The notes below the pieces were generated by a model that did not search any database, had not been told where the DNA came from, and saw nothing but the letters and a program-made list of their open reading frames with translations. The position numbers and the translations under genes were made by a program. A stretch of DNA of 64,000 nt from a virus (lineage: Duplodnaviria; Caudoviricetes), in the IMG/VR virus record IMGVR_UViG_3300021197_001789, positions 1,708-65,707 of that record; one strand, written 5' to 3'. This document shows positions 1 through 64,000 of this stretch, in pieces (position 1 is the stretch's first letter; each line of letters begins with the position of its first letter).

Positions 1-11
1 CTATGTATGGA

Positions 12-437
12 TTATTTTTCATCTTTGATGTATATGCTTTTTTGTGCTAGGATGTCGAAGTAGGCTTTCTCGCCACGTTCAATGCACATGTCAATGGCAT
101 CTTGCTCGTTATCAACGTGTTGAACAATATCGAAGAATACTCTCTCAAACTCTACCCACGTACCTATGCCTAGCGTTCTGTACTCATTACGTACATCTAG
201 CTTGTGTAGGTATATGTCGAACAGCTCAGTAAATCTAGCCGTTGCAACAGTAATGCAGTCAGCCTCAGTACACACACCGCCTACAACGTAGCCGCTGAGT
301 CGAGTTTGTTCGTCTTTCCATAGCGTGTATCCGCCATCCATTAGCGTACTTCCGTATGCTAGTCGTGTTAGTTCGTGTTTATTCATAGCTTTTTTATTTC
401 GTTTAATATGTCCGTTAATGCGTTCGTGAAAGTCCAT
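12..437 (-). CDS. hypothetical early protein
   Basis: 141-aa ORF in the co-oriented small-gene early cluster; no motif recognised. Confidence 0.7.
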   Translation of the reverse strand: MDFHERINGHIKRNKKAMNKHELTRLAYGSTLMDGGYTLWKDEQTRLSGYVVGGVCTEADCITVATARFTELFDIYLHKLDVRNEYRTLGIGTWVEFERVFFDIVQHVDNEQDAIDMCIERGEKAYFDILAQKSIYIKDEK

Positions 438-441
438 GTTG

Positions 442-672
442 TTATTGTTTTACTGATAGTTTTTCAATTAGTATTTTGACGTAGCTCTCCCCATTGTCGT
501 AATATATGTGGTCAACCCCATCGCTAAGTACCTCTATAATATTATCGTGGTGTGCGGATAGTAACGCATCAAACTCTGCTCTTGCATCTTTCTCTGACGC
601 ATATAAATCAGTTTCGCTATAATCTAAACACATATCTAATACGTGTACTGCATATACATATACTTTTTTCAT
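442..672 (-). CDS. hypothetical early protein
   Basis: 76-aa acidic ORF packed tightly against its neighbours. Confidence 0.65.
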   Translation of the reverse strand: MKKVYVYAVHVLDMCLDYSETDLYASEKDARAEFDALLSAHHDNIIEVLSDGVDHIYYDNGESYVKILIEKLSVKQ

Positions 673-786
673 GATGTTATTGTTTGTCTTTTAGCCTCAA
701 TCTTCTTAGCTAGTTCACGATTACCGCAATACATCGCATAGTAATACGGACTCATATTTCTTTTATACTTATATTTTGCTCTCATA
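670..786 (-). CDS. small hypothetical protein (38 aa, not in ORF track)
   Basis: Manual translation MRAKYKYKRNMSPYYYAMYCGNRELAKKIEAKRQTITS; fills the gap, stop overlaps the next start. Confidence 0.4.
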
Positions 787-972
787 TCTATTGGTTTTAT
801 TGAAAATTGTTTGGGGGTTATTTTCGTAGTTTACCTTAGCTATCTCATAGGCTTTGTACAGCTGTTCTTGTATGTGCATAGGTGCGTTTGAATGGTACGC
901 ATCAGTGTACTCAAGCCAAGCCTTGAATTTAGCCTCGTGGTGCGGGTTAGGTGGGTTTTTGTCGTCGTTCAT
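769..972 (-). CDS. hypothetical early protein
   Basis: 67-aa ORF, start coupled to the upstream stop (ATGA overlap). Confidence 0.6.
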   Translation of the reverse strand: MNDDKNPPNPHHEAKFKAWLEYTDAYHSNAPMHIQEQLYKAYEIAKVNYENNPQTIFNKTNRYESKI

Positions 973-1109
973 GTGTTCTGAAATAGCATCATAAATTCTA
1001 GCTTTGCTAACACTTCGTGTTGCTCATCACAAGTGAGGTCTTGAAACGCCTTACTGTACATTTCTGCGGATATCCGCTTTACGTATATGCTTTCGTTGAG
1101 TTCGTTCAT
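969..1109 (-). CDS. small hypothetical protein (46 aa, LTCDEQ motif)
   Basis: Manual translation MNELNESIYVKRISAEMYSKAFQDLTCDEQHEVLAKLEFMMLFQNT. Confidence 0.55.
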   Translation of the reverse strand: MNELNESIYVKRISAEMYSKAFQDLTCDEQHEVLAKLEFMMLFQNT

Positions 1110-1111
1110 GA

Positions 1112-1270
1112 CTAACCGATTAAATCTTCGATTGTCATTTGCTCATCACAGCTAAGCGCATCCCACTCGCTTGTGGTTGTGGCTTGGCTGAATGTTAAGC
1201 CGTCAAAAAGTTGCTTTGCCGCTTGGATGCGGAGGTCGTGTGCTAGTGCACTTGTGTTGATTTTGTCCAT
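1112..1270 (-). CDS. small hypothetical protein (52 aa, LSCDEQ motif)
   Basis: Manual translation MDKINTSALAHDLRIQAAKQLFDGLTFSQATTTSEWDALSCDEQMTIEDLIG; A-rich leader. Confidence 0.55.
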   Translation of the reverse strand: MDKINTSALAHDLRIQAAKQLFDGLTFSQATTTSEWDALSCDEQMTIEDLIG

Positions 1271-1371
1271 GATGTTGGATTTTATGGTTTTTGATGTTAC
1301 TAAGATGGTTTGTATTATATATCTTCATAAATGAAGAGATATATAATACTAAACCTTCTAAGCGGATTAGA

Positions 1372-1408
1372 ACATAGTGGGGAATCGAACCCCAATCGCA
1401 CCCTATGT
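1372..1408 (-). ncRNA. tRNA-like minihelix (acceptor-like stem plus T-arm only)
   Basis: Minus strand ACATAG-GGTGCGAT-TGGGG TTCGATT CCCCA-CTATGT: canonical T-loop, 5-bp T stem stacked on a 6-bp stem, no D or anticodon arm. Confidence 0.5.
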
Positions 1409-1431
1409 GCCTATGCTGGTGGGCTGTGTGC

Positions 1432-1851
1432 CTAGAACGGAGGCTCAAGGCTTTCTTCGAACTTAGCAACGGCAACCGCTTCCGCATCTTGCATACGCTT
1501 GGTGCGAAGTTTAGCCATAGCAACCTCAACTGTCTCTCCTTCGGAGAGCGTGTACACCTCCCTACGTGGGGCTTTGTAGCTTTCGACAACCTCAGGCTTC
1601 AGGTACGTAGTGCATACGTTAGCCCTAGCTTGTTGCCGTTCTAACCTTTGGTTACGGCTCTTCGGCCTACCTGCAGATGCCTTACGTGCTAAGGGGTTGG
1701 ACTTAGTTGGCTTAGCCTCAACCTCTTCGAGGTTAGAGATGCTATCCGTTAACTGCTTTAGCAGTTTTAACGCTTGAGCCTTACGCTCAGGAGTAGCCAT
1801 GTATTTGGCTTGGTTTACTGCCTTACGGCAGTCTTTGAAATCAATATTCAT
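1432..1851 (-). CDS. basic early protein, paralog of 1880-2170
   Basis: Shares N-terminal KDCRKAVNQAKYMxTxERKAxALKLLKQLT with the upstream gene. Confidence 0.75.
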   Translation of the reverse strand: MNIDFKDCRKAVNQAKYMATPERKAQALKLLKQLTDSISNLEEVEAKPTKSNPLARKASAGRPKSRNQRLERQQARANVCTTYLKPEVVESYKAPRREVYTLSEGETVEVAMAKLRTKRMQDAEAVAVAKFEESLEPPF

Positions 1852-1879
1852 CTTCGATGGTTTTTAGATGTGTAACGTA

Positions 1880-2170
1880 CTATGCTGAAAGCATAGCTAA
1901 AAGTTCAGCCTTAGTTAACTTCGTTAAGTCAACCGCTTTAGCCTTCTTCGAAGGCTTTACCTTCGCTTCCGCTATGGCTTTCTTCGAAAGAGGCTTTGCC
2001 TTAGCCTTCGGCTTCGCTTTAGCCTTCGGCTTAACCTCTTTGAGGTTAGTAACGGCTTCGGTTAACTGCTTTAGCAGTTTGAGTGCATTTGCCTTACGCT
2101 CTGCGGTGGGCATGTACTTTGCTTGGTTCACTGCCTTACGGCAGTCTTTGAGGTTTATGTCTGTTGACAT
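1880..2170 (-). CDS. Lys/Ala/Pro-rich basic protein, first early gene (histone-H1-like composition)
   Basis: KPKAKAKPKAKAKP tract; directly downstream of the promoter at 2216-2223. Confidence 0.75.
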   Translation of the reverse strand: MSTDINLKDCRKAVNQAKYMPTAERKANALKLLKQLTEAVTNLKEVKPKAKAKPKAKAKPLSKKAIAEAKVKPSKKAKAVDLTKLTKAELLAMLSA

Positions 2171-2215
2171 GGGTATATGGTTTTATTCTCAGCGACATTG
2201 CTGAGTTGATGCCGA

Positions 2216-2223
2216 CAAAGGTA
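2216..2223 (-). promoter_or_regulatory. Bacteroidetes primary-sigma -7 element (TACCTTTG), early promoter
   Basis: Matches TAnnTTTG; a TTTG lies 23 nt upstream; 45 nt before the ATG of the first early gene. Confidence 0.65.
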
Positions 2224-2299
2224 AGGCTAACATTTGCTTACTTCGACAAAACTGACCAACTGATTCCACGCGCCTTTTACCGAAGGTAAAACACGCACG

Positions 2300-2800
2300 A
2301 AGAATCCGCGCATGTGTGTGCGCTGTGCGATCACGCACGTGCCTACGCGAGAGAGCCATGTATTTTGTATTGATAATTCAGGTTTTGTATTTGTATTGTT
2401 TTCCCAATTAATACAAACAACAACGAGGTAATTGTCAATAGTAAATGAGGTCGCATGTATGTAAGCGTATTAGAGTATTACTCTAACTCGTAGGTGGTAG
2501 GGGTGTGATTGTCACACACTTACGCAGAACTGCACTCGTACGTACGTATTCCCAACCGATGTAAAGTAAGGCTTTAAGTGACTACGGATAACTACTTGCC
2601 TATCAGATAGTTGACGTCAAAACTTTGGGCTCACTTGCTCACGATACGCTGACGGGGGGGTGCGCCAAATCGCGTTTCCGTGCGCAGATGTACGCGTTCA
2701 CATATACATATAATCCCCCATCTAAACATTTCTCAGCAAATTTTCAACCATTTACATTTTTTCAGCCAAATTTTTCCAGTGGCGCGGATCTTTTTTACGA
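2300..2800. other. non-coding divergent junction, candidate genome terminus/pac or origin region
   Basis: Largest intergenic region, at the strand switch; alternating purine-pyrimidine tract, palindromes (TAGAGTATTACTCTA, CTATCAGATAG, TTGACGTCAA), G7 at 2654-2660, clustered A/T tracts 2728-2796. Confidence 0.4.
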
Positions 2801-2901
2801 TGGTTAGGCCACTTCTCTTACCCTAAAGCATTGAGAGGCGGTTAATTACGACTCTTTGCTTAAAGTTTTACTTTACTATTGACTTTTCAAATTTTTTGTT
2901 A

Positions 2902-2909
2902 TAACTTTG
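2902..2909 (+). promoter_or_regulatory. TAnnTTTG -7 promoter (TAACTTTG)
   Basis: Consensus match with TTG at 2879-2881 as a -33-like element. Confidence 0.5.
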
Positions 2910-3058
2910 CGATATATCTTTCAAAAACCAAGCTTCTCTATATATTTTTTGTGTGTACACTTAGAAGCATTAGAGAAGATTAAGATGTTATATACGGGAT
3001 AGCTATGCCTGCGATGAATCGGTCCCCCCTTAGGTATATTTTAGAAGGTTAAAATAGT

Positions 3059-3066
3059 TATCTTTG
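3059..3066 (+). promoter_or_regulatory. TAnnTTTG -7 promoter (TATCTTTG)
   Basis: Consensus match 4 nt before ATG 3071. Confidence 0.65.
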
Positions 3067-3070
3067 CTTT

Positions 3071-3772
3071 ATGCCAGGCCTCCTCAAAAGAAACAAGTAC
3101 CGATTACATAAATATGCCAATGGTGGTAGTGTAGGTGATCCTAAACATAAAAATCAAGTATCTAATTGGTCCTCTAAAGAACTTAAAGAATTTTTAGGTG
3201 AAGAGTACTGGGGGAAAATTCAGGAAGCCATACGTAAATATCCAATGGATGTTGATCATAATGCAGGAAATGTTGAAAGGTATGCTGACCTGAATGATCC
3301 AGATGATGTTGATTATGATCCTGAAAGATATATAAAAATGACTACCCCGAAAATGGGGCGCAGTATAGACATTTTAAAATATATTGAAGACAAGTCTACT
3401 AATGATGTATATAGTGAGGACATAGACTCTAGGATAGCTAAAGAGTTAAAATTTGCCCCATACAATGACATAAAACTTCTTAAATCTAGAGTAATAAAGC
3501 AAGATCCAGTTGATAAAGAACTTAAAACGAGCACTACCTCTATACCTACATCTAAACGAAAGTCAACGTATGGTTATAAGCTACAAGGAGGTAAGTATGG
3601 ACAAGTCCCTACCCACAAAAACGTTTGGAACGATGAGACTAAAAAATGGATGAGAGTAGATCTAGAGCCTGAAGAGATAGAGTATTACAAGAAACAAAAC
3701 CTTCCTCAAGAAAAGCAAATAGTAAAAGCTTCTTTTAACTATGGGGGTAAAGTACGGTTATTAAAGAAGTAG
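3071..3772 (+). CDS. hypothetical protein with KYANGG and FNYGG motifs (putative head-internal protein)
   Basis: 233-aa ORF, first + strand gene, xxGG motif at both ends. Confidence 0.75.
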   Translation: MPGLLKRNKYRLHKYANGGSVGDPKHKNQVSNWSSKELKEFLGEEYWGKIQEAIRKYPMDVDHNAGNVERYADLNDPDDVDYDPERYIKMTTPKMGRSIDILKYIEDKSTNDVYSEDIDSRIAKELKFAPYNDIKLLKSRVIKQDPVDKELKTSTTSIPTSKRKSTYGYKLQGGKYGQVPTHKNVWNDETKKWMRVDLEPEEIEYYKKQNLPQEKQIVKASFNYGGKVRLLKK

Positions 3773-3780
3773 TATATTTG
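3773..3780 (+). promoter_or_regulatory. TAnnTTTG -7 promoter (TATATTTG)
   Basis: Consensus match 4 nt before ATG 3785. Confidence 0.65.
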
Positions 3781-3784
3781 CTAC

Positions 3785-5089
3785 ATGGCATTATTCGACT
3801 TAAACTCTAGATATACTAAATCTATGGAACACGGTGGCTCTTATGAAAGAGATGCCTCAATAGGTGGGTATAACAGGAAAGAACTCCGCGGTCTGAACAG
3901 ACAGGCTAGGCGTGGAACGCTCACTCAAAGAGAAAGAGCAAGACTAAAGTATCTTACAGATGAACGTCGAGGAAGGCGTAAAAGAGGACTGCTTTCGGGG
4001 CTAGGTGGGGCAGCCGCCACACTCGGTGCTCTAGCAGCATCTGGTAAGTTGGGTGGTGGTGATGGAGAAGGCGGTTCTGGTATAATGGATATGATTAAAG
4101 GCAGGTTAGCGAAAGGTAAAGGCAACCTACAAGATAAGTTAGAGCTTGCTAGAGATAAGAAGTGGGCAAAACAACAGGGTGTTGACCCTAGAGAATATAA
4201 TGATGAGGAAAAAAAAGCAGTTGAAAAAGTGCCTGAGAGAGATGAGTTTGGAAGAACTTTTGCTGAACAGATGAGAGAAGAAGGAGAGGGATATACATCA
4301 GAGAAAATGAGAATCGCAGATGAACTTGATCGTAATGTAGATTTTAATAGAGCAGGCAGTCAAAGAGGTAGAGATGGAAATGATCAAAGAGCAGCAGATA
4401 TAGCTAACCAGGCGGACTTTCCTATGGACATAAATCCAATTTATCAAGATTTTAGTGGTGAACTAAGTGAGGAGTTAGGTGAGGGTGATCTATATGAACA
4501 GACTTTGGCAAGAACTCAAGCAAGAGACAGGTCAATCGCAGCGGGTGAAAGTGCTCAAAGACCCGTAAATCCATACTTGGCACCTGAGGGTAGATCTGAC
4601 GCTCCTGGTTCTCACGTTGAACAAGCCTTACTTGAAATGGCTAGGGATGAGGCTTCCAGAGTGTCTAGTGAAAATCCGCTACCAACAGGTATAACATCGA
4701 CCCCAAGAAATACTGGTTCTGAAGTAACAGGACTAAAGTCTAGAAGTGTTGATTTAGGATCAGATTTTCCAGCAGAGATACCTGCAAAACAAGCAACACG
4801 AGGGTCTAATAGACCTAACGTACGAAAGCTTTTTAATGCTTTAAATAGATCTAAGCCGTCCGAGATTGATGTAGATCCAGAAGGTATGGCAAGTGATCAA
4901 TCTCCAGGCGCAGCTCAGACTTTATTAGATGCATGGAACGATAAACGCCGAGAATTAGGGCTAGAGCCTGCTATTCAGTTGACAACAGAAATGATAGAAG
5001 AAACAGAAGGTATGGACCCAAGAAATAGAGCTACCCCACAGTTAATGACTAGACGCCCACCAAGCCAAATACTCAATAGATATAACTAA
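3785..5089 (+). CDS. hypothetical low-complexity protein with MEHGG motif and Gly/Ala hydrophobic helix
   Basis: 434 aa; GLLSGLGGAAATLGALAASG segment; likely disordered C-terminus. Confidence 0.75.
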   Translation: MALFDLNSRYTKSMEHGGSYERDASIGGYNRKELRGLNRQARRGTLTQRERARLKYLTDERRGRRKRGLLSGLGGAAATLGALAASGKLGGGDGEGGSGIMDMIKGRLAKGKGNLQDKLELARDKKWAKQQGVDPREYNDEEKKAVEKVPERDEFGRTFAEQMREEGEGYTSEKMRIADELDRNVDFNRAGSQRGRDGNDQRAADIANQADFPMDINPIYQDFSGELSEELGEGDLYEQTLARTQARDRSIAAGESAQRPVNPYLAPEGRSDAPGSHVEQALLEMARDEASRVSSENPLPTGITSTPRNTGSEVTGLKSRSVDLGSDFPAEIPAKQATRGSNRPNVRKLFNALNRSKPSEIDVDPEGMASDQSPGAAQTLLDAWNDKRRELGLEPAIQLTTEMIEETEGMDPRNRATPQLMTRRPPSQILNRYN

Positions 5090-5562
5090 TGGCAACACTA
5101 ACAAGTACAATAACAGAAAGTATCAGTCTAAACGGAGCTGATAGAGGTTCCACTAATACGCTTACTGTAGCTAGTGTCACACAGGTATTCCACAGAATAG
5201 TTACATGCCCTACAGGACAAGACACTACTGTAGCTACGTTTGCAAGCGTTGCAGACGATAGCGCAGTTTCAGGGAGTCTTGACGTAGAAGACGTTAAGTA
5301 CATAAGGGTTACAAACCTAGACGGAACAAACCCAGTAAACCTTTCTTTACAGATAGATGCAGGTGAAGACGATTCAGCTGCTGACGAGTCAGCTACTATA
5401 TTAATAGCTGCAGGTAGAAGCTTTATTATGGGGGTACCATCTGACGGCCTTGCCGTAAGCGATGCAAACGCAACCCTTGTAGACGCACTACACAATTTAG
5501 AATCATTATTAATAGATCCTCTTAGTAATGCAGTTACTGTAGAGGTCTTTATAGCTAGTTAA
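5089..5562 (+). CDS. small beta-rich virion structural protein (MAT-family-like)
   Basis: Thr/Ser/Val-rich, YIRVTNLD motif; resembles the 17467-19450 family. Confidence 0.65.
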   Translation: MATLTSTITESISLNGADRGSTNTLTVASVTQVFHRIVTCPTGQDTTVATFASVADDSAVSGSLDVEDVKYIRVTNLDGTNPVNLSLQIDAGEDDSAADESATILIAAGRSFIMGVPSDGLAVSDANATLVDALHNLESLLIDPLSNAVTVEVFIAS

Positions 5563-5563
5563 G

Positions 5564-6460
5564 ATGAAAACCAAAAGAAAAGCAGCCGCAAGCTCACAGA
5601 AATACAGAGGTAAGCAGTCCTACGGTATAGGGGGTGCCGTTATGTCTGGAGTCAACAGCATAATGAATAAGCAAAAGCTTCTCCCCTCGCTTTTAAACGC
5701 AGGGAAGGCACTTATTGATCCTACCCCAATGAGTACAGTAACTCAAGGTTTAAAACTAGGCAGCACCATTGCTGGTAAGTCTAAAAACCCAGCGATACAA
5801 AATCTTAGTAAACTGAGTGGACTTGCAAGCACCGCCACTGGCTTCCTTGGTGGAGGCGGAGGCCAAAACTTTCTACAAAACATCGGGGGAGGCCAAGGGT
5901 TTCAAAATTTCCTGCAAAACATCCCTGGTAGGTCAGCAGCAAACGGTATGCGTGTAAAGAGCTATGATGAGGGTGGGGAGGTAGAGAAAGAACCACCTTC
6001 AGTAGCTCGCCTTTTAGAAGCTCTTGGTACTGATGACAAAAGATCTTTAAATCAACTCCTTAATCAACAGTACAGAATAGACATGAAGCGCTTAGAGCAA
6101 GAAGGAAACGAAGAACTTGACGCTGATAGAGATGAACAAAGAAGGTTAGATAAGGAATACCGAATAGATATGAGAACCCCTGAGGTGGACTCCGAAGAGG
6201 GAGACTTAGAAGAGGGGTATGATTATACGGAGGGGTCTGAGGCAAAAGAAAGAATGATGAAGTTGATTAAGAGTGGGGGACTTGGGTTAGGGGCTATTAG
6301 TGTTGCAAGCCTTGCTCCTTTGATTTATAAACTTCTTAAAAAGAAGAAAGACTCAATAGACAGTAATGCGCAATACCACAACATACTTGATCCAAGGCCT
6401 GGACCACGAGATCCATTTTTCAGACAGCCTAATCAATCAGCTAGAGGAAGAAATCAGTAG
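5564..6460 (+). CDS. hypothetical protein with YGIGG/YDEGG motifs
   Basis: 298 aa; internal QNFLQNI and YRIDM duplications; hydrophobic helix near the C-terminus. Confidence 0.75.
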   Translation: MKTKRKAAASSQKYRGKQSYGIGGAVMSGVNSIMNKQKLLPSLLNAGKALIDPTPMSTVTQGLKLGSTIAGKSKNPAIQNLSKLSGLASTATGFLGGGGGQNFLQNIGGGQGFQNFLQNIPGRSAANGMRVKSYDEGGEVEKEPPSVARLLEALGTDDKRSLNQLLNQQYRIDMKRLEQEGNEELDADRDEQRRLDKEYRIDMRTPEVDSEEGDLEEGYDYTEGSEAKERMMKLIKSGGLGLGAISVASLAPLIYKLLKKKKDSIDSNAQYHNILDPRPGPRDPFFRQPNQSARGRNQ

Positions 6461-7098
6461 TGAGATATCTAAAGAGATATAATGAAGGCGGCAAGCTCCC
6501 ACCAGGGAAACTTGGGGACCTTATGCATGCTTTAAAATATTACTCTAGCCCTAAAGGAGAACAGTACGATACATCTACCTTATTAGATGTGTTAAGTTTT
6601 ACTAAAGGAGGGGAAAAAGTAATTGAACAAAAAGAAAAAGAAGAGGAAGATAGAAAAGCTGCGGAAAGAGCTTCGATGTTTGGAAGCGAGACTGCACCGT
6701 TATCATCTCCAGAATCTCAACCAGAGTTTTATTCTTTTAGAAAAGGAAAGAAAGGGGATACCAGGATAGCCGAATATAACGAAGAAAAAGAAGGTTATAA
6801 CCCTGGCGCAGCTGCTCTAAATTTAAAAATACCATCACTAGAAAAGCTTGCTGGAAGAGCCCTTAAACCCTCTGAGCAAAATAAATTTAGAAAACTATTA
6901 AACGACCCTACTTTACTTAGGTATTTTATGGATATGATGGGGGAGAAGGACTTAAATTTTAGAAAAGTTAAGATTCTAAAAAATCTATCTACAGGGAAAG
7001 GAAGCGCAGGATCTAGTAAAAAAGGAGGTAAAGGATGTGTTGGTGAAGGATGTGATAATATACTTTCTGGTAAAGCTCTAAGCTGGGGGGACTATTGA
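6460..7098 (+). CDS. hypothetical basic protein with RYNEGG motif
   Basis: 212-aa ORF, GTG start coupled to the upstream stop. Confidence 0.7.
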   Translation: MRYLKRYNEGGKLPPGKLGDLMHALKYYSSPKGEQYDTSTLLDVLSFTKGGEKVIEQKEKEEEDRKAAERASMFGSETAPLSSPESQPEFYSFRKGKKGDTRIAEYNEEKEGYNPGAAALNLKIPSLEKLAGRALKPSEQNKFRKLLNDPTLLRYFMDMMGEKDLNFRKVKILKNLSTGKGSAGSSKKGGKGCVGEGCDNILSGKALSWGDY

Positions 7099-7179
7099 AC
7101 AAATTTTACTTTAACCCAAGAAGAAAAAGAAGAGACCACGCTAAAGAAGCAGAGAAAACCCGACTAAATAAAATAAAGA

Positions 7180-7695
7180 ATGAAGCTAGAAGTAATAAGA
7201 TTCAACAAAGGGAAGGATTCGACTAACGGAATACTATTCGATATAACAGATGATAAAAGAAAATTTTTATGCTATACTCTCGAAGATGAGAGCCGCACCG
7301 AAAAGGTTGCTGGAGAAACTTGCATACCTGAAGGAGAGTACCGCCTCGGTTTTAGAACTGAAGGTGGCTTCGATGCCAAGTACGCTCACAGGTTCGCTGA
7401 TATACATATGGGGATGCTGGAAGTCCTTGATGTCCCTAATTTTAAATATATCCTTATTCATTGTGGTAACACAGATGAGGATACTGCGGGCTGTTTACTA
7501 CTGGGTGATACGCAAGAAAACAACAACATAAAAGAAAACGGATTTATCGGGAAAAGCACCCACGCGTACTACAGGGTATACCAAGAAATCGCGGAAGCCG
7601 TAGAAAAAGAAGAAGTAACTATAGTGTATAGAGACTTCGCAAAATGTTTAATCCTCTCACAGGCGGATGTGAGTGAATTTTTTGGACAATGTTAG
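7180..7695 (+). CDS. DUF5675-like protein (His/Cys L,D-transpeptidase-like fold), candidate peptidoglycan hydrolase
   Basis: Motifs CYTLED, ETCIPEGEY and ILIHCGN..DTAGCLLLG. Confidence 0.7.
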   Translation: MKLEVIRFNKGKDSTNGILFDITDDKRKFLCYTLEDESRTEKVAGETCIPEGEYRLGFRTEGGFDAKYAHRFADIHMGMLEVLDVPNFKYILIHCGNTDEDTAGCLLLGDTQENNNIKENGFIGKSTHAYYRVYQEIAEAVEKEEVTIVYRDFAKCLILSQADVSEFFGQC

Positions 7696-8225
7696 GACTA
7701 GGCACATCTTTATACACTCAATCATTTGTGGAAGGTGTACCTCAAGCGGCAATATTGGCTGCTTCCGTGGTTGATGCTGATGACGAAACGATTTTATATA
7801 ACTTTATAATTAATGATTCCGCAACAGTGGCGGCTATAATAGATGGAAAAACTTTAGGAACGGGAAACTTAATGAACGGAACGGTAGAACTTACCGTAAC
7901 AAATACCACCGCTGATCCAGATAAAACTGGGGTGAGAACCTTTAATATTTTTCAGTATCAGAACGGTAACACCAATTTTTACTTTCTTTCTGGGGCAACT
8001 AGCAATATTACTATTTCGGATACTGCATTAGGAGGTGAGTATTATGCTATAGACTTAACAACTGACGGAACAGGTAGCGATGCTTTTTTAACTGCAGGAG
8101 GAGATAATGCGGATTTAGATGCTAGCGGAGACGCAGAAGCGTACAGTTTTTCTGCGGTGTTGAAAATAGACGGTTTTCAAGATTCTTCAGCCCTTGCTTT
8201 CCCCACATCAATAGATGCCGCATAA
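7689..8225 (+). CDS. putative tail-fibre/structural accessory protein
   Basis: N-terminal MLGLGTSL; acidic Thr/Gly/Asp-rich beta composition. Confidence 0.55.
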   Translation: MLGLGTSLYTQSFVEGVPQAAILAASVVDADDETILYNFIINDSATVAAIIDGKTLGTGNLMNGTVELTVTNTTADPDKTGVRTFNIFQYQNGNTNFYFLSGATSNITISDTALGGEYYAIDLTTDGTGSDAFLTAGGDNADLDASGDAEAYSFSAVLKIDGFQDSSALAFPTSIDAA

Positions 8226-8247
8226 GAATTTATAAAAAACAAAAACA

Positions 8248-8964
8248 ATGCCAGCAAAAATAAGATATTCAGCTAACGATCCAGGTATAACAGCAGACTC
8301 AGCTATTTCATCGAAAGCTTCAAAAGGAACCGTAGGCAGTAGAACCTTCGATCAAAGCACTTCGGCTAAAAAACCTACACACAAGGATATGGGGTCTAAC
8401 GCTAAGCTTTTTGGAGGTATAACTACTACGTCTTTTGACGGGGGGGATTATTTAGACCTAAGTACAGCGGAAGAATTTGCCGTATCCGAGGCGTGGCTTT
8501 GGGTTTTTGCTTTTGTAGATCTAGATACCACCACGGATTGTATCCTAGCCTACTCGTCCGACAACGGAGGGTATATAGGTATAGAGGCAGGAGGGAACGG
8601 TATAGTGTGGAAAAACAACTCCTCACGAGCTAGCGAAACCACAATAGCTACCAACAATACAGACAACAGCTCTATATCGTATAGCTTTGGTACCGACGTA
8701 GAAGTTTTAATAGTAAGCACAGCCGCAGGAAATAACTTGATAAACTTTTACAATATAGACGGTGCTTTAATAGCTACCAATGGCTCCGCCTCTGGAGCTT
8801 GCACCACATGGAACCTAGATAGGATAGGGGCAAACTCTTCTACTTCAACGGAGTTTGTTGGGGAGTTAATAGACGTAAGATTATATAATGGTAGCGGGAT
8901 AGCATCACTTTCCGCTTCACAGTTTCAGGCTATAGGGAATAGGTACAAGCAATACAAAAATTAA
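8248..8964 (+). CDS. LamG/concanavalin-like beta-sandwich protein (putative receptor binding)
   Basis: SFDGGDYLDL, LDRIGA and FVGELIDVRLYN motifs. Confidence 0.6.
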   Translation: MPAKIRYSANDPGITADSAISSKASKGTVGSRTFDQSTSAKKPTHKDMGSNAKLFGGITTTSFDGGDYLDLSTAEEFAVSEAWLWVFAFVDLDTTTDCILAYSSDNGGYIGIEAGGNGIVWKNNSSRASETTIATNNTDNSSISYSFGTDVEVLIVSTAAGNNLINFYNIDGALIATNGSASGACTTWNLDRIGANSSTSTEFVGELIDVRLYNGSGIASLSASQFQAIGNRYKQYKN

Positions 8965-9383
8965 CTTTCTAATTCTCGGTAAACTCTTTGCACAAGAAGT
9001 CTTGCTTTCTGCGTTAAAGCGTATCTCACCCTATAGTTAAATTTAGTTTCGTCTCTAAAGAGATGATCTTCATATGTATTAGAGGGGGTTAGTTTATCAA
9101 AGTGTTTATATATATACCCTTTATTAGCTAAGGGATATATAAATCGGTTCTTGGTATTGTTCTTATTCATCTCCATATCGGTGGAGGCAAAATCTATGGT
9201 AAAGAACTGAAGGTCATATCCCCACAGCAAGAACTCTACCTCACTAAAGGATAGCTCAGTAGTTTTATTTATCCTCTTCTTAACTTGTTTTATCCGCTTA
9301 AGGTTATTTCTTAATATATATTTCTTATCTTGCAGTGCGAAGTCTCTGAAAAGACGCGTTTTTGGAACTCTACTTTTAGGCAT
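8961..9383 (-). CDS. winged-helix (MarR-like) DNA-binding protein
   Basis: LSFSEVEFLL...LANKGYI...YALTQKAR pattern; the only credible - strand gene in the late region; TATCTTTA promoter variant near 9402-9409. Confidence 0.55.
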   Translation of the reverse strand: MPKSRVPKTRLFRDFALQDKKYILRNNLKRIKQVKKRINKTTELSFSEVEFLLWGYDLQFFTIDFASTDMEMNKNNTKNRFIYPLANKGYIYKHFDKLTPSNTYEDHLFRDETKFNYRVRYALTQKARLLVQRVYRELES

Positions 9384-9387
9384 TGAA

Positions 9388-9711
9388 ATGAATTTATTAC
9401 GTAAAGATATGGAAGAACAGGCATTTTTCTTAGAGATTCAACGTTTATCTATGGAGATGGATGAAATTATATACAAGCACGGGATGCAGGATAGGGTAGT
9501 TTCGATAATGGTAACGGGGCTTACAGATGAGGATTTTATGGGGAACTCAAGGTTACAGGCTATATATAGCTACAGCTTAGATTCGAGAGAAGAATTAGAT
9601 AGTATATTAGACTTTATAAATAACACCTGGGATGATAGTGATACAAAAAGCAACACAGGATATGACGGTATAGACGACCTACTAGACGGAACAGGAATAG
9701 AATTAGAATAA
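9388..9711 (+). CDS. hypothetical acidic protein (start possibly 9409)
   Basis: 107-aa ORF divergent from the wHTH gene. Confidence 0.65.
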   Translation: MNLLRKDMEEQAFFLEIQRLSMEMDEIIYKHGMQDRVVSIMVTGLTDEDFMGNSRLQAIYSYSLDSREELDSILDFINNTWDDSDTKSNTGYDGIDDLLDGTGIELE

Positions 9712-9712
9712 A

Positions 9713-9952
9713 ATGGAAGGACTTATTAGAAAAATTGTGGTCGGAAGAGACCCTAAAGACGGTATGGCTTACTATATTGGGATGAGAGCAGGGGCAGGCA
9801 AGGTAAGCACAATAGTACAGGATGATCGACATCTGTCTAAATATGGGAAGAATAGATACCTTGTATATATGCAAGACGAAGAGGGTGCCCAGACTCTATG
9901 GAAAGCTATAGACGGGATGCCCTGTATGTTAGAATTTAATTGTAACTTTTAG
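9713..9952 (+). CDS. hypothetical protein (IRKIxxGxDxKxxMxY motif)
   Basis: 79 aa; motif recalled from flavobacterial phage proteins upstream of terminase. Confidence 0.7.
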   Translation: MEGLIRKIVVGRDPKDGMAYYIGMRAGAGKVSTIVQDDRHLSKYGKNRYLVYMQDEEGAQTLWKAIDGMPCMLEFNCNF

Positions 9953-9955
9953 ATT

Positions 9956-10132
9956 ATGAGCGAAAGCAAAGGACTAGGTGATTCCGTAGAGAAACTAACG
10001 CGGCGCCTAAAAATTAAACAACTACTTGATGCCCGTAAAAAAAGAACAGGGAAAGACTGCGGGTGTTCTAAGCGTAGAGATAAATTAAATAAAATGTTCC
10101 CATACAAAACATCTAAAAATGAAGACGTTTAA
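9956..10132 (+). CDS. small basic protein (KGLGDxVEK...DCGC), not in ORF track
   Basis: Manual translation MSESKGLGDSVEKLTRRLKIKQLLDARKKRTGKDCGCSKRRDKLNKMFPYKTSKNEDV. Confidence 0.7.
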   Translation: MSESKGLGDSVEKLTRRLKIKQLLDARKKRTGKDCGCSKRRDKLNKMFPYKTSKNEDV

Positions 10133-10715
10133 TCTATTCGTCGTTAAATTAGAAAACAGGCTTAAAGATACTATTACCTCAGAAAGTGGATTTGAGTTGT
10201 ACCTAGATGCTAAGTTTGACGACTTCAATAACAGAACGACAGAAGGACCCGTAGTATGTGTGCCGTTTAAATACGACACAGGTGTAGAGGTAGGAGATAC
10301 ATTATACTTCCATCATCTAGTAGTCCTGGGCGGGGATAATAACGGGCAGATATTTACCGAGGAAGACAACACGTATATAGTAAACTACGATCCTGACCAC
10401 GCAATTTCTAATCAGGCCATAGCATATAAGAGCCAGAAGGACGGGAAGATACGGTGCCTAACGGGATGGTGTTTATTGAAATCAGTGGAGCAGGAGGAAC
10501 TGACTCTTCAGTCCGACCTCATAGAGATAGTAGATCTAACAGAGAAACTCCCAACCAAAGCAGAGGTAGTATATACATGTAAAGAAGCCGATGAGATAGG
10601 TGTTCTACCTGGAGACGTAGTGGGGTTTAAACAAAATAGAGATTATCGTATAACTATAGACGGGGAGGAATACTACCGCACCCGTGCAGAAGATTTAATG
10701 TATGTCGAAATATAA
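10119..10715 (+). CDS. groES: GroES-like co-chaperonin, two tandem Cpn10-like domains
   Basis: SESGFELYL..GPVVCVP..VEVGDTLYF and KAEVVY..GVLPGDVVGF..ITIDGEEYY. Confidence 0.65.
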   Translation: MKTFNLFVVKLENRLKDTITSESGFELYLDAKFDDFNNRTTEGPVVCVPFKYDTGVEVGDTLYFHHLVVLGGDNNGQIFTEEDNTYIVNYDPDHAISNQAIAYKSQKDGKIRCLTGWCLLKSVEQEELTLQSDLIEIVDLTEKLPTKAEVVYTCKEADEIGVLPGDVVGFKQNRDYRITIDGEEYYRTRAEDLMYVEI

Positions 10716-10992
10716 ATTTACTACAATAAGCGCCTCCGAAAGACTTATGCAGAGTATGGAGGTAGCTATAGATAATATGATTGAAGAGATTAAAAAACCT
10801 GTAGACCCTGAGATAAATGGGAGTGCACGTAAAGCAGAGCTTCAGTCTATAAAGCAAACCGCTACGGATTGTAAAGAACTAATTGTTGAGAGACAAAGGT
10901 TATCTCAGATGGTTAAAGATTTAAAAGACAGTGGGGAGATAAGCGGTGCACGGGATTATTCTGGCGGGTTTGCTGAAAGATTCTCAAAATGA
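10702..10992 (+). CDS. helical protein, candidate terminase small subunit
   Basis: 96 aa, coiled-coil-like, upstream of TerL; positional inference. Confidence 0.4.
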   Translation: MSKYKFTTISASERLMQSMEVAIDNMIEEIKKPVDPEINGSARKAELQSIKQTATDCKELIVERQRLSQMVKDLKDSGEISGARDYSGGFAERFSK

Positions 10993-11450
10993 AAAGGTGC
11001 TGCAACTGTAAGAAACTAAAAGAGGAGGATGAGTTTTATCTTCATGGCTGCGGGGTAAAAAGATGGAACGATTGTAGGGAGTGTGTGTCTACAAAGACTG
11101 CCGTAAGGAAAAAGAAGATATATGCTTGGGTAGATAACTATAAATCTGCTATGGGGTGTGAAGTATGTGGCGAAACGGATAAGAGGTGTCTACAACTCCA
11201 CCATCGAAAGTCTTCTAACAAAAAGAAAAGCGTAGCCACCCTTATAGGTAAAGGGTACATATTTAAAACGGTTAAGGCTGAAGTAGGGAAATGTGAGGTG
11301 CTGTGTGCTAATTGCCATTCTATACACCATTATGATGATCGTAGGTCTGGTAGCTGGGGTGCGGGGCAGTATGACTATGAAGCTCCAGAGCAAGAGAGCG
11401 CACCTATGGCTGAACAACTAAAACTTTTCCTTAACTTTGTGGAGGAATGA
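10989..11450 (+). CDS. HNH endonuclease with zinc fingers
   Basis: CxxC pairs, LQLHH and CEVLCANCHSIHH. Confidence 0.8.
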   Translation: MKRCCNCKKLKEEDEFYLHGCGVKRWNDCRECVSTKTAVRKKKIYAWVDNYKSAMGCEVCGETDKRCLQLHHRKSSNKKKSVATLIGKGYIFKTVKAEVGKCEVLCANCHSIHHYDDRRSGSWGAGQYDYEAPEQESAPMAEQLKLFLNFVEE

Positions 11451-11695
11451 AATTAGCAAAAAGAAATTATAAAAAAGAGTATAGCAAGTTTCAGTCTTCA
11501 CGCGCACAGAAAAAAAACCGCGCACTCAGAAACAGGAACAGAAGAAGGCTCACAAGAAAAGGGCTAGTAAGGAAAGGGGATGGGATGGATATACACCATA
11601 AAGGAAATAGGGTGAAAGTTATGAAAGCCTCTAAGAATAGAGGCATAGCAGAGAAATCAAGATTGCGCGGCTCAAAGCGTAAAAAAATTAAATAA
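11447..11695 (+). CDS. small basic HNH-like protein
   Basis: RNYKKEY...KGDGMDIHH...SKNRG; TAACTTTG at 11432-11439 upstream. Confidence 0.6.
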   Translation: MKLAKRNYKKEYSKFQSSRAQKKNRALRNRNRRRLTRKGLVRKGDGMDIHHKGNRVKVMKASKNRGIAEKSRLRGSKRKKIK

Positions 11696-11696
11696 A

Positions 11697-11882
11697 ATGT
11701 CAAAGTATATATGCAACTGCTTAGATCACGAAGAAGAGATCAGCAAGGTAACTATGTCAGTAAAAGATGGTAAAGTGGTAAGCTCCGCTCAATGTCCGTG
11801 TGGTCAACCTATGGATCCCGCCACGCCTAAAACTGGATTTCCCTCCTTGGGGAGAATGAATAGCAATGGTAGTAGCTACTAA
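11697..11882 (+). CDS. small zinc-ribbon protein
   Basis: YxCxC and CPCG motifs. Confidence 0.6.
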   Translation: MSKYICNCLDHEEEISKVTMSVKDGKVVSSAQCPCGQPMDPATPKTGFPSLGRMNSNGSSY

Positions 11883-13996
11883 TGTCCGTACTATTAGACG
11901 TTAAGGAATATGATACTCCCGCGATTAAAATTTGCCCCAATGGTACGGAAGGTGAAATTATTGAACTCGGTAGTCTACTCATTTGTCTTCCAAAAAGGCC
12001 GCCTAAGAAAGAAATTTTCGGATATAAAAAATCAAACGCTCTGCAAGTGTGGGAGAGGATACCTCTGCCGAAGGAACTGTCTCGTATTAGTTCTATGGAT
12101 GAGTGGGAAGAAATGCCGAGAGAGTTCCGAGCGAGGTTTCGTCCGTATATCGAAGAAGAGTTTAGGCGTAGGCGTGAGGGTTTTTGGTTTTATAACGACG
12201 GTGAACCTATATATATTACGGGGCGGCATTACATGATGCTCCAATGGACGAAGCTAGATATTGGGCACCCTTACTTTTTAAACTTTCAACGTGAGATATT
12301 TTTACATATGGTTGCTTGCGAGACTGATCCTCGTTGTATTGGTCAGCTTTATACTAAGTGCCGTCGTTCTGGTTACACCAATATATGCTCTGCTGTACTT
12401 GTGGATGAAGCTACGCAAGTTAAAGATAAACTTATGGGGATACAGTCGAAGACGGGAAAGGACGCGCAGGAAAACATATTTATGAAGAAGGTGGTTTATA
12501 TGTTTAGAAACTACCCTTTCTTCTTTAAACCCATACAGGACGGTACCACCAACCCACGTATGGAGCTGGCTTTTAGAGAGCCATCAAAAAGAATAACCAA
12601 AAAAAATAAAACCTCCCAGACTGGAGAGGCTCTGAACACGGTTATAAATTGGAAAAATACAACTAACAACGCATATGACGGGGAGAAGTTACACCTGTTG
12701 TATCTAGACGAAGCAGGAAAATGGGAAAGACCTACAGATATAAAGGACGCATGGAGGATTCAGAGGACGTGTTTGATCGTCGGAAGAAAAATCGTGGGGA
12801 AGGCTCTGGTCGGAAGCACGGTAAATCCAATGGACAAAGGTGGGAGGCAGTACAAGGATCTATGGAAGGACTCAAACCCTTTAGAAAGAAACGCAAACGG
12901 TAGAACGGTAAGCGGATTGTATAGGTTGTTTATACCAGCCCAGGACTCCCTAGAGGGTTTTTTTGATATATATGGTAAACCTATTACAAGTGATCCAGAG
13001 AATGTGGTTGAAGGAATAGACGGGGAGAGTATATCTATTGGGTCTAAGACTTATCTAAAGAATGAAAGAGCATCCCTAAAGCACGACCCTTCGGAGCTGA
13101 ACGAGGTTACGAGGCAGTTCCCTTTTACGGAGGACGAAGCTTTTAGAGATAGTATAGAGGGTAGCTTGTTTAACATAGGTAAGATATATCAACAGATAGA
13201 ATATAACGATGAGCTTTTCCCAAACCCCGTAGTTAGAGGTAACTTTATATGGAAAGAGAAAGATAAAGAGGCTGTTTTTAGCGCCGATGTAAACGGGAGG
13301 TTTAGGGTTAGCTGGTTACCACCAAACGAACAGCGCAACGTAATAAAAACCGATAGAGGTAAAAAGGTTGCACCGTTTGCAGACAGAGGATGTGGGGGAG
13401 TTGACTCGTATGACCTAGACGCTACACTAGATGGAAGAGGGTCTAAAGGGGCTCTTCACCTGTATAACAAATTTCATATAGATAACCCTTCAAATATGTT
13501 TGTTGTGGAGTATGCTTCGCGCCCAGATCTGGCTAAGATATTTTACGAAGATGTCTTGATGGCATCCTTTTTTTATGGGTACCCACTCTTAGTGGAGAAC
13601 AATAAGTATGGTATAGTAAGATACTTTGAATCAAGGGGTTATGACGGTTACTTAATGGACCGACCAGAACACCTTAAGGGGGCCTCTTCTACCGCAAACG
13701 TAAAGACCAAAGGTATACCTTCAAACTCTCAGGATGTGATACAAGCGCATGCGCACGCCATAGAAGCTTACGTGCATGACCATGTAGGGATTAACTACGA
13801 TTCTGGAGAGATGGGGAAGATGTATCTTAATGATACAATGGAGGATTGGATAGGATTTAAAATAGATAAAAGAACAAAATTTGACTTAACGATTAGCTCA
13901 GGGTTAGCCCTTTTAGCAGCACAAAAAGCTAAACCTAAACCTAGAACAGACTTCACTGAACAGAAGTTCTTTAGGAGATATGATGTAATCGGATGA
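11882..13996 (+). CDS. terL: terminase large subunit
   Basis: Walker A-like KCRRSGYT, Walker B LLYLDEAGK, coupling motif GST, nuclease motifs GGVDSYD and LVENN. Confidence 0.9.
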   Translation: MSVLLDVKEYDTPAIKICPNGTEGEIIELGSLLICLPKRPPKKEIFGYKKSNALQVWERIPLPKELSRISSMDEWEEMPREFRARFRPYIEEEFRRRREGFWFYNDGEPIYITGRHYMMLQWTKLDIGHPYFLNFQREIFLHMVACETDPRCIGQLYTKCRRSGYTNICSAVLVDEATQVKDKLMGIQSKTGKDAQENIFMKKVVYMFRNYPFFFKPIQDGTTNPRMELAFREPSKRITKKNKTSQTGEALNTVINWKNTTNNAYDGEKLHLLYLDEAGKWERPTDIKDAWRIQRTCLIVGRKIVGKALVGSTVNPMDKGGRQYKDLWKDSNPLERNANGRTVSGLYRLFIPAQDSLEGFFDIYGKPITSDPENVVEGIDGESISIGSKTYLKNERASLKHDPSELNEVTRQFPFTEDEAFRDSIEGSLFNIGKIYQQIEYNDELFPNPVVRGNFIWKEKDKEAVFSADVNGRFRVSWLPPNEQRNVIKTDRGKKVAPFADRGCGGVDSYDLDATLDGRGSKGALHLYNKFHIDNPSNMFVVEYASRPDLAKIFYEDVLMASFFYGYPLLVENNKYGIVRYFESRGYDGYLMDRPEHLKGASSTANVKTKGIPSNSQDVIQAHAHAIEAYVHDHVGINYDSGEMGKMYLNDTMEDWIGFKIDKRTKFDLTISSGLALLAAQKAKPKPRTDFTEQKFFRRYDVIG

Positions 13997-14001
13997 TTCA
14001 C

Positions 14002-14009
14002 TATATTTG
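14002..14009 (+). promoter_or_regulatory. TAnnTTTG -7 promoter (TATATTTG)
   Basis: Consensus match 6 nt before ATG 14016, which argues against the TTG start at 14007. Confidence 0.6.
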
Positions 14010-14015
14010 CATAAT

Positions 14016-16424
14016 ATGTATGGACACGACGACGTAAATAAAAAAAATGGATTCCCCGATCCATTAGCAGATCAACAAACAAAAGAGTCCACTTCATATG
14101 GACTTCAATACGCTAAAGCTATTCATTCCCAGTGGGGGAAGATGAATGAGCCTTCATCGTTGTTTGGTAAAAGGAACAAGATATTTGAGAGAAATAGGGA
14201 TTATGCCAACGGCACCCAAGACACAAGTATATATAAGCAGCTGCTTAATTCCCTCTCCCCAAACAAAGGGGACGGTAGTCTTCTAAACCTAGACTACACA
14301 CCTGTACCTATCCTACCTAAGTTTGTTAAGGTGGTGGTAAATAAGATACTTTCCAGAGACCCATACCCAAATTTAGAATCTGTAGATCCTTTGTCTTCTT
14401 CTGAAAAAAACAAGAAAAAGGAGAAGATTAAAATGCAAGTAGAGGCCAGGGAACTGCTTCAGTCTTTAAAGGAAAAAACTGGGGTTGTTTTAGATATGGA
14501 CCCTGAGGAGATACCCTCTACGTTAGAGGAGGCCGAGATTTTTATGGATACAAACATAAAAACTGATGCAGAGATAGCTGCGCAGATAGGTACAAACATG
14601 ACCTTAGCCTGGAGCAATTTCTCCGACACAACATATAGAAGGGCTGTTAACGACTTAGTGGCTTTAGGTATGTCCGTGGTAAAGAGGAAGAACGACCCAA
14701 ATAAAGGTATTAAGCTTGAGTACGTAGACCCTATATCTTTCGTACATAGCCATACGGAGGATCCAAATTTTCAGGATATAGTATATGCGGGGGACGTTAA
14801 GAGAATGCCTATACATGAATTAAAAAGATTAGCGGGGGATGAATTTACCGAAGAGGAGTTTAAGAAGATTGCCGAAAAGGTTAAGAATAAGCAAGGTAAC
14901 GATACAGGGAAGCTAAGTCAAAGTCATTATGACGAAAGGTTGCAGCGTACGCAATACGGGTATGATGAATACATGGTGGATGTTTTAGACTTTCAGTTTG
15001 TGTCTGTAGATTCTATGTATTTTGAGGAGAAAGAGAGTAGACACGGAAATAGCGGTTTCTACTACAAAGGATTTGAATATAAAGAGAAATCAGGTAGCGT
15101 ATACGAGCGCACCCCACATAAGATGGAAATGGCTATCGTTTATGGGGGTAGCTATGTGTTAGGTACGGACCATGTGTTTGGTTATGGGCGTCAAAAAAAT
15201 GTACCTAAAAACGTACACGATATATCTGAGGCTAAACTTTCTTACTCTGTGTCGGCAACGAACATGAGGCGCATGATGCCTAAATCTATGGTTGAGAGCT
15301 GCACAGGATTTGCCGATATGCTCCAGCTAACCCACTTAAAGATTCAGCAGTCGATAGCTAAAGCTAAACCAGACGGGTTGATTATAGATATAGAAGGGTT
15401 AGAAAATGTACAACTAGGAAAGGGTGGGGAGCTACAACCTCTGGAGTTACACGATATATACGAGCAAACGGGTGTATTCTACTACAGAAGCAAGAACCCA
15501 GAAGGCGGTTTCCAAAATCCACCAGTACGTGAGATAGGTAATACCATAAGGAATATAAACGAGCTTGTTGGTTTGTACAACCATTATATGCAGCTTATTA
15601 GAGATACTACGGGGATAAACGAAGCTATGGATGCTTCGTCACCTAAAGGTGATGCACTTGTAGGGGTTCAGCAGCAAGCTATTGCCGCAGGAAATAACGC
15701 TATATATGATATAACCAACGCATCTATGATGCTCTTTAAACGTGTATGTCAGGATGTAGTTAAGTGTTTGCAGATAATCCCTATCGAGTCGGTGCTATAT
15801 AAGGTGTACACCAATGCTATTGGGGAAGAGAATATGAACGTTCTTTCTTCCTTCAAGGACCTTTCCATGTATAACTTTGGGGTTCAGGTAGTTAAGGAGA
15901 TGGAGGATGAGGATAGACAATTCCTAGAGCAGAATATACAGATGGCTCTGCAGCAACAGCAGATAGATCTAGAGGACGCTATGTCCGTTAGGGCATTAAA
16001 GGACGTTAACCAGGCCGAGAGACTTCTTATTATACGTAGGAAGAAAAGGATGACCGAGCAACAGCAGATAGCACAGCAAAATTCTGAACAGCAAGCTCAA
16101 CAGGCAGCCCAGGCTACCCAGCAAGCTTCTGAATCTAGGATGCAGGAGCTTCAGGTTCAGGCTCAAATAGACACACAGGAAATACAGCTTAAAGCTCAGC
16201 TAGAGATGCAGTTAACTCAGATGAAACATGAGTTTAACAAAGAGATAGAAACTATACGTGCTCAGGCCACTTTAGGATTTAAAGAAGACGATCAGGAGTT
16301 CAAAGAGAAGCTAGATGTACTTAAAGAAGACAGAAAAGATGAGCGTCAGGTAGCTCAAGGAGATCAACAGATGGCTATGAAACAAATGGACCAACAACCT
16401 GAGGGTCAACAACAAATGATTTGA
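14016..16424 (+). CDS. portal protein (crAss-like)
   Basis: About 800 aa directly after TerL; VPILPKFV and IRDTTGINE motifs; Gln-rich coiled-coil C-terminal barrel. Confidence 0.85.
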   Translation: MYGHDDVNKKNGFPDPLADQQTKESTSYGLQYAKAIHSQWGKMNEPSSLFGKRNKIFERNRDYANGTQDTSIYKQLLNSLSPNKGDGSLLNLDYTPVPILPKFVKVVVNKILSRDPYPNLESVDPLSSSEKNKKKEKIKMQVEARELLQSLKEKTGVVLDMDPEEIPSTLEEAEIFMDTNIKTDAEIAAQIGTNMTLAWSNFSDTTYRRAVNDLVALGMSVVKRKNDPNKGIKLEYVDPISFVHSHTEDPNFQDIVYAGDVKRMPIHELKRLAGDEFTEEEFKKIAEKVKNKQGNDTGKLSQSHYDERLQRTQYGYDEYMVDVLDFQFVSVDSMYFEEKESRHGNSGFYYKGFEYKEKSGSVYERTPHKMEMAIVYGGSYVLGTDHVFGYGRQKNVPKNVHDISEAKLSYSVSATNMRRMMPKSMVESCTGFADMLQLTHLKIQQSIAKAKPDGLIIDIEGLENVQLGKGGELQPLELHDIYEQTGVFYYRSKNPEGGFQNPPVREIGNTIRNINELVGLYNHYMQLIRDTTGINEAMDASSPKGDALVGVQQQAIAAGNNAIYDITNASMMLFKRVCQDVVKCLQIIPIESVLYKVYTNAIGEENMNVLSSFKDLSMYNFGVQVVKEMEDEDRQFLEQNIQMALQQQQIDLEDAMSVRALKDVNQAERLLIIRRKKRMTEQQQIAQQNSEQQAQQAAQATQQASESRMQELQVQAQIDTQEIQLKAQLEMQLTQMKHEFNKEIETIRAQATLGFKEDDQEFKEKLDVLKEDRKDERQVAQGDQQMAMKQMDQQPEGQQQMI

Positions 16425-16425
16425 T

Positions 16426-16872
16426 ATGGCAACAAAAAAAGTAAACTTAGATGAATCTCAAAGGTTAGATATTACTGTCCGTAGAGGAGATTCGTTTTCT
16501 CTTGTAATCACTTTTAAAAACTCTGCAGGTACAGCTCTCGCTTTAACAACTTTAGGTTACGAGTGGCAAATGGAGGTTCGTACCCCTCAAAACAATCAGC
16601 TTTTATCTAGCATGGTTCTAGCAAGCTCTAATACGTTAGGTACTACGCAGATGACTTCAGCAGGAAACGTTGCTTTGCTAGAAGATTTTGTTACAGATGA
16701 TGATGGAAAATTAACAATATCTGCTGGCTATCTCGCTATGAAAGAAGTTCCTCAGGGAGTGTATGTTTATGATCTTCAGTATAAAGACCAAAGCACTTCC
16801 CCAAATACAGTTAAAACGGTACTAAGAGGTAATTTTATTGTTAACCCAGATGTAACAACCTCTCACTCGTAA
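16426..16872 (+). CDS. BppU-N-like Ig-fold structural protein
   Basis: LDITVRRGDSF...YVYDLQ...LRGNFIVNPDVT. Confidence 0.6.
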   Translation: MATKKVNLDESQRLDITVRRGDSFSLVITFKNSAGTALALTTLGYEWQMEVRTPQNNQLLSSMVLASSNTLGTTQMTSAGNVALLEDFVTDDDGKLTISAGYLAMKEVPQGVYVYDLQYKDQSTSPNTVKTVLRGNFIVNPDVTTSHS

Positions 16873-17084
16873 TGAGTTTAGCTGTATATAACATAACACC
16901 AGCCAGCGTATCGGTAACGAAAGCAAAAAATTTGCAATTAACGGCAACAATAGGTTCTTCTACGGCTTCTTTAACATTAAGATCTCACTCCGCTGTTTTT
17001 ACCCAAGAGGGGAGAGCTTCTATAGCTCCATCTAGGATGATTTTTACTTTTGAGGATCAAAAAAGCTTAATCTTTACATTATGA
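16872..17084 (+). CDS. small hypothetical protein
   Basis: 70-aa ORF translationally coupled on both sides. Confidence 0.55.
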   Translation: MSLAVYNITPASVSVTKAKNLQLTATIGSSTASLTLRSHSAVFTQEGRASIAPSRMIFTFEDQKSLIFTL

Positions 17085-17269
17085 ATACGCTAAAGAAAAA
17101 CAAAGGGGGGAAGCTTACGATCTCCGATAATAAGGTAGAAGTAGCCCCTCCCAAGGGCTACCACTGGATGGAGGATCGTGGTAGGTATTTTCTTATGAAA
17201 GGAGATTATGCACCGCATCCAGGCGCAGTAGAAAAAGCAAAGTTTAAAACAGCAAACCATGGCAAGTAA
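17081..17269 (+). CDS. small protein with KNKGG motif
   Basis: APPKGYHWM...YFLMKG.Y.PH.GA. Confidence 0.65.
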   Translation: MNTLKKNKGGKLTISDNKVEVAPPKGYHWMEDRGRYFLMKGDYAPHPGAVEKAKFKTANHGK

Positions 17270-17435
17270 AAAAAGAAAAGGCTTATGGGCGAATATAATG
17301 GAAAAGAGAAAAAGAGGGGAGTCACCAGCTAAACCAGGTGAAAAAGGCTACCCTTCAAAAAAATCGTGGAAGAAGGTTACGTCTCTTGGTTACGGGGGTA
17401 AGGTCAAGGTCGTTAAAAAAAAGAAACGTAAATAA
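17259..17435 (+). CDS. small very basic protein (GLWANI...LGYGG), not in ORF track
   Basis: Manual translation MASKKRKGLWANIMEKRKRGESPAKPGEKGYPSKKSWKKVTSLGYGGKVKVVKKKKRK. Confidence 0.7.
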   Translation: MASKKRKGLWANIMEKRKRGESPAKPGEKGYPSKKSWKKVTSLGYGGKVKVVKKKKRK

Positions 17436-17439
17436 TAAC

Positions 17440-17447
17440 TATATTTG
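17440..17447 (+). promoter_or_regulatory. TAnnTTTG -7 promoter (TATATTTG)
   Basis: Consensus match upstream of the structural cluster starting at 17467. Confidence 0.6.
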
Positions 17448-17466
17448 CATATAAACAAAATTAAAA

Positions 17467-17880
17467 ATGGCAACGACAGCATCAATATCACTAAGTAGCG
17501 ACATAACTGGCGATGCGCTTAGCATAAGCGAAACAGCAACTTTAACAAAGTCTGGATCTAATGTTACTAATCTTGATCAGTTTACTGGGGTTAATACAGT
17601 GTACTACGCTGCTGCACAGACTGAGACTAACATAATAGCAGCTGCTGACTACCCTGATACCACTGTAGCTCATAAGGTATACATAAGAAACGCAAATACC
17701 AGCACAACTTGCACCGTTGAGGTAGATATTGATTCAACAGCAAATGAGCCTTTAGGTAAATTATACTACAACGATTGGTGCTTTTTCCCATGGATGGGTA
17801 CAAAAGACATAGACATCTCAACCAATGAAGTTGGTGTAACTGTAGAGTTTGCTGTTATATCTCAATCGGTAGCATCATAA
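17467..17880 (+). CDS. virion structural protein, MAT-family paralog 1
   Basis: Shared LDQFTG, HKVYIRN and EPLGKLY..DW.FFPW motifs. Confidence 0.7.
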   Translation: MATTASISLSSDITGDALSISETATLTKSGSNVTNLDQFTGVNTVYYAAAQTETNIIAAADYPDTTVAHKVYIRNANTSTTCTVEVDIDSTANEPLGKLYYNDWCFFPWMGTKDIDISTNEVGVTVEFAVISQSVAS

Positions 17881-17889
17881 TATAAGACA

Positions 17890-18285
17890 ATGGCAACAAC
17901 AGCAACATTCACATTAAGCACCCCAGACTTTACAGGTGGGGGTTCGTTTTCTGTAACAACCACCTTATTAAAGGCAGGCACAAGTACTGGAATAGATCAA
18001 TTCACAGGTATTGCAAGAGTCTACAAGGACGCCGCAACAGCTGATATATCTTTAGTTGCTGCTAGTGATTATGCAGATAACAAGTCTCACAGACTTTACG
18101 TAAAGAACACATCTACCACCGCCGCAGACACTTTCGTTCTTATGGAGGTGGGTAGCAATGAACCTATAGGTAGATTATTTCCAGGTGACTGGATGTACAT
18201 ACCTGTTGACGGGACAGAAGATATTAAAGCCACAACCTCAGCCGTTGGCATGAGCTTTGAGTGGGGGTTATTTCACGAAGGATAA
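17890..18285 (+). CDS. virion structural protein, MAT-family paralog 2
   Basis: IDQFTG, HRLYVKN, EPIGRLFPGDWMYIP. Confidence 0.7.
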   Translation: MATTATFTLSTPDFTGGGSFSVTTTLLKAGTSTGIDQFTGIARVYKDAATADISLVAASDYADNKSHRLYVKNTSTTAADTFVLMEVGSNEPIGRLFPGDWMYIPVDGTEDIKATTSAVGMSFEWGLFHEG

Positions 18286-18296
18286 TAAACAGGTAA

Positions 18297-19037
18297 ATGG
18301 CAACAGTAACAGCATCATTAAGTTTAACTAGCGCGGACCTTACAACTAACGGCCTTGCTGTATCAACTAGCACTAATTTAGTTAAGGCTGGCACAAAGAA
18401 AACTGGGCTGTCGCAAACTACGGGGGTAGCCACAAGAACTACATCATTTGCAAGCGCTGGTGTTATTGACAGTAGTGTTTTATATCGCGGGGATGATTAC
18501 ACAGCGGATGGTGCAAACAAGGTGTACTTAAAAAATTTATCTAACGTTGCATCAGAATATTTTACGGTATATTTAACTGGAAGTGGAGGAACGGACGGTG
18601 ACGGTGTAACGGAACTAGGCAGATTATATGCAGGGGATTTTGCATTTTTTCCATGGAACGCAACAGGGGGAACAAAGGAAACTTTTATAGCTACTATAGC
18701 AAACACCTGGGCAGCTGGAGATACCTGGGAATTTGACGGTGTAGAGATTACCGCTGCTGATTCTACGGTTGCTAATATAGCTACACTGATAGATGAAGCT
18801 CATTTTCCTAACTGGGTAACTTCAAGGTCTACCGCAGCTGTAACCTTTGTTGCTAGATATGCTCAAGACGCTGGTACAGTTGTAACAGCTACAGCTGATA
18901 TAACAGTAGTTACCGCTGGGGATGGAGACTCTGTGGTGTCAAGTTCTGCATTAGGAACAAAATCTTTGTCGGACATATGGATTAAACCAAGTGTTCATAC
19001 GGAGATAACACTAGAACACCTCTTAATACACGAATGA
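18297..19037 (+). CDS. virion structural protein, MAT-family paralog 3 with inserted domain
   Basis: LSQTTG, NKVYLKN, ELGRLYAGDFAFFPW; about 100 extra residues. Confidence 0.7.
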   Translation: MATVTASLSLTSADLTTNGLAVSTSTNLVKAGTKKTGLSQTTGVATRTTSFASAGVIDSSVLYRGDDYTADGANKVYLKNLSNVASEYFTVYLTGSGGTDGDGVTELGRLYAGDFAFFPWNATGGTKETFIATIANTWAAGDTWEFDGVEITAADSTVANIATLIDEAHFPNWVTSRSTAAVTFVARYAQDAGTVVTATADITVVTAGDGDSVVSSSALGTKSLSDIWIKPSVHTEITLEHLLIHE

Positions 19038-19450
19038 TGGGGAATGTAACAACAACATTAAGAATTTCATCTGCCGACGTTTTAAGCACGTCTGTGGATA
19101 TAACCGTATTGGCTAACCTAAATGCCGATAGCGGTACACTAAGTAGGGCTAAAGTTGTTAAAACCGCGGTAGATGCAAATGCATTAGAAGTATATACAGT
19201 AAATGATAAATCAGAATCGGCATACTTATACTTAAGGAATTTGGAAACAGAAAAAGAAAATTACGTATATGTATATAATGATACAGACAGCGACGGATTA
19301 GTAGCAAAGGTTGGTGGAGGAGAATTTTGTTTTATCCCAGTAGCAGTAGATAAGGGTTACAGAGTATACGGGACAAGAGTAGACTCCATGGTGGAGTTTG
19401 CTGTATTCGGTTTAGACAGCTCAGCTGCAGGACCATTCAATCAGAGCTAA
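19034..19450 (+). CDS. virion structural protein, MAT-family paralog 4
   Basis: AYLYLRN, VAKVGGGEFCFIPV, VEFAVF. Confidence 0.65.
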   Translation: MMGNVTTTLRISSADVLSTSVDITVLANLNADSGTLSRAKVVKTAVDANALEVYTVNDKSESAYLYLRNLETEKENYVYVYNDTDSDGLVAKVGGGEFCFIPVAVDKGYRVYGTRVDSMVEFAVFGLDSSAAGPFNQS

Positions 19451-19463
19451 ATAAAATAAAGAC

Positions 19464-20078
19464 ATGGCAACATTAGCAAATCAAGGAATGGCCAGCCAAA
19501 TGGCTTTTGGACAACACGGTTGTGCTTTCATAGATGATGATGATCATTTTTTAATACCGCCCGATGGGATGGTTGTGGTCGCTATTCAATGTTTAGGGGA
19601 TACGGAGTTTGACACTCTTACCGCGGAAGACCCTACGCGGTTTATGAATACGGCATCTGCGGCACACGGTATCGCAAGTCAGGCGGTGCACGGGTCTGGA
19701 GGTTCTGCCAGATACTTAAATAGTCAGTATGTTTTTATGGCTGCTACGGCAACAGCTTCGCTTGGGGACTCTGTATATTCTGATGCTGGAGTGTTTCTAG
19801 CCAGGATAGCTGAGAAAGGCACGCTGGTTGCTACAGATGGAACACCACTTTCTTCGGATTTGGCCATTAAACTAGATAGAGGAGTTGTGATAGCGGATGG
19901 TGCCACTTTGTTGTTTGCAAATAAAGGTCAAGGTGGTGGAGGTCACACTCTAGCTACAGCAAACGTATTTCCAAAAGGAATGACCATATATGGGAGGTGG
20001 GCCGCTGTTAGTCTTGCTGCTGATCAGAACTCAGATGGAGCTGTATGTTACTTTGGCCCAACTTATAGCCCAGTATAA
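19464..20078 (+). CDS. putative virion structural protein
   Basis: FGQHG..F, AIQCL.D..F and FPKGMTIYGRW motifs; structural context. Confidence 0.6.
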   Translation: MATLANQGMASQMAFGQHGCAFIDDDDHFLIPPDGMVVVAIQCLGDTEFDTLTAEDPTRFMNTASAAHGIASQAVHGSGGSARYLNSQYVFMAATATASLGDSVYSDAGVFLARIAEKGTLVATDGTPLSSDLAIKLDRGVVIADGATLLFANKGQGGGGHTLATANVFPKGMTIYGRWAAVSLAADQNSDGAVCYFGPTYSPV

Positions 20079-20116
20079 ACGCTTAGGCTTAAATAGAAAA
20101 CAAATAATTTAATATA

Positions 20117-21241
20117 ATGGAAGAACAATTTGAAAAAGTGGAGATTTTTGATACTCCCGAACAACTTGCTGCCTCTATGCAGGCAGACGCACAAACTACA
20201 ACCACAGAGGAGGCTCCACAGCAGGAGTCTCAACCTGTTTCTGAACCAGACGTTCAGGAGCAACCGCCTCAGGAGACTCAGCCAGAGGTAGAGACTCAGC
20301 CAGAGCAACAGCCTCAGGTTGAACAACAAGAAACTAATGCTCCGCAGGAAACTGTAGAGCAACTACAATATTCAGAAAATCAGATAGAAGAGGCGGTGTT
20401 CTCGTACATGAGCGAAAGGCTCGGAAGGAACGTTACCTCTATGGATGATTTTGTGAACACCCCGCAGGAGCAAGCACCTCTTGATGAAAGAATCGCCGCG
20501 ATAGCAAACTTTGTCGAAACGACAGGGCGCACACCGCAGGATTGGTTTAAGTATCAGTCATTAAATCCTACCGAAATGGGAGATTTAACAGCCGTAAAGG
20601 TTGACATGGCATCAAAGTACCCTAACCTATCTAATGACGAAATAAATCTTCTCATTAAGAATAACTACAAGTCGGACGTTGAAACTCACGGTGAGGAGCA
20701 AGTCCAGCTTTCGCAACTGCAACTTAAAATAGATGCTGAGACTGCACGTAAAAACATCTCTGAGATTCGACAAAAATATTCGGCCCCAGAGGTACAGCAA
20801 GCTCAGCAAGAATCTTTTATTAATGACGATTGGATTGGACAGATGTCCAGTGAGGTAGATCAGTTAACTGGGTTGGAATTTGACCTAGGTAACGATAAAT
20901 CATTTACCTTCGGACTAGACGACAATTACAAGTCACAACTAAAAGATAAAAACACAAGGTTAGAGGAATACTTTGATGAATTTGTCCGACAGGACGGAAG
21001 CTGGGATTTCGATGCCCTTTCTTCACACAGAGCCGTTATTGACAATATCGACCAGATCGTAAGCGCAGCTTACAAACAAGGTATGGGTGATGGTCAAAGA
21101 GGTTTAGTGGATAAAGCGGCTAACGTATCTACCGCTTCCCCAAATCAGGGAACAAACTCTAATCAATCTAATAACCCACTTGCAGAGCAAGTGAAAGACA
21201 TCATGAGGAACAACTCCTCTAAGATGACATTTAACATTTAA
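20117..21241 (+). CDS. putative scaffolding/capsid assembly protein
   Basis: Acidic Glu/Gln/Pro-rich N-terminus, helical body, immediately before the major capsid gene. Confidence 0.7.
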   Translation: MEEQFEKVEIFDTPEQLAASMQADAQTTTTEEAPQQESQPVSEPDVQEQPPQETQPEVETQPEQQPQVEQQETNAPQETVEQLQYSENQIEEAVFSYMSERLGRNVTSMDDFVNTPQEQAPLDERIAAIANFVETTGRTPQDWFKYQSLNPTEMGDLTAVKVDMASKYPNLSNDEINLLIKNNYKSDVETHGEEQVQLSQLQLKIDAETARKNISEIRQKYSAPEVQQAQQESFINDDWIGQMSSEVDQLTGLEFDLGNDKSFTFGLDDNYKSQLKDKNTRLEEYFDEFVRQDGSWDFDALSSHRAVIDNIDQIVSAAYKQGMGDGQRGLVDKAANVSTASPNQGTNSNQSNNPLAEQVKDIMRNNSSKMTFNI

Positions 21242-21254
21242 AAAATAAGAAAAA

Positions 21255-22667
21255 ATGGCTAGTATAGGAACAACTAGAGGGACTAATATTCCAGTTTTGG
21301 ACGGCGCAGCAGGTGAATTTAGAATCACACCTGAAGCGTACACAACTGTAGATTCTCTTATAAAAACAACTAAAGATGAGGTAATGCCTAACCTCGTTGA
21401 GACTTACGGTGATCAAGGTATCACTGGATTTCTTAAACTAACAGGGGCAATTAACAGCGGCGGATCGTCTGACCAGATTGACTGGTGGGAGGCAGGTCGT
21501 CGTCACAAGACGTTAGCATACACATCTGCCGCAGCAATATCTTCTGATACTAAGTTTTTAACAATTAACGACTCTGTTGTAAGAGCTGGAGTTCAGGCCA
21601 ACGACGTCCTTATGGACAAAGAAACGGGCGCTCGTTTTGTGGTTAAATCTGGTGGATACGGTACAGGAAACGAAGTAGATGTTATTTTAGCAAAACTAGA
21701 CGGAAGTGTAGTTACTGAAGATACAGATATTGACACGGATTCAGATGGAGAATTTATCAGACTTGGTAACATGTACGCTCAGGGAACTAACCAGCCTACA
21801 GCATTCGACGACTTCAATGCAGTGAGAAAGTCTAACCCATTCATGATCGTTAAAGATCGTTATGAGGTTAATGGATCACAAGCTACGAATATCGGTTGGG
21901 TAAATGTAGGCGGCGGTGAGTACCGTTGGTTTATGAAGGGTGAACAAGAGGCCCGCGCTCGTTTTGAGGATCGTCGTGAAATGATGATGCTTCTAGGGCA
22001 GCAGCGTGGCAATGACTCTATTGTTGGTGCAGGATTAGATAACGAAATTGCTGGTTCTGAAGGTTACTTCGCGGCTATCGAGGATCGTGGAATCCAAGTA
22101 TCTAACGCAAACGCTAACCCGCTAGACTCTTTCTCTGAGTTTGACGATATTATCATGGAGCTTGATAAGCAAGGTGCACCATCTGAGTACGCTATGTACG
22201 TTAACAGAAAGCAAGACCTAGCTATCGACGATATGTTAGCATCAGGTGTTGCAACAGGTGTTACTGCTGGTTTACCAGGACAGTTTGGAGCATTCAATAA
22301 CTCAGCTGATATGGCTGTTAAGCTTGGATTTAAGTCTTTCACTCGTGGAGGATACACATTCCACAAGCACGATTGGAAGCTATTGAACGACCCAACTCTT
22401 CTAGGAGCATCTAACTACGTACAGGGGGCTATGATTCCTTTGTCACAGGTTACTGACGCACGTAGCGGAATGAAGGCACCAGCCTTAGCTATGTACTACA
22501 AGGAGGCTAACGGGTACAACCGTGAGATGGAGCACTGGGTAACTGGTAGCATCTTGGGTCACACTAACAACGGAGATGTAGGTACAGATAATGCTGTATT
22601 CCACTACCGTTCTGAGATCGCTTTATGTACTCGCGCAGCGAATCAACACGTAATGATTAAGGGATAA
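21255..22667 (+). CDS. major capsid protein (HK97 fold, crAss-like)
   Basis: 470 aa; YGDQ.I.GFL, GSEGYFAAIEDRG, LGFKSFTRGGYTFHK, HYRSE; follows the scaffold. Confidence 0.85.
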   Translation: MASIGTTRGTNIPVLDGAAGEFRITPEAYTTVDSLIKTTKDEVMPNLVETYGDQGITGFLKLTGAINSGGSSDQIDWWEAGRRHKTLAYTSAAAISSDTKFLTINDSVVRAGVQANDVLMDKETGARFVVKSGGYGTGNEVDVILAKLDGSVVTEDTDIDTDSDGEFIRLGNMYAQGTNQPTAFDDFNAVRKSNPFMIVKDRYEVNGSQATNIGWVNVGGGEYRWFMKGEQEARARFEDRREMMMLLGQQRGNDSIVGAGLDNEIAGSEGYFAAIEDRGIQVSNANANPLDSFSEFDDIIMELDKQGAPSEYAMYVNRKQDLAIDDMLASGVATGVTAGLPGQFGAFNNSADMAVKLGFKSFTRGGYTFHKHDWKLLNDPTLLGASNYVQGAMIPLSQVTDARSGMKAPALAMYYKEANGYNREMEHWVTGSILGHTNNGDVGTDNAVFHYRSEIALCTRAANQHVMIKG

Positions 22668-22702
22668 TCGTTTATTTACTAACTATTAAAACTTAAAACA
22701 TT

Positions 22703-23017
22703 ATGGAAAGATTCTTATATTTCAAAGACGGAGCAAACGACGCTTACGCAAATAGCGTAAACAATCTTTTAGCTATTCAACAAACAGGAGACACTACAGT
22801 TACTTTAACTTTTGTAGCTAGAAGTGGCGATGTTGCTGTTGATACCGTTGCTTTAACTATAACGGACGAAAAAGAAGTAGCAGTTTGTGAAGGTATCATC
22901 AATTCTATTAACCACTCAACAGATCCTTTTGTTGTGGTGTTTGACAATGTATCAGGTGATAAAGTTCATTCAGACATTTCTGCTTCTGCTATTACGTTAG
23001 ATTCATTAGCTGATTAA
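22703..23017 (+). CDS. small acidic structural protein, post-capsid paralog 1
   Basis: M.RFLYF.D ... LL.I ... VV.D.....H.DI pattern. Confidence 0.65.
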   Translation: MERFLYFKDGANDAYANSVNNLLAIQQTGDTTVTLTFVARSGDVAVDTVALTITDEKEVAVCEGIINSINHSTDPFVVVFDNVSGDKVHSDISASAITLDSLAD

Positions 23018-23039
23018 TAATATTTAAAAACTAAAAAAC

Positions 23040-23363
23040 ATGAAATTTCTTAGATACAGAGATGGCGAAAACACTTTAGAGTATAGGCCAGTTAATAGAC
23101 TTTTAGGTATTAGCGATACGGTAAATGATGAAATTCAACTTTACTTTAAAGCAACGACAAATGATCCAGACGATGTGGATTATGTTGATTTAAGTGTGTT
23201 GAATGAAAATGAAACGGGAGTAATTAGAGCTATTGTTGAAGCTATCAACAGTGGTGCTTCTCATATTGTAACTGTTGCTGACGATCATACTTCGGATTAT
23301 ATCCACCCTGATCTTGACGCTGTAGTTGCTATTGCAGCAGCATCTGATGCTAACCCATCATAA
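23040..23363 (+). CDS. small acidic structural protein, post-capsid paralog 2
   Basis: MKFLRY.D ... VADD....IHPDL. Confidence 0.65.
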   Translation: MKFLRYRDGENTLEYRPVNRLLGISDTVNDEIQLYFKATTNDPDDVDYVDLSVLNENETGVIRAIVEAINSGASHIVTVADDHTSDYIHPDLDAVVAIAAASDANPS

Positions 23364-23380
23364 CAATTAAAACGTAAATT

Positions 23381-23397
23381 GGGCTTCGGCCCTCTTT
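23381..23397 (+). terminator. weak intrinsic terminator
   Basis: GGGC-TTCG-GCCC followed by TCTTT. Confidence 0.4.
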
Positions 23398-23439
23398 ACA
23401 CTTAACTTTTTAAAAACAAAAAAACAAAAATTAGAAAAT

Positions 23440-23946
23440 ATGAATGAATTAATTCTTTCAAAGCTTGAAGCTGGCCAGGTTAAAGGCCCTTGTACGGCAA
23501 TGAAGGCTACTGCTGGAACGGATATTGCAGACAGCACAGCCGCGTTAGCGATGGACGCTACATATGTCAACAAGGTTACTTTTTCCGCGCTTGACGGGGC
23601 TGCAAAAACTGTAACACTCCCCACATTTACAAATGTTGGAGACATTGTTATCATTATGCAAAAAGTCAGCCTTGTAGGTAGTGGCGTACTCACTATTGAC
23701 TGTGGCGGATCTCAAAGTTTTGACACTGGAAGTTATGCTTTTTGGGCTGATGGCTCTGACGTAGCTACAGTTGATACTGCTACTGCTGGTGAGACTAAAG
23801 TTGTCTTAACTGGTGAAGCATCAAATACTGGTACAGGAGCTGGAACTTGCGCAAAATTCACCTATTTAGGTGACGATAAAATTTTGTGTCAAGTTCATGG
23901 TAATCGCTTAGGTACTGGCGGAGGAACTATGGCTTTTGCGGCATAG
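23440..23946 (+). CDS. putative capsid decoration/structural protein
   Basis: Thr/Gly/Ala-rich, TVTLPT...VGD motif. Confidence 0.6.
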   Translation: MNELILSKLEAGQVKGPCTAMKATAGTDIADSTAALAMDATYVNKVTFSALDGAAKTVTLPTFTNVGDIVIIMQKVSLVGSGVLTIDCGGSQSFDTGSYAFWADGSDVATVDTATAGETKVVLTGEASNTGTGAGTCAKFTYLGDDKILCQVHGNRLGTGGGTMAFAA

Positions 23947-23967
23947 CTCTTTATAATCTACTACAAG

Positions 23968-23990
23968 AAAGGCCCTTCGGGGCCTTTTTT
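23968..23990 (+). terminator. intrinsic terminator
   Basis: AAAGGCCC-TTCG-GGGCCTTT plus T run. Confidence 0.85.
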
Positions 23991-23998
23991 ATTTGTTG

Positions 23999-24006
23999 TA
24001 TATTTG
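23999..24006 (+). promoter_or_regulatory. TAnnTTTG -7 promoter (TATATTTG)
   Basis: Directly after the terminator, before ATG 24025. Confidence 0.6.
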
Positions 24007-24024
24007 CGTTGTAAATTTAATCCA

Positions 24025-24342
24025 ATGAAAAAATTCTTGCAGTTTATAGATGCAGCTGATGATGCAGCCACATATCCCGCCGATAACCTTATCGCTATGA
24101 CCGTGGGGTCTGACGCTACGCTTATATTAAAGTTTTCCCCTGGGTCGTTAGGTTTAGGGCAGGCCGCAAGTTTAGATTTTGTTACGCTGACGATTACCGC
24201 AGACTCAGAAAAAGTGGTTATGAAGGCTATAGGCGATGAAATAAGCCTTGGGGACACCCCAACTATAGTGGTATGCGACGACGTAAATAGTTTATTTTTA
24301 CATTCTGATATAGCCTCGTGTACAATAACCCTTGATGCTTAA
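24025..24342 (+). CDS. small acidic structural protein, post-capsid paralog 3
   Basis: MKKFLQFID...VVCDD....LHSDI; start moved from TTG 24004 to ATG 24025. Confidence 0.65.
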   Translation: MKKFLQFIDAADDAATYPADNLIAMTVGSDATLILKFSPGSLGLGQAASLDFVTLTITADSEKVVMKAIGDEISLGDTPTIVVCDDVNSLFLHSDIASCTITLDA

Positions 24343-25646
24343 TGAAGTTTTTTGAATTTATACAGGGAGAGGTTAACGAATCAAGCATAAAAGCTTCCGA
24401 TACGGGAGTAGGGCTATCCGTGATTGTAATCCCCGTAAACAGCCTGGCCTTTATGACGGCGACAAAGGGGGCTATTAATTTTACATTTAATAACACCAGC
24501 ATATATGAGCAATCCGCTCTATTCCCTGGGGAGGCGGTAGAAAAAACCAATATACGCGTATCATGTATAGCGGGTAAAGAGGTGTCGCTTATAGACGATA
24601 TAACTAAGTTTATAACCTCTAAAACAACCACGCAGGTTATGAAGTTTGATGTAACTAATAAATCTTCTACATTTAAAAAAGCAGTTGTAGGGGGTGTTGA
24701 AAATATTGTATCTAAGGTCGTTGTAAACCCCACCAATATGACTTCTGGGGAAATTAGTAAGGGAGATCCCGCTAAGGTGTTTACGGATGTTATAGGGGAG
24801 ATATACTTTGGGGATAACAAACCTTCTTTAGATTTTAACCATGAAGGGTTAGCGAAATATAGTAACGGTGACGAGATAACCTCTTGGAATAACGCAGGTA
24901 CTCTAGGTAGTACGCACAGCATTGTTGCTAACGTAGGGGATCCTCAGGCTATTACAGAATTTACGGCTACAAGAGGTTTATCAAGAGTGAGTGCATCTAT
25001 AGCTTTAGATGATTATTTTGTTGTACCAAACGCCTATAAGGTGAGCGGAGCTTACACAATATATATGTGCTTTAGACCTAACACTGACGATGATTCCCTC
25101 GGCGTAATATATGGTGACGATAGCGGAGACACTATGGGGATGTGTTTTGGTAACGCTGTGTATGATGCTAACGGCGGTATAGAGAAAGCTGAGGGTAAGC
25201 TTAGCACGTTTAAGGTAAGGCACGATGGGAGGACAGGAGAGCCAGCTTTTGCACCTACGGGTGGTTCTGATAATGGCTCAGTGCCCTATAACTTTCCCGA
25301 AAACTATATTGACATAGATTCGGGTGAAACATGCCACGTATTTGTTATACGTAGAGATCACGACTTCAACATGTACCTACATAGCCGTACAGGGGATTTA
25401 GTTGGATTTATACCTCGATTTAGAACAGACGATACTATTGACGGTAGAATAACCTCCCTTGATGGTATGACCGACGGAGAGCTTCTTATTGAACAGATAG
25501 GGTCTGGTGGGGGAATTGTAACTACGACTGGAAGAGGCAAAAGCTTTAAAGGCTTTATCACAAGGTTTGGCGTTATTGAGAAAGACATAGGTACCAATGC
25601 GGCGGCTACGCTAGCAACGGACCTTTTTAATTTATATAATTTTTAA
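24342..25646 (+). CDS. structural protein: paralog-like N-domain plus LamG-like C-domain
   Basis: MKFFEFIQ start; C-terminal YTIYM, EQIGS..FKGFITRFGV pattern. Confidence 0.6.
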   Translation: MKFFEFIQGEVNESSIKASDTGVGLSVIVIPVNSLAFMTATKGAINFTFNNTSIYEQSALFPGEAVEKTNIRVSCIAGKEVSLIDDITKFITSKTTTQVMKFDVTNKSSTFKKAVVGGVENIVSKVVVNPTNMTSGEISKGDPAKVFTDVIGEIYFGDNKPSLDFNHEGLAKYSNGDEITSWNNAGTLGSTHSIVANVGDPQAITEFTATRGLSRVSASIALDDYFVVPNAYKVSGAYTIYMCFRPNTDDDSLGVIYGDDSGDTMGMCFGNAVYDANGGIEKAEGKLSTFKVRHDGRTGEPAFAPTGGSDNGSVPYNFPENYIDIDSGETCHVFVIRRDHDFNMYLHSRTGDLVGFIPRFRTDDTIDGRITSLDGMTDGELLIEQIGSGGGIVTTTGRGKSFKGFITRFGVIEKDIGTNAAATLATDLFNLYNF

Positions 25647-25657
25647 TTTAATTTATT

Positions 25658-26488
25658 ATGACACAGAAAGTCAAAGCGGCCCCTGAGCGCCCAAAAGCTC
25701 AAACCAAAGTTGCCCCGCCAGTTGTGCAGGCACCGCCTACTAAAAAACGTAACCTAAAGCGTAAAGAGACTGTCCTTTACCACGCAGAGTACGAAATCCC
25801 AAAGAATGCAGGTATAGTATATATGCTACCGCAGAAGGGGATTACCGTGTATGATAGTGATCTAGACACCGTACGCGAGATGCGCTATTGTCCTAACGAG
25901 CCCTCTATATGGGCAGATGAGCAGGGAGATAACGCCCGCAAGGAAACGGTAGCGTTCAGAGAAGGTAAACTATTCGTACCTAAAGACAAACCTAATTTAC
26001 GTAAGTTTATGGATCTACACCCTATGAATATAAGCAATGGGGGAAAAATCTTTAAGCAGGTAGATAAAAAGCAAGATGCGGAGAAAGAGCTTAAGAGAGA
26101 GTTTCTTCTTTCAGAGGCGGTCACTATGGTTCGGGACAAGGATGTTAATGAGCTTCTACCTATAGCTCTATACTTCGGTGTAAACATTAACACGCCCGTA
26201 AGTGAGATACGATACAATCTACTGAATATTGCGAAGAAGCGCACGGAAGAATTTATCCAATCGTTTGACTCTCCGCAGGTTCAGGTTAGATCGAGCATAC
26301 AGCAGGCTAAGGATTACCAGATACTCAACCTTAAATCTGACGGTTGTTACTGGTTTGATTCAAACAAGCTTATCGTTTCTGTACCTGTAGGTGTAGACGC
26401 TATGGACGTTATGGTAAGGTTTTGCCTTACCGAAAAGGGATCCCCTGTACTATCTACTATCGAGGATAGATTGGACAGACTGGGATAA
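25658..26488 (+). CDS. hypothetical protein of the crAss-like morphogenesis module
   Basis: REMRYCPNEPSIW.DEQ and F..GKL.VP motifs; lies between capsid and tail genes. Confidence 0.7.
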   Translation: MTQKVKAAPERPKAQTKVAPPVVQAPPTKKRNLKRKETVLYHAEYEIPKNAGIVYMLPQKGITVYDSDLDTVREMRYCPNEPSIWADEQGDNARKETVAFREGKLFVPKDKPNLRKFMDLHPMNISNGGKIFKQVDKKQDAEKELKREFLLSEAVTMVRDKDVNELLPIALYFGVNINTPVSEIRYNLLNIAKKRTEEFIQSFDSPQVQVRSSIQQAKDYQILNLKSDGCYWFDSNKLIVSVPVGVDAMDVMVRFCLTEKGSPVLSTIEDRLDRLG

Positions 26489-26509
26489 ACTCATGATACG
26501 ATGAAAGGG

Positions 26510-26538
26510 AGCCGCCATATTAGGCGGCTTTTCTTTTT
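26510..26538 (+). terminator. intrinsic terminator
   Basis: AGCCGCC-ATATTA-GGCGGCT followed by TTTCTTTTT. Confidence 0.85.
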
Positions 26539-26540
26539 CG

Positions 26541-26548
26541 TATATTTG
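26541..26548 (+). promoter_or_regulatory. TAnnTTTG -7 promoter (TATATTTG)
   Basis: After the terminator, 4 nt before ATG 26553. Confidence 0.65.
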
Positions 26549-26552
26549 CTGT

Positions 26553-27383
26553 ATGGCTAGTATAGTACTTGTATATGACACATTAAAGAACCTTGCTAAT
26601 AAAGAGCAGAAGGGGTATATAACCCCTAGGGTTTTTAATTCGTTTGCTCATATTGCTCAAATGAATATATTTAATGAGCTTTTTTCTGAGCTTGTTGATG
26701 CAAAGAAACTATCTAGACAGGGTTTTGAATTGGGACGGGATAAATCGGTTAGAAAGCAAAAACTAGAGGATTTATCATATTTTGTGAAAAAATCTATAGC
26801 AAGCTCTCAAAATAATATATTTCCTAAGCCTGTTGATATGTCTAGGGTTATATCAATAAAAATTAGAGATGTTTTGCAAAACGTTGGGGTTTCAGAAAAC
26901 ATAAGCGTAAACTCATGCGAAATTCTATACGACCCTGAAAAAGCAAATCATATACTTGGGAGCAACCTATCTACACCCACGCGCGATTTTCCCGTTGCTT
27001 TAGTTGCAGATGAAATAGAGGTTTTCCCTGCAAGTGTTAACGAAATAGAGATTATGTATTATAGGGTTCCAGGTAGTCTTGATTTTAATAACAACTATTC
27101 TGGAAGCTTGTTAGGGAATACTTCAGTAGCGATGAATGCATCTATGATGCCACCATTTTATGCGGAAGTTTTTACCCCTGTTAATCCAGCAGTCGGAGGA
27201 GGAACGGGAGGGACAGGTTACGATTTGGGGTCGGGATTACCCGACTACTCTTCTTTGAGAGATTTTATGCTTCCAGACCATCTTGTACCAGAAATAGTAA
27301 TGGAGATGGCTAAATTATTAGGGGTTCGATTACGAGATCCTAATATTCAAGCCTTTGCATCACGAGAAGAAGCCGCTGAATAA
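26553..27383 (+). CDS. tail ring / head-tail adaptor protein
   Basis: VY.T...LANKEQ.GYITP..FN..A..AQ..IF N-terminal motif; position before the nozzle. Confidence 0.7.
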   Translation: MASIVLVYDTLKNLANKEQKGYITPRVFNSFAHIAQMNIFNELFSELVDAKKLSRQGFELGRDKSVRKQKLEDLSYFVKKSIASSQNNIFPKPVDMSRVISIKIRDVLQNVGVSENISVNSCEILYDPEKANHILGSNLSTPTRDFPVALVADEIEVFPASVNEIEIMYYRVPGSLDFNNNYSGSLLGNTSVAMNASMMPPFYAEVFTPVNPAVGGGTGGTGYDLGSGLPDYSSLRDFMLPDHLVPEIVMEMAKLLGVRLRDPNIQAFASREEAAE

Positions 27384-28222
27384 TGAGTATGAACAAAGTA
27401 AAACTTAGCCAGATTATACGTGATTTTATAATCACCTTAGATCATGACGACTATGTATCTAATGCATCTGATGTTGCTATAAGAAACATAGCCCTCCGAG
27501 GGATACGTGAGATAGGATTTGATATAGGTAAAAAGATACGCTCTATTAAATTAACTGTTGAATCAAATGACACGGTAACTTTACCTGACGATTACGTAGA
27601 TGTAAGTAAAATAGGGATTATTGGGGAGGATGGAATTATTAGAGCCTTAAATCACAACAGCAATCTTAACTATTCACAAAAATATGAGGTGGATAGCGAT
27701 GGTGATGCCACTAACGAAACAAACGACAGTGACGAAGGACCGCTTAATATAGAAAACAACATTGTTCTGGATAGACAAGATGATAAAACATCTACTTCTA
27801 GTTCAGACGCTGATGATTTCAACGCGTTCATTTTTGAGAATTATATTTTTCAAGGAGGGACAGGACGTTTGTATGGGGTAGGTGGTGGTTCTGGCCCAGG
27901 TGAATATAGGATTAACTTAGATCAAAACAGAATAGAGATTGCGTCTAACAGTAATTTCACTCAGTTGGTTATGGAGTATGTAGCTGATGAAGCTAGATCT
28001 ACAGACCCAGAAGTTCATGTATATGCTGAAGAGGCATTAAGATGTTATATATATTATAAACTATGTGAACGGAAAGCAAGCGTACCAGCCAATGAAAAAG
28101 GAAGGGCGCGTTCTGAGTATTATAACGAAAGAAGAAAAGCTAACGCTAGATTAAGCACATTTACTAAGTCTGAAGCTCTTAAAACTATACGCAAGAACTT
28201 CATGCAGGCACCTAAGTTCTAA
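27383..28222 (+). CDS. tail ring / tubular protein
   Basis: TLPDDYV..SKIG and VH.YAEEAL..YI.Y motifs. Confidence 0.7.
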   Translation: MSMNKVKLSQIIRDFIITLDHDDYVSNASDVAIRNIALRGIREIGFDIGKKIRSIKLTVESNDTVTLPDDYVDVSKIGIIGEDGIIRALNHNSNLNYSQKYEVDSDGDATNETNDSDEGPLNIENNIVLDRQDDKTSTSSSDADDFNAFIFENYIFQGGTGRLYGVGGGSGPGEYRINLDQNRIEIASNSNFTQLVMEYVADEARSTDPEVHVYAEEALRCYIYYKLCERKASVPANEKGRARSEYYNERRKANARLSTFTKSEALKTIRKNFMQAPKF

Positions 28223-31200
28223 TGATAGATAAAATTACACCAAGAGCTCTGGATAAAAGTTCAGACCATAAACTTGTCCCAAAGACAAGCATGATAGATG
28301 CTCTTAATATGTATATTTCTGAGGATTCTATAGATGAGGAGGGCAACTCAGGGATTTTAAAAAACATAAAAGGAAATAAAAACGTAGAGTATGGTATTGG
28401 TAATGATTACCCCATTAACCCAGGAGTTGGGTTTAAGGTTATAGGTAGCGTTACAGATAGCTTAACACATATATGTTATTTTTTTGTATGGAGCGAGGAT
28501 GCGCGAGATCACGGGGTATGGGCATACGATAAATATGGAAAGCTTCCCCAAGGTGCTGGGACAAACCTCAATGCTACAATGGGAATAGAAAACTCTATAA
28601 GGAAGATATTTACGTCGTCTCAATTTAATTTTCCAGAACATGGGTTTGTTAAGGGGGATATAGTTCACAAAAGCGGTAGCGAGTTCTATCGGAGGGATAT
28701 ACAGCTAGGGGAGTATGATTTTGAGGCTATTGCGCAGGCAATCTTTGCTATGCTTGATGCTGGTGAGTTTCCTGAGACGTTGGATGTTGAAACCCCGCTT
28801 GGGGCGTCCTCCCCCATTTTTGCTGACGACTCTTTGAATATACGCTTTCCAAGTGAAGAAGGTAATATATACCCTAACCTTATTGAATGGTTTGACAACC
28901 CGCGTCGATCAAAACTTAAAGCAGAGTTTGAAAGGGACGCAATATTGTACTTTACGGATAACGAAAACGAGCCAAGGAAAATAAACATCTACAGGGCATT
29001 ATTAAATCAATTAACCCATATAGGGGGGTATGATGCTATTAGCGTAGCAGATTTTATATGCGCGTGCCCAAAGACACCTTTAGACAGGATATCTTTTGAG
29101 TTTTCACCCGACCTGCTCAGGTCGGTAAATAACTTTTCTACATCCCCAGGTTTTCAGTTTGCTTATCAAAATATATATATAGACGGGGCGGAGAGTGCTA
29201 TATCGACGTACTCACAAATAGCTTTCCCTCCTTCTGTTCTTAACAGGGGGGCAGCACAGACTTCAAACCTTCTTGGTCACAACCTCTGTACGCTAACTTT
29301 GCCTGTTTTAGGGGTAGAGATTGAAAGCATTAGAATATTAGCAAGGTATGGCAATACATCTAATTTCTTTGAAATAGACGAGGTTAAAAACAAAAGAGAT
29401 AAGTTTGATGACAACAACTTGTGGAATCACAGTACAAGAAAATATAAATTCTATAACGACAGGGTTGGATTTGGAGTCTCTCCAAAAGAGGTAGACAAAA
29501 CGTTTGATAATTTGCCGCGCAAGGCACAGGCACAGACAACTATAAGCAACCGCCTCGTATATGGAAACTACGTAGAGGGATATGACAATGTAGAGACGAA
29601 TTGTTCCTCACAAGTTATATACAATCCGAGGCCTATAGATTTTTTAGATCTAGTAATAAAGGCTCACCCATCTATTGAGCCTACACCTTTTGGGGACAAT
29701 AAAACAGTTGGTTTTCAAATAGACACAACTGAAATCCCCCCTACTGTACCAAAAGATACTGTAATTCAGGTTGCTTTAGACTACACTCCGCATAGCAATT
29801 TCCATCTATATCAGGCCCATAATACATCAGGCACTGTTGGTTCATCGTATCACCAGTCTAGACAGGTGGGAAAATATAGTTCTAACGCCAACGGGTATAG
29901 ACATTGGCCGCTTACGCATGAGCACAATTTCTTCTTTGAAGAGGGTGAAAGTGAAGATGATGTAGATGGTTTTAACTTTACACATGGAACGGAGAATTCA
30001 CCTTCTCCTGCGGATTTGCAGGAGCAAGGTTTCCCTAGTGAAGACGCGGGATTTAATATTGATAGCTGGGGAACTAAAAGCGGTTCTGGAGGGGCTTATT
30101 TAACTAAGGGTGAGCCATTTTTTGGGCAAAACTATGGGGTTGGTGCTAAGGCTGATGAATCTTTGTCTGACTTGGCGACTCCAGGAAATATAAACGATCT
30201 ACCATTATGGAGGGTAACAAATTCACACACATCCGCCGCGGGTATTGTAGATCTTGAAAATGGACATAAAGCCAGGTATGGTACTAGTGCGGGGAACCCG
30301 CTGATATTAAGCCAAGCGCCTTTACGGTTTGAGGTAAAGTTTAAGGTGGTGGAGAGTATTGTAGGTAACGCAAAAAGTGTTGTTGCGGCTATTATAACTG
30401 AGGCTTTGGCTGGGGCGGATGGTGTTCCTTTTTCTCAAGGCGGCGGCGGAGTCTTTACCTATGCTGCATTTATAGAGAATGGAGTTTGCGAAGAGGTGGT
30501 AAATACAGTACGTGTAACCAAAGACCAATACGATCTTGGTTTAGGGTACGACCCAGAAAATATATCTAACTCAAATTTTAGCTTCCCTTCTTTTGCGCAG
30601 AACGATGATTTGAGTCAACTTGTATGTGGGCTTGGAGCTTTAGATCACACCGATAACACAATAGGTGATTTAGGCACTTACTGGGGCAGAGGGGCTCAAG
30701 AGAGTATACCTTTTGGATTTTTTATCATAAACAGAGCAGAGGTAGATTTTTATCTAGAGCAGGTAGGTGGCGATCATCAGGATGGAAAGCATATGAGGCT
30801 TTGTATATCTAAGATAGATGTCGAGCAGGAGGATATTATGACCTGCATAAGGAGATTAGATCCGAGGTCTCCATGGTGGGCCGTACATCCATCTACTATA
30901 CAGGACCCAACCTTCGCAGGATCATTTTCCGCTTCAAATGGAGGCAACGGTGATTTAACTATCTGGGATACTACTGGGGTAGATGGCAGTTCAGAGGCTG
31001 AGCTATGGCAAAGCAGCTTCCCTTATAAATTTAAACTACCTGACCCTTTATTTCACGAAGGTCACCCTGCATTTGTAAACCCATATAAATGGTTTATAGC
31101 TATGTTTGATGTAAGCTCAGATCTTACTGACTTTGATTCAAGTTTGTTTGAAGGAGCAAATTTCTTTAACGAGAGGTGGGTAAACTTAGGGTTTTGTGGG

Positions 31201-34200
31201 TATTTAGATATATCTTCAGCAAATCACCCTCACATTTACAAGCCGCACAACGCAGACAACTCAGACTATATACCTAAACGAGGGGAAAGTAAATTTAAGT
31301 TTTCGCTTATGGATGGAGAGGGTGGCCCAGGTGGGATAAGTGCTGGGGGTAACGCTGCATACGATAAATATGGTAATGCAAATTATGGCTCTATCGCAGG
31401 GCGGGTAGATTTTGGATATGACGGGAGCAGCGTAAGTGTTTCTAGATACAATATAGGTAGTGGAGAACATTTATATCAGGCTATGGTTGGGGGGTCTGGT
31501 CTTGATTCAGATGATGAAATAGTAACAATCGGTATGACTCCAGCGGGCACAGGTAATGCGGGGGTAGGTATAGCTCTTGGTTTAGATGATAGCACCGAGG
31601 GGGAAAATATTTTATATAGAGAAAAATACGTTGTAAGCGGTCCCTTTTTTACGGGTAGTATTGCTATGAACCCCGTTGTTGGGGAATCTACGGACGCAGT
31701 AAACCCTAATCCATTTCCACCGATAAAAGACTACACAACAACTTTACCTCTTATATGGGTTAATAGCGGTCAGGTAACCTTAGGCACTAGCTCAACAATA
31801 CCTTTAAACTGGTTAAATACATCCTACCCTTGGCCACAGGTTATAAGAAACGCTTCACTGCCTTTTATTGATAGTTCTGGATTTATAACAAACGCAGAGA
31901 TTGATGAGTACCCATTTTTTAACCCTCAGTTTTACCCATCGGATGCGGTCTGGGGGGATCCTACTAGTGTTATGGATTTAGACGTAGACGATATTGTTGA
32001 TAACCTCACCTCCCCTCCTGATCATAATCATTTTGGCTGTGTTGATTTTTCAAAATTCCACTCGCATATACATGGGCAAAGTCAGTCATCATATGTAAGC
32101 GGGTTCGGCGAGGAAAATTTTTCATTCAAAACATCCGCAACACATGAGTTTGGTATAGTATACTACGACCAGAGGGGAAGGCACGGGTATGTAAACCACC
32201 TAGACTCGGTATATGTGGAGGGTTACTCTCCGCAAAAAAGAGGTTATAGTTTACAAGGTTCAGCACATATACAGCTAAGCCTCAAACACTCACCCCCGTC
32301 TTGGGCTCACAACTACAAAATAGCATATTCTAAAAACACTAGCGTTTCTGACTTTGTACAATACTCCGCTGGGGGTGCATTCGTTGCCGAGGGAGAGAGT
32401 ACGGCGGGCGATCCATCTAAAATCTATGTATCCTTAAATTACCTTCAGGGTCATCCTATATCTTACTCCAGTGCCTGGGGTGCTAGATCTAAAGAGGGGA
32501 GTATGGCTATATATACCCCGCAAGAAGGGGATAGACTGAGAGTTATATCTCATATGATGCCGCCTTCTTCAGAGGCTGCACCTACAAACATATACCCATT
32601 TAATTATGAGTTTGAGGTGTCTGGGGTTGTATCGCTTGATAATACTGAGGAAAACCCTTTATCTTATATTAACGACTCTGAAACTATTGTAGACGAAAAC
32701 AGGCAAGGCTTGTTTATTATATTAAAAAATAATAACTCGGCATCTGGATTTAGATATCAAGACGTAAGAGATGCGGTGCACAACTGGGGTAATAATTGTA
32801 TCGTTGAGATATTTTCACCCGTTAAAGAGATAGACCCTGAGGATAGATTGTATTACGAAATAGGCAAAACCTACAAAGTCTTAAGGCAAGAAAACGCAGA
32901 TGGGGAAGCTGAGTATGTGCATGAAGAAAATAATGTGCTTTTAACCGAGGGTGATGTATATTTTAGAAATACCGCGGTTAACCTAAGAGACTATAATACG
33001 GACTTAAATGATACTGGCTTAATAGGGTACGAGGATATAATAATAAACACTGAGCCAGATGATATTGAAACAGCAGACGTAAACGAGTTTAGGACATCGG
33101 AGTCTAACTTTAAGAGCTATTATCTAGAGTCTCCTGTGGGTACAGATTTGTTTAAATCAGATGCTATTTCTATAGGTCGCCCGAACATAATTAAGCACGA
33201 TGCATCAGAAAACCGCAAGTTAGCTAGCGTTATACATTCCGATAAGGATATTATAGACTCCAGCAAAGTCTCTTACTCTTCTTTTAATCGCTCTATACCT
33301 ATAGATCAGGATTTAGATATCAAGGGGGGTGAAATAAACTATCTCACCAATCACGGGGAAAACTGCTTCTTTGTTCAGAAAAATAAATGTGGGTATATAC
33401 CTATAGATAGAAACATAATTTCAGATGTATCTGGTGAGTCTAGTCTTATTGCATCTAGTAAATTTTTCAACACCCCCAAATACTACGCGGGTAGAGCTGG
33501 GGCGGATGGAAATCCTGAATCGGTTGTAAGTGTAGATAGCACCGCATATTTTGCACACAAAACATTAGGGGAGGTATATAAGGTCTCTGGGGCAAATGGG
33601 GTGCAGATAATTTCAGAAATAAACATGAAGTCATATTTCAGAGATTTGTTTCAAACCGCTATGGCTAAGTCTTTTACTGGCGGCCCCGTGCGTGTGGTAG
33701 GAGGATATGACCCATTGAAAAGTGAATATCTTTTAACCGTATTAAACCCAGGTAGATTTAAAGACAGACCAGAATTACCACCTGTGGAAAGGCCTAATCA
33801 GTTTGATTCGTCTGAAATAATATACGGGTGCACTGACTCTTTATCAGATAACTACAACCCAGAGGCTACCGTAAGTGATGGCTCATGTACATATGTGTAC
33901 GGGTGTACAAATCCTCTTGCAGATAACTATAACCCAGATGCTAACGTAAATGACAGTAACTGCATAGCTAACCCTGATTTATTCTGGTTTAACCCCTGCA
34001 ATTACCCTCAGCTTTTTAATGAGGAAGGCTATGTAGATGATTTTTCAATATTAGGAGCTTGGGAGACAGCAAGGAGTTTTGCGCAGGTTGATGAAAATGG
34101 CGTATTTGGGGTTGAGGGAATAAATGATTTTTTTGTAATGACAAATCAGTATCAACAACTTTTAGATGCTGGATCTACAGCCGAAACAATTAATTTAGTC

Positions 34201-35637
34201 TGGTCTTTACAATATCCTATCCAAGGTGAGTTTCTAGGTTTGGCTTCTTATGTAGGGATGGGAAATAATATTAACTATCTTAATAATGGCCCTCAAAATG
34301 TATACGGAGAGGGGTTTTTTACAGAGTCTTATGATTTTTATTGCGAGAATGACGTTACACAAGGTTTATCTGGGGGAGGTGAAACACAAGGAATCCCTGG
34401 GGGAGGCGGCGGTAATTTAGACTACAACGGTAGCGGAAGCAGCACAAACGGAGGAGGGGGGTTACCACCAACTGTACCGCCACCAACTGTACCACCACCA
34501 GGGTTGCCTTTAGCTCAGAGAAATACTAACTCAAGGGCGCAGACACAGCCTCTACCTTTTACGGGGAATCTGTGTGATTATGATATGCTTATAGATCCTC
34601 TAACTAGCGCTATAACTGCCGAAAGTATAACTCATGCCTTTAACCTTTTAAGGGATATTGTTGAATCTAATGATGGAGAAGGAATATCACCATATAATTC
34701 TGATGGTTACGGTGGGTTAGTAGCGTTAACTCATCTTTTCCCAAATTTTGCCAACGGGACCACAGAGTGGCCTGGGCTGGTGGGTCAGGGGACACTAATT
34801 CCATCAGACCCTAGTTTAGATGGTTTTTATAATACAACTTCAGGGGCGTGGGTTGAAAACTTCCCAACCATGGATTTTGAAAGCTATGGTGGAAACTGGT
34901 TTAACGGGTCAGATCTTATTAGCGCTTTAGCCACATTAAACCCTGAGTGGTATACTGTGCAAAACGGAATTGTAACAGGAGGGCCGCAGAGCAATGATAC
35001 ACTTTCTTTACCCTGCGTTTCTAATCCTGAGCCAACACTGGAATACACGGGGAACCTGTGTGACTACCCTATATTAGCTGATAATAATGGCGTAATATCC
35101 TTCGAGTCCATAATGCTTGCGTACGAAGATGTGTTAGATATGATGGGGCTTAATGAAAGTGATCCAAATTATATAACTATGGCGGAGGCAACGTTTGTTT
35201 TCCCCGATATAAGCGGTGATGGACAGATCCAAACTCAAGACATTGTACAGCTTTTAACAAACGATACAACTATTTTATGTAATGGTCCTGTCCCTCCCTC
35301 ACAAAACATATGCGACTATCCTTTGCTTGTAAATGACCAAGGTTTTATAACAACTCAATCTATAAGCGATGCCGTTTCCTTTGTATCTAATGGAATTTCT
35401 CAAGGAGATTTTTCTTCCGAATATGGGACGAGCTTACTGCCAGACTATAATAATGATGGACTTATAAGTACTACTGATATTTTATCTCTTCTTAATCTTC
35501 CGTTGCCTATAAACTGCGGGGAGGGGATTCCAGGTATAGTTAAACCTATTAAAGACAGGCGGATTTCAAATTTAACCTCTGCAAAAGACTCAGCAGTAAA
35601 ACAAGTAAAGAACAAAAGAAAAAAAGATAATTACTAA
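28222..35637 (+). CDS. tail nozzle/muzzle (stabilisation) protein, N-terminal part, with C-terminal GCTD repeats and dockerin-like repeats
   Basis: DALN..I...G.LKNIKGN, LYFTDN.NEPRKINI, NRLVYGNYVEGYD, FGIVYYD.RGR, G...NPESV, GGYDP...EYLLT. Confidence 0.75.
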   Translation: MIDKITPRALDKSSDHKLVPKTSMIDALNMYISEDSIDEEGNSGILKNIKGNKNVEYGIGNDYPINPGVGFKVIGSVTDSLTHICYFFVWSEDARDHGVWAYDKYGKLPQGAGTNLNATMGIENSIRKIFTSSQFNFPEHGFVKGDIVHKSGSEFYRRDIQLGEYDFEAIAQAIFAMLDAGEFPETLDVETPLGASSPIFADDSLNIRFPSEEGNIYPNLIEWFDNPRRSKLKAEFERDAILYFTDNENEPRKINIYRALLNQLTHIGGYDAISVADFICACPKTPLDRISFEFSPDLLRSVNNFSTSPGFQFAYQNIYIDGAESAISTYSQIAFPPSVLNRGAAQTSNLLGHNLCTLTLPVLGVEIESIRILARYGNTSNFFEIDEVKNKRDKFDDNNLWNHSTRKYKFYNDRVGFGVSPKEVDKTFDNLPRKAQAQTTISNRLVYGNYVEGYDNVETNCSSQVIYNPRPIDFLDLVIKAHPSIEPTPFGDNKTVGFQIDTTEIPPTVPKDTVIQVALDYTPHSNFHLYQAHNTSGTVGSSYHQSRQVGKYSSNANGYRHWPLTHEHNFFFEEGESEDDVDGFNFTHGTENSPSPADLQEQGFPSEDAGFNIDSWGTKSGSGGAYLTKGEPFFGQNYGVGAKADESLSDLATPGNINDLPLWRVTNSHTSAAGIVDLENGHKARYGTSAGNPLILSQAPLRFEVKFKVVESIVGNAKSVVAAIITEALAGADGVPFSQGGGGVFTYAAFIENGVCEEVVNTVRVTKDQYDLGLGYDPENISNSNFSFPSFAQNDDLSQLVCGLGALDHTDNTIGDLGTYWGRGAQESIPFGFFIINRAEVDFYLEQVGGDHQDGKHMRLCISKIDVEQEDIMTCIRRLDPRSPWWAVHPSTIQDPTFAGSFSASNGGNGDLTIWDTTGVDGSSEAELWQSSFPYKFKLPDPLFHEGHPAFVNPYKWFIAMFDVSSDLTDFDSSLFEGANFFNERWVNLGFCGYLDISSANHPHIYKPHNADNSDYIPKRGESKFKFSLMDGEGGPGGISAGGNAAYDKYGNANYGSIAGRVDFGYDGSSVSVSRYNIGSGEHLYQAMVGGSGLDSDDEIVTIGMTPAGTGNAGVGIALGLDDSTEGENILYREKYVVSGPFFTGSIAMNPVVGESTDAVNPNPFPPIKDYTTTLPLIWVNSGQVTLGTSSTIPLNWLNTSYPWPQVIRNASLPFIDSSGFITNAEIDEYPFFNPQFYPSDAVWGDPTSVMDLDVDDIVDNLTSPPDHNHFGCVDFSKFHSHIHGQSQSSYVSGFGEENFSFKTSATHEFGIVYYDQRGRHGYVNHLDSVYVEGYSPQKRGYSLQGSAHIQLSLKHSPPSWAHNYKIAYSKNTSVSDFVQYSAGGAFVAEGESTAGDPSKIYVSLNYLQGHPISYSSAWGARSKEGSMAIYTPQEGDRLRVISHMMPPSSEAAPTNIYPFNYEFEVSGVVSLDNTEENPLSYINDSETIVDENRQGLFIILKNNNSASGFRYQDVRDAVHNWGNNCIVEIFSPVKEIDPEDRLYYEIGKTYKVLRQENADGEAEYVHEENNVLLTEGDVYFRNTAVNLRDYNTDLNDTGLIGYEDIIINTEPDDIETADVNEFRTSESNFKSYYLESPVGTDLFKSDAISIGRPNIIKHDASENRKLASVIHSDKDIIDSSKVSYSSFNRSIPIDQDLDIKGGEINYLTNHGENCFFVQKNKCGYIPIDRNIISDVSGESSLIASSKFFNTPKYYAGRAGADGNPESVVSVDSTAYFAHKTLGEVYKVSGANGVQIISEINMKSYFRDLFQTAMAKSFTGGPVRVVGGYDPLKSEYLLTVLNPGRFKDRPELPPVERPNQFDSSEIIYGCTDSLSDNYNPEATVSDGSCTYVYGCTNPLADNYNPDANVNDSNCIANPDLFWFNPCNYPQLFNEEGYVDDFSILGAWETARSFAQVDENGVFGVEGINDFFVMTNQYQQLLDAGSTAETINLVWSLQYPIQGEFLGLASYVGMGNNINYLNNGPQNVYGEGFFTESYDFYCENDVTQGLSGGGETQGIPGGGGGNLDYNGSGSSTNGGGGLPPTVPPPTVPPPGLPLAQRNTNSRAQTQPLPFTGNLCDYDMLIDPLTSAITAESITHAFNLLRDIVESNDGEGISPYNSDGYGGLVALTHLFPNFANGTTEWPGLVGQGTLIPSDPSLDGFYNTTSGAWVENFPTMDFESYGGNWFNGSDLISALATLNPEWYTVQNGIVTGGPQSNDTLSLPCVSNPEPTLEYTGNLCDYPILADNNGVISFESIMLAYEDVLDMMGLNESDPNYITMAEATFVFPDISGDGQIQTQDIVQLLTNDTTILCNGPVPPSQNICDYPLLVNDQGFITTQSISDAVSFVSNGISQGDFSSEYGTSLLPDYNNDGLISTTDILSLLNLPLPINCGEGIPGIVKPIKDRRISNLTSAKDSAVKQVKNKRKKDNY
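33826..33963 (+). repeat. two GCT(D/N)xxxxNYNPxAxxxDxxC repeats
   Basis: GCTDSLSDNYNPEATVSDGSC and GCTNPLADNYNPDANVNDSNC. Confidence 0.8.
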
Positions 35638-35639
35638 TT

Positions 35640-37109
35640 ATGCCTCACGAATCAACGCTTACAGGATCAACATCAAGTTTACCTTTATACACAGGTACTA
35701 CTATTTCGTTCTCAACGAAATCAAATGTATGGAGGTCTAGGTATTCTTTTACCCCATCATGTTATATGACGGTAAATAACGAGATGTTATCTAGTAATAT
35801 AGAAGTAGGTGACGTTTCAGGAATAACTGATTTGGGTTCTGATTATAATATGGGTCCAGAAAATGCAATAAGCTTTTATGGTGTTGGGGCAGTTATGTCT
35901 AGCCAGTTTCCTCTTAACGGAAACAGTAGAGTGTGGAAGCACGATGTAAACTCAGTGTATAATCACTTTTATAATGCGCCTGTTGCGCCTTCATCTGTAG
36001 AGGTTGTATCTAATGACAATCCTTCGTCTGTCAAAATATTTAAAAGTCTTTCTCTAGAAAGCAGCACTACGGGCTGGGAGGGTGAAGTATATACAAACGA
36101 AGACAGGGGTGAACAGGCTCAACAGCAAGGATTTTTTCTAAATTTTATTGAAAAGGAGGGGGTGCAATACGCTGAAATTCCTAAGGATTTATTAAACTCC
36201 ACAGGGAATCTTTATCTTGTGGGACGGGTGCTTTTAAAGCAACAACTCTATCCTTTTGACAATGAGGGTAATTGGATAGGTAATTATATACAGGAATATA
36301 ATTGGTTTGGCCCTTCCTTAGATGCTAACGGTGATCCTGTTGCCCCATATGCCGAAGAAGGAGATGTTGTCCCTGCAGAAACGTGGGATGTTCCTTTATG
36401 GGGACCGCCTCTTGCTGGATTCCCAAGCGCGGGATCTTCAGGGGTGTTTTTTGGTAAAAGCTTATTATCCGTAACGGAGGATGGGGAAATTTATTCAGCT
36501 TTACCAGGGTTGTATCCAGCCAACCCAGACTCTTATGGGTATAAATCAGGTGGAATAAGGTTGGTATCATATACTAATCAACATCAACCCATAAGTCACC
36601 TTACAGGGGATTGGAAACCCCCCAATAGCGTTAGGCTTAAGCTAGGTAGATCCACTCTTGGGGTTCAGCAGCAAATACTTGGAGAATTTGTGGAGGAGCT
36701 AATTAAGGACGTTGAGGCATTTGATCCCTACGATACCTGTGCGGATTCAGGGCTGCCACCATGTGCTCCTGGGTGTTTTACTCCCATAGAAGATTTTACC
36801 TTTGAGAGCACCCAGTGCCTGATCCATTATTTTGGATATGAGCCAACAGAAGAAGATTTAGCAAATGGTATATGGACTGGAACTTTACCTGGTGCTGCTG
36901 TTATTGTAGACCCAAACCTTGCATTTGATATTAATAGGAATGGCTGGGTTGGTGTTTATGTATTGATGGATCCTTTACTAAACGGAGATATGATGAGAGG
37001 TCCATATGCAGGAATAAAACTTACCGCACCCAACCCATCTGAAGCAATAGAACTGTTCGCAATCAATGTGGATTATGAAAAGACAAAGCTTGATGGTAGT
37101 TTGGGTTAA
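35640..37109 (+). CDS. tail nozzle protein, C-terminal part
   Basis: TISFS...W.SRYSFTP, VVSNDNPS.VKIFKSLSLES, FIEKEG..YA, G.MMRGPY, ELFAIN. Confidence 0.65.
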   Translation: MPHESTLTGSTSSLPLYTGTTISFSTKSNVWRSRYSFTPSCYMTVNNEMLSSNIEVGDVSGITDLGSDYNMGPENAISFYGVGAVMSSQFPLNGNSRVWKHDVNSVYNHFYNAPVAPSSVEVVSNDNPSSVKIFKSLSLESSTTGWEGEVYTNEDRGEQAQQQGFFLNFIEKEGVQYAEIPKDLLNSTGNLYLVGRVLLKQQLYPFDNEGNWIGNYIQEYNWFGPSLDANGDPVAPYAEEGDVVPAETWDVPLWGPPLAGFPSAGSSGVFFGKSLLSVTEDGEIYSALPGLYPANPDSYGYKSGGIRLVSYTNQHQPISHLTGDWKPPNSVRLKLGRSTLGVQQQILGEFVEELIKDVEAFDPYDTCADSGLPPCAPGCFTPIEDFTFESTQCLIHYFGYEPTEEDLANGIWTGTLPGAAVIVDPNLAFDINRNGWVGVYVLMDPLLNGDMMRGPYAGIKLTAPNPSEAIELFAINVDYEKTKLDGSLG

Positions 37110-37115
37110 ATTCAC

Positions 37116-37123
37116 TAAATTTG
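37116..37123 (+). promoter_or_regulatory. TAnnTTTG -7 promoter (TAAATTTG)
   Basis: Consensus match 7 nt before ATG 37131. Confidence 0.55.
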
Positions 37124-37130
37124 TAAAACT

Positions 37131-38408
37131 ATGAGCGAAAAGAAATATAACACAGGTGGGCAGATTGATTTTATGGACCTAATCAATAGAGGTCTTCAAT
37201 CTCAAGTAAACCCTGAGGTTCTCGCTAAGCAAAGACGTCAACAAGGCGTTATATCGGGGGTGGCTGGTATAGCCGACGCTATAAGTGGCGGTGTGGGGCA
37301 GAGACAGGCCGAAGGTGATATAGAAACATTTGGTGCTGAGGCCGATGCAATTAGGCAGCAGATGAGGGATATGAAGGCTCCGAGTATAATGAGCCCAGAG
37401 AATCAGGCCGCCGCAGTACGTAACGCAACTATACTTGGTGCAGGAAGACCCCAGGAGGACTCATCAGAGCTCGCTGCAGCGAAGATGGCTATGGATGCAG
37501 GGGCAGACCCAGCTAACATACAAAGAGCGCTTACAGAGGCTGAGGCGCAGAAAGACGCAACAGCAAGAGCAGAGCAACAAGGAGCGTTTAGAGAAGGTCT
37601 TGGGTATGCACATCAAGATGCTATGAGCGATTACCAGAGGCAGATGCAAAATCTCGGTATGGATTACGACGAAAACCAGAGAGCATTAGAGATGGCGCAG
37701 AACCAGAGTTTAGCGGCTCAGCAGCAGAAGCAGGGTGGTTTTAGTAATCTGGCTCGTGGTACTACTCAGTTTCTTTCTTCTGGTGGCGTAGATGCTATAG
37801 GAAATTTGTTTGGAAATAAAAACAAAACAACAACAGGTACAGGAGGTGAAGGTATGTTTGGGGCTAAAGACACACCTTTTGGAACGGGAGGTTTAGAAGG
37901 AACTTCTTTTTTGGATAAATCTATTCAAGGGCAAGGTTTAAGTCAAGTTCAAAAGTTAAACATGCTAAGAAGCGGCAGATCTCCCGACACGGGGCCTCAG
38001 GGGATTTTTCCTACGGGCATAAATGATTTGATTGGGAACCTTAATACATTGTCTGGCCCTTACAGTGTTGGTTTAGGTCAGCAAACCGCAAATCCACCTA
38101 TTCCATATAATAATGCATATGCTCAAGGAGGTGCTGTACAAGCAACCCCAGGGGCGTTTAATCACGACAACGGGGATGGAGAGTTTCAAACTGGTGAAAA
38201 TGAGATACTTGGGTTTGCTCAAACAGCAAACGGTTTAGAAGACACTGGCATCCGTATGACGGGTGGTGAGTTTGTTATCAACCCTGATCAGGCGGAAGGT
38301 ATGGAGAAGGCATACGACAGAATAAAAAGAAAAAAAGATCCAAGCAGAGCAGACTTAATGGCTCTATATGAGGCGGTTCGCTTTCTTGACGAACCTCAAT
38401 TTGATTAA
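37131..38408 (+). CDS. putative ejection/internal virion protein
   Basis: Gln/Ala/Gly-rich helical; KYNTGG and YAQGG motifs; TPG.F.H..MTGGEFVINP C-domain. Confidence 0.7.
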   Translation: MSEKKYNTGGQIDFMDLINRGLQSQVNPEVLAKQRRQQGVISGVAGIADAISGGVGQRQAEGDIETFGAEADAIRQQMRDMKAPSIMSPENQAAAVRNATILGAGRPQEDSSELAAAKMAMDAGADPANIQRALTEAEAQKDATARAEQQGAFREGLGYAHQDAMSDYQRQMQNLGMDYDENQRALEMAQNQSLAAQQQKQGGFSNLARGTTQFLSSGGVDAIGNLFGNKNKTTTGTGGEGMFGAKDTPFGTGGLEGTSFLDKSIQGQGLSQVQKLNMLRSGRSPDTGPQGIFPTGINDLIGNLNTLSGPYSVGLGQQTANPPIPYNNAYAQGGAVQATPGAFNHDNGDGEFQTGENEILGFAQTANGLEDTGIRMTGGEFVINPDQAEGMEKAYDRIKRKKDPSRADLMALYEAVRFLDEPQFD

Positions 38409-38410
38409 AA

Positions 38411-40255
38411 ATGGAAAATAAATATTACGATCACTTAAAACCTAAGCTACCGAGGCAGAGTTTTTCTGACGTTGTTAATGAGCAATTAAATATTGTTCAG
38501 CAGCAACAGCAGTCTAGGTTTGCACAGGAACTACGTGCACAGAAAGACCAACGCAAAGTATTGGACGCACAACAAAAGCAACTGCTTGGTTTTGACGTAT
38601 CTAAGTTTTCGGATATTGACAAAGAGGTATTTGCCGCTAAAAGAGATTGGTTGGCCGATAGAATAAATAATTACTATTACACGGGGAGTAAGCGCGGGGA
38701 GTTTATTAACGATGTTAACGATCTCTCAAACAGATTTGAGGAGCTAGAGTACCATCAGAACAATACCGCCACGGAGAAAGAAGCATTAGAGTCGTATGTA
38801 AGTGGGACAAAGAAGTGGACAGATAAGACCTTAAGACTTGGGGATGACGTTAACTCATTGAATTACAAGAACTCACAGTGGAATAACTCAGGTATAGACC
38901 CTAACTCACTGGAGATAGATCCAGCTACGGGCGATGCATTTGGGTATTACGTTGATATAAATGGAACTAGATTAAAGGATGAAAGCGGTGCAGATCAATT
39001 TGGACCAGTACAGCTCTCCCCAACACGCGGATCTAAAGAGTATTTCTCGCCCACGGTAACCCCGTATGACAACTTGCTTCCTGGTGAGTTCTCTAAAAAA
39101 CACGCTTCAGGTGCTACAAGATTAAAAAGGAATACCACAGACTACGCTTCTCTTGATGAAAAAAGAGCAGAATTAAGAGGCTGGGTTACTGCAGACGTTT
39201 TAAACGATCCTTCCGCTGTATCTACGGCACGCAAACAGTTTAACGAAAACTACGGGGAGGATGTATCCGAATCTATACTTCAGACCGATCAGGTTAAAAA
39301 CGAAGGACAGGAAGGGTATATACCTATGGACTTGCGTGAGTATATAGATGAAACGATGCGGTTCCTTGAGGGTAATCTTCTTGATACATCAAGTAAAGGC
39401 TCCAAAGACGACGGACCTAAGGTATTCCCATCTTCCGTAGAGTTCCAATTAGACAGCTTTACAAGACCTAACTCAGGGTTTACTGGTCCAATGTTACCAG
39501 GAAGTGAGCTCCAGGGGGGTGAGAAGTTTGGTAGTGGTATAAGCACTCTGATGGTGCCTAAGTCGGGTGTAGGTAAATCCGCTATGATGATAGAGAGTAC
39601 ATATGTACCACAGGACGATCAGGATCCTCGCTTACATGAAGTTAGCGATCAGTATAGAGTGCTAGGTGTGGCTATAGATGAAAGCGACGTACCAAACCTA
39701 TTTGTGCGCGCGGAGATGTACATGGAGGAGGATGTAACTGAGGTAAACCCATATTTAGCTGGGCTCGAAGGCGTAAAACCTCCAGAAGGAAAAACAAAAA
39801 ACGTTAAAACAGTAAAAAATATAGTTGTTACCACACATAATGAAAAGGGTGAAAGAAATGAAGAGTATGTAACTATATTAGCTCAGCTAGGATATGCCGC
39901 AGGCGTAACGGAAGGGGAAAGAGATGATGCCATAAAGAAAGGGATGGAAGTTTTGAGAAGGTATAATGATAGTGAAGCACAGATATTTGCATCTATGCCT
40001 AATTCTAATGATGAATCCACTCAACAGGCTCCTAATGCTGGACAGCAGATGATGGGGGATATGCAATTTGCAAGCGCAATCGAACCAATACTCATAGAAA
40101 GTCAAGGGAAACAAGAGGCGGATATGACTTTAGCTAGCTTGCTAGAATACATTAAAGAAAACCCAGACGATAAAGAAGAAATACTACAAAACACCCAAAG
40201 CGGGAACATCCCATACTTCGGGAGCGATGGGCAATTATACTACGAAGGGCAGTAG
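38411..40255 (+). CDS. putative ejection/internal virion protein
   Basis: 614 aa, N-terminal coiled coil, between ejection-type genes. Confidence 0.65.
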   Translation: MENKYYDHLKPKLPRQSFSDVVNEQLNIVQQQQQSRFAQELRAQKDQRKVLDAQQKQLLGFDVSKFSDIDKEVFAAKRDWLADRINNYYYTGSKRGEFINDVNDLSNRFEELEYHQNNTATEKEALESYVSGTKKWTDKTLRLGDDVNSLNYKNSQWNNSGIDPNSLEIDPATGDAFGYYVDINGTRLKDESGADQFGPVQLSPTRGSKEYFSPTVTPYDNLLPGEFSKKHASGATRLKRNTTDYASLDEKRAELRGWVTADVLNDPSAVSTARKQFNENYGEDVSESILQTDQVKNEGQEGYIPMDLREYIDETMRFLEGNLLDTSSKGSKDDGPKVFPSSVEFQLDSFTRPNSGFTGPMLPGSELQGGEKFGSGISTLMVPKSGVGKSAMMIESTYVPQDDQDPRLHEVSDQYRVLGVAIDESDVPNLFVRAEMYMEEDVTEVNPYLAGLEGVKPPEGKTKNVKTVKNIVVTTHNEKGERNEEYVTILAQLGYAAGVTEGERDDAIKKGMEVLRRYNDSEAQIFASMPNSNDESTQQAPNAGQQMMGDMQFASAIEPILIESQGKQEADMTLASLLEYIKENPDDKEEILQNTQSGNIPYFGSDGQLYYEGQ

Positions 40256-40270
40256 TGGCATTTAATTCAT

Positions 40271-40278
40271 TATATTTG
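40271..40278 (+). promoter_or_regulatory. TAnnTTTG -7 promoter (TATATTTG)
   Basis: Consensus match upstream of ATG 40294. Confidence 0.6.
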
Positions 40279-40293
40279 TAATAAATAACGCAT

Positions 40294-40524
40294 ATGTCGA
40301 CAAGGAAACTTTCACAAAAAGATGACCAGTTCATCAACGATCTGATAAGCGATAAGCAGGCTTTTTTTTTTAAAGGAAAAGCCAAAAAAGGTTTCGATGG
40401 AAAACGGAGGGGTAGTGTCTCCAGACCTAGTTACGCCATCGGTATCGGGTTTGCTAGACACTTTATCGGAATATGGATTACCCTCGGAGGCAGAGAGCAC
40501 CGCTTCGGATACACAAGAGGTTAG
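40294..40524 (+). CDS. short ORF carrying the probable true start of the giant virion protein (joined by a +1 shift at T10)
   Basis: Promoter and A-rich leader precede 40294; T10 at 40362-40371; +1 frame is open from 40349 into the 40397 ORF. Confidence 0.55.
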   Translation: MSTRKLSQKDDQFINDLISDKQAFFFKGKAKKGFDGKRRGSVSRPSYAIGIGFARHFIGIWITLGGREHRFGYTRG

Positions 40525-43500
40525 TTTACTTCCTGAGGGATATAAAGATCAGCTTGAAGGTGTGGATGCTCAGCTTACTCCCCGCTCATTAGACGGGATA
40601 CCTGAAGATCTTCAAGAAATATACGGTTTTAAAGAGGCTGAGTTTAACCCACCTGTTTTTAACACCCCTGTACCTAAAGCACCTACACCTATGTATGTGC
40701 CCTCACTTTCTACGCCAGGAGAGAGCTATTTAAGACAGCCAGATCAAGGGGAGATTGACAACTATAATGCAGATGTAGACGCGTATAATAGCGACAGGGA
40801 GTCTTATATAGAAGAATACGATAGTACGCTTACAAACTTTAAATTAAAGCAGTCAGAGAGGACTAAAAACTTTACCCCATTTTTTAGAGAGATAGATTTT
40901 AACACTGTAGGTACATTATTCAATAACGAATATGATTTCTCAAAGGTTAAGTTAAGTAAAAAGAGGCTGCCTGTCAATTTGAGTTATGGTGAATCTGAAA
41001 GAGGCAGTGTCGAATGGGGTGATTTGTTTGGAGCAGAGGATACTGTGGAATCCTTCACGGGTAAACTGCGTGAGGAGATACTTGCAGAAGCAAACTCTAA
41101 ACCTCTTGTAGAAAAATATAAAGCACTGGCTGATGCCGAGGCTGCAAAAGGGTTTGGAGAGGATGGAACAGGAAACCGATTAGAATATAAACGCTTAACC
41201 TCTCTTTACGACGGGAATGAGTTAACAGAGGAAGCAATCAAACTTCAAATGAAAATGTTTGGAGGAGCTGCCATAGATAACCTTATAATGCAAAAAGTTG
41301 CATTATCTCCAGAGGCTTGGGCCGCTTCTACTTCAACAAAAAAAGGTGAAACATATAAAAACTATCTTGAGAGGTTAGAGGACAGAATATTTAATGATTC
41401 TGTGAAAGACCCTAAACTTATGGCTTTGTCTGCAGAAATCTTTGGTGAGCAGCAGCAGGAAGGTGTTATAGCTATTAGGCCATACTTAGAAGGTCCAATT
41501 TCAATCGGTGAATGGACGAAGAGGGATGAATACTGGAGTCAGTTTGGAATCAATATGGAAATCGGGTGGTATGATGCCTTGAGGGGCATGTCAATGTTCG
41601 GGGATGCATTAAAAGAATTTGAATACAGGTTTTCTGGTATGGGGGACGAAGATTTTGTAACGTCTGGAGAGCAAAAATTTGATAGAAAATTAGAAAGAGA
41701 AAAAGCTGTAGAATACCAAGTAGCTCTGGAAAAGACAAAGGCTTCTTTGAGTAAAGAGGTAACGCAGATTGCGCTTAGTGAGGATATACTTAAAGAGTTT
41801 GATGAAACTGCATTTTACAACAGAGACCATATAATAGAACGTGAAGAGGGAGCACTGGCAGATGCGATAAGCTTGGCATACAGAACTGAGATAGCTATGC
41901 CTGCTTACAGGTCAGCACCTCTATCGCTATTAACACAGGCTATGTCTATACCAGCTTATGCTACTGGAGGTTTATATGCAGGTTTTGCCTTCCAATCAAC
42001 GTTAATGGGTGGGGTAGCTGGATCAACATACTATAACGATGTGCTAAGTAATGACCGCTTATATGGTCATCTTTCGGAGAATCAAAAACTGTGGTATGCT
42101 TTTTCACACGGATTGGCAGAGGGTGCAGGTGAGTTAGCTGGTAACATATTGATAGGTAAGGCTTTGGGTATTGGTAAGCTTGGTGGAAGGTTTAGCTTGT
42201 ACAATAGATTTAAAGGTGCAAACTTTGCTGGAAAAACCTTAATCCCTATAAAAAGGTCCATGGGGCAGCAGTTTGGAAATACCGCTAAAAATATCATGGT
42301 AGGAACCGCTTACGCTGCTGCTGTTGGATATACTGAAGAAAGACTTGAAGAAACTATTACAGGGTATTGGCAGAAGGCAAGTGATAGATCTGCTCAAGGG
42401 TTAGATTTCGATCATTGGATTAACTGGGATGAAGCTAATCATGCAGGAAGAATAGGAGGTCATATGGGAATTGGCTTTGGTGTAGGCATAAGGTCGGCGC
42501 AGAACACCGCAGCTCTATACCAAAGAGCTTTTGAAGGAGCTTCTTTTGATAGAAACTCTAGAAACTCTCTCCTAAACCAAATAGATAATGATTACGGTCA
42601 AGGGCTAACTAAAGCTCATTGGAAGGAAATCCAGAGACTAAATAAGGAGATGGGTATTACTCCAGGAATGTCACCTCTTTCTATTACGGGTATTTTAGGA
42701 AAACTAGAGAACAAAGAGAAGGTTGAGAGGATAAACGAGTTGATGGAGGAGTATGAGAACAAAAACAGAGATATGAAAGAGCTTCTAGATGAAGCTTCTG
42801 GCCCTCATACTAGAGAGCATAGCGCTCTTTTAGCCGCTTTGGTTATCGAGAGTAACCTGTCTAAAATGAATGCAGCTTTAGGTATTGAGGTGAGTAGAAA
42901 CAGCGCGGGAAGGCTCGTTGACCAGTATGGAAGTTTTCTGCCTAATGAATGGGAGAGCAGCTATTTTGGTAAAGAAGGAGCTAAGTTAACTCCAGAAGAG
43001 CGTAAAGCAAAAGGAAAGCAAAAAAGAATACATGACGGAAGGCTGAAGATGTTTCAGTTTATGTTAAAAAACAACCTTATATCACAGGGCTTTAGAACAA
43101 GCGGTCTATCTACACAAGAAGAGATAGTTGATAGAACAAAAAACCCACTTGATTTAAAGGACGCTACCCTTCTTAGCGGAGCTCTAAGTGAAGAGACAAG
43201 AGCTTCTCTTAAAGAGGCGGGTATGTCCGAGGACGTTATTAATCAATTTGATGATATACTTAAAGAAAATCCCGATGTAGAAATCATTGCTCATACAACA
43301 ATGGACTCTATGGATAGGGTGTCTTCAGGTGCTGAAGGACTCTATATTGAGACAGAAGAAGATGTAGAGACGATATCTGGATTTGGGTACGGTAATCAAT
43401 ATATGAAGACGCCATCACTTCGACCTAAAGAAAATAAAAAAGAGCTGCACGTATATGTAGGTGAAGGAGCTGATATAAGCAGAGTTCTTACACATGAGTA

Positions 43501-46500
43501 TGGTCATTTAGCTTTTGAAAGGTTTATAAACGGAGAAGCTGTTTTGTCTGAAGAGTCTTGGAACGAGTTAGAAAATAAAGATGAGGAGACGTATGCAGAG
43601 CATGTACAGAAACAAAAAGATCAAGCGGAGAAGTTCGTCAATGCGATGGCTCAGCAGATAATAGAAATGAAAGACCCAAAAATCCAGGAGATTGTGGAGT
43701 TTACGCTTCGTGCTGAAGGCAAGAACCTTTCAGAGGAGGCTAAAAGGGTTTTAAACAAAGAGCTTGTAAATAACTTTATGGAGGCTATAGCCCGCGGGGA
43801 GTTTATCAGGAGAAATCTTGAGGGAGGATTGGAGTATAACGTACAGGGCGTGTCGCTAAAAGACTCGGAGATGGGGTTCAAAAACTGGGGGAAGAAACTC
43901 CTTATGGACTTTGGGGTGATGAAAGATTTTGACTTTAGCAGAGAAGAGGATGTAATTATGATGGCTATAAAGTTTTCTGAAAGAGCAAGAAAATTAAATT
44001 TGCAAAAAGGAAAAACCGCCACGGAAGCTAAAGCGTCTCCAGAAGCAGATAAAATTTTAGAGCGACTCGGATTAAGTAGCCGCCGTATAGATCCTAACGA
44101 AGGTATAGACTTTAGCCAGGGACCGATTACTATAAAATACACTCAAAACGTAGTGGGTTTACAGAGAGGAACGTATACAAATGTTTCCATAGAGAAAGAC
44201 AGGAGAGGAAACGATATGAAGGATGTGGAGTGGACTATACAGGATAGGAACCATCTTGAGTACTGGTACTCTAGCAAAACTGGTAACAGTGTGGCTAAGC
44301 CTGCTATTACAAACCTGCAGTACCTAAAGGATGGTGAATGGGTAGACATTAACCCACCTAATCCTATAACAAGAAATGGGAAGATGGTTTCTAAACCGCT
44401 CCCTACTATGATATCAGACCTAGTAATAAAAAAGCGGGTAAAAACAATAAAGAATAGAGAAGCTTTAGTTGCAGAGGTTGATCAGGCCAAGCAGCAGCTG
44501 AAAGACCTTTGGTTTGATTCAGATAAAAAATTAAACTACCACACCAACGCTGAGGATTTTCTCCCTGTAAATAATGATATGATTAACATCCCTGTTGGGG
44601 CGGGAACAACGGCGGAAATAGAAACTGAAATTGAAAACTATAAAATAGGGGTAGCAAATATTCAGGCTTTGATAGACTCTTCTATAGAGAAGGAAGATTT
44701 AGCAGAGATTGCGGGTGGTGCTCAAAAATACATCGACCCTGCAAAAAACCCAGAGATATTTAATATGAGTGGGCTGCGTATGACTGAATCGTTTGAGCAG
44801 AAAGCGGTGCGGGTTAACGAAGAGATACAAGACTTCGGAGCCCCATGGCAACTGCTTCCTAAGGATTCGCCATCATACAAGAATCGTATTCCTGACCTAC
44901 GTATAGCTTCTCAAGAGGAGTTAGACTATGCGTCTGACAGAATGGATAGACTTAAAGCTGGTGAGGCATTAGAAGGGGATTTACTTGATTTCAACCTAAC
45001 CGATGATATAGGTCTTGCCTCTAGCGTGCTTGACCTTAACAAAGAAAACCCTTTATTTTCTAACGAAGCCACAGAGGAAAATTTCCAAGAATTTTTAAGC
45101 GGTCAAATTAAATCTGGGAGGGTTAAAAACTTTGACGAATTAAAAAGACTTCTAAAATTTGCTGGTTTCTCTGAAGCTAATTACAGTCTTCATAATGTAG
45201 ATCAAACTCGCATAGGTAAAGGTTTTATATCTTACAGAATAGGTAAAAAGCGTTTTAAATCTAGCTTTGTTTTAGCAGGCGGTCCATTGGGTAGTGCTCA
45301 AGCTTCTCTCGATGGAGGAAATATTGTTCACAGTAACACCGATATGGAGACGGCATCAAGCGTTCAGAAGAATGCAAAAACTGTTCACGAAGCTAATAAC
45401 AACAATCCATACCTGTTGGGGCTGGCTTTACTCTCCAGGGAGAACAGCTTAAAGAACCCACAGGTATTTACAATAGCAAATACGCTTCTTCTAAATTATT
45501 TAAGCAATGCACCAGAGCACTCTGAAAAAGCAATAAAAATGCTTAATAATTTTTTCAAAAATTCATATGCTCCAGCTACTGTATCATCAACTTTTAATCA
45601 GGTTGACGATACCACAAGCTCGTTTGCAATGGCGGCGACAACTAATGGTCAGAGGTTTGCTGGGTTTTCTCAACTAAGTTCGATGGAGGGTATCGACACA
45701 AGTGGTTATGGGTTAAAAATAGAAAACGAAATAGGCTTAACGAATTTTTTAAGTTTCTTTTCTAAGATTGATATGAAAACGTTGACGGGCAATACTAGTT
45801 TTAAACTTAGAGGGGAGTTTGTTTCGAACATATTTGGAGCTCGAACAGGCATGTCTAAAATAAATGGTTTCCCTTCTCAAGAGCATTTTTTAGATTCGGT
45901 AAATCAACCTGAATATAAAAATCTAGAGGTTGGATCTGTTGTAAATATGACCATGGTTGATACGGCAAACGCGGGGCTAACTGACAGCATATCATCAACT
46001 ATGAACGAGCAAACTGAAAAGGGCTCTATTTCAAGAAAGCTCTTAAAAAACATCGCATATGAGTTTGGGGTAACAGGACATGTAACTACTTGGAATTTTG
46101 AAAACGCTCTCCCAAATGGAGAACTCTTTAAAATGGAAACAAGACAAGGAACTTCTGGATTTCAAAAGGTTGGGTTATTATCCCGTAGAATACCAGGAAG
46201 AATATATTCCCAGGGTAACAGTGCATGGGAACAGTCTACAGCTACTCCTTATGGAGAAAAACTTCAGTGGGCCGCTAGAGTCTTCCAAGACAAGTTCAGC
46301 GACATTATGATCCTACAACAAGACATCGAAGTCTTCCGTGGAAAGAAAGTTCCTCAGTCTCAAGACTTTGAGATGTCTATGGATATCATGTATGGTATGA
46401 TAAGGACCGACCTTGAAAAACTAGAGTTAGAACTTGACAAAATAAACGAAGCAGTAAAGGACGCGGGATATACGGCGGAGATGGTGTCTGATTACCTGTA

Positions 46501-49126
46501 TGCTAAACACGCCCCAGAGCGTAACGCTTTTATCCAAGATAAGCGACCAGAGATGGAGAGCGGATCGGGTATGACGACACAGGAGGCGGAGGAGATTATA
46601 AACGACCTAGAAACGCCAGAGATGGTGGCTATATCTAAATTGGTATACGATGTGATTTCTAATACTCGTCAGACGATGCGTGAGGGAGGACTAGAAAAAG
46701 CCTCAACTATAGAAACGTGGGAAGGTTTGTATGAACATTACATACCTCTTAGTGGTCGTGCAGTAGACGAAATAGATGACGATAACAACTCATATCCAAC
46801 AGGCGGTGCTGGTATGGCTATCTACGGCACAACAACCAAAGCCGCTAAAGGTAGACCAAGCAAGACGGGGGTAAACCTTATAGCAAACGCAATCATGCAA
46901 AATGCTATGGTTAAACAACGCGCTCGCAAGGATCAGGCTATGATGTCTATGTATAGCCTTGTTAAAAACAACCCTAACAAAAAGGTCTGGGGAGTATTCT
47001 CTGGGAAGAATCCCAAGATGAAGCTAAACGAAACAGGAGAGATGGTGGCTATGAATACATTTGAGATGAAGGCGTCACGTAATATGGTGCCTATACGGAT
47101 CAATGGGGAGCAGCACTTTATATACTTTAAAAAATCTGAACATGCCGATGCTCTTAACGGTCAAACTGGTGAAAAACTATCTAGCGTTGCTAAAACAATA
47201 GCACCACTTATGGGCTTTATGCGTAATTCATTTACGCAATATAACCCAGCTTTCTTTTTAACCAACTACTTCAGGGATTTACACGGCTCTGTATACAATG
47301 CCTTGGCCGAGGTTGAGCGAGAGGGTGGCATCATGCAGGGATATGGTATAAACTCTAAGAAGTTTACAAAAGATATAATTACAGGATCTACGGTTACCCT
47401 AAAGGCACTGCTTAATAAGAGCTCTCTTGGTAAGGAGATGACACCAGAGATGCAGGAATATCTTGAAGAGTGGGAAGCCGCTGGGGGTAGAACAGGTTTC
47501 TCATACTCCGAGAGTATAAACAACGTCATGGAGTCTATGAGAACAAAGGCTGAAACAAAGAGTGGAGTAAGGGAGGCAGCGGAATACACCTTTAAAAAAC
47601 CCAAACAATTTTTTGAATACGTATCCGCACAAAATGAGTCTTTTGAAAACAGCATAAGACTATCGGCGTATATAGAAGCAAGAAAAGTGGGGGTAACTAA
47701 ACAGAGGGCAGCACAGCTTTCTAAAAACATAACGATAAACTTTAACAAATCTGGTGAGCTAGGCCCAACATTAAACAGTATATTCTTGTTTTTCAACGCT
47801 TCTGTTCAGGGTTTGTCTAGGTTTAGCAGAACATTCAAACAGGGTGAGGCTTTTAAAGAGTTTGAGGAAATTAAAGACGATATTCCAAATAACCCAGATG
47901 AATTAAACTCATGGAAAACTAGAATCAGTAGTGCTCAGAAGTTAGCTGCTGGATCGGTGCTTTTCTCTGCTATGCAGACTATTGTAAATATGGCAATGTC
48001 TGACAAGGACGACGATGATGAATTGGTATACAATAAATACCCAGACTACAAAAAAGAAAGAGGTTTTCAAATAATGTATGATGGTAAAAATTCAATATCT
48101 ATTCCATTAGGATACGGTTACAATGTGTTTAATATTGCTGGGGTTATGCTTGCCGAGGTTGCTGCAGGTCAAAGATCCGTGGAGGACGCCGCAACGTTTA
48201 TGGCTATCGCTGGGCATGGTTCATTTTCTCCAATAGCGTTTGGTCACTCAGAAACAGTAGGCGGTTCCATGGTTAAAGGAGTTACACCTACCGTACTTAA
48301 ATCTCCTCTTGATGCTTTTGGGTTTAACGAAACATACTTCGGGACACCAGTATACAAAGAGCAATACCCATGGGGGGCTGAAGCCCCTGAGTCTCAATTA
48401 TCCTTTAGAGCGCCAGAGCTAGTGCAACAGGCGGCTACCGCCCTTCACGAAATGTCTAACCCTATTACAGGTCAACCAGGAGGAACAGATCATATCTCAG
48501 GGCCTTTTGAAATCAACCCAGATCCGTGGTACTATATCATGCAATCCTATTGGGGTGGCGCTGGAGACTTCGTTGAAGAATCAGCAGGTATGGGTAAGGC
48601 AGGATTTGTAACGGCTAGAAGAAAATACAATAAGCTTGCAGCATCTATGAATACCGATGAGTTTGTAAACAATCTACTAAGCACACCTAAAGAGGATACC
48701 CCTATAATTAAGTTTTCTGATGTACCTGTACTGAAGTCGATGTACGGGGGACCGTCTCGTTTCTACGACTTTGATCTCTTGGAAAAAAACAGAGGGGATA
48801 TAGAACAACATGTCAAGGAATTAAGCAAAAACGTAGGTCAGGATATTTCACACATAAACTTTACGGGGGTGCAGGAATTAAAGGATGAGCTTAAGAAAAC
48901 TGATGATGCTTTAAAACAGGTATGGGCGGCACGAAGAGCAGCAAAAGATATAGAAGATTACATAGACAGAAGTAACACAGGTTACATGCTTCAGGAGGCT
49001 GAGCGTAAGATTGTTATGAGATTCAACGCAATCTACTACCAACTAAGAGGTCAATATGTAGATCCAAAACCACAGGGAATAATCCCATTAAACGATATAA
49101 GAAAAGCAATAGGAACAGATGAGTGA
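40397..49126 (+). CDS. giant polyvalent virion/ejection protein (zincin HEYGH metallopeptidase, LPD38-like C-terminus)
   Basis: 2909 aa; LTHEYGH at about 43487-43507; C-terminal RLSAY..AR..G...AA..SKNITINFNKSG...FLFFNASVQG. Confidence 0.8.
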   Translation: MENGGVVSPDLVTPSVSGLLDTLSEYGLPSEAESTASDTQEVSLLPEGYKDQLEGVDAQLTPRSLDGIPEDLQEIYGFKEAEFNPPVFNTPVPKAPTPMYVPSLSTPGESYLRQPDQGEIDNYNADVDAYNSDRESYIEEYDSTLTNFKLKQSERTKNFTPFFREIDFNTVGTLFNNEYDFSKVKLSKKRLPVNLSYGESERGSVEWGDLFGAEDTVESFTGKLREEILAEANSKPLVEKYKALADAEAAKGFGEDGTGNRLEYKRLTSLYDGNELTEEAIKLQMKMFGGAAIDNLIMQKVALSPEAWAASTSTKKGETYKNYLERLEDRIFNDSVKDPKLMALSAEIFGEQQQEGVIAIRPYLEGPISIGEWTKRDEYWSQFGINMEIGWYDALRGMSMFGDALKEFEYRFSGMGDEDFVTSGEQKFDRKLEREKAVEYQVALEKTKASLSKEVTQIALSEDILKEFDETAFYNRDHIIEREEGALADAISLAYRTEIAMPAYRSAPLSLLTQAMSIPAYATGGLYAGFAFQSTLMGGVAGSTYYNDVLSNDRLYGHLSENQKLWYAFSHGLAEGAGELAGNILIGKALGIGKLGGRFSLYNRFKGANFAGKTLIPIKRSMGQQFGNTAKNIMVGTAYAAAVGYTEERLEETITGYWQKASDRSAQGLDFDHWINWDEANHAGRIGGHMGIGFGVGIRSAQNTAALYQRAFEGASFDRNSRNSLLNQIDNDYGQGLTKAHWKEIQRLNKEMGITPGMSPLSITGILGKLENKEKVERINELMEEYENKNRDMKELLDEASGPHTREHSALLAALVIESNLSKMNAALGIEVSRNSAGRLVDQYGSFLPNEWESSYFGKEGAKLTPEERKAKGKQKRIHDGRLKMFQFMLKNNLISQGFRTSGLSTQEEIVDRTKNPLDLKDATLLSGALSEETRASLKEAGMSEDVINQFDDILKENPDVEIIAHTTMDSMDRVSSGAEGLYIETEEDVETISGFGYGNQYMKTPSLRPKENKKELHVYVGEGADISRVLTHEYGHLAFERFINGEAVLSEESWNELENKDEETYAEHVQKQKDQAEKFVNAMAQQIIEMKDPKIQEIVEFTLRAEGKNLSEEAKRVLNKELVNNFMEAIARGEFIRRNLEGGLEYNVQGVSLKDSEMGFKNWGKKLLMDFGVMKDFDFSREEDVIMMAIKFSERARKLNLQKGKTATEAKASPEADKILERLGLSSRRIDPNEGIDFSQGPITIKYTQNVVGLQRGTYTNVSIEKDRRGNDMKDVEWTIQDRNHLEYWYSSKTGNSVAKPAITNLQYLKDGEWVDINPPNPITRNGKMVSKPLPTMISDLVIKKRVKTIKNREALVAEVDQAKQQLKDLWFDSDKKLNYHTNAEDFLPVNNDMINIPVGAGTTAEIETEIENYKIGVANIQALIDSSIEKEDLAEIAGGAQKYIDPAKNPEIFNMSGLRMTESFEQKAVRVNEEIQDFGAPWQLLPKDSPSYKNRIPDLRIASQEELDYASDRMDRLKAGEALEGDLLDFNLTDDIGLASSVLDLNKENPLFSNEATEENFQEFLSGQIKSGRVKNFDELKRLLKFAGFSEANYSLHNVDQTRIGKGFISYRIGKKRFKSSFVLAGGPLGSAQASLDGGNIVHSNTDMETASSVQKNAKTVHEANNNNPYLLGLALLSRENSLKNPQVFTIANTLLLNYLSNAPEHSEKAIKMLNNFFKNSYAPATVSSTFNQVDDTTSSFAMAATTNGQRFAGFSQLSSMEGIDTSGYGLKIENEIGLTNFLSFFSKIDMKTLTGNTSFKLRGEFVSNIFGARTGMSKINGFPSQEHFLDSVNQPEYKNLEVGSVVNMTMVDTANAGLTDSISSTMNEQTEKGSISRKLLKNIAYEFGVTGHVTTWNFENALPNGELFKMETRQGTSGFQKVGLLSRRIPGRIYSQGNSAWEQSTATPYGEKLQWAARVFQDKFSDIMILQQDIEVFRGKKVPQSQDFEMSMDIMYGMIRTDLEKLELELDKINEAVKDAGYTAEMVSDYLYAKHAPERNAFIQDKRPEMESGSGMTTQEAEEIINDLETPEMVAISKLVYDVISNTRQTMREGGLEKASTIETWEGLYEHYIPLSGRAVDEIDDDNNSYPTGGAGMAIYGTTTKAAKGRPSKTGVNLIANAIMQNAMVKQRARKDQAMMSMYSLVKNNPNKKVWGVFSGKNPKMKLNETGEMVAMNTFEMKASRNMVPIRINGEQHFIYFKKSEHADALNGQTGEKLSSVAKTIAPLMGFMRNSFTQYNPAFFLTNYFRDLHGSVYNALAEVEREGGIMQGYGINSKKFTKDIITGSTVTLKALLNKSSLGKEMTPEMQEYLEEWEAAGGRTGFSYSESINNVMESMRTKAETKSGVREAAEYTFKKPKQFFEYVSAQNESFENSIRLSAYIEARKVGVTKQRAAQLSKNITINFNKSGELGPTLNSIFLFFNASVQGLSRFSRTFKQGEAFKEFEEIKDDIPNNPDELNSWKTRISSAQKLAAGSVLFSAMQTIVNMAMSDKDDDDELVYNKYPDYKKERGFQIMYDGKNSISIPLGYGYNVFNIAGVMLAEVAAGQRSVEDAATFMAIAGHGSFSPIAFGHSETVGGSMVKGVTPTVLKSPLDAFGFNETYFGTPVYKEQYPWGAEAPESQLSFRAPELVQQAATALHEMSNPITGQPGGTDHISGPFEINPDPWYYIMQSYWGGAGDFVEESAGMGKAGFVTARRKYNKLAASMNTDEFVNNLLSTPKEDTPIIKFSDVPVLKSMYGGPSRFYDFDLLEKNRGDIEQHVKELSKNVGQDISHINFTGVQELKDELKKTDDALKQVWAARRAAKDIEDYIDRSNTGYMLQEAERKIVMRFNAIYYQLRGQYVDPKPQGIIPLNDIRKAIGTDE

Positions 49127-49556
49127 TAAAAAGAAGATTAAAGACACAAAGCTAGGAGCTTGGTTAGCAAGCAAAGCACCAAATGTATTAGGTGTAGTGG
49201 GGGATCTACTACCAGATAGCGGTGCGCTAGGCGTGGTAAAGAACCTGATAGACAAGGATGATAGTGTTGACTCTGAGGAGGCTCAGCGCGTAATAGATGC
49301 AGAGGTGCGCTTCCAGGAGAACGTAACAGAACGTTGGAAAGCAGACATGGGCAGTGACGTAAAGCTTGCAAAGCTGATACGACCACTGACACTTATCGCC
49401 CTAATGTCTATGTTTATGCTTACAATGGTAGCTGACTCTATAGACTCTCTACCCTTCACCGTTAAGGATTCATACGTAGATTTGCTACAGATATTAATGA
49501 TGACCGCCTTCGGTGCATACTTCGCGGGTAGAACTATAGAAAAAGCAAAGAAATGA
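49119..49556 (+). CDS. putative holin (3TM/GTA-like)
   Basis: VTERWKADM.SD..L.K.IRP.TL, two TM helices, AYF.GR..EK. Confidence 0.7.
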   Translation: MSDKKKIKDTKLGAWLASKAPNVLGVVGDLLPDSGALGVVKNLIDKDDSVDSEEAQRVIDAEVRFQENVTERWKADMGSDVKLAKLIRPLTLIALMSMFMLTMVADSIDSLPFTVKDSYVDLLQILMMTAFGAYFAGRTIEKAKK

Positions 49557-50650
49557 TACGTAAGTTATTACTAACCAGTATATTAACACTACTTACTTTA
49601 AGTAATGCTTTAGGGCAAACAGCTGCAAAAAAGTTTTTAAAGTATAGCACATTCTATACTTCTTTTAGTCAGTCTAATTCTATGGTTCAAGAAAGCATGT
49701 ACGCCGTGCGTGATGGGGTTCTTACTACATTACCTATGGAAAACTTACCTAACTATACATTCTCTGTTGGTTTGAGGAAGTTGGCTCGGTTTGGATACGA
49801 GAACAAGGCTAGAGCTTTTTACGATGGGTCGGAGGTATCAATGACAGAAGAAGCTAACGTAGGGAATGTCAGTGGATTTGAGTATGTGTTTGAATATTCT
49901 GACGCAAGACTTACAAATCGGGAGGCAAAAAGTCAAAGGTATTTTATTAGACACCTGTCAAAGTTTTTTGTGTCAGAGATAGATTTTATGCAAGACGAAC
50001 TATCGGACATAAAGTATTTAGAGACCGCCTTTAAGCTTAGACTTAAGGTTGGTAAGAAATTAAACTTTACAGCAGGGGTTGCAGGACGCAGACACCCTGC
50101 GTATGGCGTAGATCCTATCACGGACTGGATGTCAACTAACGATGGGGCATGGTGGTTACTTGCTTATGATTACGGGTATACGGATCAGTGGATGTACATG
50201 GATTCTAATGGGAACAATGAATATGACAATGGGGAGTGGAGTGATTGGGAGTGGTATGGTCCAGAGGGAAACTTAGTTGCGGAAACAGACTCCGAGTTTA
50301 GGCGCTACAGATACGGAGAAATAGTCAACCAATATAACAGAGATGTTAAAAGATCTTTACCGCAACAATATCAGATCTCAGCCGCATTCGGTTTAGACTT
50401 TTATCACTACTCAAAAGACTTTTGGTTGCACGCATGGGGGAACGTTATGCCGTACCATAAAGAGTTCGGAGATTGGAAATACTCATACGGTAGGCTGCAT
50501 GGCGAGGATTGGGTCGACTATAATTTGGGTGTTGTCTTCGGTGCTAAGATTGGAAAACATTTTGGTATCTTTACAGAAGGAAAGTACAGCGAGTATTGGG
50601 GTAGACCTTTCGGCAGTGCAACAATGGGAATAAATTATGTAATACTATAA
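49553..50650 (+). CDS. secreted outer-membrane beta-barrel-like protein
   Basis: Signal peptide; aromatic-rich amphipathic strands; C-terminal GINYVIL; DSNGNNEYDNGE loop. Confidence 0.55.
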   Translation: MIRKLLLTSILTLLTLSNALGQTAAKKFLKYSTFYTSFSQSNSMVQESMYAVRDGVLTTLPMENLPNYTFSVGLRKLARFGYENKARAFYDGSEVSMTEEANVGNVSGFEYVFEYSDARLTNREAKSQRYFIRHLSKFFVSEIDFMQDELSDIKYLETAFKLRLKVGKKLNFTAGVAGRRHPAYGVDPITDWMSTNDGAWWLLAYDYGYTDQWMYMDSNGNNEYDNGEWSDWEWYGPEGNLVAETDSEFRRYRYGEIVNQYNRDVKRSLPQQYQISAAFGLDFYHYSKDFWLHAWGNVMPYHKEFGDWKYSYGRLHGEDWVDYNLGVVFGAKIGKHFGIFTEGKYSEYWGRPFGSATMGINYVIL

Positions 50651-50653
50651 AAA

Positions 50654-50938
50654 ATGGCGCAACAGATTGGAGAGGATACAAAAGTAACATTAGACCTAAA
50701 AACAATAGGGATGGGTGCAGCTGGGTTAGGGTCGTTAATAGCGATGTGGTTTGCGTTACAAGCAGATATAGCTGAGGCAAAAGAGCTACCTATTCCTCCT
50801 GATCCAGAGATTACACGTATGGAGTTTGATATGAAGGATCAGCTTGTGCGTCAAACAATTATGACCACACAAGAAGATGTTATCGAAATAAAAGAAGATT
50901 TAAAAAATATAGAACGAAAAATAGACGAATTAAAATGA
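50654..50938 (+). CDS. membrane-anchored coiled-coil protein (spanin-like?)
   Basis: One TM helix followed by a coiled coil. Confidence 0.55.
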   Translation: MAQQIGEDTKVTLDLKTIGMGAAGLGSLIAMWFALQADIAEAKELPIPPDPEITRMEFDMKDQLVRQTIMTTQEDVIEIKEDLKNIERKIDELK

Positions 50939-50944
50939 TGAAAG

Positions 50945-51310
50945 ATGAAAACAATATTTGCAGCTGTTGCTTCCTTTGCGCTATTCTCGGCGGTTGTATT
51001 GGTGGATACTCCAATAATTGCTGACGTACCAGACTCAGGAATATGTGTAGTTGAGTTTAATGCTAGCTTTAACGCGTCTAATAGTGTCGATTGGCTCGAC
51101 GATCTTAGCGACTGTAAAGGTAAGAGGGTTGATATTGTTGCTGCCCCAGATATGCAAAAAGAACATAAGATAGTTGTTGTCCCAACCATTATTATATTTA
51201 ACGACAAAGAGGAAGTAAAGCGATTTCAAGCCAACATCATGATGCAGCTAGATGCTAGCAAAAATGATGTACAAGAGGCGGTTGATGAAATCATAATGAG
51301 CGCATTCTAA
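50945..51310 (+). CDS. exported thioredoxin-fold protein lacking CxxC
   Basis: Signal/TM N-terminus; VVEFNASFN in place of FWAxWCxxC; cis-Pro motif VVPTIIIF..KEEVKRF. Confidence 0.65.
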   Translation: MKTIFAAVASFALFSAVVLVDTPIIADVPDSGICVVEFNASFNASNSVDWLDDLSDCKGKRVDIVAAPDMQKEHKIVVVPTIIIFNDKEEVKRFQANIMMQLDASKNDVQEAVDEIIMSAF

Positions 51311-51609
51311 TGAAAGTTTGTAAAAAGGGGTGCAAAGTAATGAAAAAAGGGGGTAAGACCCCTGCATGGACACGTAAGGAGGGTAAGGATCCTAAAGGCG
51401 GGTTGAACCGAAAAGGCGTAGCATCTTACCGCAGGGCTAACCCAGGCAGCAAACTTAAGATGGCGGTTACTGGTAAAGTAAAGCGCGGATCTAAATCCGC
51501 CAAAAGGCGTAAATCATTTTGCGCACGCATGAGTGGCGTTAAAGGCCCAATGAAAAGAAAAGGTAAACCAACACGTAAAGCACTAGCACTTAGAAAGTGG
51601 AAGTGTTAA
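51310..51609 (+). CDS. DUF6321-like small basic protein
   Basis: AWTRKEGK.PKGGLN.KG...RRKSFCARM...ALRKWKC. Confidence 0.75.
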   Translation: MKVCKKGCKVMKKGGKTPAWTRKEGKDPKGGLNRKGVASYRRANPGSKLKMAVTGKVKRGSKSAKRRKSFCARMSGVKGPMKRKGKPTRKALALRKWKC

Positions 51610-51611
51610 AT

Positions 51612-51628
51612 TAGGCATAATATTTGCA
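51612..51628 (+). promoter_or_regulatory. putative sigma54 (-24/-12) promoter for hsp20
   Basis: TAGGCATAATATTTGCA: GG-N10-GC spacing with GGCA and TTGCA. Confidence 0.45.
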
Positions 51629-51698
51629 TGTCTGTAGGTGACTTTAGGGCACCAACCTTACTTTTAACCGTCACCTTAGGGGACACAAACATAATAAT

Positions 51699-52124
51699 AT
51701 GACACACTTACTATTTAAGGACATGCAGCGCAGTCCATTTGACATTCTTGTAAAGAATTTTTTTGACAATGAGTCAACTTTTGACAAACCTACACGACAG
51801 GTTGTCACACATCCAATAGACGTTTACGAAACTAAAGAAGGGCTAACCTTTGAGGTAGCTTGTACAGGTCTGGATAAAAACGATGTAGATATAAATGTAG
51901 AGGGAGATACCTTAAGGGTATCACACGAAACTGAAACTAAAGAATCAGACGGGCTACACCACACATATCATTCAGGCATAAGGCGTAGCAGCTTTAATCT
52001 AGGCTGGAGGATATCACGGAGATTTGATCTCACCAATATAAAGGCGGAAATGAAGAACGGACTGCTTACGCTGTCCGTTCCGTACTCCGAAGAATCTAAA
52101 CCCAAATCAATTAAGATAAAATAA
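51699..52124 (+). CDS. hsp20: small heat shock protein (Hsp20/alpha-crystallin)
   Basis: PIDVYET....FEVA..GL.K.DV.I.VEGD.L...GI.R.SF...A.MKNGLLT...P..E. Confidence 0.9.
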   Translation: MTHLLFKDMQRSPFDILVKNFFDNESTFDKPTRQVVTHPIDVYETKEGLTFEVACTGLDKNDVDINVEGDTLRVSHETETKESDGLHHTYHSGIRRSSFNLGWRISRRFDLTNIKAEMKNGLLTLSVPYSEESKPKSIKIK

Positions 52125-52518
52125 GCTCTGGGTTGGTGCTCTCTAAGTCTTTCTTTTCTTTTCTCAAATACTTAAGTCTTTTTTCTAAACTCTCTATCTC
52201 CTTAGCAGCTGTCTTTATGCCTACATGTCTTATCTCGTGATAAGTCTTTGAATCCGCTATGCTCTCAGCTGTTTTATATGCTTTGATATAGCCTCCCCAG
52301 TGTTTAAGGTTATCTTCATGCTTAGATCTATAGTAACTTATTGTACTCCTGTCTACACCTAAAGCAGAGGCGATAGGTAATTGTGAGAAGTATTTGTTTA
52401 AAGCCATAGCTGTTGCTGCCCTTGCTTGAGCATATATGGTTTCTCTTGATTTTTTACGTGATAGATCTAGAGCGCTATACGTCTCAGATATTATCTCTTC
52501 AACTAAATATTCTTTCAT
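52111..52518 (-). CDS. DnaA C-terminal-like helix-turn-helix protein
   Basis: KSR....AQAR....L...SQL.IA..LG.DRSTISYY. Confidence 0.55.
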   Translation of the reverse strand: MKEYLVEEIISETYSALDLSRKKSRETIYAQARAATAMALNKYFSQLPIASALGVDRSTISYYRSKHEDNLKHWGGYIKAYKTAESIADSKTYHEIRHVGIKTAAKEIESLEKRLKYLRKEKKDLESTNPELILS

Positions 52519-52570
52519 TTTATTTTATTTATGTAATATAATTTCATTATCCAACACTGGTCCAGCCTTT

Positions 52571-54463
52571 TCATCGTACAGGGCAGGCACCAGAATCACA
52601 GTCAGCAATCTCCACATCCTCCATCTTTATGTCCTGCAGGGATGTAATAGGTGTGCACCGCTTCTTCATACTCTTGTAAGTTTTCTTATCTATTTCCTCT
52701 AGTGGGGCTTGATCAAATCCATGATCGTTATGCAACAAGAATGATACGGACTTAACATTTTCGTAATTCTCTTTTAGCCACGCCTTAATTGAATCCAATT
52801 CATCCTTCTTATAGTAAACCGTCACCGACACGGAGTTATCGCTCCATTCCTTCTGTAAACGCTTTATAACCTCTAATTGATCCACTGCTGACATGTCGCC
52901 CGCAAACATAGTTCCTTTAGGGAAGCTGCATGGGAAGCTTACAACTACAGTTGAATGATCCTCAGTACCATCAAAGTTTCTTACATACTCTATGTCAAAC
53001 CCACTGTTTCTGCACACGTTGACCAGTTCGCTATCTGCAGACATTCTAATTCTCCTAATGTAATATTCGGAGTATCCAGGGTGTGCTCCAGGTGTAACGC
53101 CAGCAAGTAGACTGAGCGTTCCAGAGGGTTTGACTGTAGTAAGTTTAATAGATGTGGGTAATCCTGTAGATCTGGAGTATTCTTTGTCATATTCACGAAG
53201 GTAAATATAGCAATTTTCTAGCCAACTTCTTTGCTCCTCTGTTGCCTGCAAATACCCAGTTACTCCGATCCCCATCCTCATGTTCTTATGAACAATCTCC
53301 TCTGTTTCCTTGACCGAACACTTAATAGCAAGACTATGCTTGTTAATACGGTACAGATATTTAGCAACCTTTTTTAGTTCAACCTCTGATTCAATGTTAG
53401 GTAGGTAAATCTCTGCTAGACAGCATGTTTCGTATGGCGCTAACGATTGTTCAGCACATGGATTATAACCCATCACATCTGGATCAGGGTATTCTGTTTC
53501 GCCCGTTCTTCCCATACGTCTAGAGGACTCAAGGTTAATCAAACCGTACGGCTCACCGTTTCCTTTGTACCCCTCCCAAAACTCATCAGGAAGATCTGCC
53601 ACATCGTCACACACAACAGAGTTATTTGACATAGCTCTCCAGTTAGGTATACCGCCTAAGTCCCAACGCTTAGCACGTAGGTACTCAAGGTCATCGTGAT
53701 CCCCTAGTGCTATCTGTGCGGATCTGCGTACATTACCAGCCACTACAATCTTACCAATGATGTTCATAACATCCAGACAATCAACGGGTTTCAGCCTTTT
53801 ATTAAAGCGTTTGTTTAAGATAGAGTTGATTTCTTGCATACCCCATATTAGATCTTGACTACCTGAGGCGGTTCCTCCAAATCCTTTTATAGGTGAGCCT
53901 GCTGGCCTTATAAGGTGTGTAGCGTATGTAAACCCCTCACCTGTAACAAAGCTTGCTTCAAGCACACGGCGTAAGAGCTCTGTCCACCCTTCACGCGAGT
54001 CAGGTACAATAAAGTCAGCACCGTTATCGTTAACATTTTCTATGTCAACACGACTCTTTATCTTAGGTAGCTGATATACATGCTCTCTCTGTATGTTGTA
54101 TCCGACACCACTTCCAAGCATAAGCATCTCAAATGCCCATGTAAACGGACGGATAGGATCGTCTACTACGGTAAACGCACAATTCTGTAAAGAAGGGAGA
54201 CCTAGTTTATCTACCGTCTTTGTTCCTAACTGCCATAAAAACCTACCAGCCACCGTACCCTTCAGGTTCATCATGAAGTTTTTGATCTCCTTTTGATTGG
54301 ATGTATTGAAGTTACAACCTAGCTGATCGTTGCACGCATTTATTACGCGGTCCACTGTATCTTCCCACTCTTCCGTTCCCCCTTCTATTGGGCGTGAGTA
54401 TGTTCTTTTATAGGTTGCGTATCCCACCTCACCCCAAGGGGTGTTAGTTGTTTTGTCGTTCAT
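52571..54463 (-). CDS. nrdJ: class II (adenosylcobalamin) ribonucleotide reductase, monomeric type
   Basis: YKRTYSR, LQNCAF, LMLGSGVG, VVAGNVRRSA, NPCAEQ, KPSGT, C-terminal CDSGACPVR; start set at Met26 of the ORF. Confidence 0.9.
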   Translation of the reverse strand: MNDKTTNTPWGEVGYATYKRTYSRPIEGGTEEWEDTVDRVINACNDQLGCNFNTSNQKEIKNFMMNLKGTVAGRFLWQLGTKTVDKLGLPSLQNCAFTVVDDPIRPFTWAFEMLMLGSGVGYNIQREHVYQLPKIKSRVDIENVNDNGADFIVPDSREGWTELLRRVLEASFVTGEGFTYATHLIRPAGSPIKGFGGTASGSQDLIWGMQEINSILNKRFNKRLKPVDCLDVMNIIGKIVVAGNVRRSAQIALGDHDDLEYLRAKRWDLGGIPNWRAMSNNSVVCDDVADLPDEFWEGYKGNGEPYGLINLESSRRMGRTGETEYPDPDVMGYNPCAEQSLAPYETCCLAEIYLPNIESEVELKKVAKYLYRINKHSLAIKCSVKETEEIVHKNMRMGIGVTGYLQATEEQRSWLENCYIYLREYDKEYSRSTGLPTSIKLTTVKPSGTLSLLAGVTPGAHPGYSEYYIRRIRMSADSELVNVCRNSGFDIEYVRNFDGTEDHSTVVVSFPCSFPKGTMFAGDMSAVDQLEVIKRLQKEWSDNSVSVTVYYKKDELDSIKAWLKENYENVKSVSFLLHNDHGFDQAPLEEIDKKTYKSMKKRCTPITSLQDIKMEDVEIADCDSGACPVR

Positions 54464-54494
54464 TTTTGTTAAAATTTTTGTTAGAAAAGGGCTA

Positions 54495-55010
54495 CTAAGA
54501 TAGCTCAATTTTCTTCCGTGTAAGATCCTGTGGATCAATATAAGTACCTAAATATTCTATCACTTTATAGCTCTTTAACTCCTGTAAATCATGTAGAGCC
54601 AACATGGTTATTTTATCTTTTCTATTTCTTCTCTGATATATCCTTCGGTAAGCATCTTGTTTATTTGAAACGTAGTTTTCAAACTCTACATTCTTTAAAC
54701 ACCACTGAAGCAGTTCCTTACGTTCAACACGTATATAACCGCCTACCTCTGGCATCTCAAAAGCTATCCACTTTGCAGCACCTAATATCCATCCAGGCTT
54801 ACCGTGCACGTTACGCAGTTCCACCCATATCTCATCGGGGAGGTTGTTACCTTTTACATCCACCCCATCGGCACCATGCCAAAAGTCTACGTGAAGGTGT
54901 ATGTCCTCATCTCTTGATGACTTCCTAGCATCTAAACAAGCTCTGTCATATCTGGTCGCGGAAACACCGCCATCCTTCCAGGATTGCTTACGTCTTTCTT
55001 TATTCACCAT
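54495..55010 (-). CDS. PD-(D/E)XK nuclease-like protein
   Basis: HVDFW....VDVKG...IWVELRN..G..GW..G. Confidence 0.6.
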   Translation of the reverse strand: MVNKERRKQSWKDGGVSATRYDRACLDARKSSRDEDIHLHVDFWHGADGVDVKGNNLPDEIWVELRNVHGKPGWILGAAKWIAFEMPEVGGYIRVERKELLQWCLKNVEFENYVSNKQDAYRRIYQRRNRKDKITMLALHDLQELKSYKVIEYLGTYIDPQDLTRKKIELS

Positions 55011-55013
55011 AAC

Positions 55014-55232
55014 CTAAAGTTGTTCGTTGTACTCCTTAGCAACCTCTCTGATAAGATCTAACTCAATATTCATGGACTGCCTCAGTACAAATATTGCTTT
55101 GTTTATCTCATCGAGATTGTTAATCGGTCCTCCTTCTTCGGTATGCATGAACTCATCATAATAAGCGGCCACATACTCGTGCATGCGTGCACAAGCACTA
55201 TAATACGTCTCGCTTAGTCCAGTCTGATTCAT
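55014..55232 (-). CDS. hypothetical protein
   Basis: 72-aa ORF in the replication operon. Confidence 0.6.
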   Translation of the reverse strand: MNQTGLSETYYSACARMHEYVAAYYDEFMHTEEGGPINNLDEINKAIFVLRQSMNIELDLIREVAKEYNEQL

Positions 55233-55692
55233 CGTTGATAGATTTTAATATTTCGGCAACCGCTTGGTCAACCTGTTGTTTGTTTTTTGCTAGGTATACA
55301 TCATACCCAAGATTATTGTCTATTATGTGTTTTAAAAATAATTTCCACCTCATAGGAAAATCATGATGAGACGGTAAATAACCTTTAGTTTCTATAATCC
55401 ATTTATGGTCGTTACCCACAAAATCCTTATTAGTCTTCCCCACAAAGTCTGGAGTGTATCGAATCGGTTGCTGAACCGAATTGCTACGATCAGACATATG
55501 TTTCTTCTTTGAGGTCATCTTAAAATATTTATGCTTAAATCTAAAAGACTCCATAAGAGTAAACTGTGTTTCTTCATAGGTAAATTTTATGCCTGCTTCA
55601 CGAAGCTTGTCTGAACAATACTTCTCTATAGAGGACTTAAACTTCCCTAATGATTTTTTTTTGGGTGCTTGTTTACGTTTATTCCTTTTCAT
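55198..55692 (-). CDS. T7 endonuclease I-like Holliday junction resolvase
   Basis: FKSSIE....L......F.YE...YTPDF...IIETKG. Confidence 0.75.
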   Translation of the reverse strand: MKRNKRKQAPKKKSLGKFKSSIEKYCSDKLREAGIKFTYEETQFTLMESFRFKHKYFKMTSKKKHMSDRSNSVQQPIRYTPDFVGKTNKDFVGNDHKWIIETKGYLPSHHDFPMRWKLFLKHIIDNNLGYDVYLAKNKQQVDQAVAEILKSINDESDWTKRDVL

Positions 55693-55736
55693 TGTGAGGG
55701 CAAGTTACACTCAATATTGCTTCCCTTCCAAACTAA

Positions 55737-57536
55737 TTATAATAATATTTCAGAGAAATTTATTGCCTCTTGCTTATCGCCTTGGAAATGAATAGGTTGG
55801 AATAATGACTCCCTCGTGTCCCAGGAATTAAATCCTGTGTGTGATAGGTTCATATGTAGTTTATATGGCTGGTCTAAAGGCGTTGGTTGACCGCCTGTCT
55901 CTACTTCTCTGACTTTCCTAACGTGGAACTCACTGAGTTTACGTATGTTATGGTCAGGTGCTTGAACCTTTCGGTGAATAGTGATGAAGCAATCCGCTCT
56001 GTTTACGAACTTTCCGCCACCCTCTGTATCCTCAGCATATGGAGCAACGGGTAAACCATCATCACCTTTACGTCTTTGAGCCTCTGTAACGGCATGCATA
56101 TTTAACCATACTGCTACGTTGTTTGCCGTAGAGAACGTTAAGAACTCACTGGCTGCCTCGTAGTGGTAGTCATGTACCCCTATATTACTGCCCTTCATAT
56201 CTAGCTTCAGGCTGTTGTATGGGTCTACGAAAATAGCATCTACATGTTGCTGCCTCATGACCTTCTCCATAAAGACTATGATGTCGCTGTAACTATAAAC
56301 CTGATTATTATTGATGATAGTGAAGTGTTCTTGTACCCACTTATAGGCCTGTCTGCGTTGTGCATACGTCATGTCGGCAACCTTACGATCAGACGCAAAT
56401 TGCATGAGCTGCATCTTTACCGAGGCAGTCCTATTCTCTGATGAGTATATAACCCACTTCCACTTGTGCCGTATAACTGAGTTAGCTATTAGGTACAATG
56501 CTGTTGTAGTTTTACCTACGTTACTGTGTCCGTTCATGATGACAAACTCCTTCTTGTATCTGAAATACTCGTCTAACTGCGTGTCACCTGTATCCAATCC
56601 TATCTCAATCTTACCTTGAGAGAAGTCGTCTATCCATCTAAAGTCCTCATCGTCAGAGGATATGAATGACATATCACCATCGTTAATAAGCATCTCACGC
56701 TTAGCTTGTTTCTCCTCATCTATAATCTCTCGTATAGGTGCGTCCTTACCTACCTGGATCATATCAACGATAGTAGCCTTAGCTTGTTCGTCAGAATCTA
56801 TATCTCTCTTAGATATCTCACGGAACAATATGCGAACCGCCTCCTCTTCCTCCATTCTTCCTGCGGATATATACCCACCACATAAACGTGCAGCTTTTAC
56901 TAAAGCTCTGTGCTTGTCCCCATCCTCAGCTGACCTTATAATACGTGCAGCTAAGTTTAGCTTCATATAGTCCGTGTAGTCGTATGCTTCGTTAGTCGGT
57001 GTCTGCGCCTCAGCGTGTTCGCTAGAGAATGCCCCAAACTTCTTCCACTCATCCTTGATTATTATGTCAGGATCGTGTGACTCAAAGCATGCTCGTGATT
57101 CGTTTACACCCGACTCATCCACCTCTAGGGTGTACTGTTTGTCAAAGTATGTTATTAGCGCACGAAAATGATCTCTGTGCCTCTCAGGGTTGGTTATCTG
57201 AACAAGCGCCTTAATACCATCCCCACTCGGTGAGACCCAGCAAGAATGTACATAGTCATCCGTAGCCAGAGCCGTCTTCGTTGCCTCAACATCAACGTGA
57301 TCGAAGTCCAGAACAATAAATCCTGAATGTTCAAATAGAGCGTCATCAGCCCTTGACGAAAATTCACCACTGAAGCATACCACAGGTAGCCTCCTCTTCT
57401 TGTCCTTGTCTCCCTCACGTACTTGCGCTATGAGAGAACCAGACTTCCCCGACTGTATCCTCGTCAAGGCTGTCTCTATCTGTATGTGATGCGGTGCCTC
57501 CTTCTCGAATACGTTTTTGAATATCGTTACTTTCAT
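55737..57536 (-). CDS. primase-helicase (BT4734/VirE-N primase-like domain plus SF4 DnaB-like helicase)
   Basis: FSGEF...HSGFIVLDFDH, SPSGDGIKAL, RACFESHD; Walker A GHSNVGKT; FVDPYNSL; start set at MKVTIFKN. Confidence 0.85.
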   Translation of the reverse strand: MKVTIFKNVFEKEAPHHIQIETALTRIQSGKSGSLIAQVREGDKDKKRRLPVVCFSGEFSSRADDALFEHSGFIVLDFDHVDVEATKTALATDDYVHSCWVSPSGDGIKALVQITNPERHRDHFRALITYFDKQYTLEVDESGVNESRACFESHDPDIIIKDEWKKFGAFSSEHAEAQTPTNEAYDYTDYMKLNLAARIIRSAEDGDKHRALVKAARLCGGYISAGRMEEEEAVRILFREISKRDIDSDEQAKATIVDMIQVGKDAPIREIIDEEKQAKREMLINDGDMSFISSDDEDFRWIDDFSQGKIEIGLDTGDTQLDEYFRYKKEFVIMNGHSNVGKTTTALYLIANSVIRHKWKWVIYSSENRTASVKMQLMQFASDRKVADMTYAQRRQAYKWVQEHFTIINNNQVYSYSDIIVFMEKVMRQQHVDAIFVDPYNSLKLDMKGSNIGVHDYHYEAASEFLTFSTANNVAVWLNMHAVTEAQRRKGDDGLPVAPYAEDTEGGGKFVNRADCFITIHRKVQAPDHNIRKLSEFHVRKVREVETGGQPTPLDQPYKLHMNLSHTGFNSWDTRESLFQPIHFQGDKQEAINFSEILL

Positions 57537-57789
57537 TTTCTTTTGCAATGATTAGCAGGATTATATACCCTGCGATGTCTATTAATGTGTCTTCTGTGTC
57601 TTCAACTAAACCTGCGTTAGCTATTCTTTTTAGCTTATCGTCAAGTCTAATCTTTATGCCTGACGATGCATTAGCGGAAGAAAAAACGCCCAGAGGACTC
57701 AAAGCTGAGTCCCCATAGGCGTCGTTCTTTCTAACTAACAGATCTTCAAGCTGACGACATTTTAATTTTATGTTGTCTTTTGTGTTCAT
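57415..57789 (-). CDS. nucleotide-modification-associated domain 1 (DUF1599-like) protein
   Basis: L.RKN.AYGDS...IRLDDKL.RI...EDTLIDIAGY.IL. Confidence 0.75.
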   Translation of the reverse strand: MNTKDNIKLKCRQLEDLLVRKNDAYGDSALSPLGVFSSANASSGIKIRLDDKLKRIANAGLVEDTEDTLIDIAGYIILLIIAKENESNDIQKRIREGGTASHTDRDSLDEDTVGEVWFSHSAST

Positions 57790-58045
57790 TTATTGTTAGG
57801 TTTGAATGTGTTAACTCCTTAACCTCTAATATCTCACGTAGTATAAGCTCTTTATTTTTAGCCTTCTTTCCGAAGATTTTATTTTGCATGTTTTCTATAG
57901 CTTTTTTACTGTAGCGCATGATATCAGCGGGGGTGTCAAACACTGTAACTATCCACATATCGCGCTCGTGTACACGTTTAGATTTTTTAAACGCGACACG
58001 AACACGCATGTATTTAATTAAGGGTTTATTAGAATGGCATGTCAT
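57746..58045 (-). CDS. hypothetical protein (start possibly 58009)
   Basis: Basic 99-aa ORF in the operon. Confidence 0.6.
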   Translation of the reverse strand: MTCHSNKPLIKYMRVRVAFKKSKRVHERDMWIVTVFDTPADIMRYSKKAIENMQNKIFGKKAKNKELILREILEVKELTHSNLTINEHKRQHKIKMSSA

Positions 58046-58331
58046 CTGCTACAGCTTCTGCCTTAGCAGCTTTCTCAGCACGTTTAGTTTTAGCAGCCTC
58101 ACTATTCGGGTCGAAAACCGAGCAGCATGGCTTACCATTCTTAGACATAAATAACTTCACATAAACGTTACCACCCTGCCCTTCGGCATTGCGCGTTGTT
58201 GCAAATTTATCAATCATCTCCTTTAGTTCGCTGTCTTTAAATTTAACAGACCAACTAGAAAGGTTTTCCTCGTAGTAACGAGGCTCTTCGCAGTACCCAA
58301 CGAGTACTGAATCATAACTTTGTTCACTCAT
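58029..58331 (-). CDS. ssb: single-stranded DNA-binding protein (putative)
   Basis: Small beta-rich protein with acidic DDMPF C-tail, next to the exonuclease/SSAP pair. Confidence 0.6.
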   Translation of the reverse strand: MSEQSYDSVLVGYCEEPRYYEENLSSWSVKFKDSELKEMIDKFATTRNAEGQGGNVYVKLFMSKNGKPCCSVFDPNSEAAKTKRAEKAAKAEAVADDMPF

Positions 58332-58403
58332 GATACAAAAGTATTAATTATTAAAAAATGTAGTGCGTAGATTATTAGTAGGTTCCACGCAACCTTCAAT
58401 ATT

Positions 58404-59186
58404 TTATACAGTAAATTCCGCATAGCTTGTTTGTGTAGGACTACCCTCCTTCAACCATCTCTCTATATTCTCAACAGCTTGATGGAACTTCATCTCCCCT
58501 CTGAAAAGCGTTTCGTCTGAACACTTAACCAGAGCGGGGTAGTAGGGGAAGGTCTTCTCTTGAACTACCCAATAGTAGTCTTTGATGTCAAACACCTTAG
58601 TATATATGTATGCTTGTATGTCATAGCTCCAGCTGTTTACATCGTAGCGAAATTTCTCTACACTACGTGCGCTCTTGCTATCCGTTATAAAGCCATCGCC
58701 TAAGCAATCAAGGAAACCTTTGACAGGCACACCATCAATATCTTCATTAAACTCAACCTGATATTTACCCTTAAGGTAACTATTGGTAAGTCCACAAGCG
58801 TCTAATCGCTCGATCATATCGTTAGCTTTTTTCCAGTCTTCGCTAGATACTAGCGTTTGCCCTTTAGCTTCATGCTCTGACTCCATCTGAGCCTTGATAT
58901 CCTTGTAATCTTTTGTCAACTTAGGGTTTTTAGCCTCTAGGGTTTTACTCTGACAACGCTCTAGTATATTACCCTCGTTAATTACGATGTAATCGTTCAT
59001 CGCTTTCTCACGCTCAAACAATAGCATGTCGTACATGGTACCAAACACTAAAGCATCAGAGGTGTATTTAATCTCACCCCTCATCTTCATCTCCCAGAGG
59101 CGCATGTCTCCGAGAGCGTATTTGATAGAGGAGTAGGACAGATGCCCCTTACCTACCTTTTCGGTTAGTTGCTCTCTTAGACTCAT
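58404..59186 (-). CDS. RecE-like PD-(D/E)XK exonuclease (DUF3799-like)
   Basis: LSYSSIK, FGT..D, KGFLDCL, DSKS, YDIQAYIY. Confidence 0.75.
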   Translation of the reverse strand: MSLREQLTEKVGKGHLSYSSIKYALGDMRLWEMKMRGEIKYTSDALVFGTMYDMLLFEREKAMNDYIVINEGNILERCQSKTLEAKNPKLTKDYKDIKAQMESEHEAKGQTLVSSEDWKKANDMIERLDACGLTNSYLKGKYQVEFNEDIDGVPVKGFLDCLGDGFITDSKSARSVEKFRYDVNSWSYDIQAYIYTKVFDIKDYYWVVQEKTFPYYPALVKCSDETLFRGEMKFHQAVENIERWLKEGSPTQTSYAEFTV

Positions 59187-59797
59187 CGTACAAACTTCTT
59201 GATACCTTCGATTTGCTTCTCGGTAAGTTGGTCACCCTTCTTTTCCATGAAGAACGCAAAGGCTTTTGCTTTGTCTGTCTGTGATTTAATGTAGTCGATA
59301 GCCTTACTCATAAGGTCTGGGTCTTTAGCAGCTGCCTTAGTGCTTCGGGTAGACTTGGCAGCTCCTTTACTGGGAGTGGCCTTAGCAGGTTTTGATGATA
59401 GTGTACTGTTTGTCTCAGATGTTAACCTTATGCCACCACCTTGCTTAGCAATAGCTTCGTTGACCTCGTTAGCGGAGGCAATAGACGTGTCTATCCCTAT
59501 ACCCATCATAGCTAAGGCTCTACCTATAGCTGATGTCTCGCAGTTCTCAACATAGCTTGTCTTGTTAATGTTGCTACTACCTTGCGTTTCATGTGCATGT
59601 CCACTCGCTATGATACGTTGTGATGGATCAGCAACGATAGCCTTACAGACACACATGTTTGAATCTAATGCCGTAAACTCTGTCGATAGAGTCCAGTTTT
59701 TGTACTCCTCTTCCTGACGGAAGAACTTGATACGCTCGTTTACCTCAACGTACTGTTTGCCACGTATGTTCGTGGTCTTGAATTTGTAATTACTCAT
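59183..59797 (-). CDS. single-strand annealing protein (Sak/Rad52-like)
   Basis: GKQYVEVNERI..FR...ENCETSAIGRAL...GIG; paired with the exonuclease. Confidence 0.7.
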   Translation of the reverse strand: MSNYKFKTTNIRGKQYVEVNERIKFFRQEEEYKNWTLSTEFTALDSNMCVCKAIVADPSQRIIASGHAHETQGSSNINKTSYVENCETSAIGRALAMMGIGIDTSIASANEVNEAIAKQGGGIRLTSETNSTLSSKPAKATPSKGAAKSTRSTKAAAKDPDLMSKAIDYIKSQTDKAKAFAFFMEKKGDQLTEKQIEGIKKFVR

Positions 59798-59819
59798 AAT
59801 GTATTAAATTTAATTATTG

Positions 59820-59827
59820 CAAATATA
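59820..59827 (-). promoter_or_regulatory. TAnnTTTG -7 promoter (TATATTTG) for the recombination/replication operon
   Basis: Consensus match 22 nt upstream of ATG 59797. Confidence 0.6.
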
Positions 59828-59852
59828 CTGTTTATTAATGATTTATCCTAAT

Positions 59853-60251
59853 TTATTCTACTAAATAGTAGTGTCCTTTCACCTCTTCATGTATTTCTAT
59901 GTACTTGATGAGTGCGTTGAATAGATCTACCGATCCTTCCTTCATGCCTGATAAGGCACGTTTATAATCTATACGCTCGGTCTGATTAGAGCCTAGTAGT
60001 TCGTCTATTATATCCTCACCCGCAGCCTTCCCCATGATGTCATTCATAAGGTCGCTGAGCGTATCGTCTGCCACGTTGCGGAACAGGTGTATTATCTCAA
60101 AAGCAGACCACTCCACCCAATCATCCACACCGAATGATGCTAGATCTATCATGCACATATGCAGTGCAACGTCTACTACCTTGTCATCCCTATCCTCAAG
60201 GTAGTCTATTATTATTTGAACCGCTTCTTCACTCGTCATCTGTAAATCCAT
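59853..60251 (-). CDS. hypothetical acidic protein
   Basis: 132-aa ORF. Confidence 0.65.
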   Translation of the reverse strand: MDLQMTSEEAVQIIIDYLEDRDDKVVDVALHMCMIDLASFGVDDWVEWSAFEIIHLFRNVADDTLSDLMNDIMGKAAGEDIIDELLGSNQTERIDYKRALSGMKEGSVDLFNALIKYIEIHEEVKGHYYLVE

Positions 60252-60459
60252 AAAGGTTACACTCTTTGCGGAACGTATCCATAGAGTTTATAAAATTGAA
60301 ATTCTTTATAGTGTTTGTCTTGTCGTACCTGTGCTTATCGTAAGCGTTGACAAACAACTTGATTAAATGCATGGCATCTAAACATCTGTTCTGGGTGTAT
60401 GCTCGAACCTCAGGATCGTCACTCATGGGGTTGAACTTTACTTTACTCTCATTATGCAT
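60229..60459 (-). CDS. hypothetical protein
   Basis: 76-aa ORF. Confidence 0.55.
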   Translation of the reverse strand: MHNESKVKFNPMSDDPEVRAYTQNRCLDAMHLIKLFVNAYDKHRYDKTNTIKNFNFINSMDTFRKECNLYGFTDDE

Positions 60460-60616
60460 TTGTTTTGAGGTTTATATAGGTTAATATTATTATACTGAAT
60501 AGCCATATCATGGCGGTTATTATTTTTGCCCTTCGGCTGCTTGGGTTAGTTATCATGCTTCATCCTTTGGTGTTCTAAATAGCACCCAAGAATTGTAGCT
60601 ACTATAACTATAATTA

Positions 60617-61087
60617 TTATTGACATTGTATTTTATATATTGTTTCGTTTTTATTTGCTACGCTGTGCTTCTCACCTATGTAGTAGTTCCAATAGGCTTT
60701 GACACTACATGCATCTTTGTACCTATCTGGCATACATTGTGGAGGGTTTGTAAAAAACCCATCAGGCATACCATGAGGAGGTAGAAGCAGTGCTTCTTTG
60801 CATTTAGTTATTGTCAAATGTACCTTACCATATCGCCTTGTGTACTCTTCACCTAAAGCAATCATATGGTTATACAGCCAATAGTATTGAGGCTTATTAG
60901 CCCTAGCCCACACAGTAGACGGATGGTTGTAGTGAGCCTTCTTGTATGGCACATTATCTCCGTTATCATAGTGGTGGTGCGCTGTGCATAGCATCTGTGC
61001 TGACTCAAGGATCATCTTGACCACGTGCTTATCATACTGATATTCAGCAGCTTTCTGTGGGTTTTTGTGTAAGTAAAATATATTCAT
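60617..61087 (-). CDS. pyrimidine dimer DNA glycosylase (endonuclease V-like)
   Basis: MNIFYL...AA....DKHVVKMILESAQML.TAH...YK.AH.NHP...W. Confidence 0.8.
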   Translation of the reverse strand: MNIFYLHKNPQKAAEYQYDKHVVKMILESAQMLCTAHHHYDNGDNVPYKKAHYNHPSTVWARANKPQYYWLYNHMIALGEEYTRRYGKVHLTITKCKEALLLPPHGMPDGFFTNPPQCMPDRYKDACSVKAYWNYYIGEKHSVANKNETIYKIQCQ

Positions 61088-61103
61088 GTGTTAAATTAAT
61101 TAG

Positions 61104-61219
61104 TGTGAGTGGGGGGAATCGAACCCCCCTGTTAAACCATATAAAACAGTCGGCCATATGGTACACACCCATGTAAAGGACATCACCCCTCTACGGAAAG
61201 ACCGAATCCAGACACTCAC
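61104..61219 (-). ncRNA. non-canonical tRNA-like RNA (116 nt, 46-nt variable insert)
   Basis: Acceptor GTGAGTG/CACTCAC-A, T-arm GGGGG-TTCGATT-CCCCC, D-like arm TGGA/TCCG with GG loop, 8-nt anticodon-position loop; no encoded CCA. Confidence 0.6.
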
Positions 61220-61225
61220 AGAGGG

Positions 61226-61414
61226 TTAGTGTTCCAATCCCTCTAAAATCTCCTTTGCTTTGTATGTAGCATAAGAGCGTTGTTGTATTGATGTACCGCA
61301 TCTCTGCGGTGTAGGTAAGGACAACGAGGCATTGTCGTACGTGTATGTAGTTGCCCCTCGTTGGATAGCATCAGCTATCAGTTCCGTCTGTTGTATCTTC
61401 TGTTGTAGTGTCAT
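61226..61414 (-). CDS. hypothetical protein
   Basis: 62-aa ORF. Confidence 0.5.
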   Translation of the reverse strand: MTLQQKIQQTELIADAIQRGATTYTYDNASLSLPTPQRCGTSIQQRSYATYKAKEILEGLEH

Positions 61415-61607
61415 CGTTAGGGTTGTTTACGTTGTTCATTAATTGATCGTAGTAGTGTCTGCACTCCTCAGTTCTCATGCGCCATTGCATCGCAATAACA
61501 AGCAGTTCCTTTTTGCTGTGTTTTTTGAGGGCTGACTTGATCTGATCTTTTGACCAATCAAGCAATGGGTTTTCCATTATTGCTTTGTTTCTTTCTTCGT
61601 TTGTCAT
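61371..61607 (-). CDS. hypothetical protein
   Basis: 78-aa ORF with A-rich leader. Confidence 0.6.
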   Translation of the reverse strand: MTNEERNKAIMENPLLDWSKDQIKSALKKHSKKELLVIAMQWRMRTEECRHYYDQLMNNVNNPNDDTTTEDTTDGTDS

Positions 61608-61625
61608 TTTATATAATGTTTATAT

Positions 61626-61805
61626 TTAATCTCTTTTCCTACCCCATAACATATCACGCGGCATCTCATCGAATACCACCATGCTATCTTTCTCGCTAGG
61701 TGCGTTTTGTACTAAGGTCATTGCCTCTTCTCTTGTTAGGTCTGTGAATAGAATTTCCTTGTCGAAGTTATCTCTATGCACTCGGTATACTGCGTAATCT
61801 TTCAT
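61626..61805 (-). CDS. hypothetical protein
   Basis: Start set at MKDYAVYRV (61805), coupled to the upstream stop. Confidence 0.55.
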   Translation of the reverse strand: MKDYAVYRVHRDNFDKEILFTDLTREEAMTLVQNAPSEKDSMVVFDEMPRDMLWGRKRD

Positions 61806-61972
61806 TTTATTTTGTTTTGTATTTCTCTCCATGCTTCTGGGTACTCATCGATCAGTATGCGCTTGAGTTGTTGTAACTCACTCCACATCTCTTTGATTAC
61901 CTTAGCTTGGTTCTTAATTGTTTTAGCTCTGTCTATTCTTTCTCTGTTTTTAGCTCGTTCTTGTATTCCCAT
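61802..61972 (-). CDS. small coiled-coil protein (56 aa, not in ORF track)
   Basis: Manual translation MGIQERAKNRERIDRAKTIKNQAKVIKEMWSELQQLKRILIDEYPEAWREIQNKIK. Confidence 0.55.
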   Translation of the reverse strand: MGIQERAKNRERIDRAKTIKNQAKVIKEMWSELQQLKRILIDEYPEAWREIQNKIK

Positions 61973-62028
61973 TTGGTTATGCTATTAGGTGAGTTGATTC
62001 ACTTATCTATTCGGCTCATGTTCATTTA

Positions 62029-62211
62029 TAATGAGCGCAATTTATGATAATCGTTCATCTTACTTCTGTTTTAGTTATATTTAATTGCATATAATTCTAA
62101 GAGTTGTGCGTCTTTTATATGTGATAGCATATATACGTGGTTAATAATACCCCTATTTTAGGGGTGTTTCTTACCTTGATTTAGTTTAATGAGCGCATTT
62201 TATGATAAACG
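62029..62211. repeat. 25-bp imperfect direct repeat pair
   Basis: TAATGAGCGCA(A/T)TTTATGATAA(T/A)CG at 62029-62053 and 62187-62211. Confidence 0.75.
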
Positions 62212-62230
62212 GGCGCAAATGTCCATTTAT

Positions 62231-62530
62231 TTACCCTTGTTGGACAGACGTGGGTAATGTGTCCATCTTATTACTCTCGTTATATTGTTTAATAAATTCT
62301 ACTACTCTATCGTACACTACCTCTATCTTCATTGTCAATAATGATTCATTGATAAAGTAGTGCTGACCTTCTGAAGGTTGTTGTGTGTCAAAGCATTTCT
62401 GTACTACTGGCATCAACCAATCCCATGAGGTGTGGTATTTTACACAGTCCTCTAAGTAATCTCTTTTGTCCTCATCGTTAGCAATCTTAGGGTATCCCAT
62501 AAATTCTGCGATTAGTGTGTTATTTTCCAT
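62231..62530 (-). CDS. early protein, IAEFMG/TSWDWLMPVV family paralog 3
   Basis: MENNTLIAEFMG...YHTSWDWLMPVV. Confidence 0.7.
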   Translation of the reverse strand: MENNTLIAEFMGYPKIANDEDKRDYLEDCVKYHTSWDWLMPVVQKCFDTQQPSEGQHYFINESLLTMKIEVVYDRVVEFIKQYNESNKMDTLPTSVQQG

Positions 62531-62829
62531 TGTTATGTATTTTTATTAAATGTACTGCTACGTTATATAAGTCCTCGATTGAACGCCATCTCTTCTGGTT
62601 GTTCTTCCTTAGGGAACCATCAATCAATTCATGCGGATCGAGTCCACCATTTTCTATCTTCTCTACTACGGGCATAAGCCAATCCCATGATGTGTCGTAT
62701 TGTAGTTCGTTTACTCCGTAGCATAAATTATTATGCGTTGGCATATTGTAAACATCTTCGTCAGGTAGCACTCTTTGTCCACCCATAAATTCTGCGATTA
62801 GTGTGTTATTTTCCATTGTTATGTATTTT
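62496..62829. repeat. 48-bp perfect direct repeat at paralog junctions
   Basis: CCCATAAATTCTGCGATTAGTGTGTTATTTTCCATTGTTATGTATTTT at 62496-62543 and 62782-62829. Confidence 0.85.
62520..62816 (-). CDS. early protein, IAEFMG/TSWDWLMPVV family paralog 2
   Basis: MENNTLIAEFMG...ELQYDTSWDWLMPVVEKIE. Confidence 0.7.
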   Translation of the reverse strand: MENNTLIAEFMGGQRVLPDEDVYNMPTHNNLCYGVNELQYDTSWDWLMPVVEKIENGGLDPHELIDGSLRKNNQKRWRSIEDLYNVAVHLIKIHNNGK

Positions 62830-63156
62830 AATAAATTCTATTACCGCCCAATACACTTCATGTATCTCATCGTAGAAACTAACGTCTATAAGTTGAAGTG
62901 GTACTCCCTCACACTCCATCTCAATCTTATTTACTACAGGTATTAACCAATCCCATGATGTGTTGTATTGTAGTTCATCCTCTTTAATAACCACGTTATC
63001 TATGACTATTACGTTGTCTAACTTAGGGTACACAATACCCATAAATTCTGCAATCATCTCATTATCTGATATGCACTCATGATCCATTACATCACCCTCG
63101 TCATCGAGGATATCGTAGCAACAGTCGGGGCATGTTTTGTATTCGTTATCGTTCAT
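62806..63156 (-). CDS. early protein, IAEFMG/TSWDWL family paralog 1 with N-terminal CPDC
   Basis: IAEFMG...ELQYNTSWDWLIPVVNKIE. Confidence 0.7.
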   Translation of the reverse strand: MNDNEYKTCPDCCYDILDDEGDVMDHECISDNEMIAEFMGIVYPKLDNVIVIDNVVIKEDELQYNTSWDWLIPVVNKIEMECEGVPLQLIDVSFYDEIHEVYWAVIEFIKIHNNGK

Positions 63157-63273
63157 CGTTCATTAGTTTACATATGTTACGTCTTAGTCTACCTACTTTG
63201 AGCTCATACATATTTACTCTTGCTGAATAAGCAAGTATGGTTTCTTGTAGTTCTTTAATCTTTTTATCCTTGT

Positions 63274-63483
63274 TCATCGTGTCCATTTTAATGTTGCTTT
63301 TTGGTGGTCTAAATATTCTTCTGCTTGGTAGTATATTTCATCGTCTGATATGCTGACGTTTCTACCACTTTTAAACTCCACGTATATACCTAATCGGTCT
63401 GTCTTCTCGTGGAACGTTACATCGTTATCGTTTTCGATTATAAGTAAATTCTTCATCGCATATTTTATTGCTTCCTTAGTCAT
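63274..63483 (-). CDS. hypothetical early protein
   Basis: 69-aa ORF. Confidence 0.6.
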   Translation of the reverse strand: MTKEAIKYAMKNLLIIENDNDVTFHEKTDRLGIYVEFKSGRNVSISDDEIYYQAEEYLDHQKATLKWTR

Positions 63484-63623
63484 GTTTTCTTATTTCATTT
63501 AATTGTCTGCCTATATCAAGTATGTTCTCACCCTCTGCCATAGATAGATGATAGTGACTTCGCCACGCATCGCATGAAAGAAAGTTGTTGAACCAATCAA
63601 GGTACATAGCTTCTATTTGTGTG

Positions 63624-63824
63624 TTAGTGTAGTTCATCTTTGTATTTTAGTATTGTTCCGCATATAACCTCCCCTATCATTTCCATTATGTATTCGTTAT
63701 CCTTAAACGTAGCCATGAGTATGCTCTCGGCTTCCTCTTCGGTTAAGTCTATGTCTAAATCTGTTGCTCGTCTGAGGACATCCTCAGCACTCCATTTGAG
63801 TTCGTTTCCGTTGTAGTATTTCAT
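63624..63824 (-). CDS. hypothetical early protein
   Basis: 66 aa; W..EDV...A...D..LT.EEA..IL pattern. Confidence 0.6.
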   Translation of the reverse strand: MKYYNGNELKWSAEDVLRRATDLDIDLTEEEAESILMATFKDNEYIMEMIGEVICGTILKYKDELH

Positions 63825-64000
63825 TTTGTTTTGTTTTGTATGATACTATCGTGATACTATCAAATGATTTTATATTCGTGGTAAAAAGTGTTCGTCTTTA
63901 TTAAGCAGTCCCTTTATGTCGTGTACTATGTCATTAGTAAACAGCAGATTAGTACGCTCTACCTCTACCAATCGTTTACACCAATCCTCATGGTCTATGC

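Follow-up and report, generated by a model that had tools for sequence, protein, structure and literature searches.

A conserved array of minimal hairpins written over two small genes of a Bacteroidota-type podophage

The locus and its genes

The window analyzed here is a stretch of 64,000 nucleotides, positions 1,708 to 65,707 of the IMG/VR record IMGVR_UViG_3300021197_001789. The record is 65,707 bp long, is classed as linear in IMG/VR, and comes from a Bacteroidota-type podophage in which host-type promoters are conserved. A leftward gene block opens with ORF B (1880..2170, minus strand), which encodes a 96 aa protein with a Lys/Ala/Pro-rich tail. Its paralogue, ORF A (1432..1851, minus strand), encodes a small, basic protein of 139 aa. 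The N-terminal domain, KDCRKAVNQAKY...NLEEV, is common to both proteins. Homologues of ORF A were found in 8 IMG/VR loci and 80 metagenome loci, and none was found in a cultured phage. At the nucleotide level, no phage matched the first 6 kb. Pfam and PHROG contain no family for the ORF A/B proteins, an Atlas search returned unnamed clusters only (score 0.78), and profile comparison with solved structures yielded nothing significant (E about 0.9). The AlphaFold model is all-helical, with a pTM of 0.30.

The two genes are driven by a predicted, conserved host-type Bacteroidota promoter at 2216..2250 on the minus strand (TTTG-N19-TACCTTTG, leftward transcription), identified from the Bacteroidota promoter consensus. 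In an alignment of 29 sequences (A5), most rows have a TA(C/T)CTTTG box at this site, and several have TACCTTGA or TATATTTG. An alternating purine-pyrimidine tract and then an AT-rich tract occupy 2296..2460, a region that appears to be origin-like. At the equivalent place in one relative an 11-bp unit is present in 4.9 tandem copies; no tandem array was found in this region of the window itself. The large intergenic region adjoining the hairpin island described below is the point of divergence of two gene blocks. ORF A is followed by a tRNA-like element, which has its T-loop on the sense strand and shows compensatory changes. The phage primase-helicase gene (55737-57548) is situated about 10 kb from the island.

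The hairpin array

Between window positions 1534 and 2293 there are 21 perfect inverted repeats having a stem of at least 4 bp and a loop of 3-4 nt. The 760 bp starting at 1534 contain 21, 14 and 10 repeats with stems of at least 4, 5 and 6 bp, compared with window means of 7.55 (sd 3.13), 2.37 (sd 1.94) and 0.72 (sd 1.19), respectively, and are the densest place in the 64-kb window at all three thresholds. This is in agreement with the initial annotation, which had noticed no comparable density elsewhere by eye; all the repeats listed there are present, and the one at 2188-2205 has a 6-nt loop. The second-densest place (48.9-49.7 kb) proved ordinary, with stems mostly of 4-5 bp. No significant match to the array was found in Rfam, and a literature search (supplements aside) found no description of such an array.

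The strand bias of the GAA loops, also claimed previously, holds across the genome. The 65,707-bp genome has 64 CTTCG pentamers, 10 of which close a stem of at least 4 bp, all at window positions 1015-2026, whereas only one of the 52 CGAAG pentamers does so (2275-2291). The ten resulting C-TTC-G hairpins of the genome are all within 1009-2031. Eight of them, C-GAA-G on the minus strand, are at 1534-2031, and two outlying ones (1009-1021 and 1123-1133, minus strand), situated in small downstream ORFs, form the tail of the island.

The hairpin excess is not a consequence of the encoded proteins. The codons of ORF A and ORF B were permuted synonymously in 5000 shuffles, and repeats with stems of at least 4, 5 and 6 bp, as well as C-GAA-G hairpins, were counted. 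The two genes together have 19, 13 and 9 repeats and 7 C-GAA-G hairpins, compared with 8.6, 3.4, 1.3 and 0.49 in the shuffles (P 8e-4 to 2e-4). For ORF B alone the corresponding numbers are 14, 8, 5 and 5 against 4.6, 2.3, 0.8 and 0.4 (P<=2e-4), and for ORF A alone 5, 5, 4 and 2 against 3.9, 1.1, 0.5 and 0.1 (P 0.35, 0.006, 0.001 and 0.006). The C-terminal two thirds of ORF A (1432-1700) show no enrichment over shuffles. Codon-preserving shuffles thus reproduce neither the hairpin density nor the C-GAA-G count, and chance or composition as the cause is ruled out by the window-wide scans and three kinds of shuffle.

The earlier description of about 20 hairpins that do not arise by simple duplication needs a correction. 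The unduplicated Lys/Ala/Pro tail of ORF B by itself is enriched (9 versus 2.9 in synonymous shuffles, P 0.0012), which excludes duplication alone as the cause. However, 1817-1832 and 2130-2145 are copies of each other, as are 1751-1766 and 2064-2079, and 1720-1734 closely resembles 2032-2048. Because ORF A and ORF B share their N-terminal domain and these three pairs are paralogous, the number of independent hairpins is about 17 rather than 20.

Individual hairpins

All the hairpins described here are given on the minus strand except where noted. Farthest upstream is the intergenic hairpin TTAGAGT-AAT-ACTCTAA (2470..2486), which is conserved in both leader lineages with a compensating change from G-C to A-U. 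The hairpin TTTTACC-GAA-GGTAAAA (2275..2291), situated upstream of the promoter, has its GAA on the plus strand. It occurs 31 times in the 81 island stretches scanned (80 loci and the window), with one compensated variant, TTTTCCC-GAA-GGGAAAA, in which the loop is inverted. Not all of the conserved hairpins are downstream of the conserved promoter. The stretch from the predicted promoter to ORF B carries the leader hairpin CTCAGC-(6 nt)-GCTGAG (2188..2205), represented in alignment A5 also by CTCGAT/ATCGAG and by a sense-strand G.T form.

The start codon of ORF B is covered by ATGTC-AACA-GACAT (2157..2170) and its stop codon by the 7-bp hairpin CTATGCT-TTC-AGCATAG (1880..1896). Seven hairpins, five of which close C-GAA-G, span the Lys/Ala/Pro tail (1915..2031); this set comprises 1915-1927, 1940-1956, 1978-1990, 1991-2001, 2003-2013 and 2021-2031, plus overlapping 4-bp ones. 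The start codon of ORF A lies within CATC-GAA-GATG (1849..1859).

The N-terminal domain of ORF A carries three hairpins with paralogous copies in ORF B. Helix 1, ACTGCC-GTAA-GGCAGT (1817..1832, encoding DCRKAV; copy at 2130-2145), has one pair that is C-G in 78 sequences, U-A in 14 and U-G in 4; in the U-A variant a synonymous Asp change is coupled to a change of Val to Ile. Helix 2, AACTGC-TAAA-GCAGTT (1751..1766, KLLKQL; copy at 2064-2079), has changes on both sides at four of its six pairs, giving AGTTGC/GCAACT, AACTCC/GGAGTT and AGCTCT/AGAGCT, some of which turn KQ into TE. Helix 3, AACCTC-GAA-GAGGTT (1720..1734, NLEEV; copy at 2032-2048), contains CTC-GAA-GAG, for which 18 contexts include no GAG in the loop. 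Farther downstream, TAACC-AAA-GGTTA (1642..1654) is replaced in relatives by CAACC/GGTTG. The hairpin CTCTCC-GAA-GGAGAG (1534..1548, sense strand) encodes LSEGE; its stem is complete in seven of eight aligned relatives and has 5 bp in the eighth, and Glu is encoded by GAA in each of the 13 distinct TCC-GAA-GGA contexts.

Conservation and covariation in relatives

About 90 metagenomic relatives have the island as well. The phage belongs to an uncultured but widespread marine clade, with relatives in 80 metagenome loci and 12 viral contigs. In the 80 metagenomic loci there are 13.5-16.6 hairpins/kb between -500 and +250, compared with 2.2-3.6/kb beyond 1.25 kb on either side; between +500 and +1000 there are 5.4-6.0 hairpins/kb, compared with about 3 in the flanks. 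The 298 distinct hairpin sequences have unrelated stems, of 5 bp (137), 6 bp (99) or 7 bp (58) in most cases.

The same hairpins occupy the same sites even in gene copies whose proteins are only about 45% identical. In the coding hairpins, 96.1% of 1824 cells are paired, versus 21-44% when the partners are slid, and 94 cells have changes on both sides, versus 29.2 in shuffles (0/500 reach 94). In the noncoding leader hairpins, 86.5% of the cells are paired, versus 26-44% when slid, and 14 pairs have double changes, versus 8.7 (0/500). Compensation is common and in some cases changes the encoded amino acid. At some leader positions a different hairpin is substituted in the same place. Stem covariation is thus present in the coding and the leader hairpins alike. 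The array is a second code over the genes, selected independently of the protein code, as the initial annotation had supposed, since the hairpins exceed those in synonymous shuffles and are conserved by compensation in about 90 relatives.

The island is not a general podophage feature, being absent from 42 kb of MW202828 (48% terminase identity) and from the first 50 kb of Flavobacterium phage elemoF. Relatives that lack the ORF A/B family have no island, showing that the array is tied to the gene and not to a general replication need.

Loops, closing pairs and folding

At synonymous sites inside the genes C-GAA-G is preferred on the sense strand, G being chosen at the first and A at the third loop position. 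G occupies the first position in 68 of 125 contexts, compared with 604/3172 (19%) elsewhere, and the GAA:GAG ratio is 32:1 in loops versus 332:595 elsewhere. The purine direction of the bias is itself expected from the Lys/Glu codons, as 43% of the loops in shuffles are all-purine and 9% all-pyrimidine. Among the distinct hairpins, 3-nt centres are strongly enriched (182 versus 78 in the flanks) and 2-nt centres weakly (101 versus 72), whereas centres of 4, 5 and 6 nt are not (59, 65 and 50 versus 77, 64 and 55). Closing pairs in two noncoding sets are CG 20, TA 15, AT 5, GC 1 and TA 21, CG 13, AT 8, GC 2, compared with AT 54, TA 49, CG 39, GC 32 in the flanks. The overall design is a perfect stem of 5-7 bp with a 2-3-nt centre and a 5'-pyrimidine/3'-purine closing pair, extending over ORF B, ORF A and the upstream leader.

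According to the accessible part of PMC13037366, GCNNNGC fragments of DNA form a mini-hairpin only with GNA loops, of which GAA gives the greatest stability; for the related octamer GCGAAAGC, the RNA version has a much lower melting temperature. Closing the loop with C:G instead of G:C adds about 2-3 kcal/mol of stability (PMC3201870, accessible text), and the RNA equivalent of the GNA mini-hairpin is the GNRA tetraloop (PMC5815330, accessible text). The earlier identification of the loops as DNA GNA loops is upheld within the genes, where the synonymous preference for minus-strand C-GAA-G fits this GNA and C:G rule as those sources give it, but does not extend to the whole array. The noncoding hairpins have TAT, TTT, ATA or AAA loops; of 54, 8 have GNA or the complementary sequence (5 sense and 3 antisense), about the chance level. 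As the noncoding hairpins have no GNA preference, extra DNA loop stability is not selected across the whole array.

These properties bear on the improbable alternative that the array is a functionless by-product of mutation. Quasi-palindrome correction is a known mutational mechanism, and intra-strand template switching in an often single-stranded stretch would perfect and homogenize quasi-palindromes, the arms co-evolving although the hairpins do nothing. The strictly Watson-Crick pairing, with neither G.T nor A.C intermediates preferred, the enrichment of minimal 2-3-nt centres alone, and the arm changes that at times force amino-acid changes are all consistent with such a process. Templated copying does not, however, predict the closing-pair bias or the synonymous choice of G and A in the loop. 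The constancy of the hairpin sites in diverged proteins, the replacement of leader hairpins by different ones in the same place, and the lack of anything comparable elsewhere in the 64-kb window also argue against it.

A closer rival, although still a doubtful one, is that the sense transcript is the active form. The leader and the first two ORFs would then be a hyper-structured early mRNA having a stem-loop every 20-60 nt. Such structure could shield the message from endonucleases, Rho loading or guide-RNA pairing, and occlusion of start and stop codons could tune the translation of the small basic proteins. The layout is that of a transcript: the island has its centre at the operon start and thins out downstream, directly after the host-type promoter comes a hairpin with a sense-strand G.T form and compensatory changes, a 7-bp hairpin encloses the ORF B stop codon, and the tRNA-like element after ORF A has its T-loop on the sense strand. 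Of 75 distinct gene copies, 57 have the start codon within an arm of a hairpin, compared with 37% of island positions and 237/1142 flank ATGs; the independent start-site types behind this enrichment number only about 3-4. The other leader lineage has about 500 nt of noncoding, hairpin-rich sequence ahead of the gene and no strict match to the promoter immediately upstream, as would suit a long leader that is transcribed. The sense strand alone shows the loop preference, and its RNA fold has an energy of -306.7 kcal/mol, compared with -243.0 +/- 4.7 kcal/mol for shuffled sequences (z -13.7). RNA nearest-neighbour parameters prefer the real over the pair-flipped orientation by 174:70 (effect -0.19 kcal/mol), whereas with DNA parameters the real orientation loses by 73:161 (effect +0.09 kcal/mol).

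Other properties argue against this rival. G.U is tolerated no more than A.C, the G.T:A.C ratios being 23:24 in coding hairpins, 28:38 in imperfect hairpins and 10:27 in leader helices. The tetraloops and larger loops usual in functional RNA are not enriched, and the loop chosen is the DNA-type GAA triloop and not GNRA or UNCG (PMC13037366 and PMC5815330, in their accessible parts). Folding of the antisense strand is of similar quality (z -7.8), consensus folds do not favour either strand, and the conserved promoter has some of the conserved hairpins on its upstream side. Neither wobble pairs nor consensus folds gave a signal by which to assign a strand; on balance an action on DNA is tentatively preferred, with an action on RNA a somewhat doubtful second choice.

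Comparison with known systems

N4 has three hairpin promoters, which are situated upstream of its early genes, are read on the template strand and have conserved flanks. The present stems of 5-7 bp with 3-nt loops match the format of these early promoters, which have GGA or GAA loops and act in single-stranded form (PMC13037366, accessible part), and one hairpin upstream of the leftward genes, at 2275-2291, has its GAA on the template strand. In the crAss-like phage phi14:2, too, the polymerase transcribes single-stranded DNA, and a search upstream of the early transcripts revealed no motif common to them, as far as the available text of bioRxiv 10.1101/2020.03.07.982082 goes. Nevertheless, it is barely credible that the array consists of promoters or signals for a virion-packaged RNA polymerase reading single-stranded or extruded hairpin DNA, in the manner of N4. 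The genes have a conserved host-type promoter upstream. About 20 hairpins are inside ORFs with GAA on the non-template strand, so that the template-strand loop is TTC, with a pyrimidine centre; 2275-2291 alone has the N4 geometry of template strand, purine loop centre and position upstream of a start. The DFDxD motif is absent from the 2471-aa and 2909-aa proteins, whose PHROG matches are 'virion structural protein' or unknown, and no signature of an N4- or crAss-type virion polymerase was found. PF00940 (T7-like polymerase) had no match in the 65.7-kb genome, a weak result because control genomes were silent too. A link to the abundant early noncoding RNAs of phi14:2 was discarded, as those regions hold AT-only repeats and no comparable array.

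The initial annotation had suggested that the hairpins sit at the first-ejected genome end and serve there as armour against exonucleases or as a pause signal that stops ejection; this is very unlikely. The adjoining divergence region is a plausible site for an end, and the injection-stop region of T5 is rich in repeats and palindromes. However, the linear record has no end repeats, the island is 3.2 kb inside it, and the mappable contig ends of relatives (22 upstream and 36 downstream in the 80 metagenome loci) are scattered, with no common point. Moreover, stems of 5-7 bp cannot form in duplex DNA in transit through the tail. The promoter and terminus readings are both unsupported, as neither a virion RNA polymerase of the N4 or crAss type nor a mapped terminus was found.

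A close likeness is to the mini-hairpins d(GCGAAGC)/d(cGNAg) of the G4 complementary-strand origin and the broad-host-range plasmid ssiA, which bind single-strand binding protein poorly and adjoin primase sites (PMC13037366, accessible part). The array shares with these, as described there, the C:G-closed GAA triloop and the proposed action in single-stranded DNA near a replication start. Exceptional thermal and nuclease stability as DNA is a characteristic of the d(cGNAg) motif, and in the G4 and ssi signals primers are started by primase at the hairpin on single-stranded DNA; the corresponding context in the present phage is its primase-helicase gene and the origin-like tract. G4 and ssiA have one to three noncoding hairpins in single-stranded replicons, whereas the phage has about 20-30 unrelated stems over 1.2 kb of a double-stranded genome, mostly intragenic, and the GNA triloop with 5'-C...G-3' closure is found in its coding but not its noncoding hairpins.

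RNase III sites of T7 are long imperfect hairpins between genes. They too are early-operon palindromes that fold in the transcript or as single-stranded DNA, and they are sensed by the Lamassu DdmABC defence (PMC11707656, accessible part). The present perfect stems of 5-7 bp, mostly within codons, are too short for RNase III, as the 298 distinct hairpins do not offer the required mostly double-stranded RNA of about 20 bp or more. Single-stranded RNA phages likewise have hairpins, genome-wide, over coding sequence and start codons that are maintained by compensation (the MS2 operator and its neighbours). Their genomes are RNA, with varied loop sizes and frequent G.U pairs, whereas the present phage has a double-stranded DNA genome in which enrichment is confined to minimal loops and wobble pairs are not favoured. 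REP/REPIN elements are also clustered short palindromes, but REP elements are intergenic and have a common consensus, in contrast to the 298 distinct hairpins without a common stem; no REP- or MITE-like repeat family was seen beyond the paralogous ORF A/B copies. The stems are not followed by the T runs of intrinsic terminators. The lambda nut/boxB type, with a 5-bp stem and GNRA-like pentaloop next to a boxA motif, differs from the 3-nt loops of the array, where 5-nt centres are not enriched.

A possible function in single-stranded DNA

The preferred reading, although tentative, is that the array works while the DNA is single-stranded, beside the origin-like intergenic region. Stems of 5-7 bp are too short for cruciform extrusion from duplex DNA, so that a source of single strands is required. 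Once unwound, about 1.2 kb beside the origin-like tract would fold into many DNA mini-hairpins, with the minus strand bearing, within the genes, C-GAA-G, the loop reported as most stable for DNA. This strand is the non-template strand and would be the lagging-strand template of a fork heading leftwards from the intergenic region. A carpet of hairpins might keep the strands apart and exclude single-strand binding protein. It might also offer loading sites for primase or helicase, or stabilize an R-loop, and so help in starting or priming replication. We infer DNA to be the active form and the intergenic tract to be an origin, and likewise infer any role in replication.

The excess over shuffles, the covariation, the sense-strand loop choice and the restriction to minimal centres are consistent with an action on DNA, as are the lack of wobble tolerance, the equal consensus folds and the hairpins upstream of the promoter. 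In relatives, iteron-like 11-bp repeats and the AT-rich tract adjoin the island. On the other side, RNA parameters favour the real pair orientation and DNA parameters oppose it, both by small effects, and the operon-start layout of start and stop codons, leader hairpin and tRNA-like element is transcript-like. In addition, the window has no tandem iterons, the primase-helicase gene is distant, and relatives without the ORF A/B family lack the array.

A more specific form of the preferred reading is speculative. In this form, 20-30 minimal C:G- or T:A-closed triloops would snap the unwound 1.2 kb into a self-stabilized open state free of binding protein. This state would provide a zone near the origin for loading or priming, or would stabilize an R-loop. 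As an equally speculative part of the same proposal, the carpet would be written through synonymous sites and tolerated amino-acid changes. The island may move as a module with the family of small basic proteins, its possible recogniser.

The array is a natural case of overlapping codes, in which nucleic-acid structure fixes codon choice and even drives amino-acid replacements. If it acts as DNA, it would extend the mini-hairpin signals of single-stranded phages and N4 to array form in a double-stranded phage, and would be a ready target for palindrome-sensing defences. If it acts as RNA, it would be an unusual armouring of an early message by minimal triloops alone. Four metatranscriptome runs, which are unstranded and may include DNA carry-over, gave only short, low-depth contigs, for example 2503-2690 and 1773-1965, the latter without a mismatch.

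The hairpin array

All of the inverted repeats listed in the initial annotation were found in the sequence. They belong to an island of dense, perfect mini-hairpins that covers two small genes, ORF A (1432-1851) and ORF B (1880-2170), and their upstream leader. In the 760 bp starting at 1534 the number of perfect repeats is 21 for stems of at least 4 bp, 14 for at least 5 bp and 10 for at least 6 bp. The window means are 7.55, 2.37 and 0.72, and no other stretch of the window is as dense at any of the three thresholds. Hairpins closed by C-TTC-G, the plus-strand view of C-GAA-G, are confined to window 1009-2031, which holds 10 of the 10 in the genome (64 CTTCG pentamers were checked).

Synonymous permutation, codon resampling from genome usage and codon-order permutation all gave hairpin counts far below those observed. 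ORF B on its own stays significant against the shuffles, as does its unduplicated tail. ORF A is significant at stems of at least 5 bp, not of at least 4, and its C-terminal two thirds show no enrichment. The two genes are paralogues with a common N-terminal domain, and paralogous copies account for three hairpin pairs. Duplication alone does not account for the array, the unduplicated tail of ORF B being still enriched.

The 298 distinct island hairpins have stems of 5-7 bp and loops of 3 nt (182) or 4 nt (116). Upon sorting by the smallest possible centre, with a flank of similar length as control, 3-nt centres are enriched (182 in the island, 78 in the flank), 2-nt centres weakly so (101 and 72), and 4-, 5- and 6-nt centres not at all. 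In noncoding hairpins the pair next to the loop has a 5' pyrimidine and a 3' purine in 35 of 41 cases of one set and 34 of 44 of the other; in the flanks this is so for 88 of 174.

In the coding hairpins, selection on the loop shows at synonymous sites. Where Ser, Pro, Thr or Ala codons place their wobble base at loop position 1, this base is G for 68 of the 125 distinct contexts; in the remainder of these genes its share is 19%. Where a Glu codon forms the whole loop, the GAA:GAG ratio is 32:1, essentially from two orthologous sites, against 332:595 elsewhere. Judged by the shuffles, purine loops are expected from coding composition, yet GAA loops still exceed expectation about fourfold (7 of 13, where 12.7% was expected). 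The noncoding loops are TAT, TTT, ATA and AAA, with no preference for GNA; the C-GAA-G rule of the initial annotation is thus real in the coding part and does not extend to the noncoding hairpins. What the array as a whole shares is a minimal, perfect hairpin whose loop is A/T-rich.

Conservation in related phages

Searches with the two proteins yielded 12 distinct viral contigs, and a profile search yielded 93 metagenomic relatives. In the best 80 of these 93, the density of perfect hairpins (stem at least 5, loop 3-4) is 13.5-16.6 per kb in the interval from -500 to +250 relative to the gene start and 2.2-3.6 per kb at more than 1.25 kb from the island on either side. Here and in the comparisons below, the relatives are not phylogenetically independent samples. 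Some lineages have about 12 extra hairpins within a noncoding leader of about 500 nt.

The stems covary in both coding and noncoding hairpins. In an alignment of 98 gene copies, 96 of them distinct, 96.1% of the 1824 cells of three coding hairpins are paired, compared with 21-44% for slid partners, and 94 cells hold double changes, compared with 29.2 in shuffles, none of 500 of which reached this number. One of these hairpins occurs as AACTGC/GCAGTT, AGTTGC/GCAACT, AACTCC/GGAGTT, AGCTCT/AGAGCT and other forms, some of which turn Lys-Gln into Thr-Glu. Twelve noncoding hairpins in 14 sequences are paired in 86.5% of cells (26-44% when slid), a percentage flattered because the structure was taken from one relative among these rows; double changes occur at 14 pairs, compared with 8.7 in shuffles, and 0 of 500 shuffles reach 14. 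At certain leader positions the same place is taken by a different hairpin. A purely mutational origin would account for the strict Watson-Crick pairing and minimal centres, but it would explain neither the choice of closing pair and loop nor why the same hairpins have lasted so long.

The island is absent from relatives lacking the ORF A/B family, so the array and these small basic proteins appear, from the genomes compared, to travel together; direct contact between them is possible. Neither protein matches a Pfam or PHROG family. Four loci (L003, L004, L008 and L013) have one family gene where the window has two, and both the duplication and the promoter between the copies vary among lineages. 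Literature searches found no published description of such an array.

DNA or RNA as the active form

According to PMC13037366, only GNA loops give a DNA mini-hairpin, with GAA the stablest of them; a related motif, the octamer GCGAAAGC, melts far lower as RNA. Two further papers describe a C:G closing pair as about 2-3 kcal/mol more stable than G:C (PMC3201870) and the GNRA tetraloop as the RNA equivalent of the motif (PMC5815330). The selected C:G-closed GAA triloop coincides with the published DNA optimum.

Counts of wobble pairs do not single out the sense strand (G.T to A.C, 23:24, 28:38 and 10:27), and consensus folds are equally good for the two strands. Together with the minimal-loop rule and the position of some conserved hairpins upstream of the conserved leftward promoter, this favours DNA, in which the hairpins would act when single-stranded. 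Alternatively, the hairpins might work in the transcript. The layout is transcript-like: a predicted promoter precedes the genes, a leader hairpin directly follows it, hairpin arms hold start and stop codons, and a sense-strand tRNA-like element lies 3' of ORF A. The real pair orientation is favoured by RNA nearest-neighbour energies. The start codon is situated in a hairpin arm in 57 of 75 gene copies, compared with 37% of island positions, these copies representing only 3-4 independent start types. Because of the layout, the energies and this start-codon result, DNA is proposed only tentatively as the site of action, and RNA is retained as an only slightly less probable candidate. The transcript data are short, unstranded metatranscriptome contigs, among them contigs at 2503-2690 and 2646-2853.

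Promoters and the intergenic region

Leftward genes start at 2170 and rightward genes at 3071, the two blocks being separated by a 900-bp intergenic region. ORF B (minus strand, 96 amino acids) is the first leftward gene and ORF A (minus strand, 139 amino acids) the second. The leftward promoter at 2250-2216 was predicted with the Bacteroidota-type consensus; its -7-type box appears in most of 29 aligned sequences. N4-like promoters are an unlikely reading, since no signature of the corresponding polymerase was found in the phage, the host-type promoter is conserved and the hairpin loops are on the wrong strand.

The tract at 2296-2460 looks origin-like and may be an origin because of its alternating purine-pyrimidine tracts, an AT-rich tract and, in one relative (L038, 312-365), an 11-bp unit repeated 4.9 times in tandem. 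The conserved rightward promoter has as its upstream part a 12-nt element, TTTACTATTGAC (2872-2883), together with TAACTTTG at 2902-2909. The element, which is repeated in relatives, is also present inverted at 2445-2434 and may mark a second, leftward promoter. Some 530 nt before ORF B, the motif GAGAAATGTTTAGATGGGGGATTATATG (2700-2735, minus strand) is conserved across the two leader lineages.

Elements downstream of ORF A

Directly after the ORF A stop codon, the tRNA-like element (1371-1417, minus strand) combines an acceptor-like stem and a short stem-loop with the T arm GGGG-TTCGATT-CCCC. ARAGORN called no tRNA there or elsewhere in the window; Rfam's top hit, the mascRNA/menRNA tRNA-like family, scores 23.7 bits (E 0.11) and does not reach the gathering score. 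Compensatory changes occur in the T stem (AAGG/CCTT) and acceptor (GCATGA/TCATGC) of relatives; the element is missing in 3 of 8 aligned relatives. Two tRNA-like genes were seen by eye on the minus strand at genome bases ~500-700, left of window position 1.

A long AT-rich hairpin (1312-1349) of about 16 bp, with a bulge and the loop TAAA, separates ORF A from the next gene. Rfam gave only chance matches to microRNA precursors; conservation of the hairpin in 7 of 8 relatives is 93-100%, higher than that of the flanking coding sequence.

The phage

The virus record is a single sequence of 65,707 bp, of which the window takes up bases 1708-65707; it is linear according to IMG/VR, with a CheckV completeness of 100 and no repeats at its two ends. 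A terminus-linked role, proposed in the initial annotation, finds no support: the record lacks end repeats, and the mapped contig ends of relatives are scattered. PHROG families matched the terminase, portal and capsid proteins. Among annotated relatives the closest are an uncultured podovirus, with 48% identity in the terminase, Flavobacterium elemoviruses and Cellulophaga phages; judged by these matches, the virus is a marine Bacteroidota-type podophage. There are two giant ORFs, one of 2471 amino acids (28222-35637) and one of 2909 (40397-49126). Their PHROG matches are annotated as "virion structural protein" and unknown, and the second ORF contains an LPD38 domain (Pfam, 81 bits).
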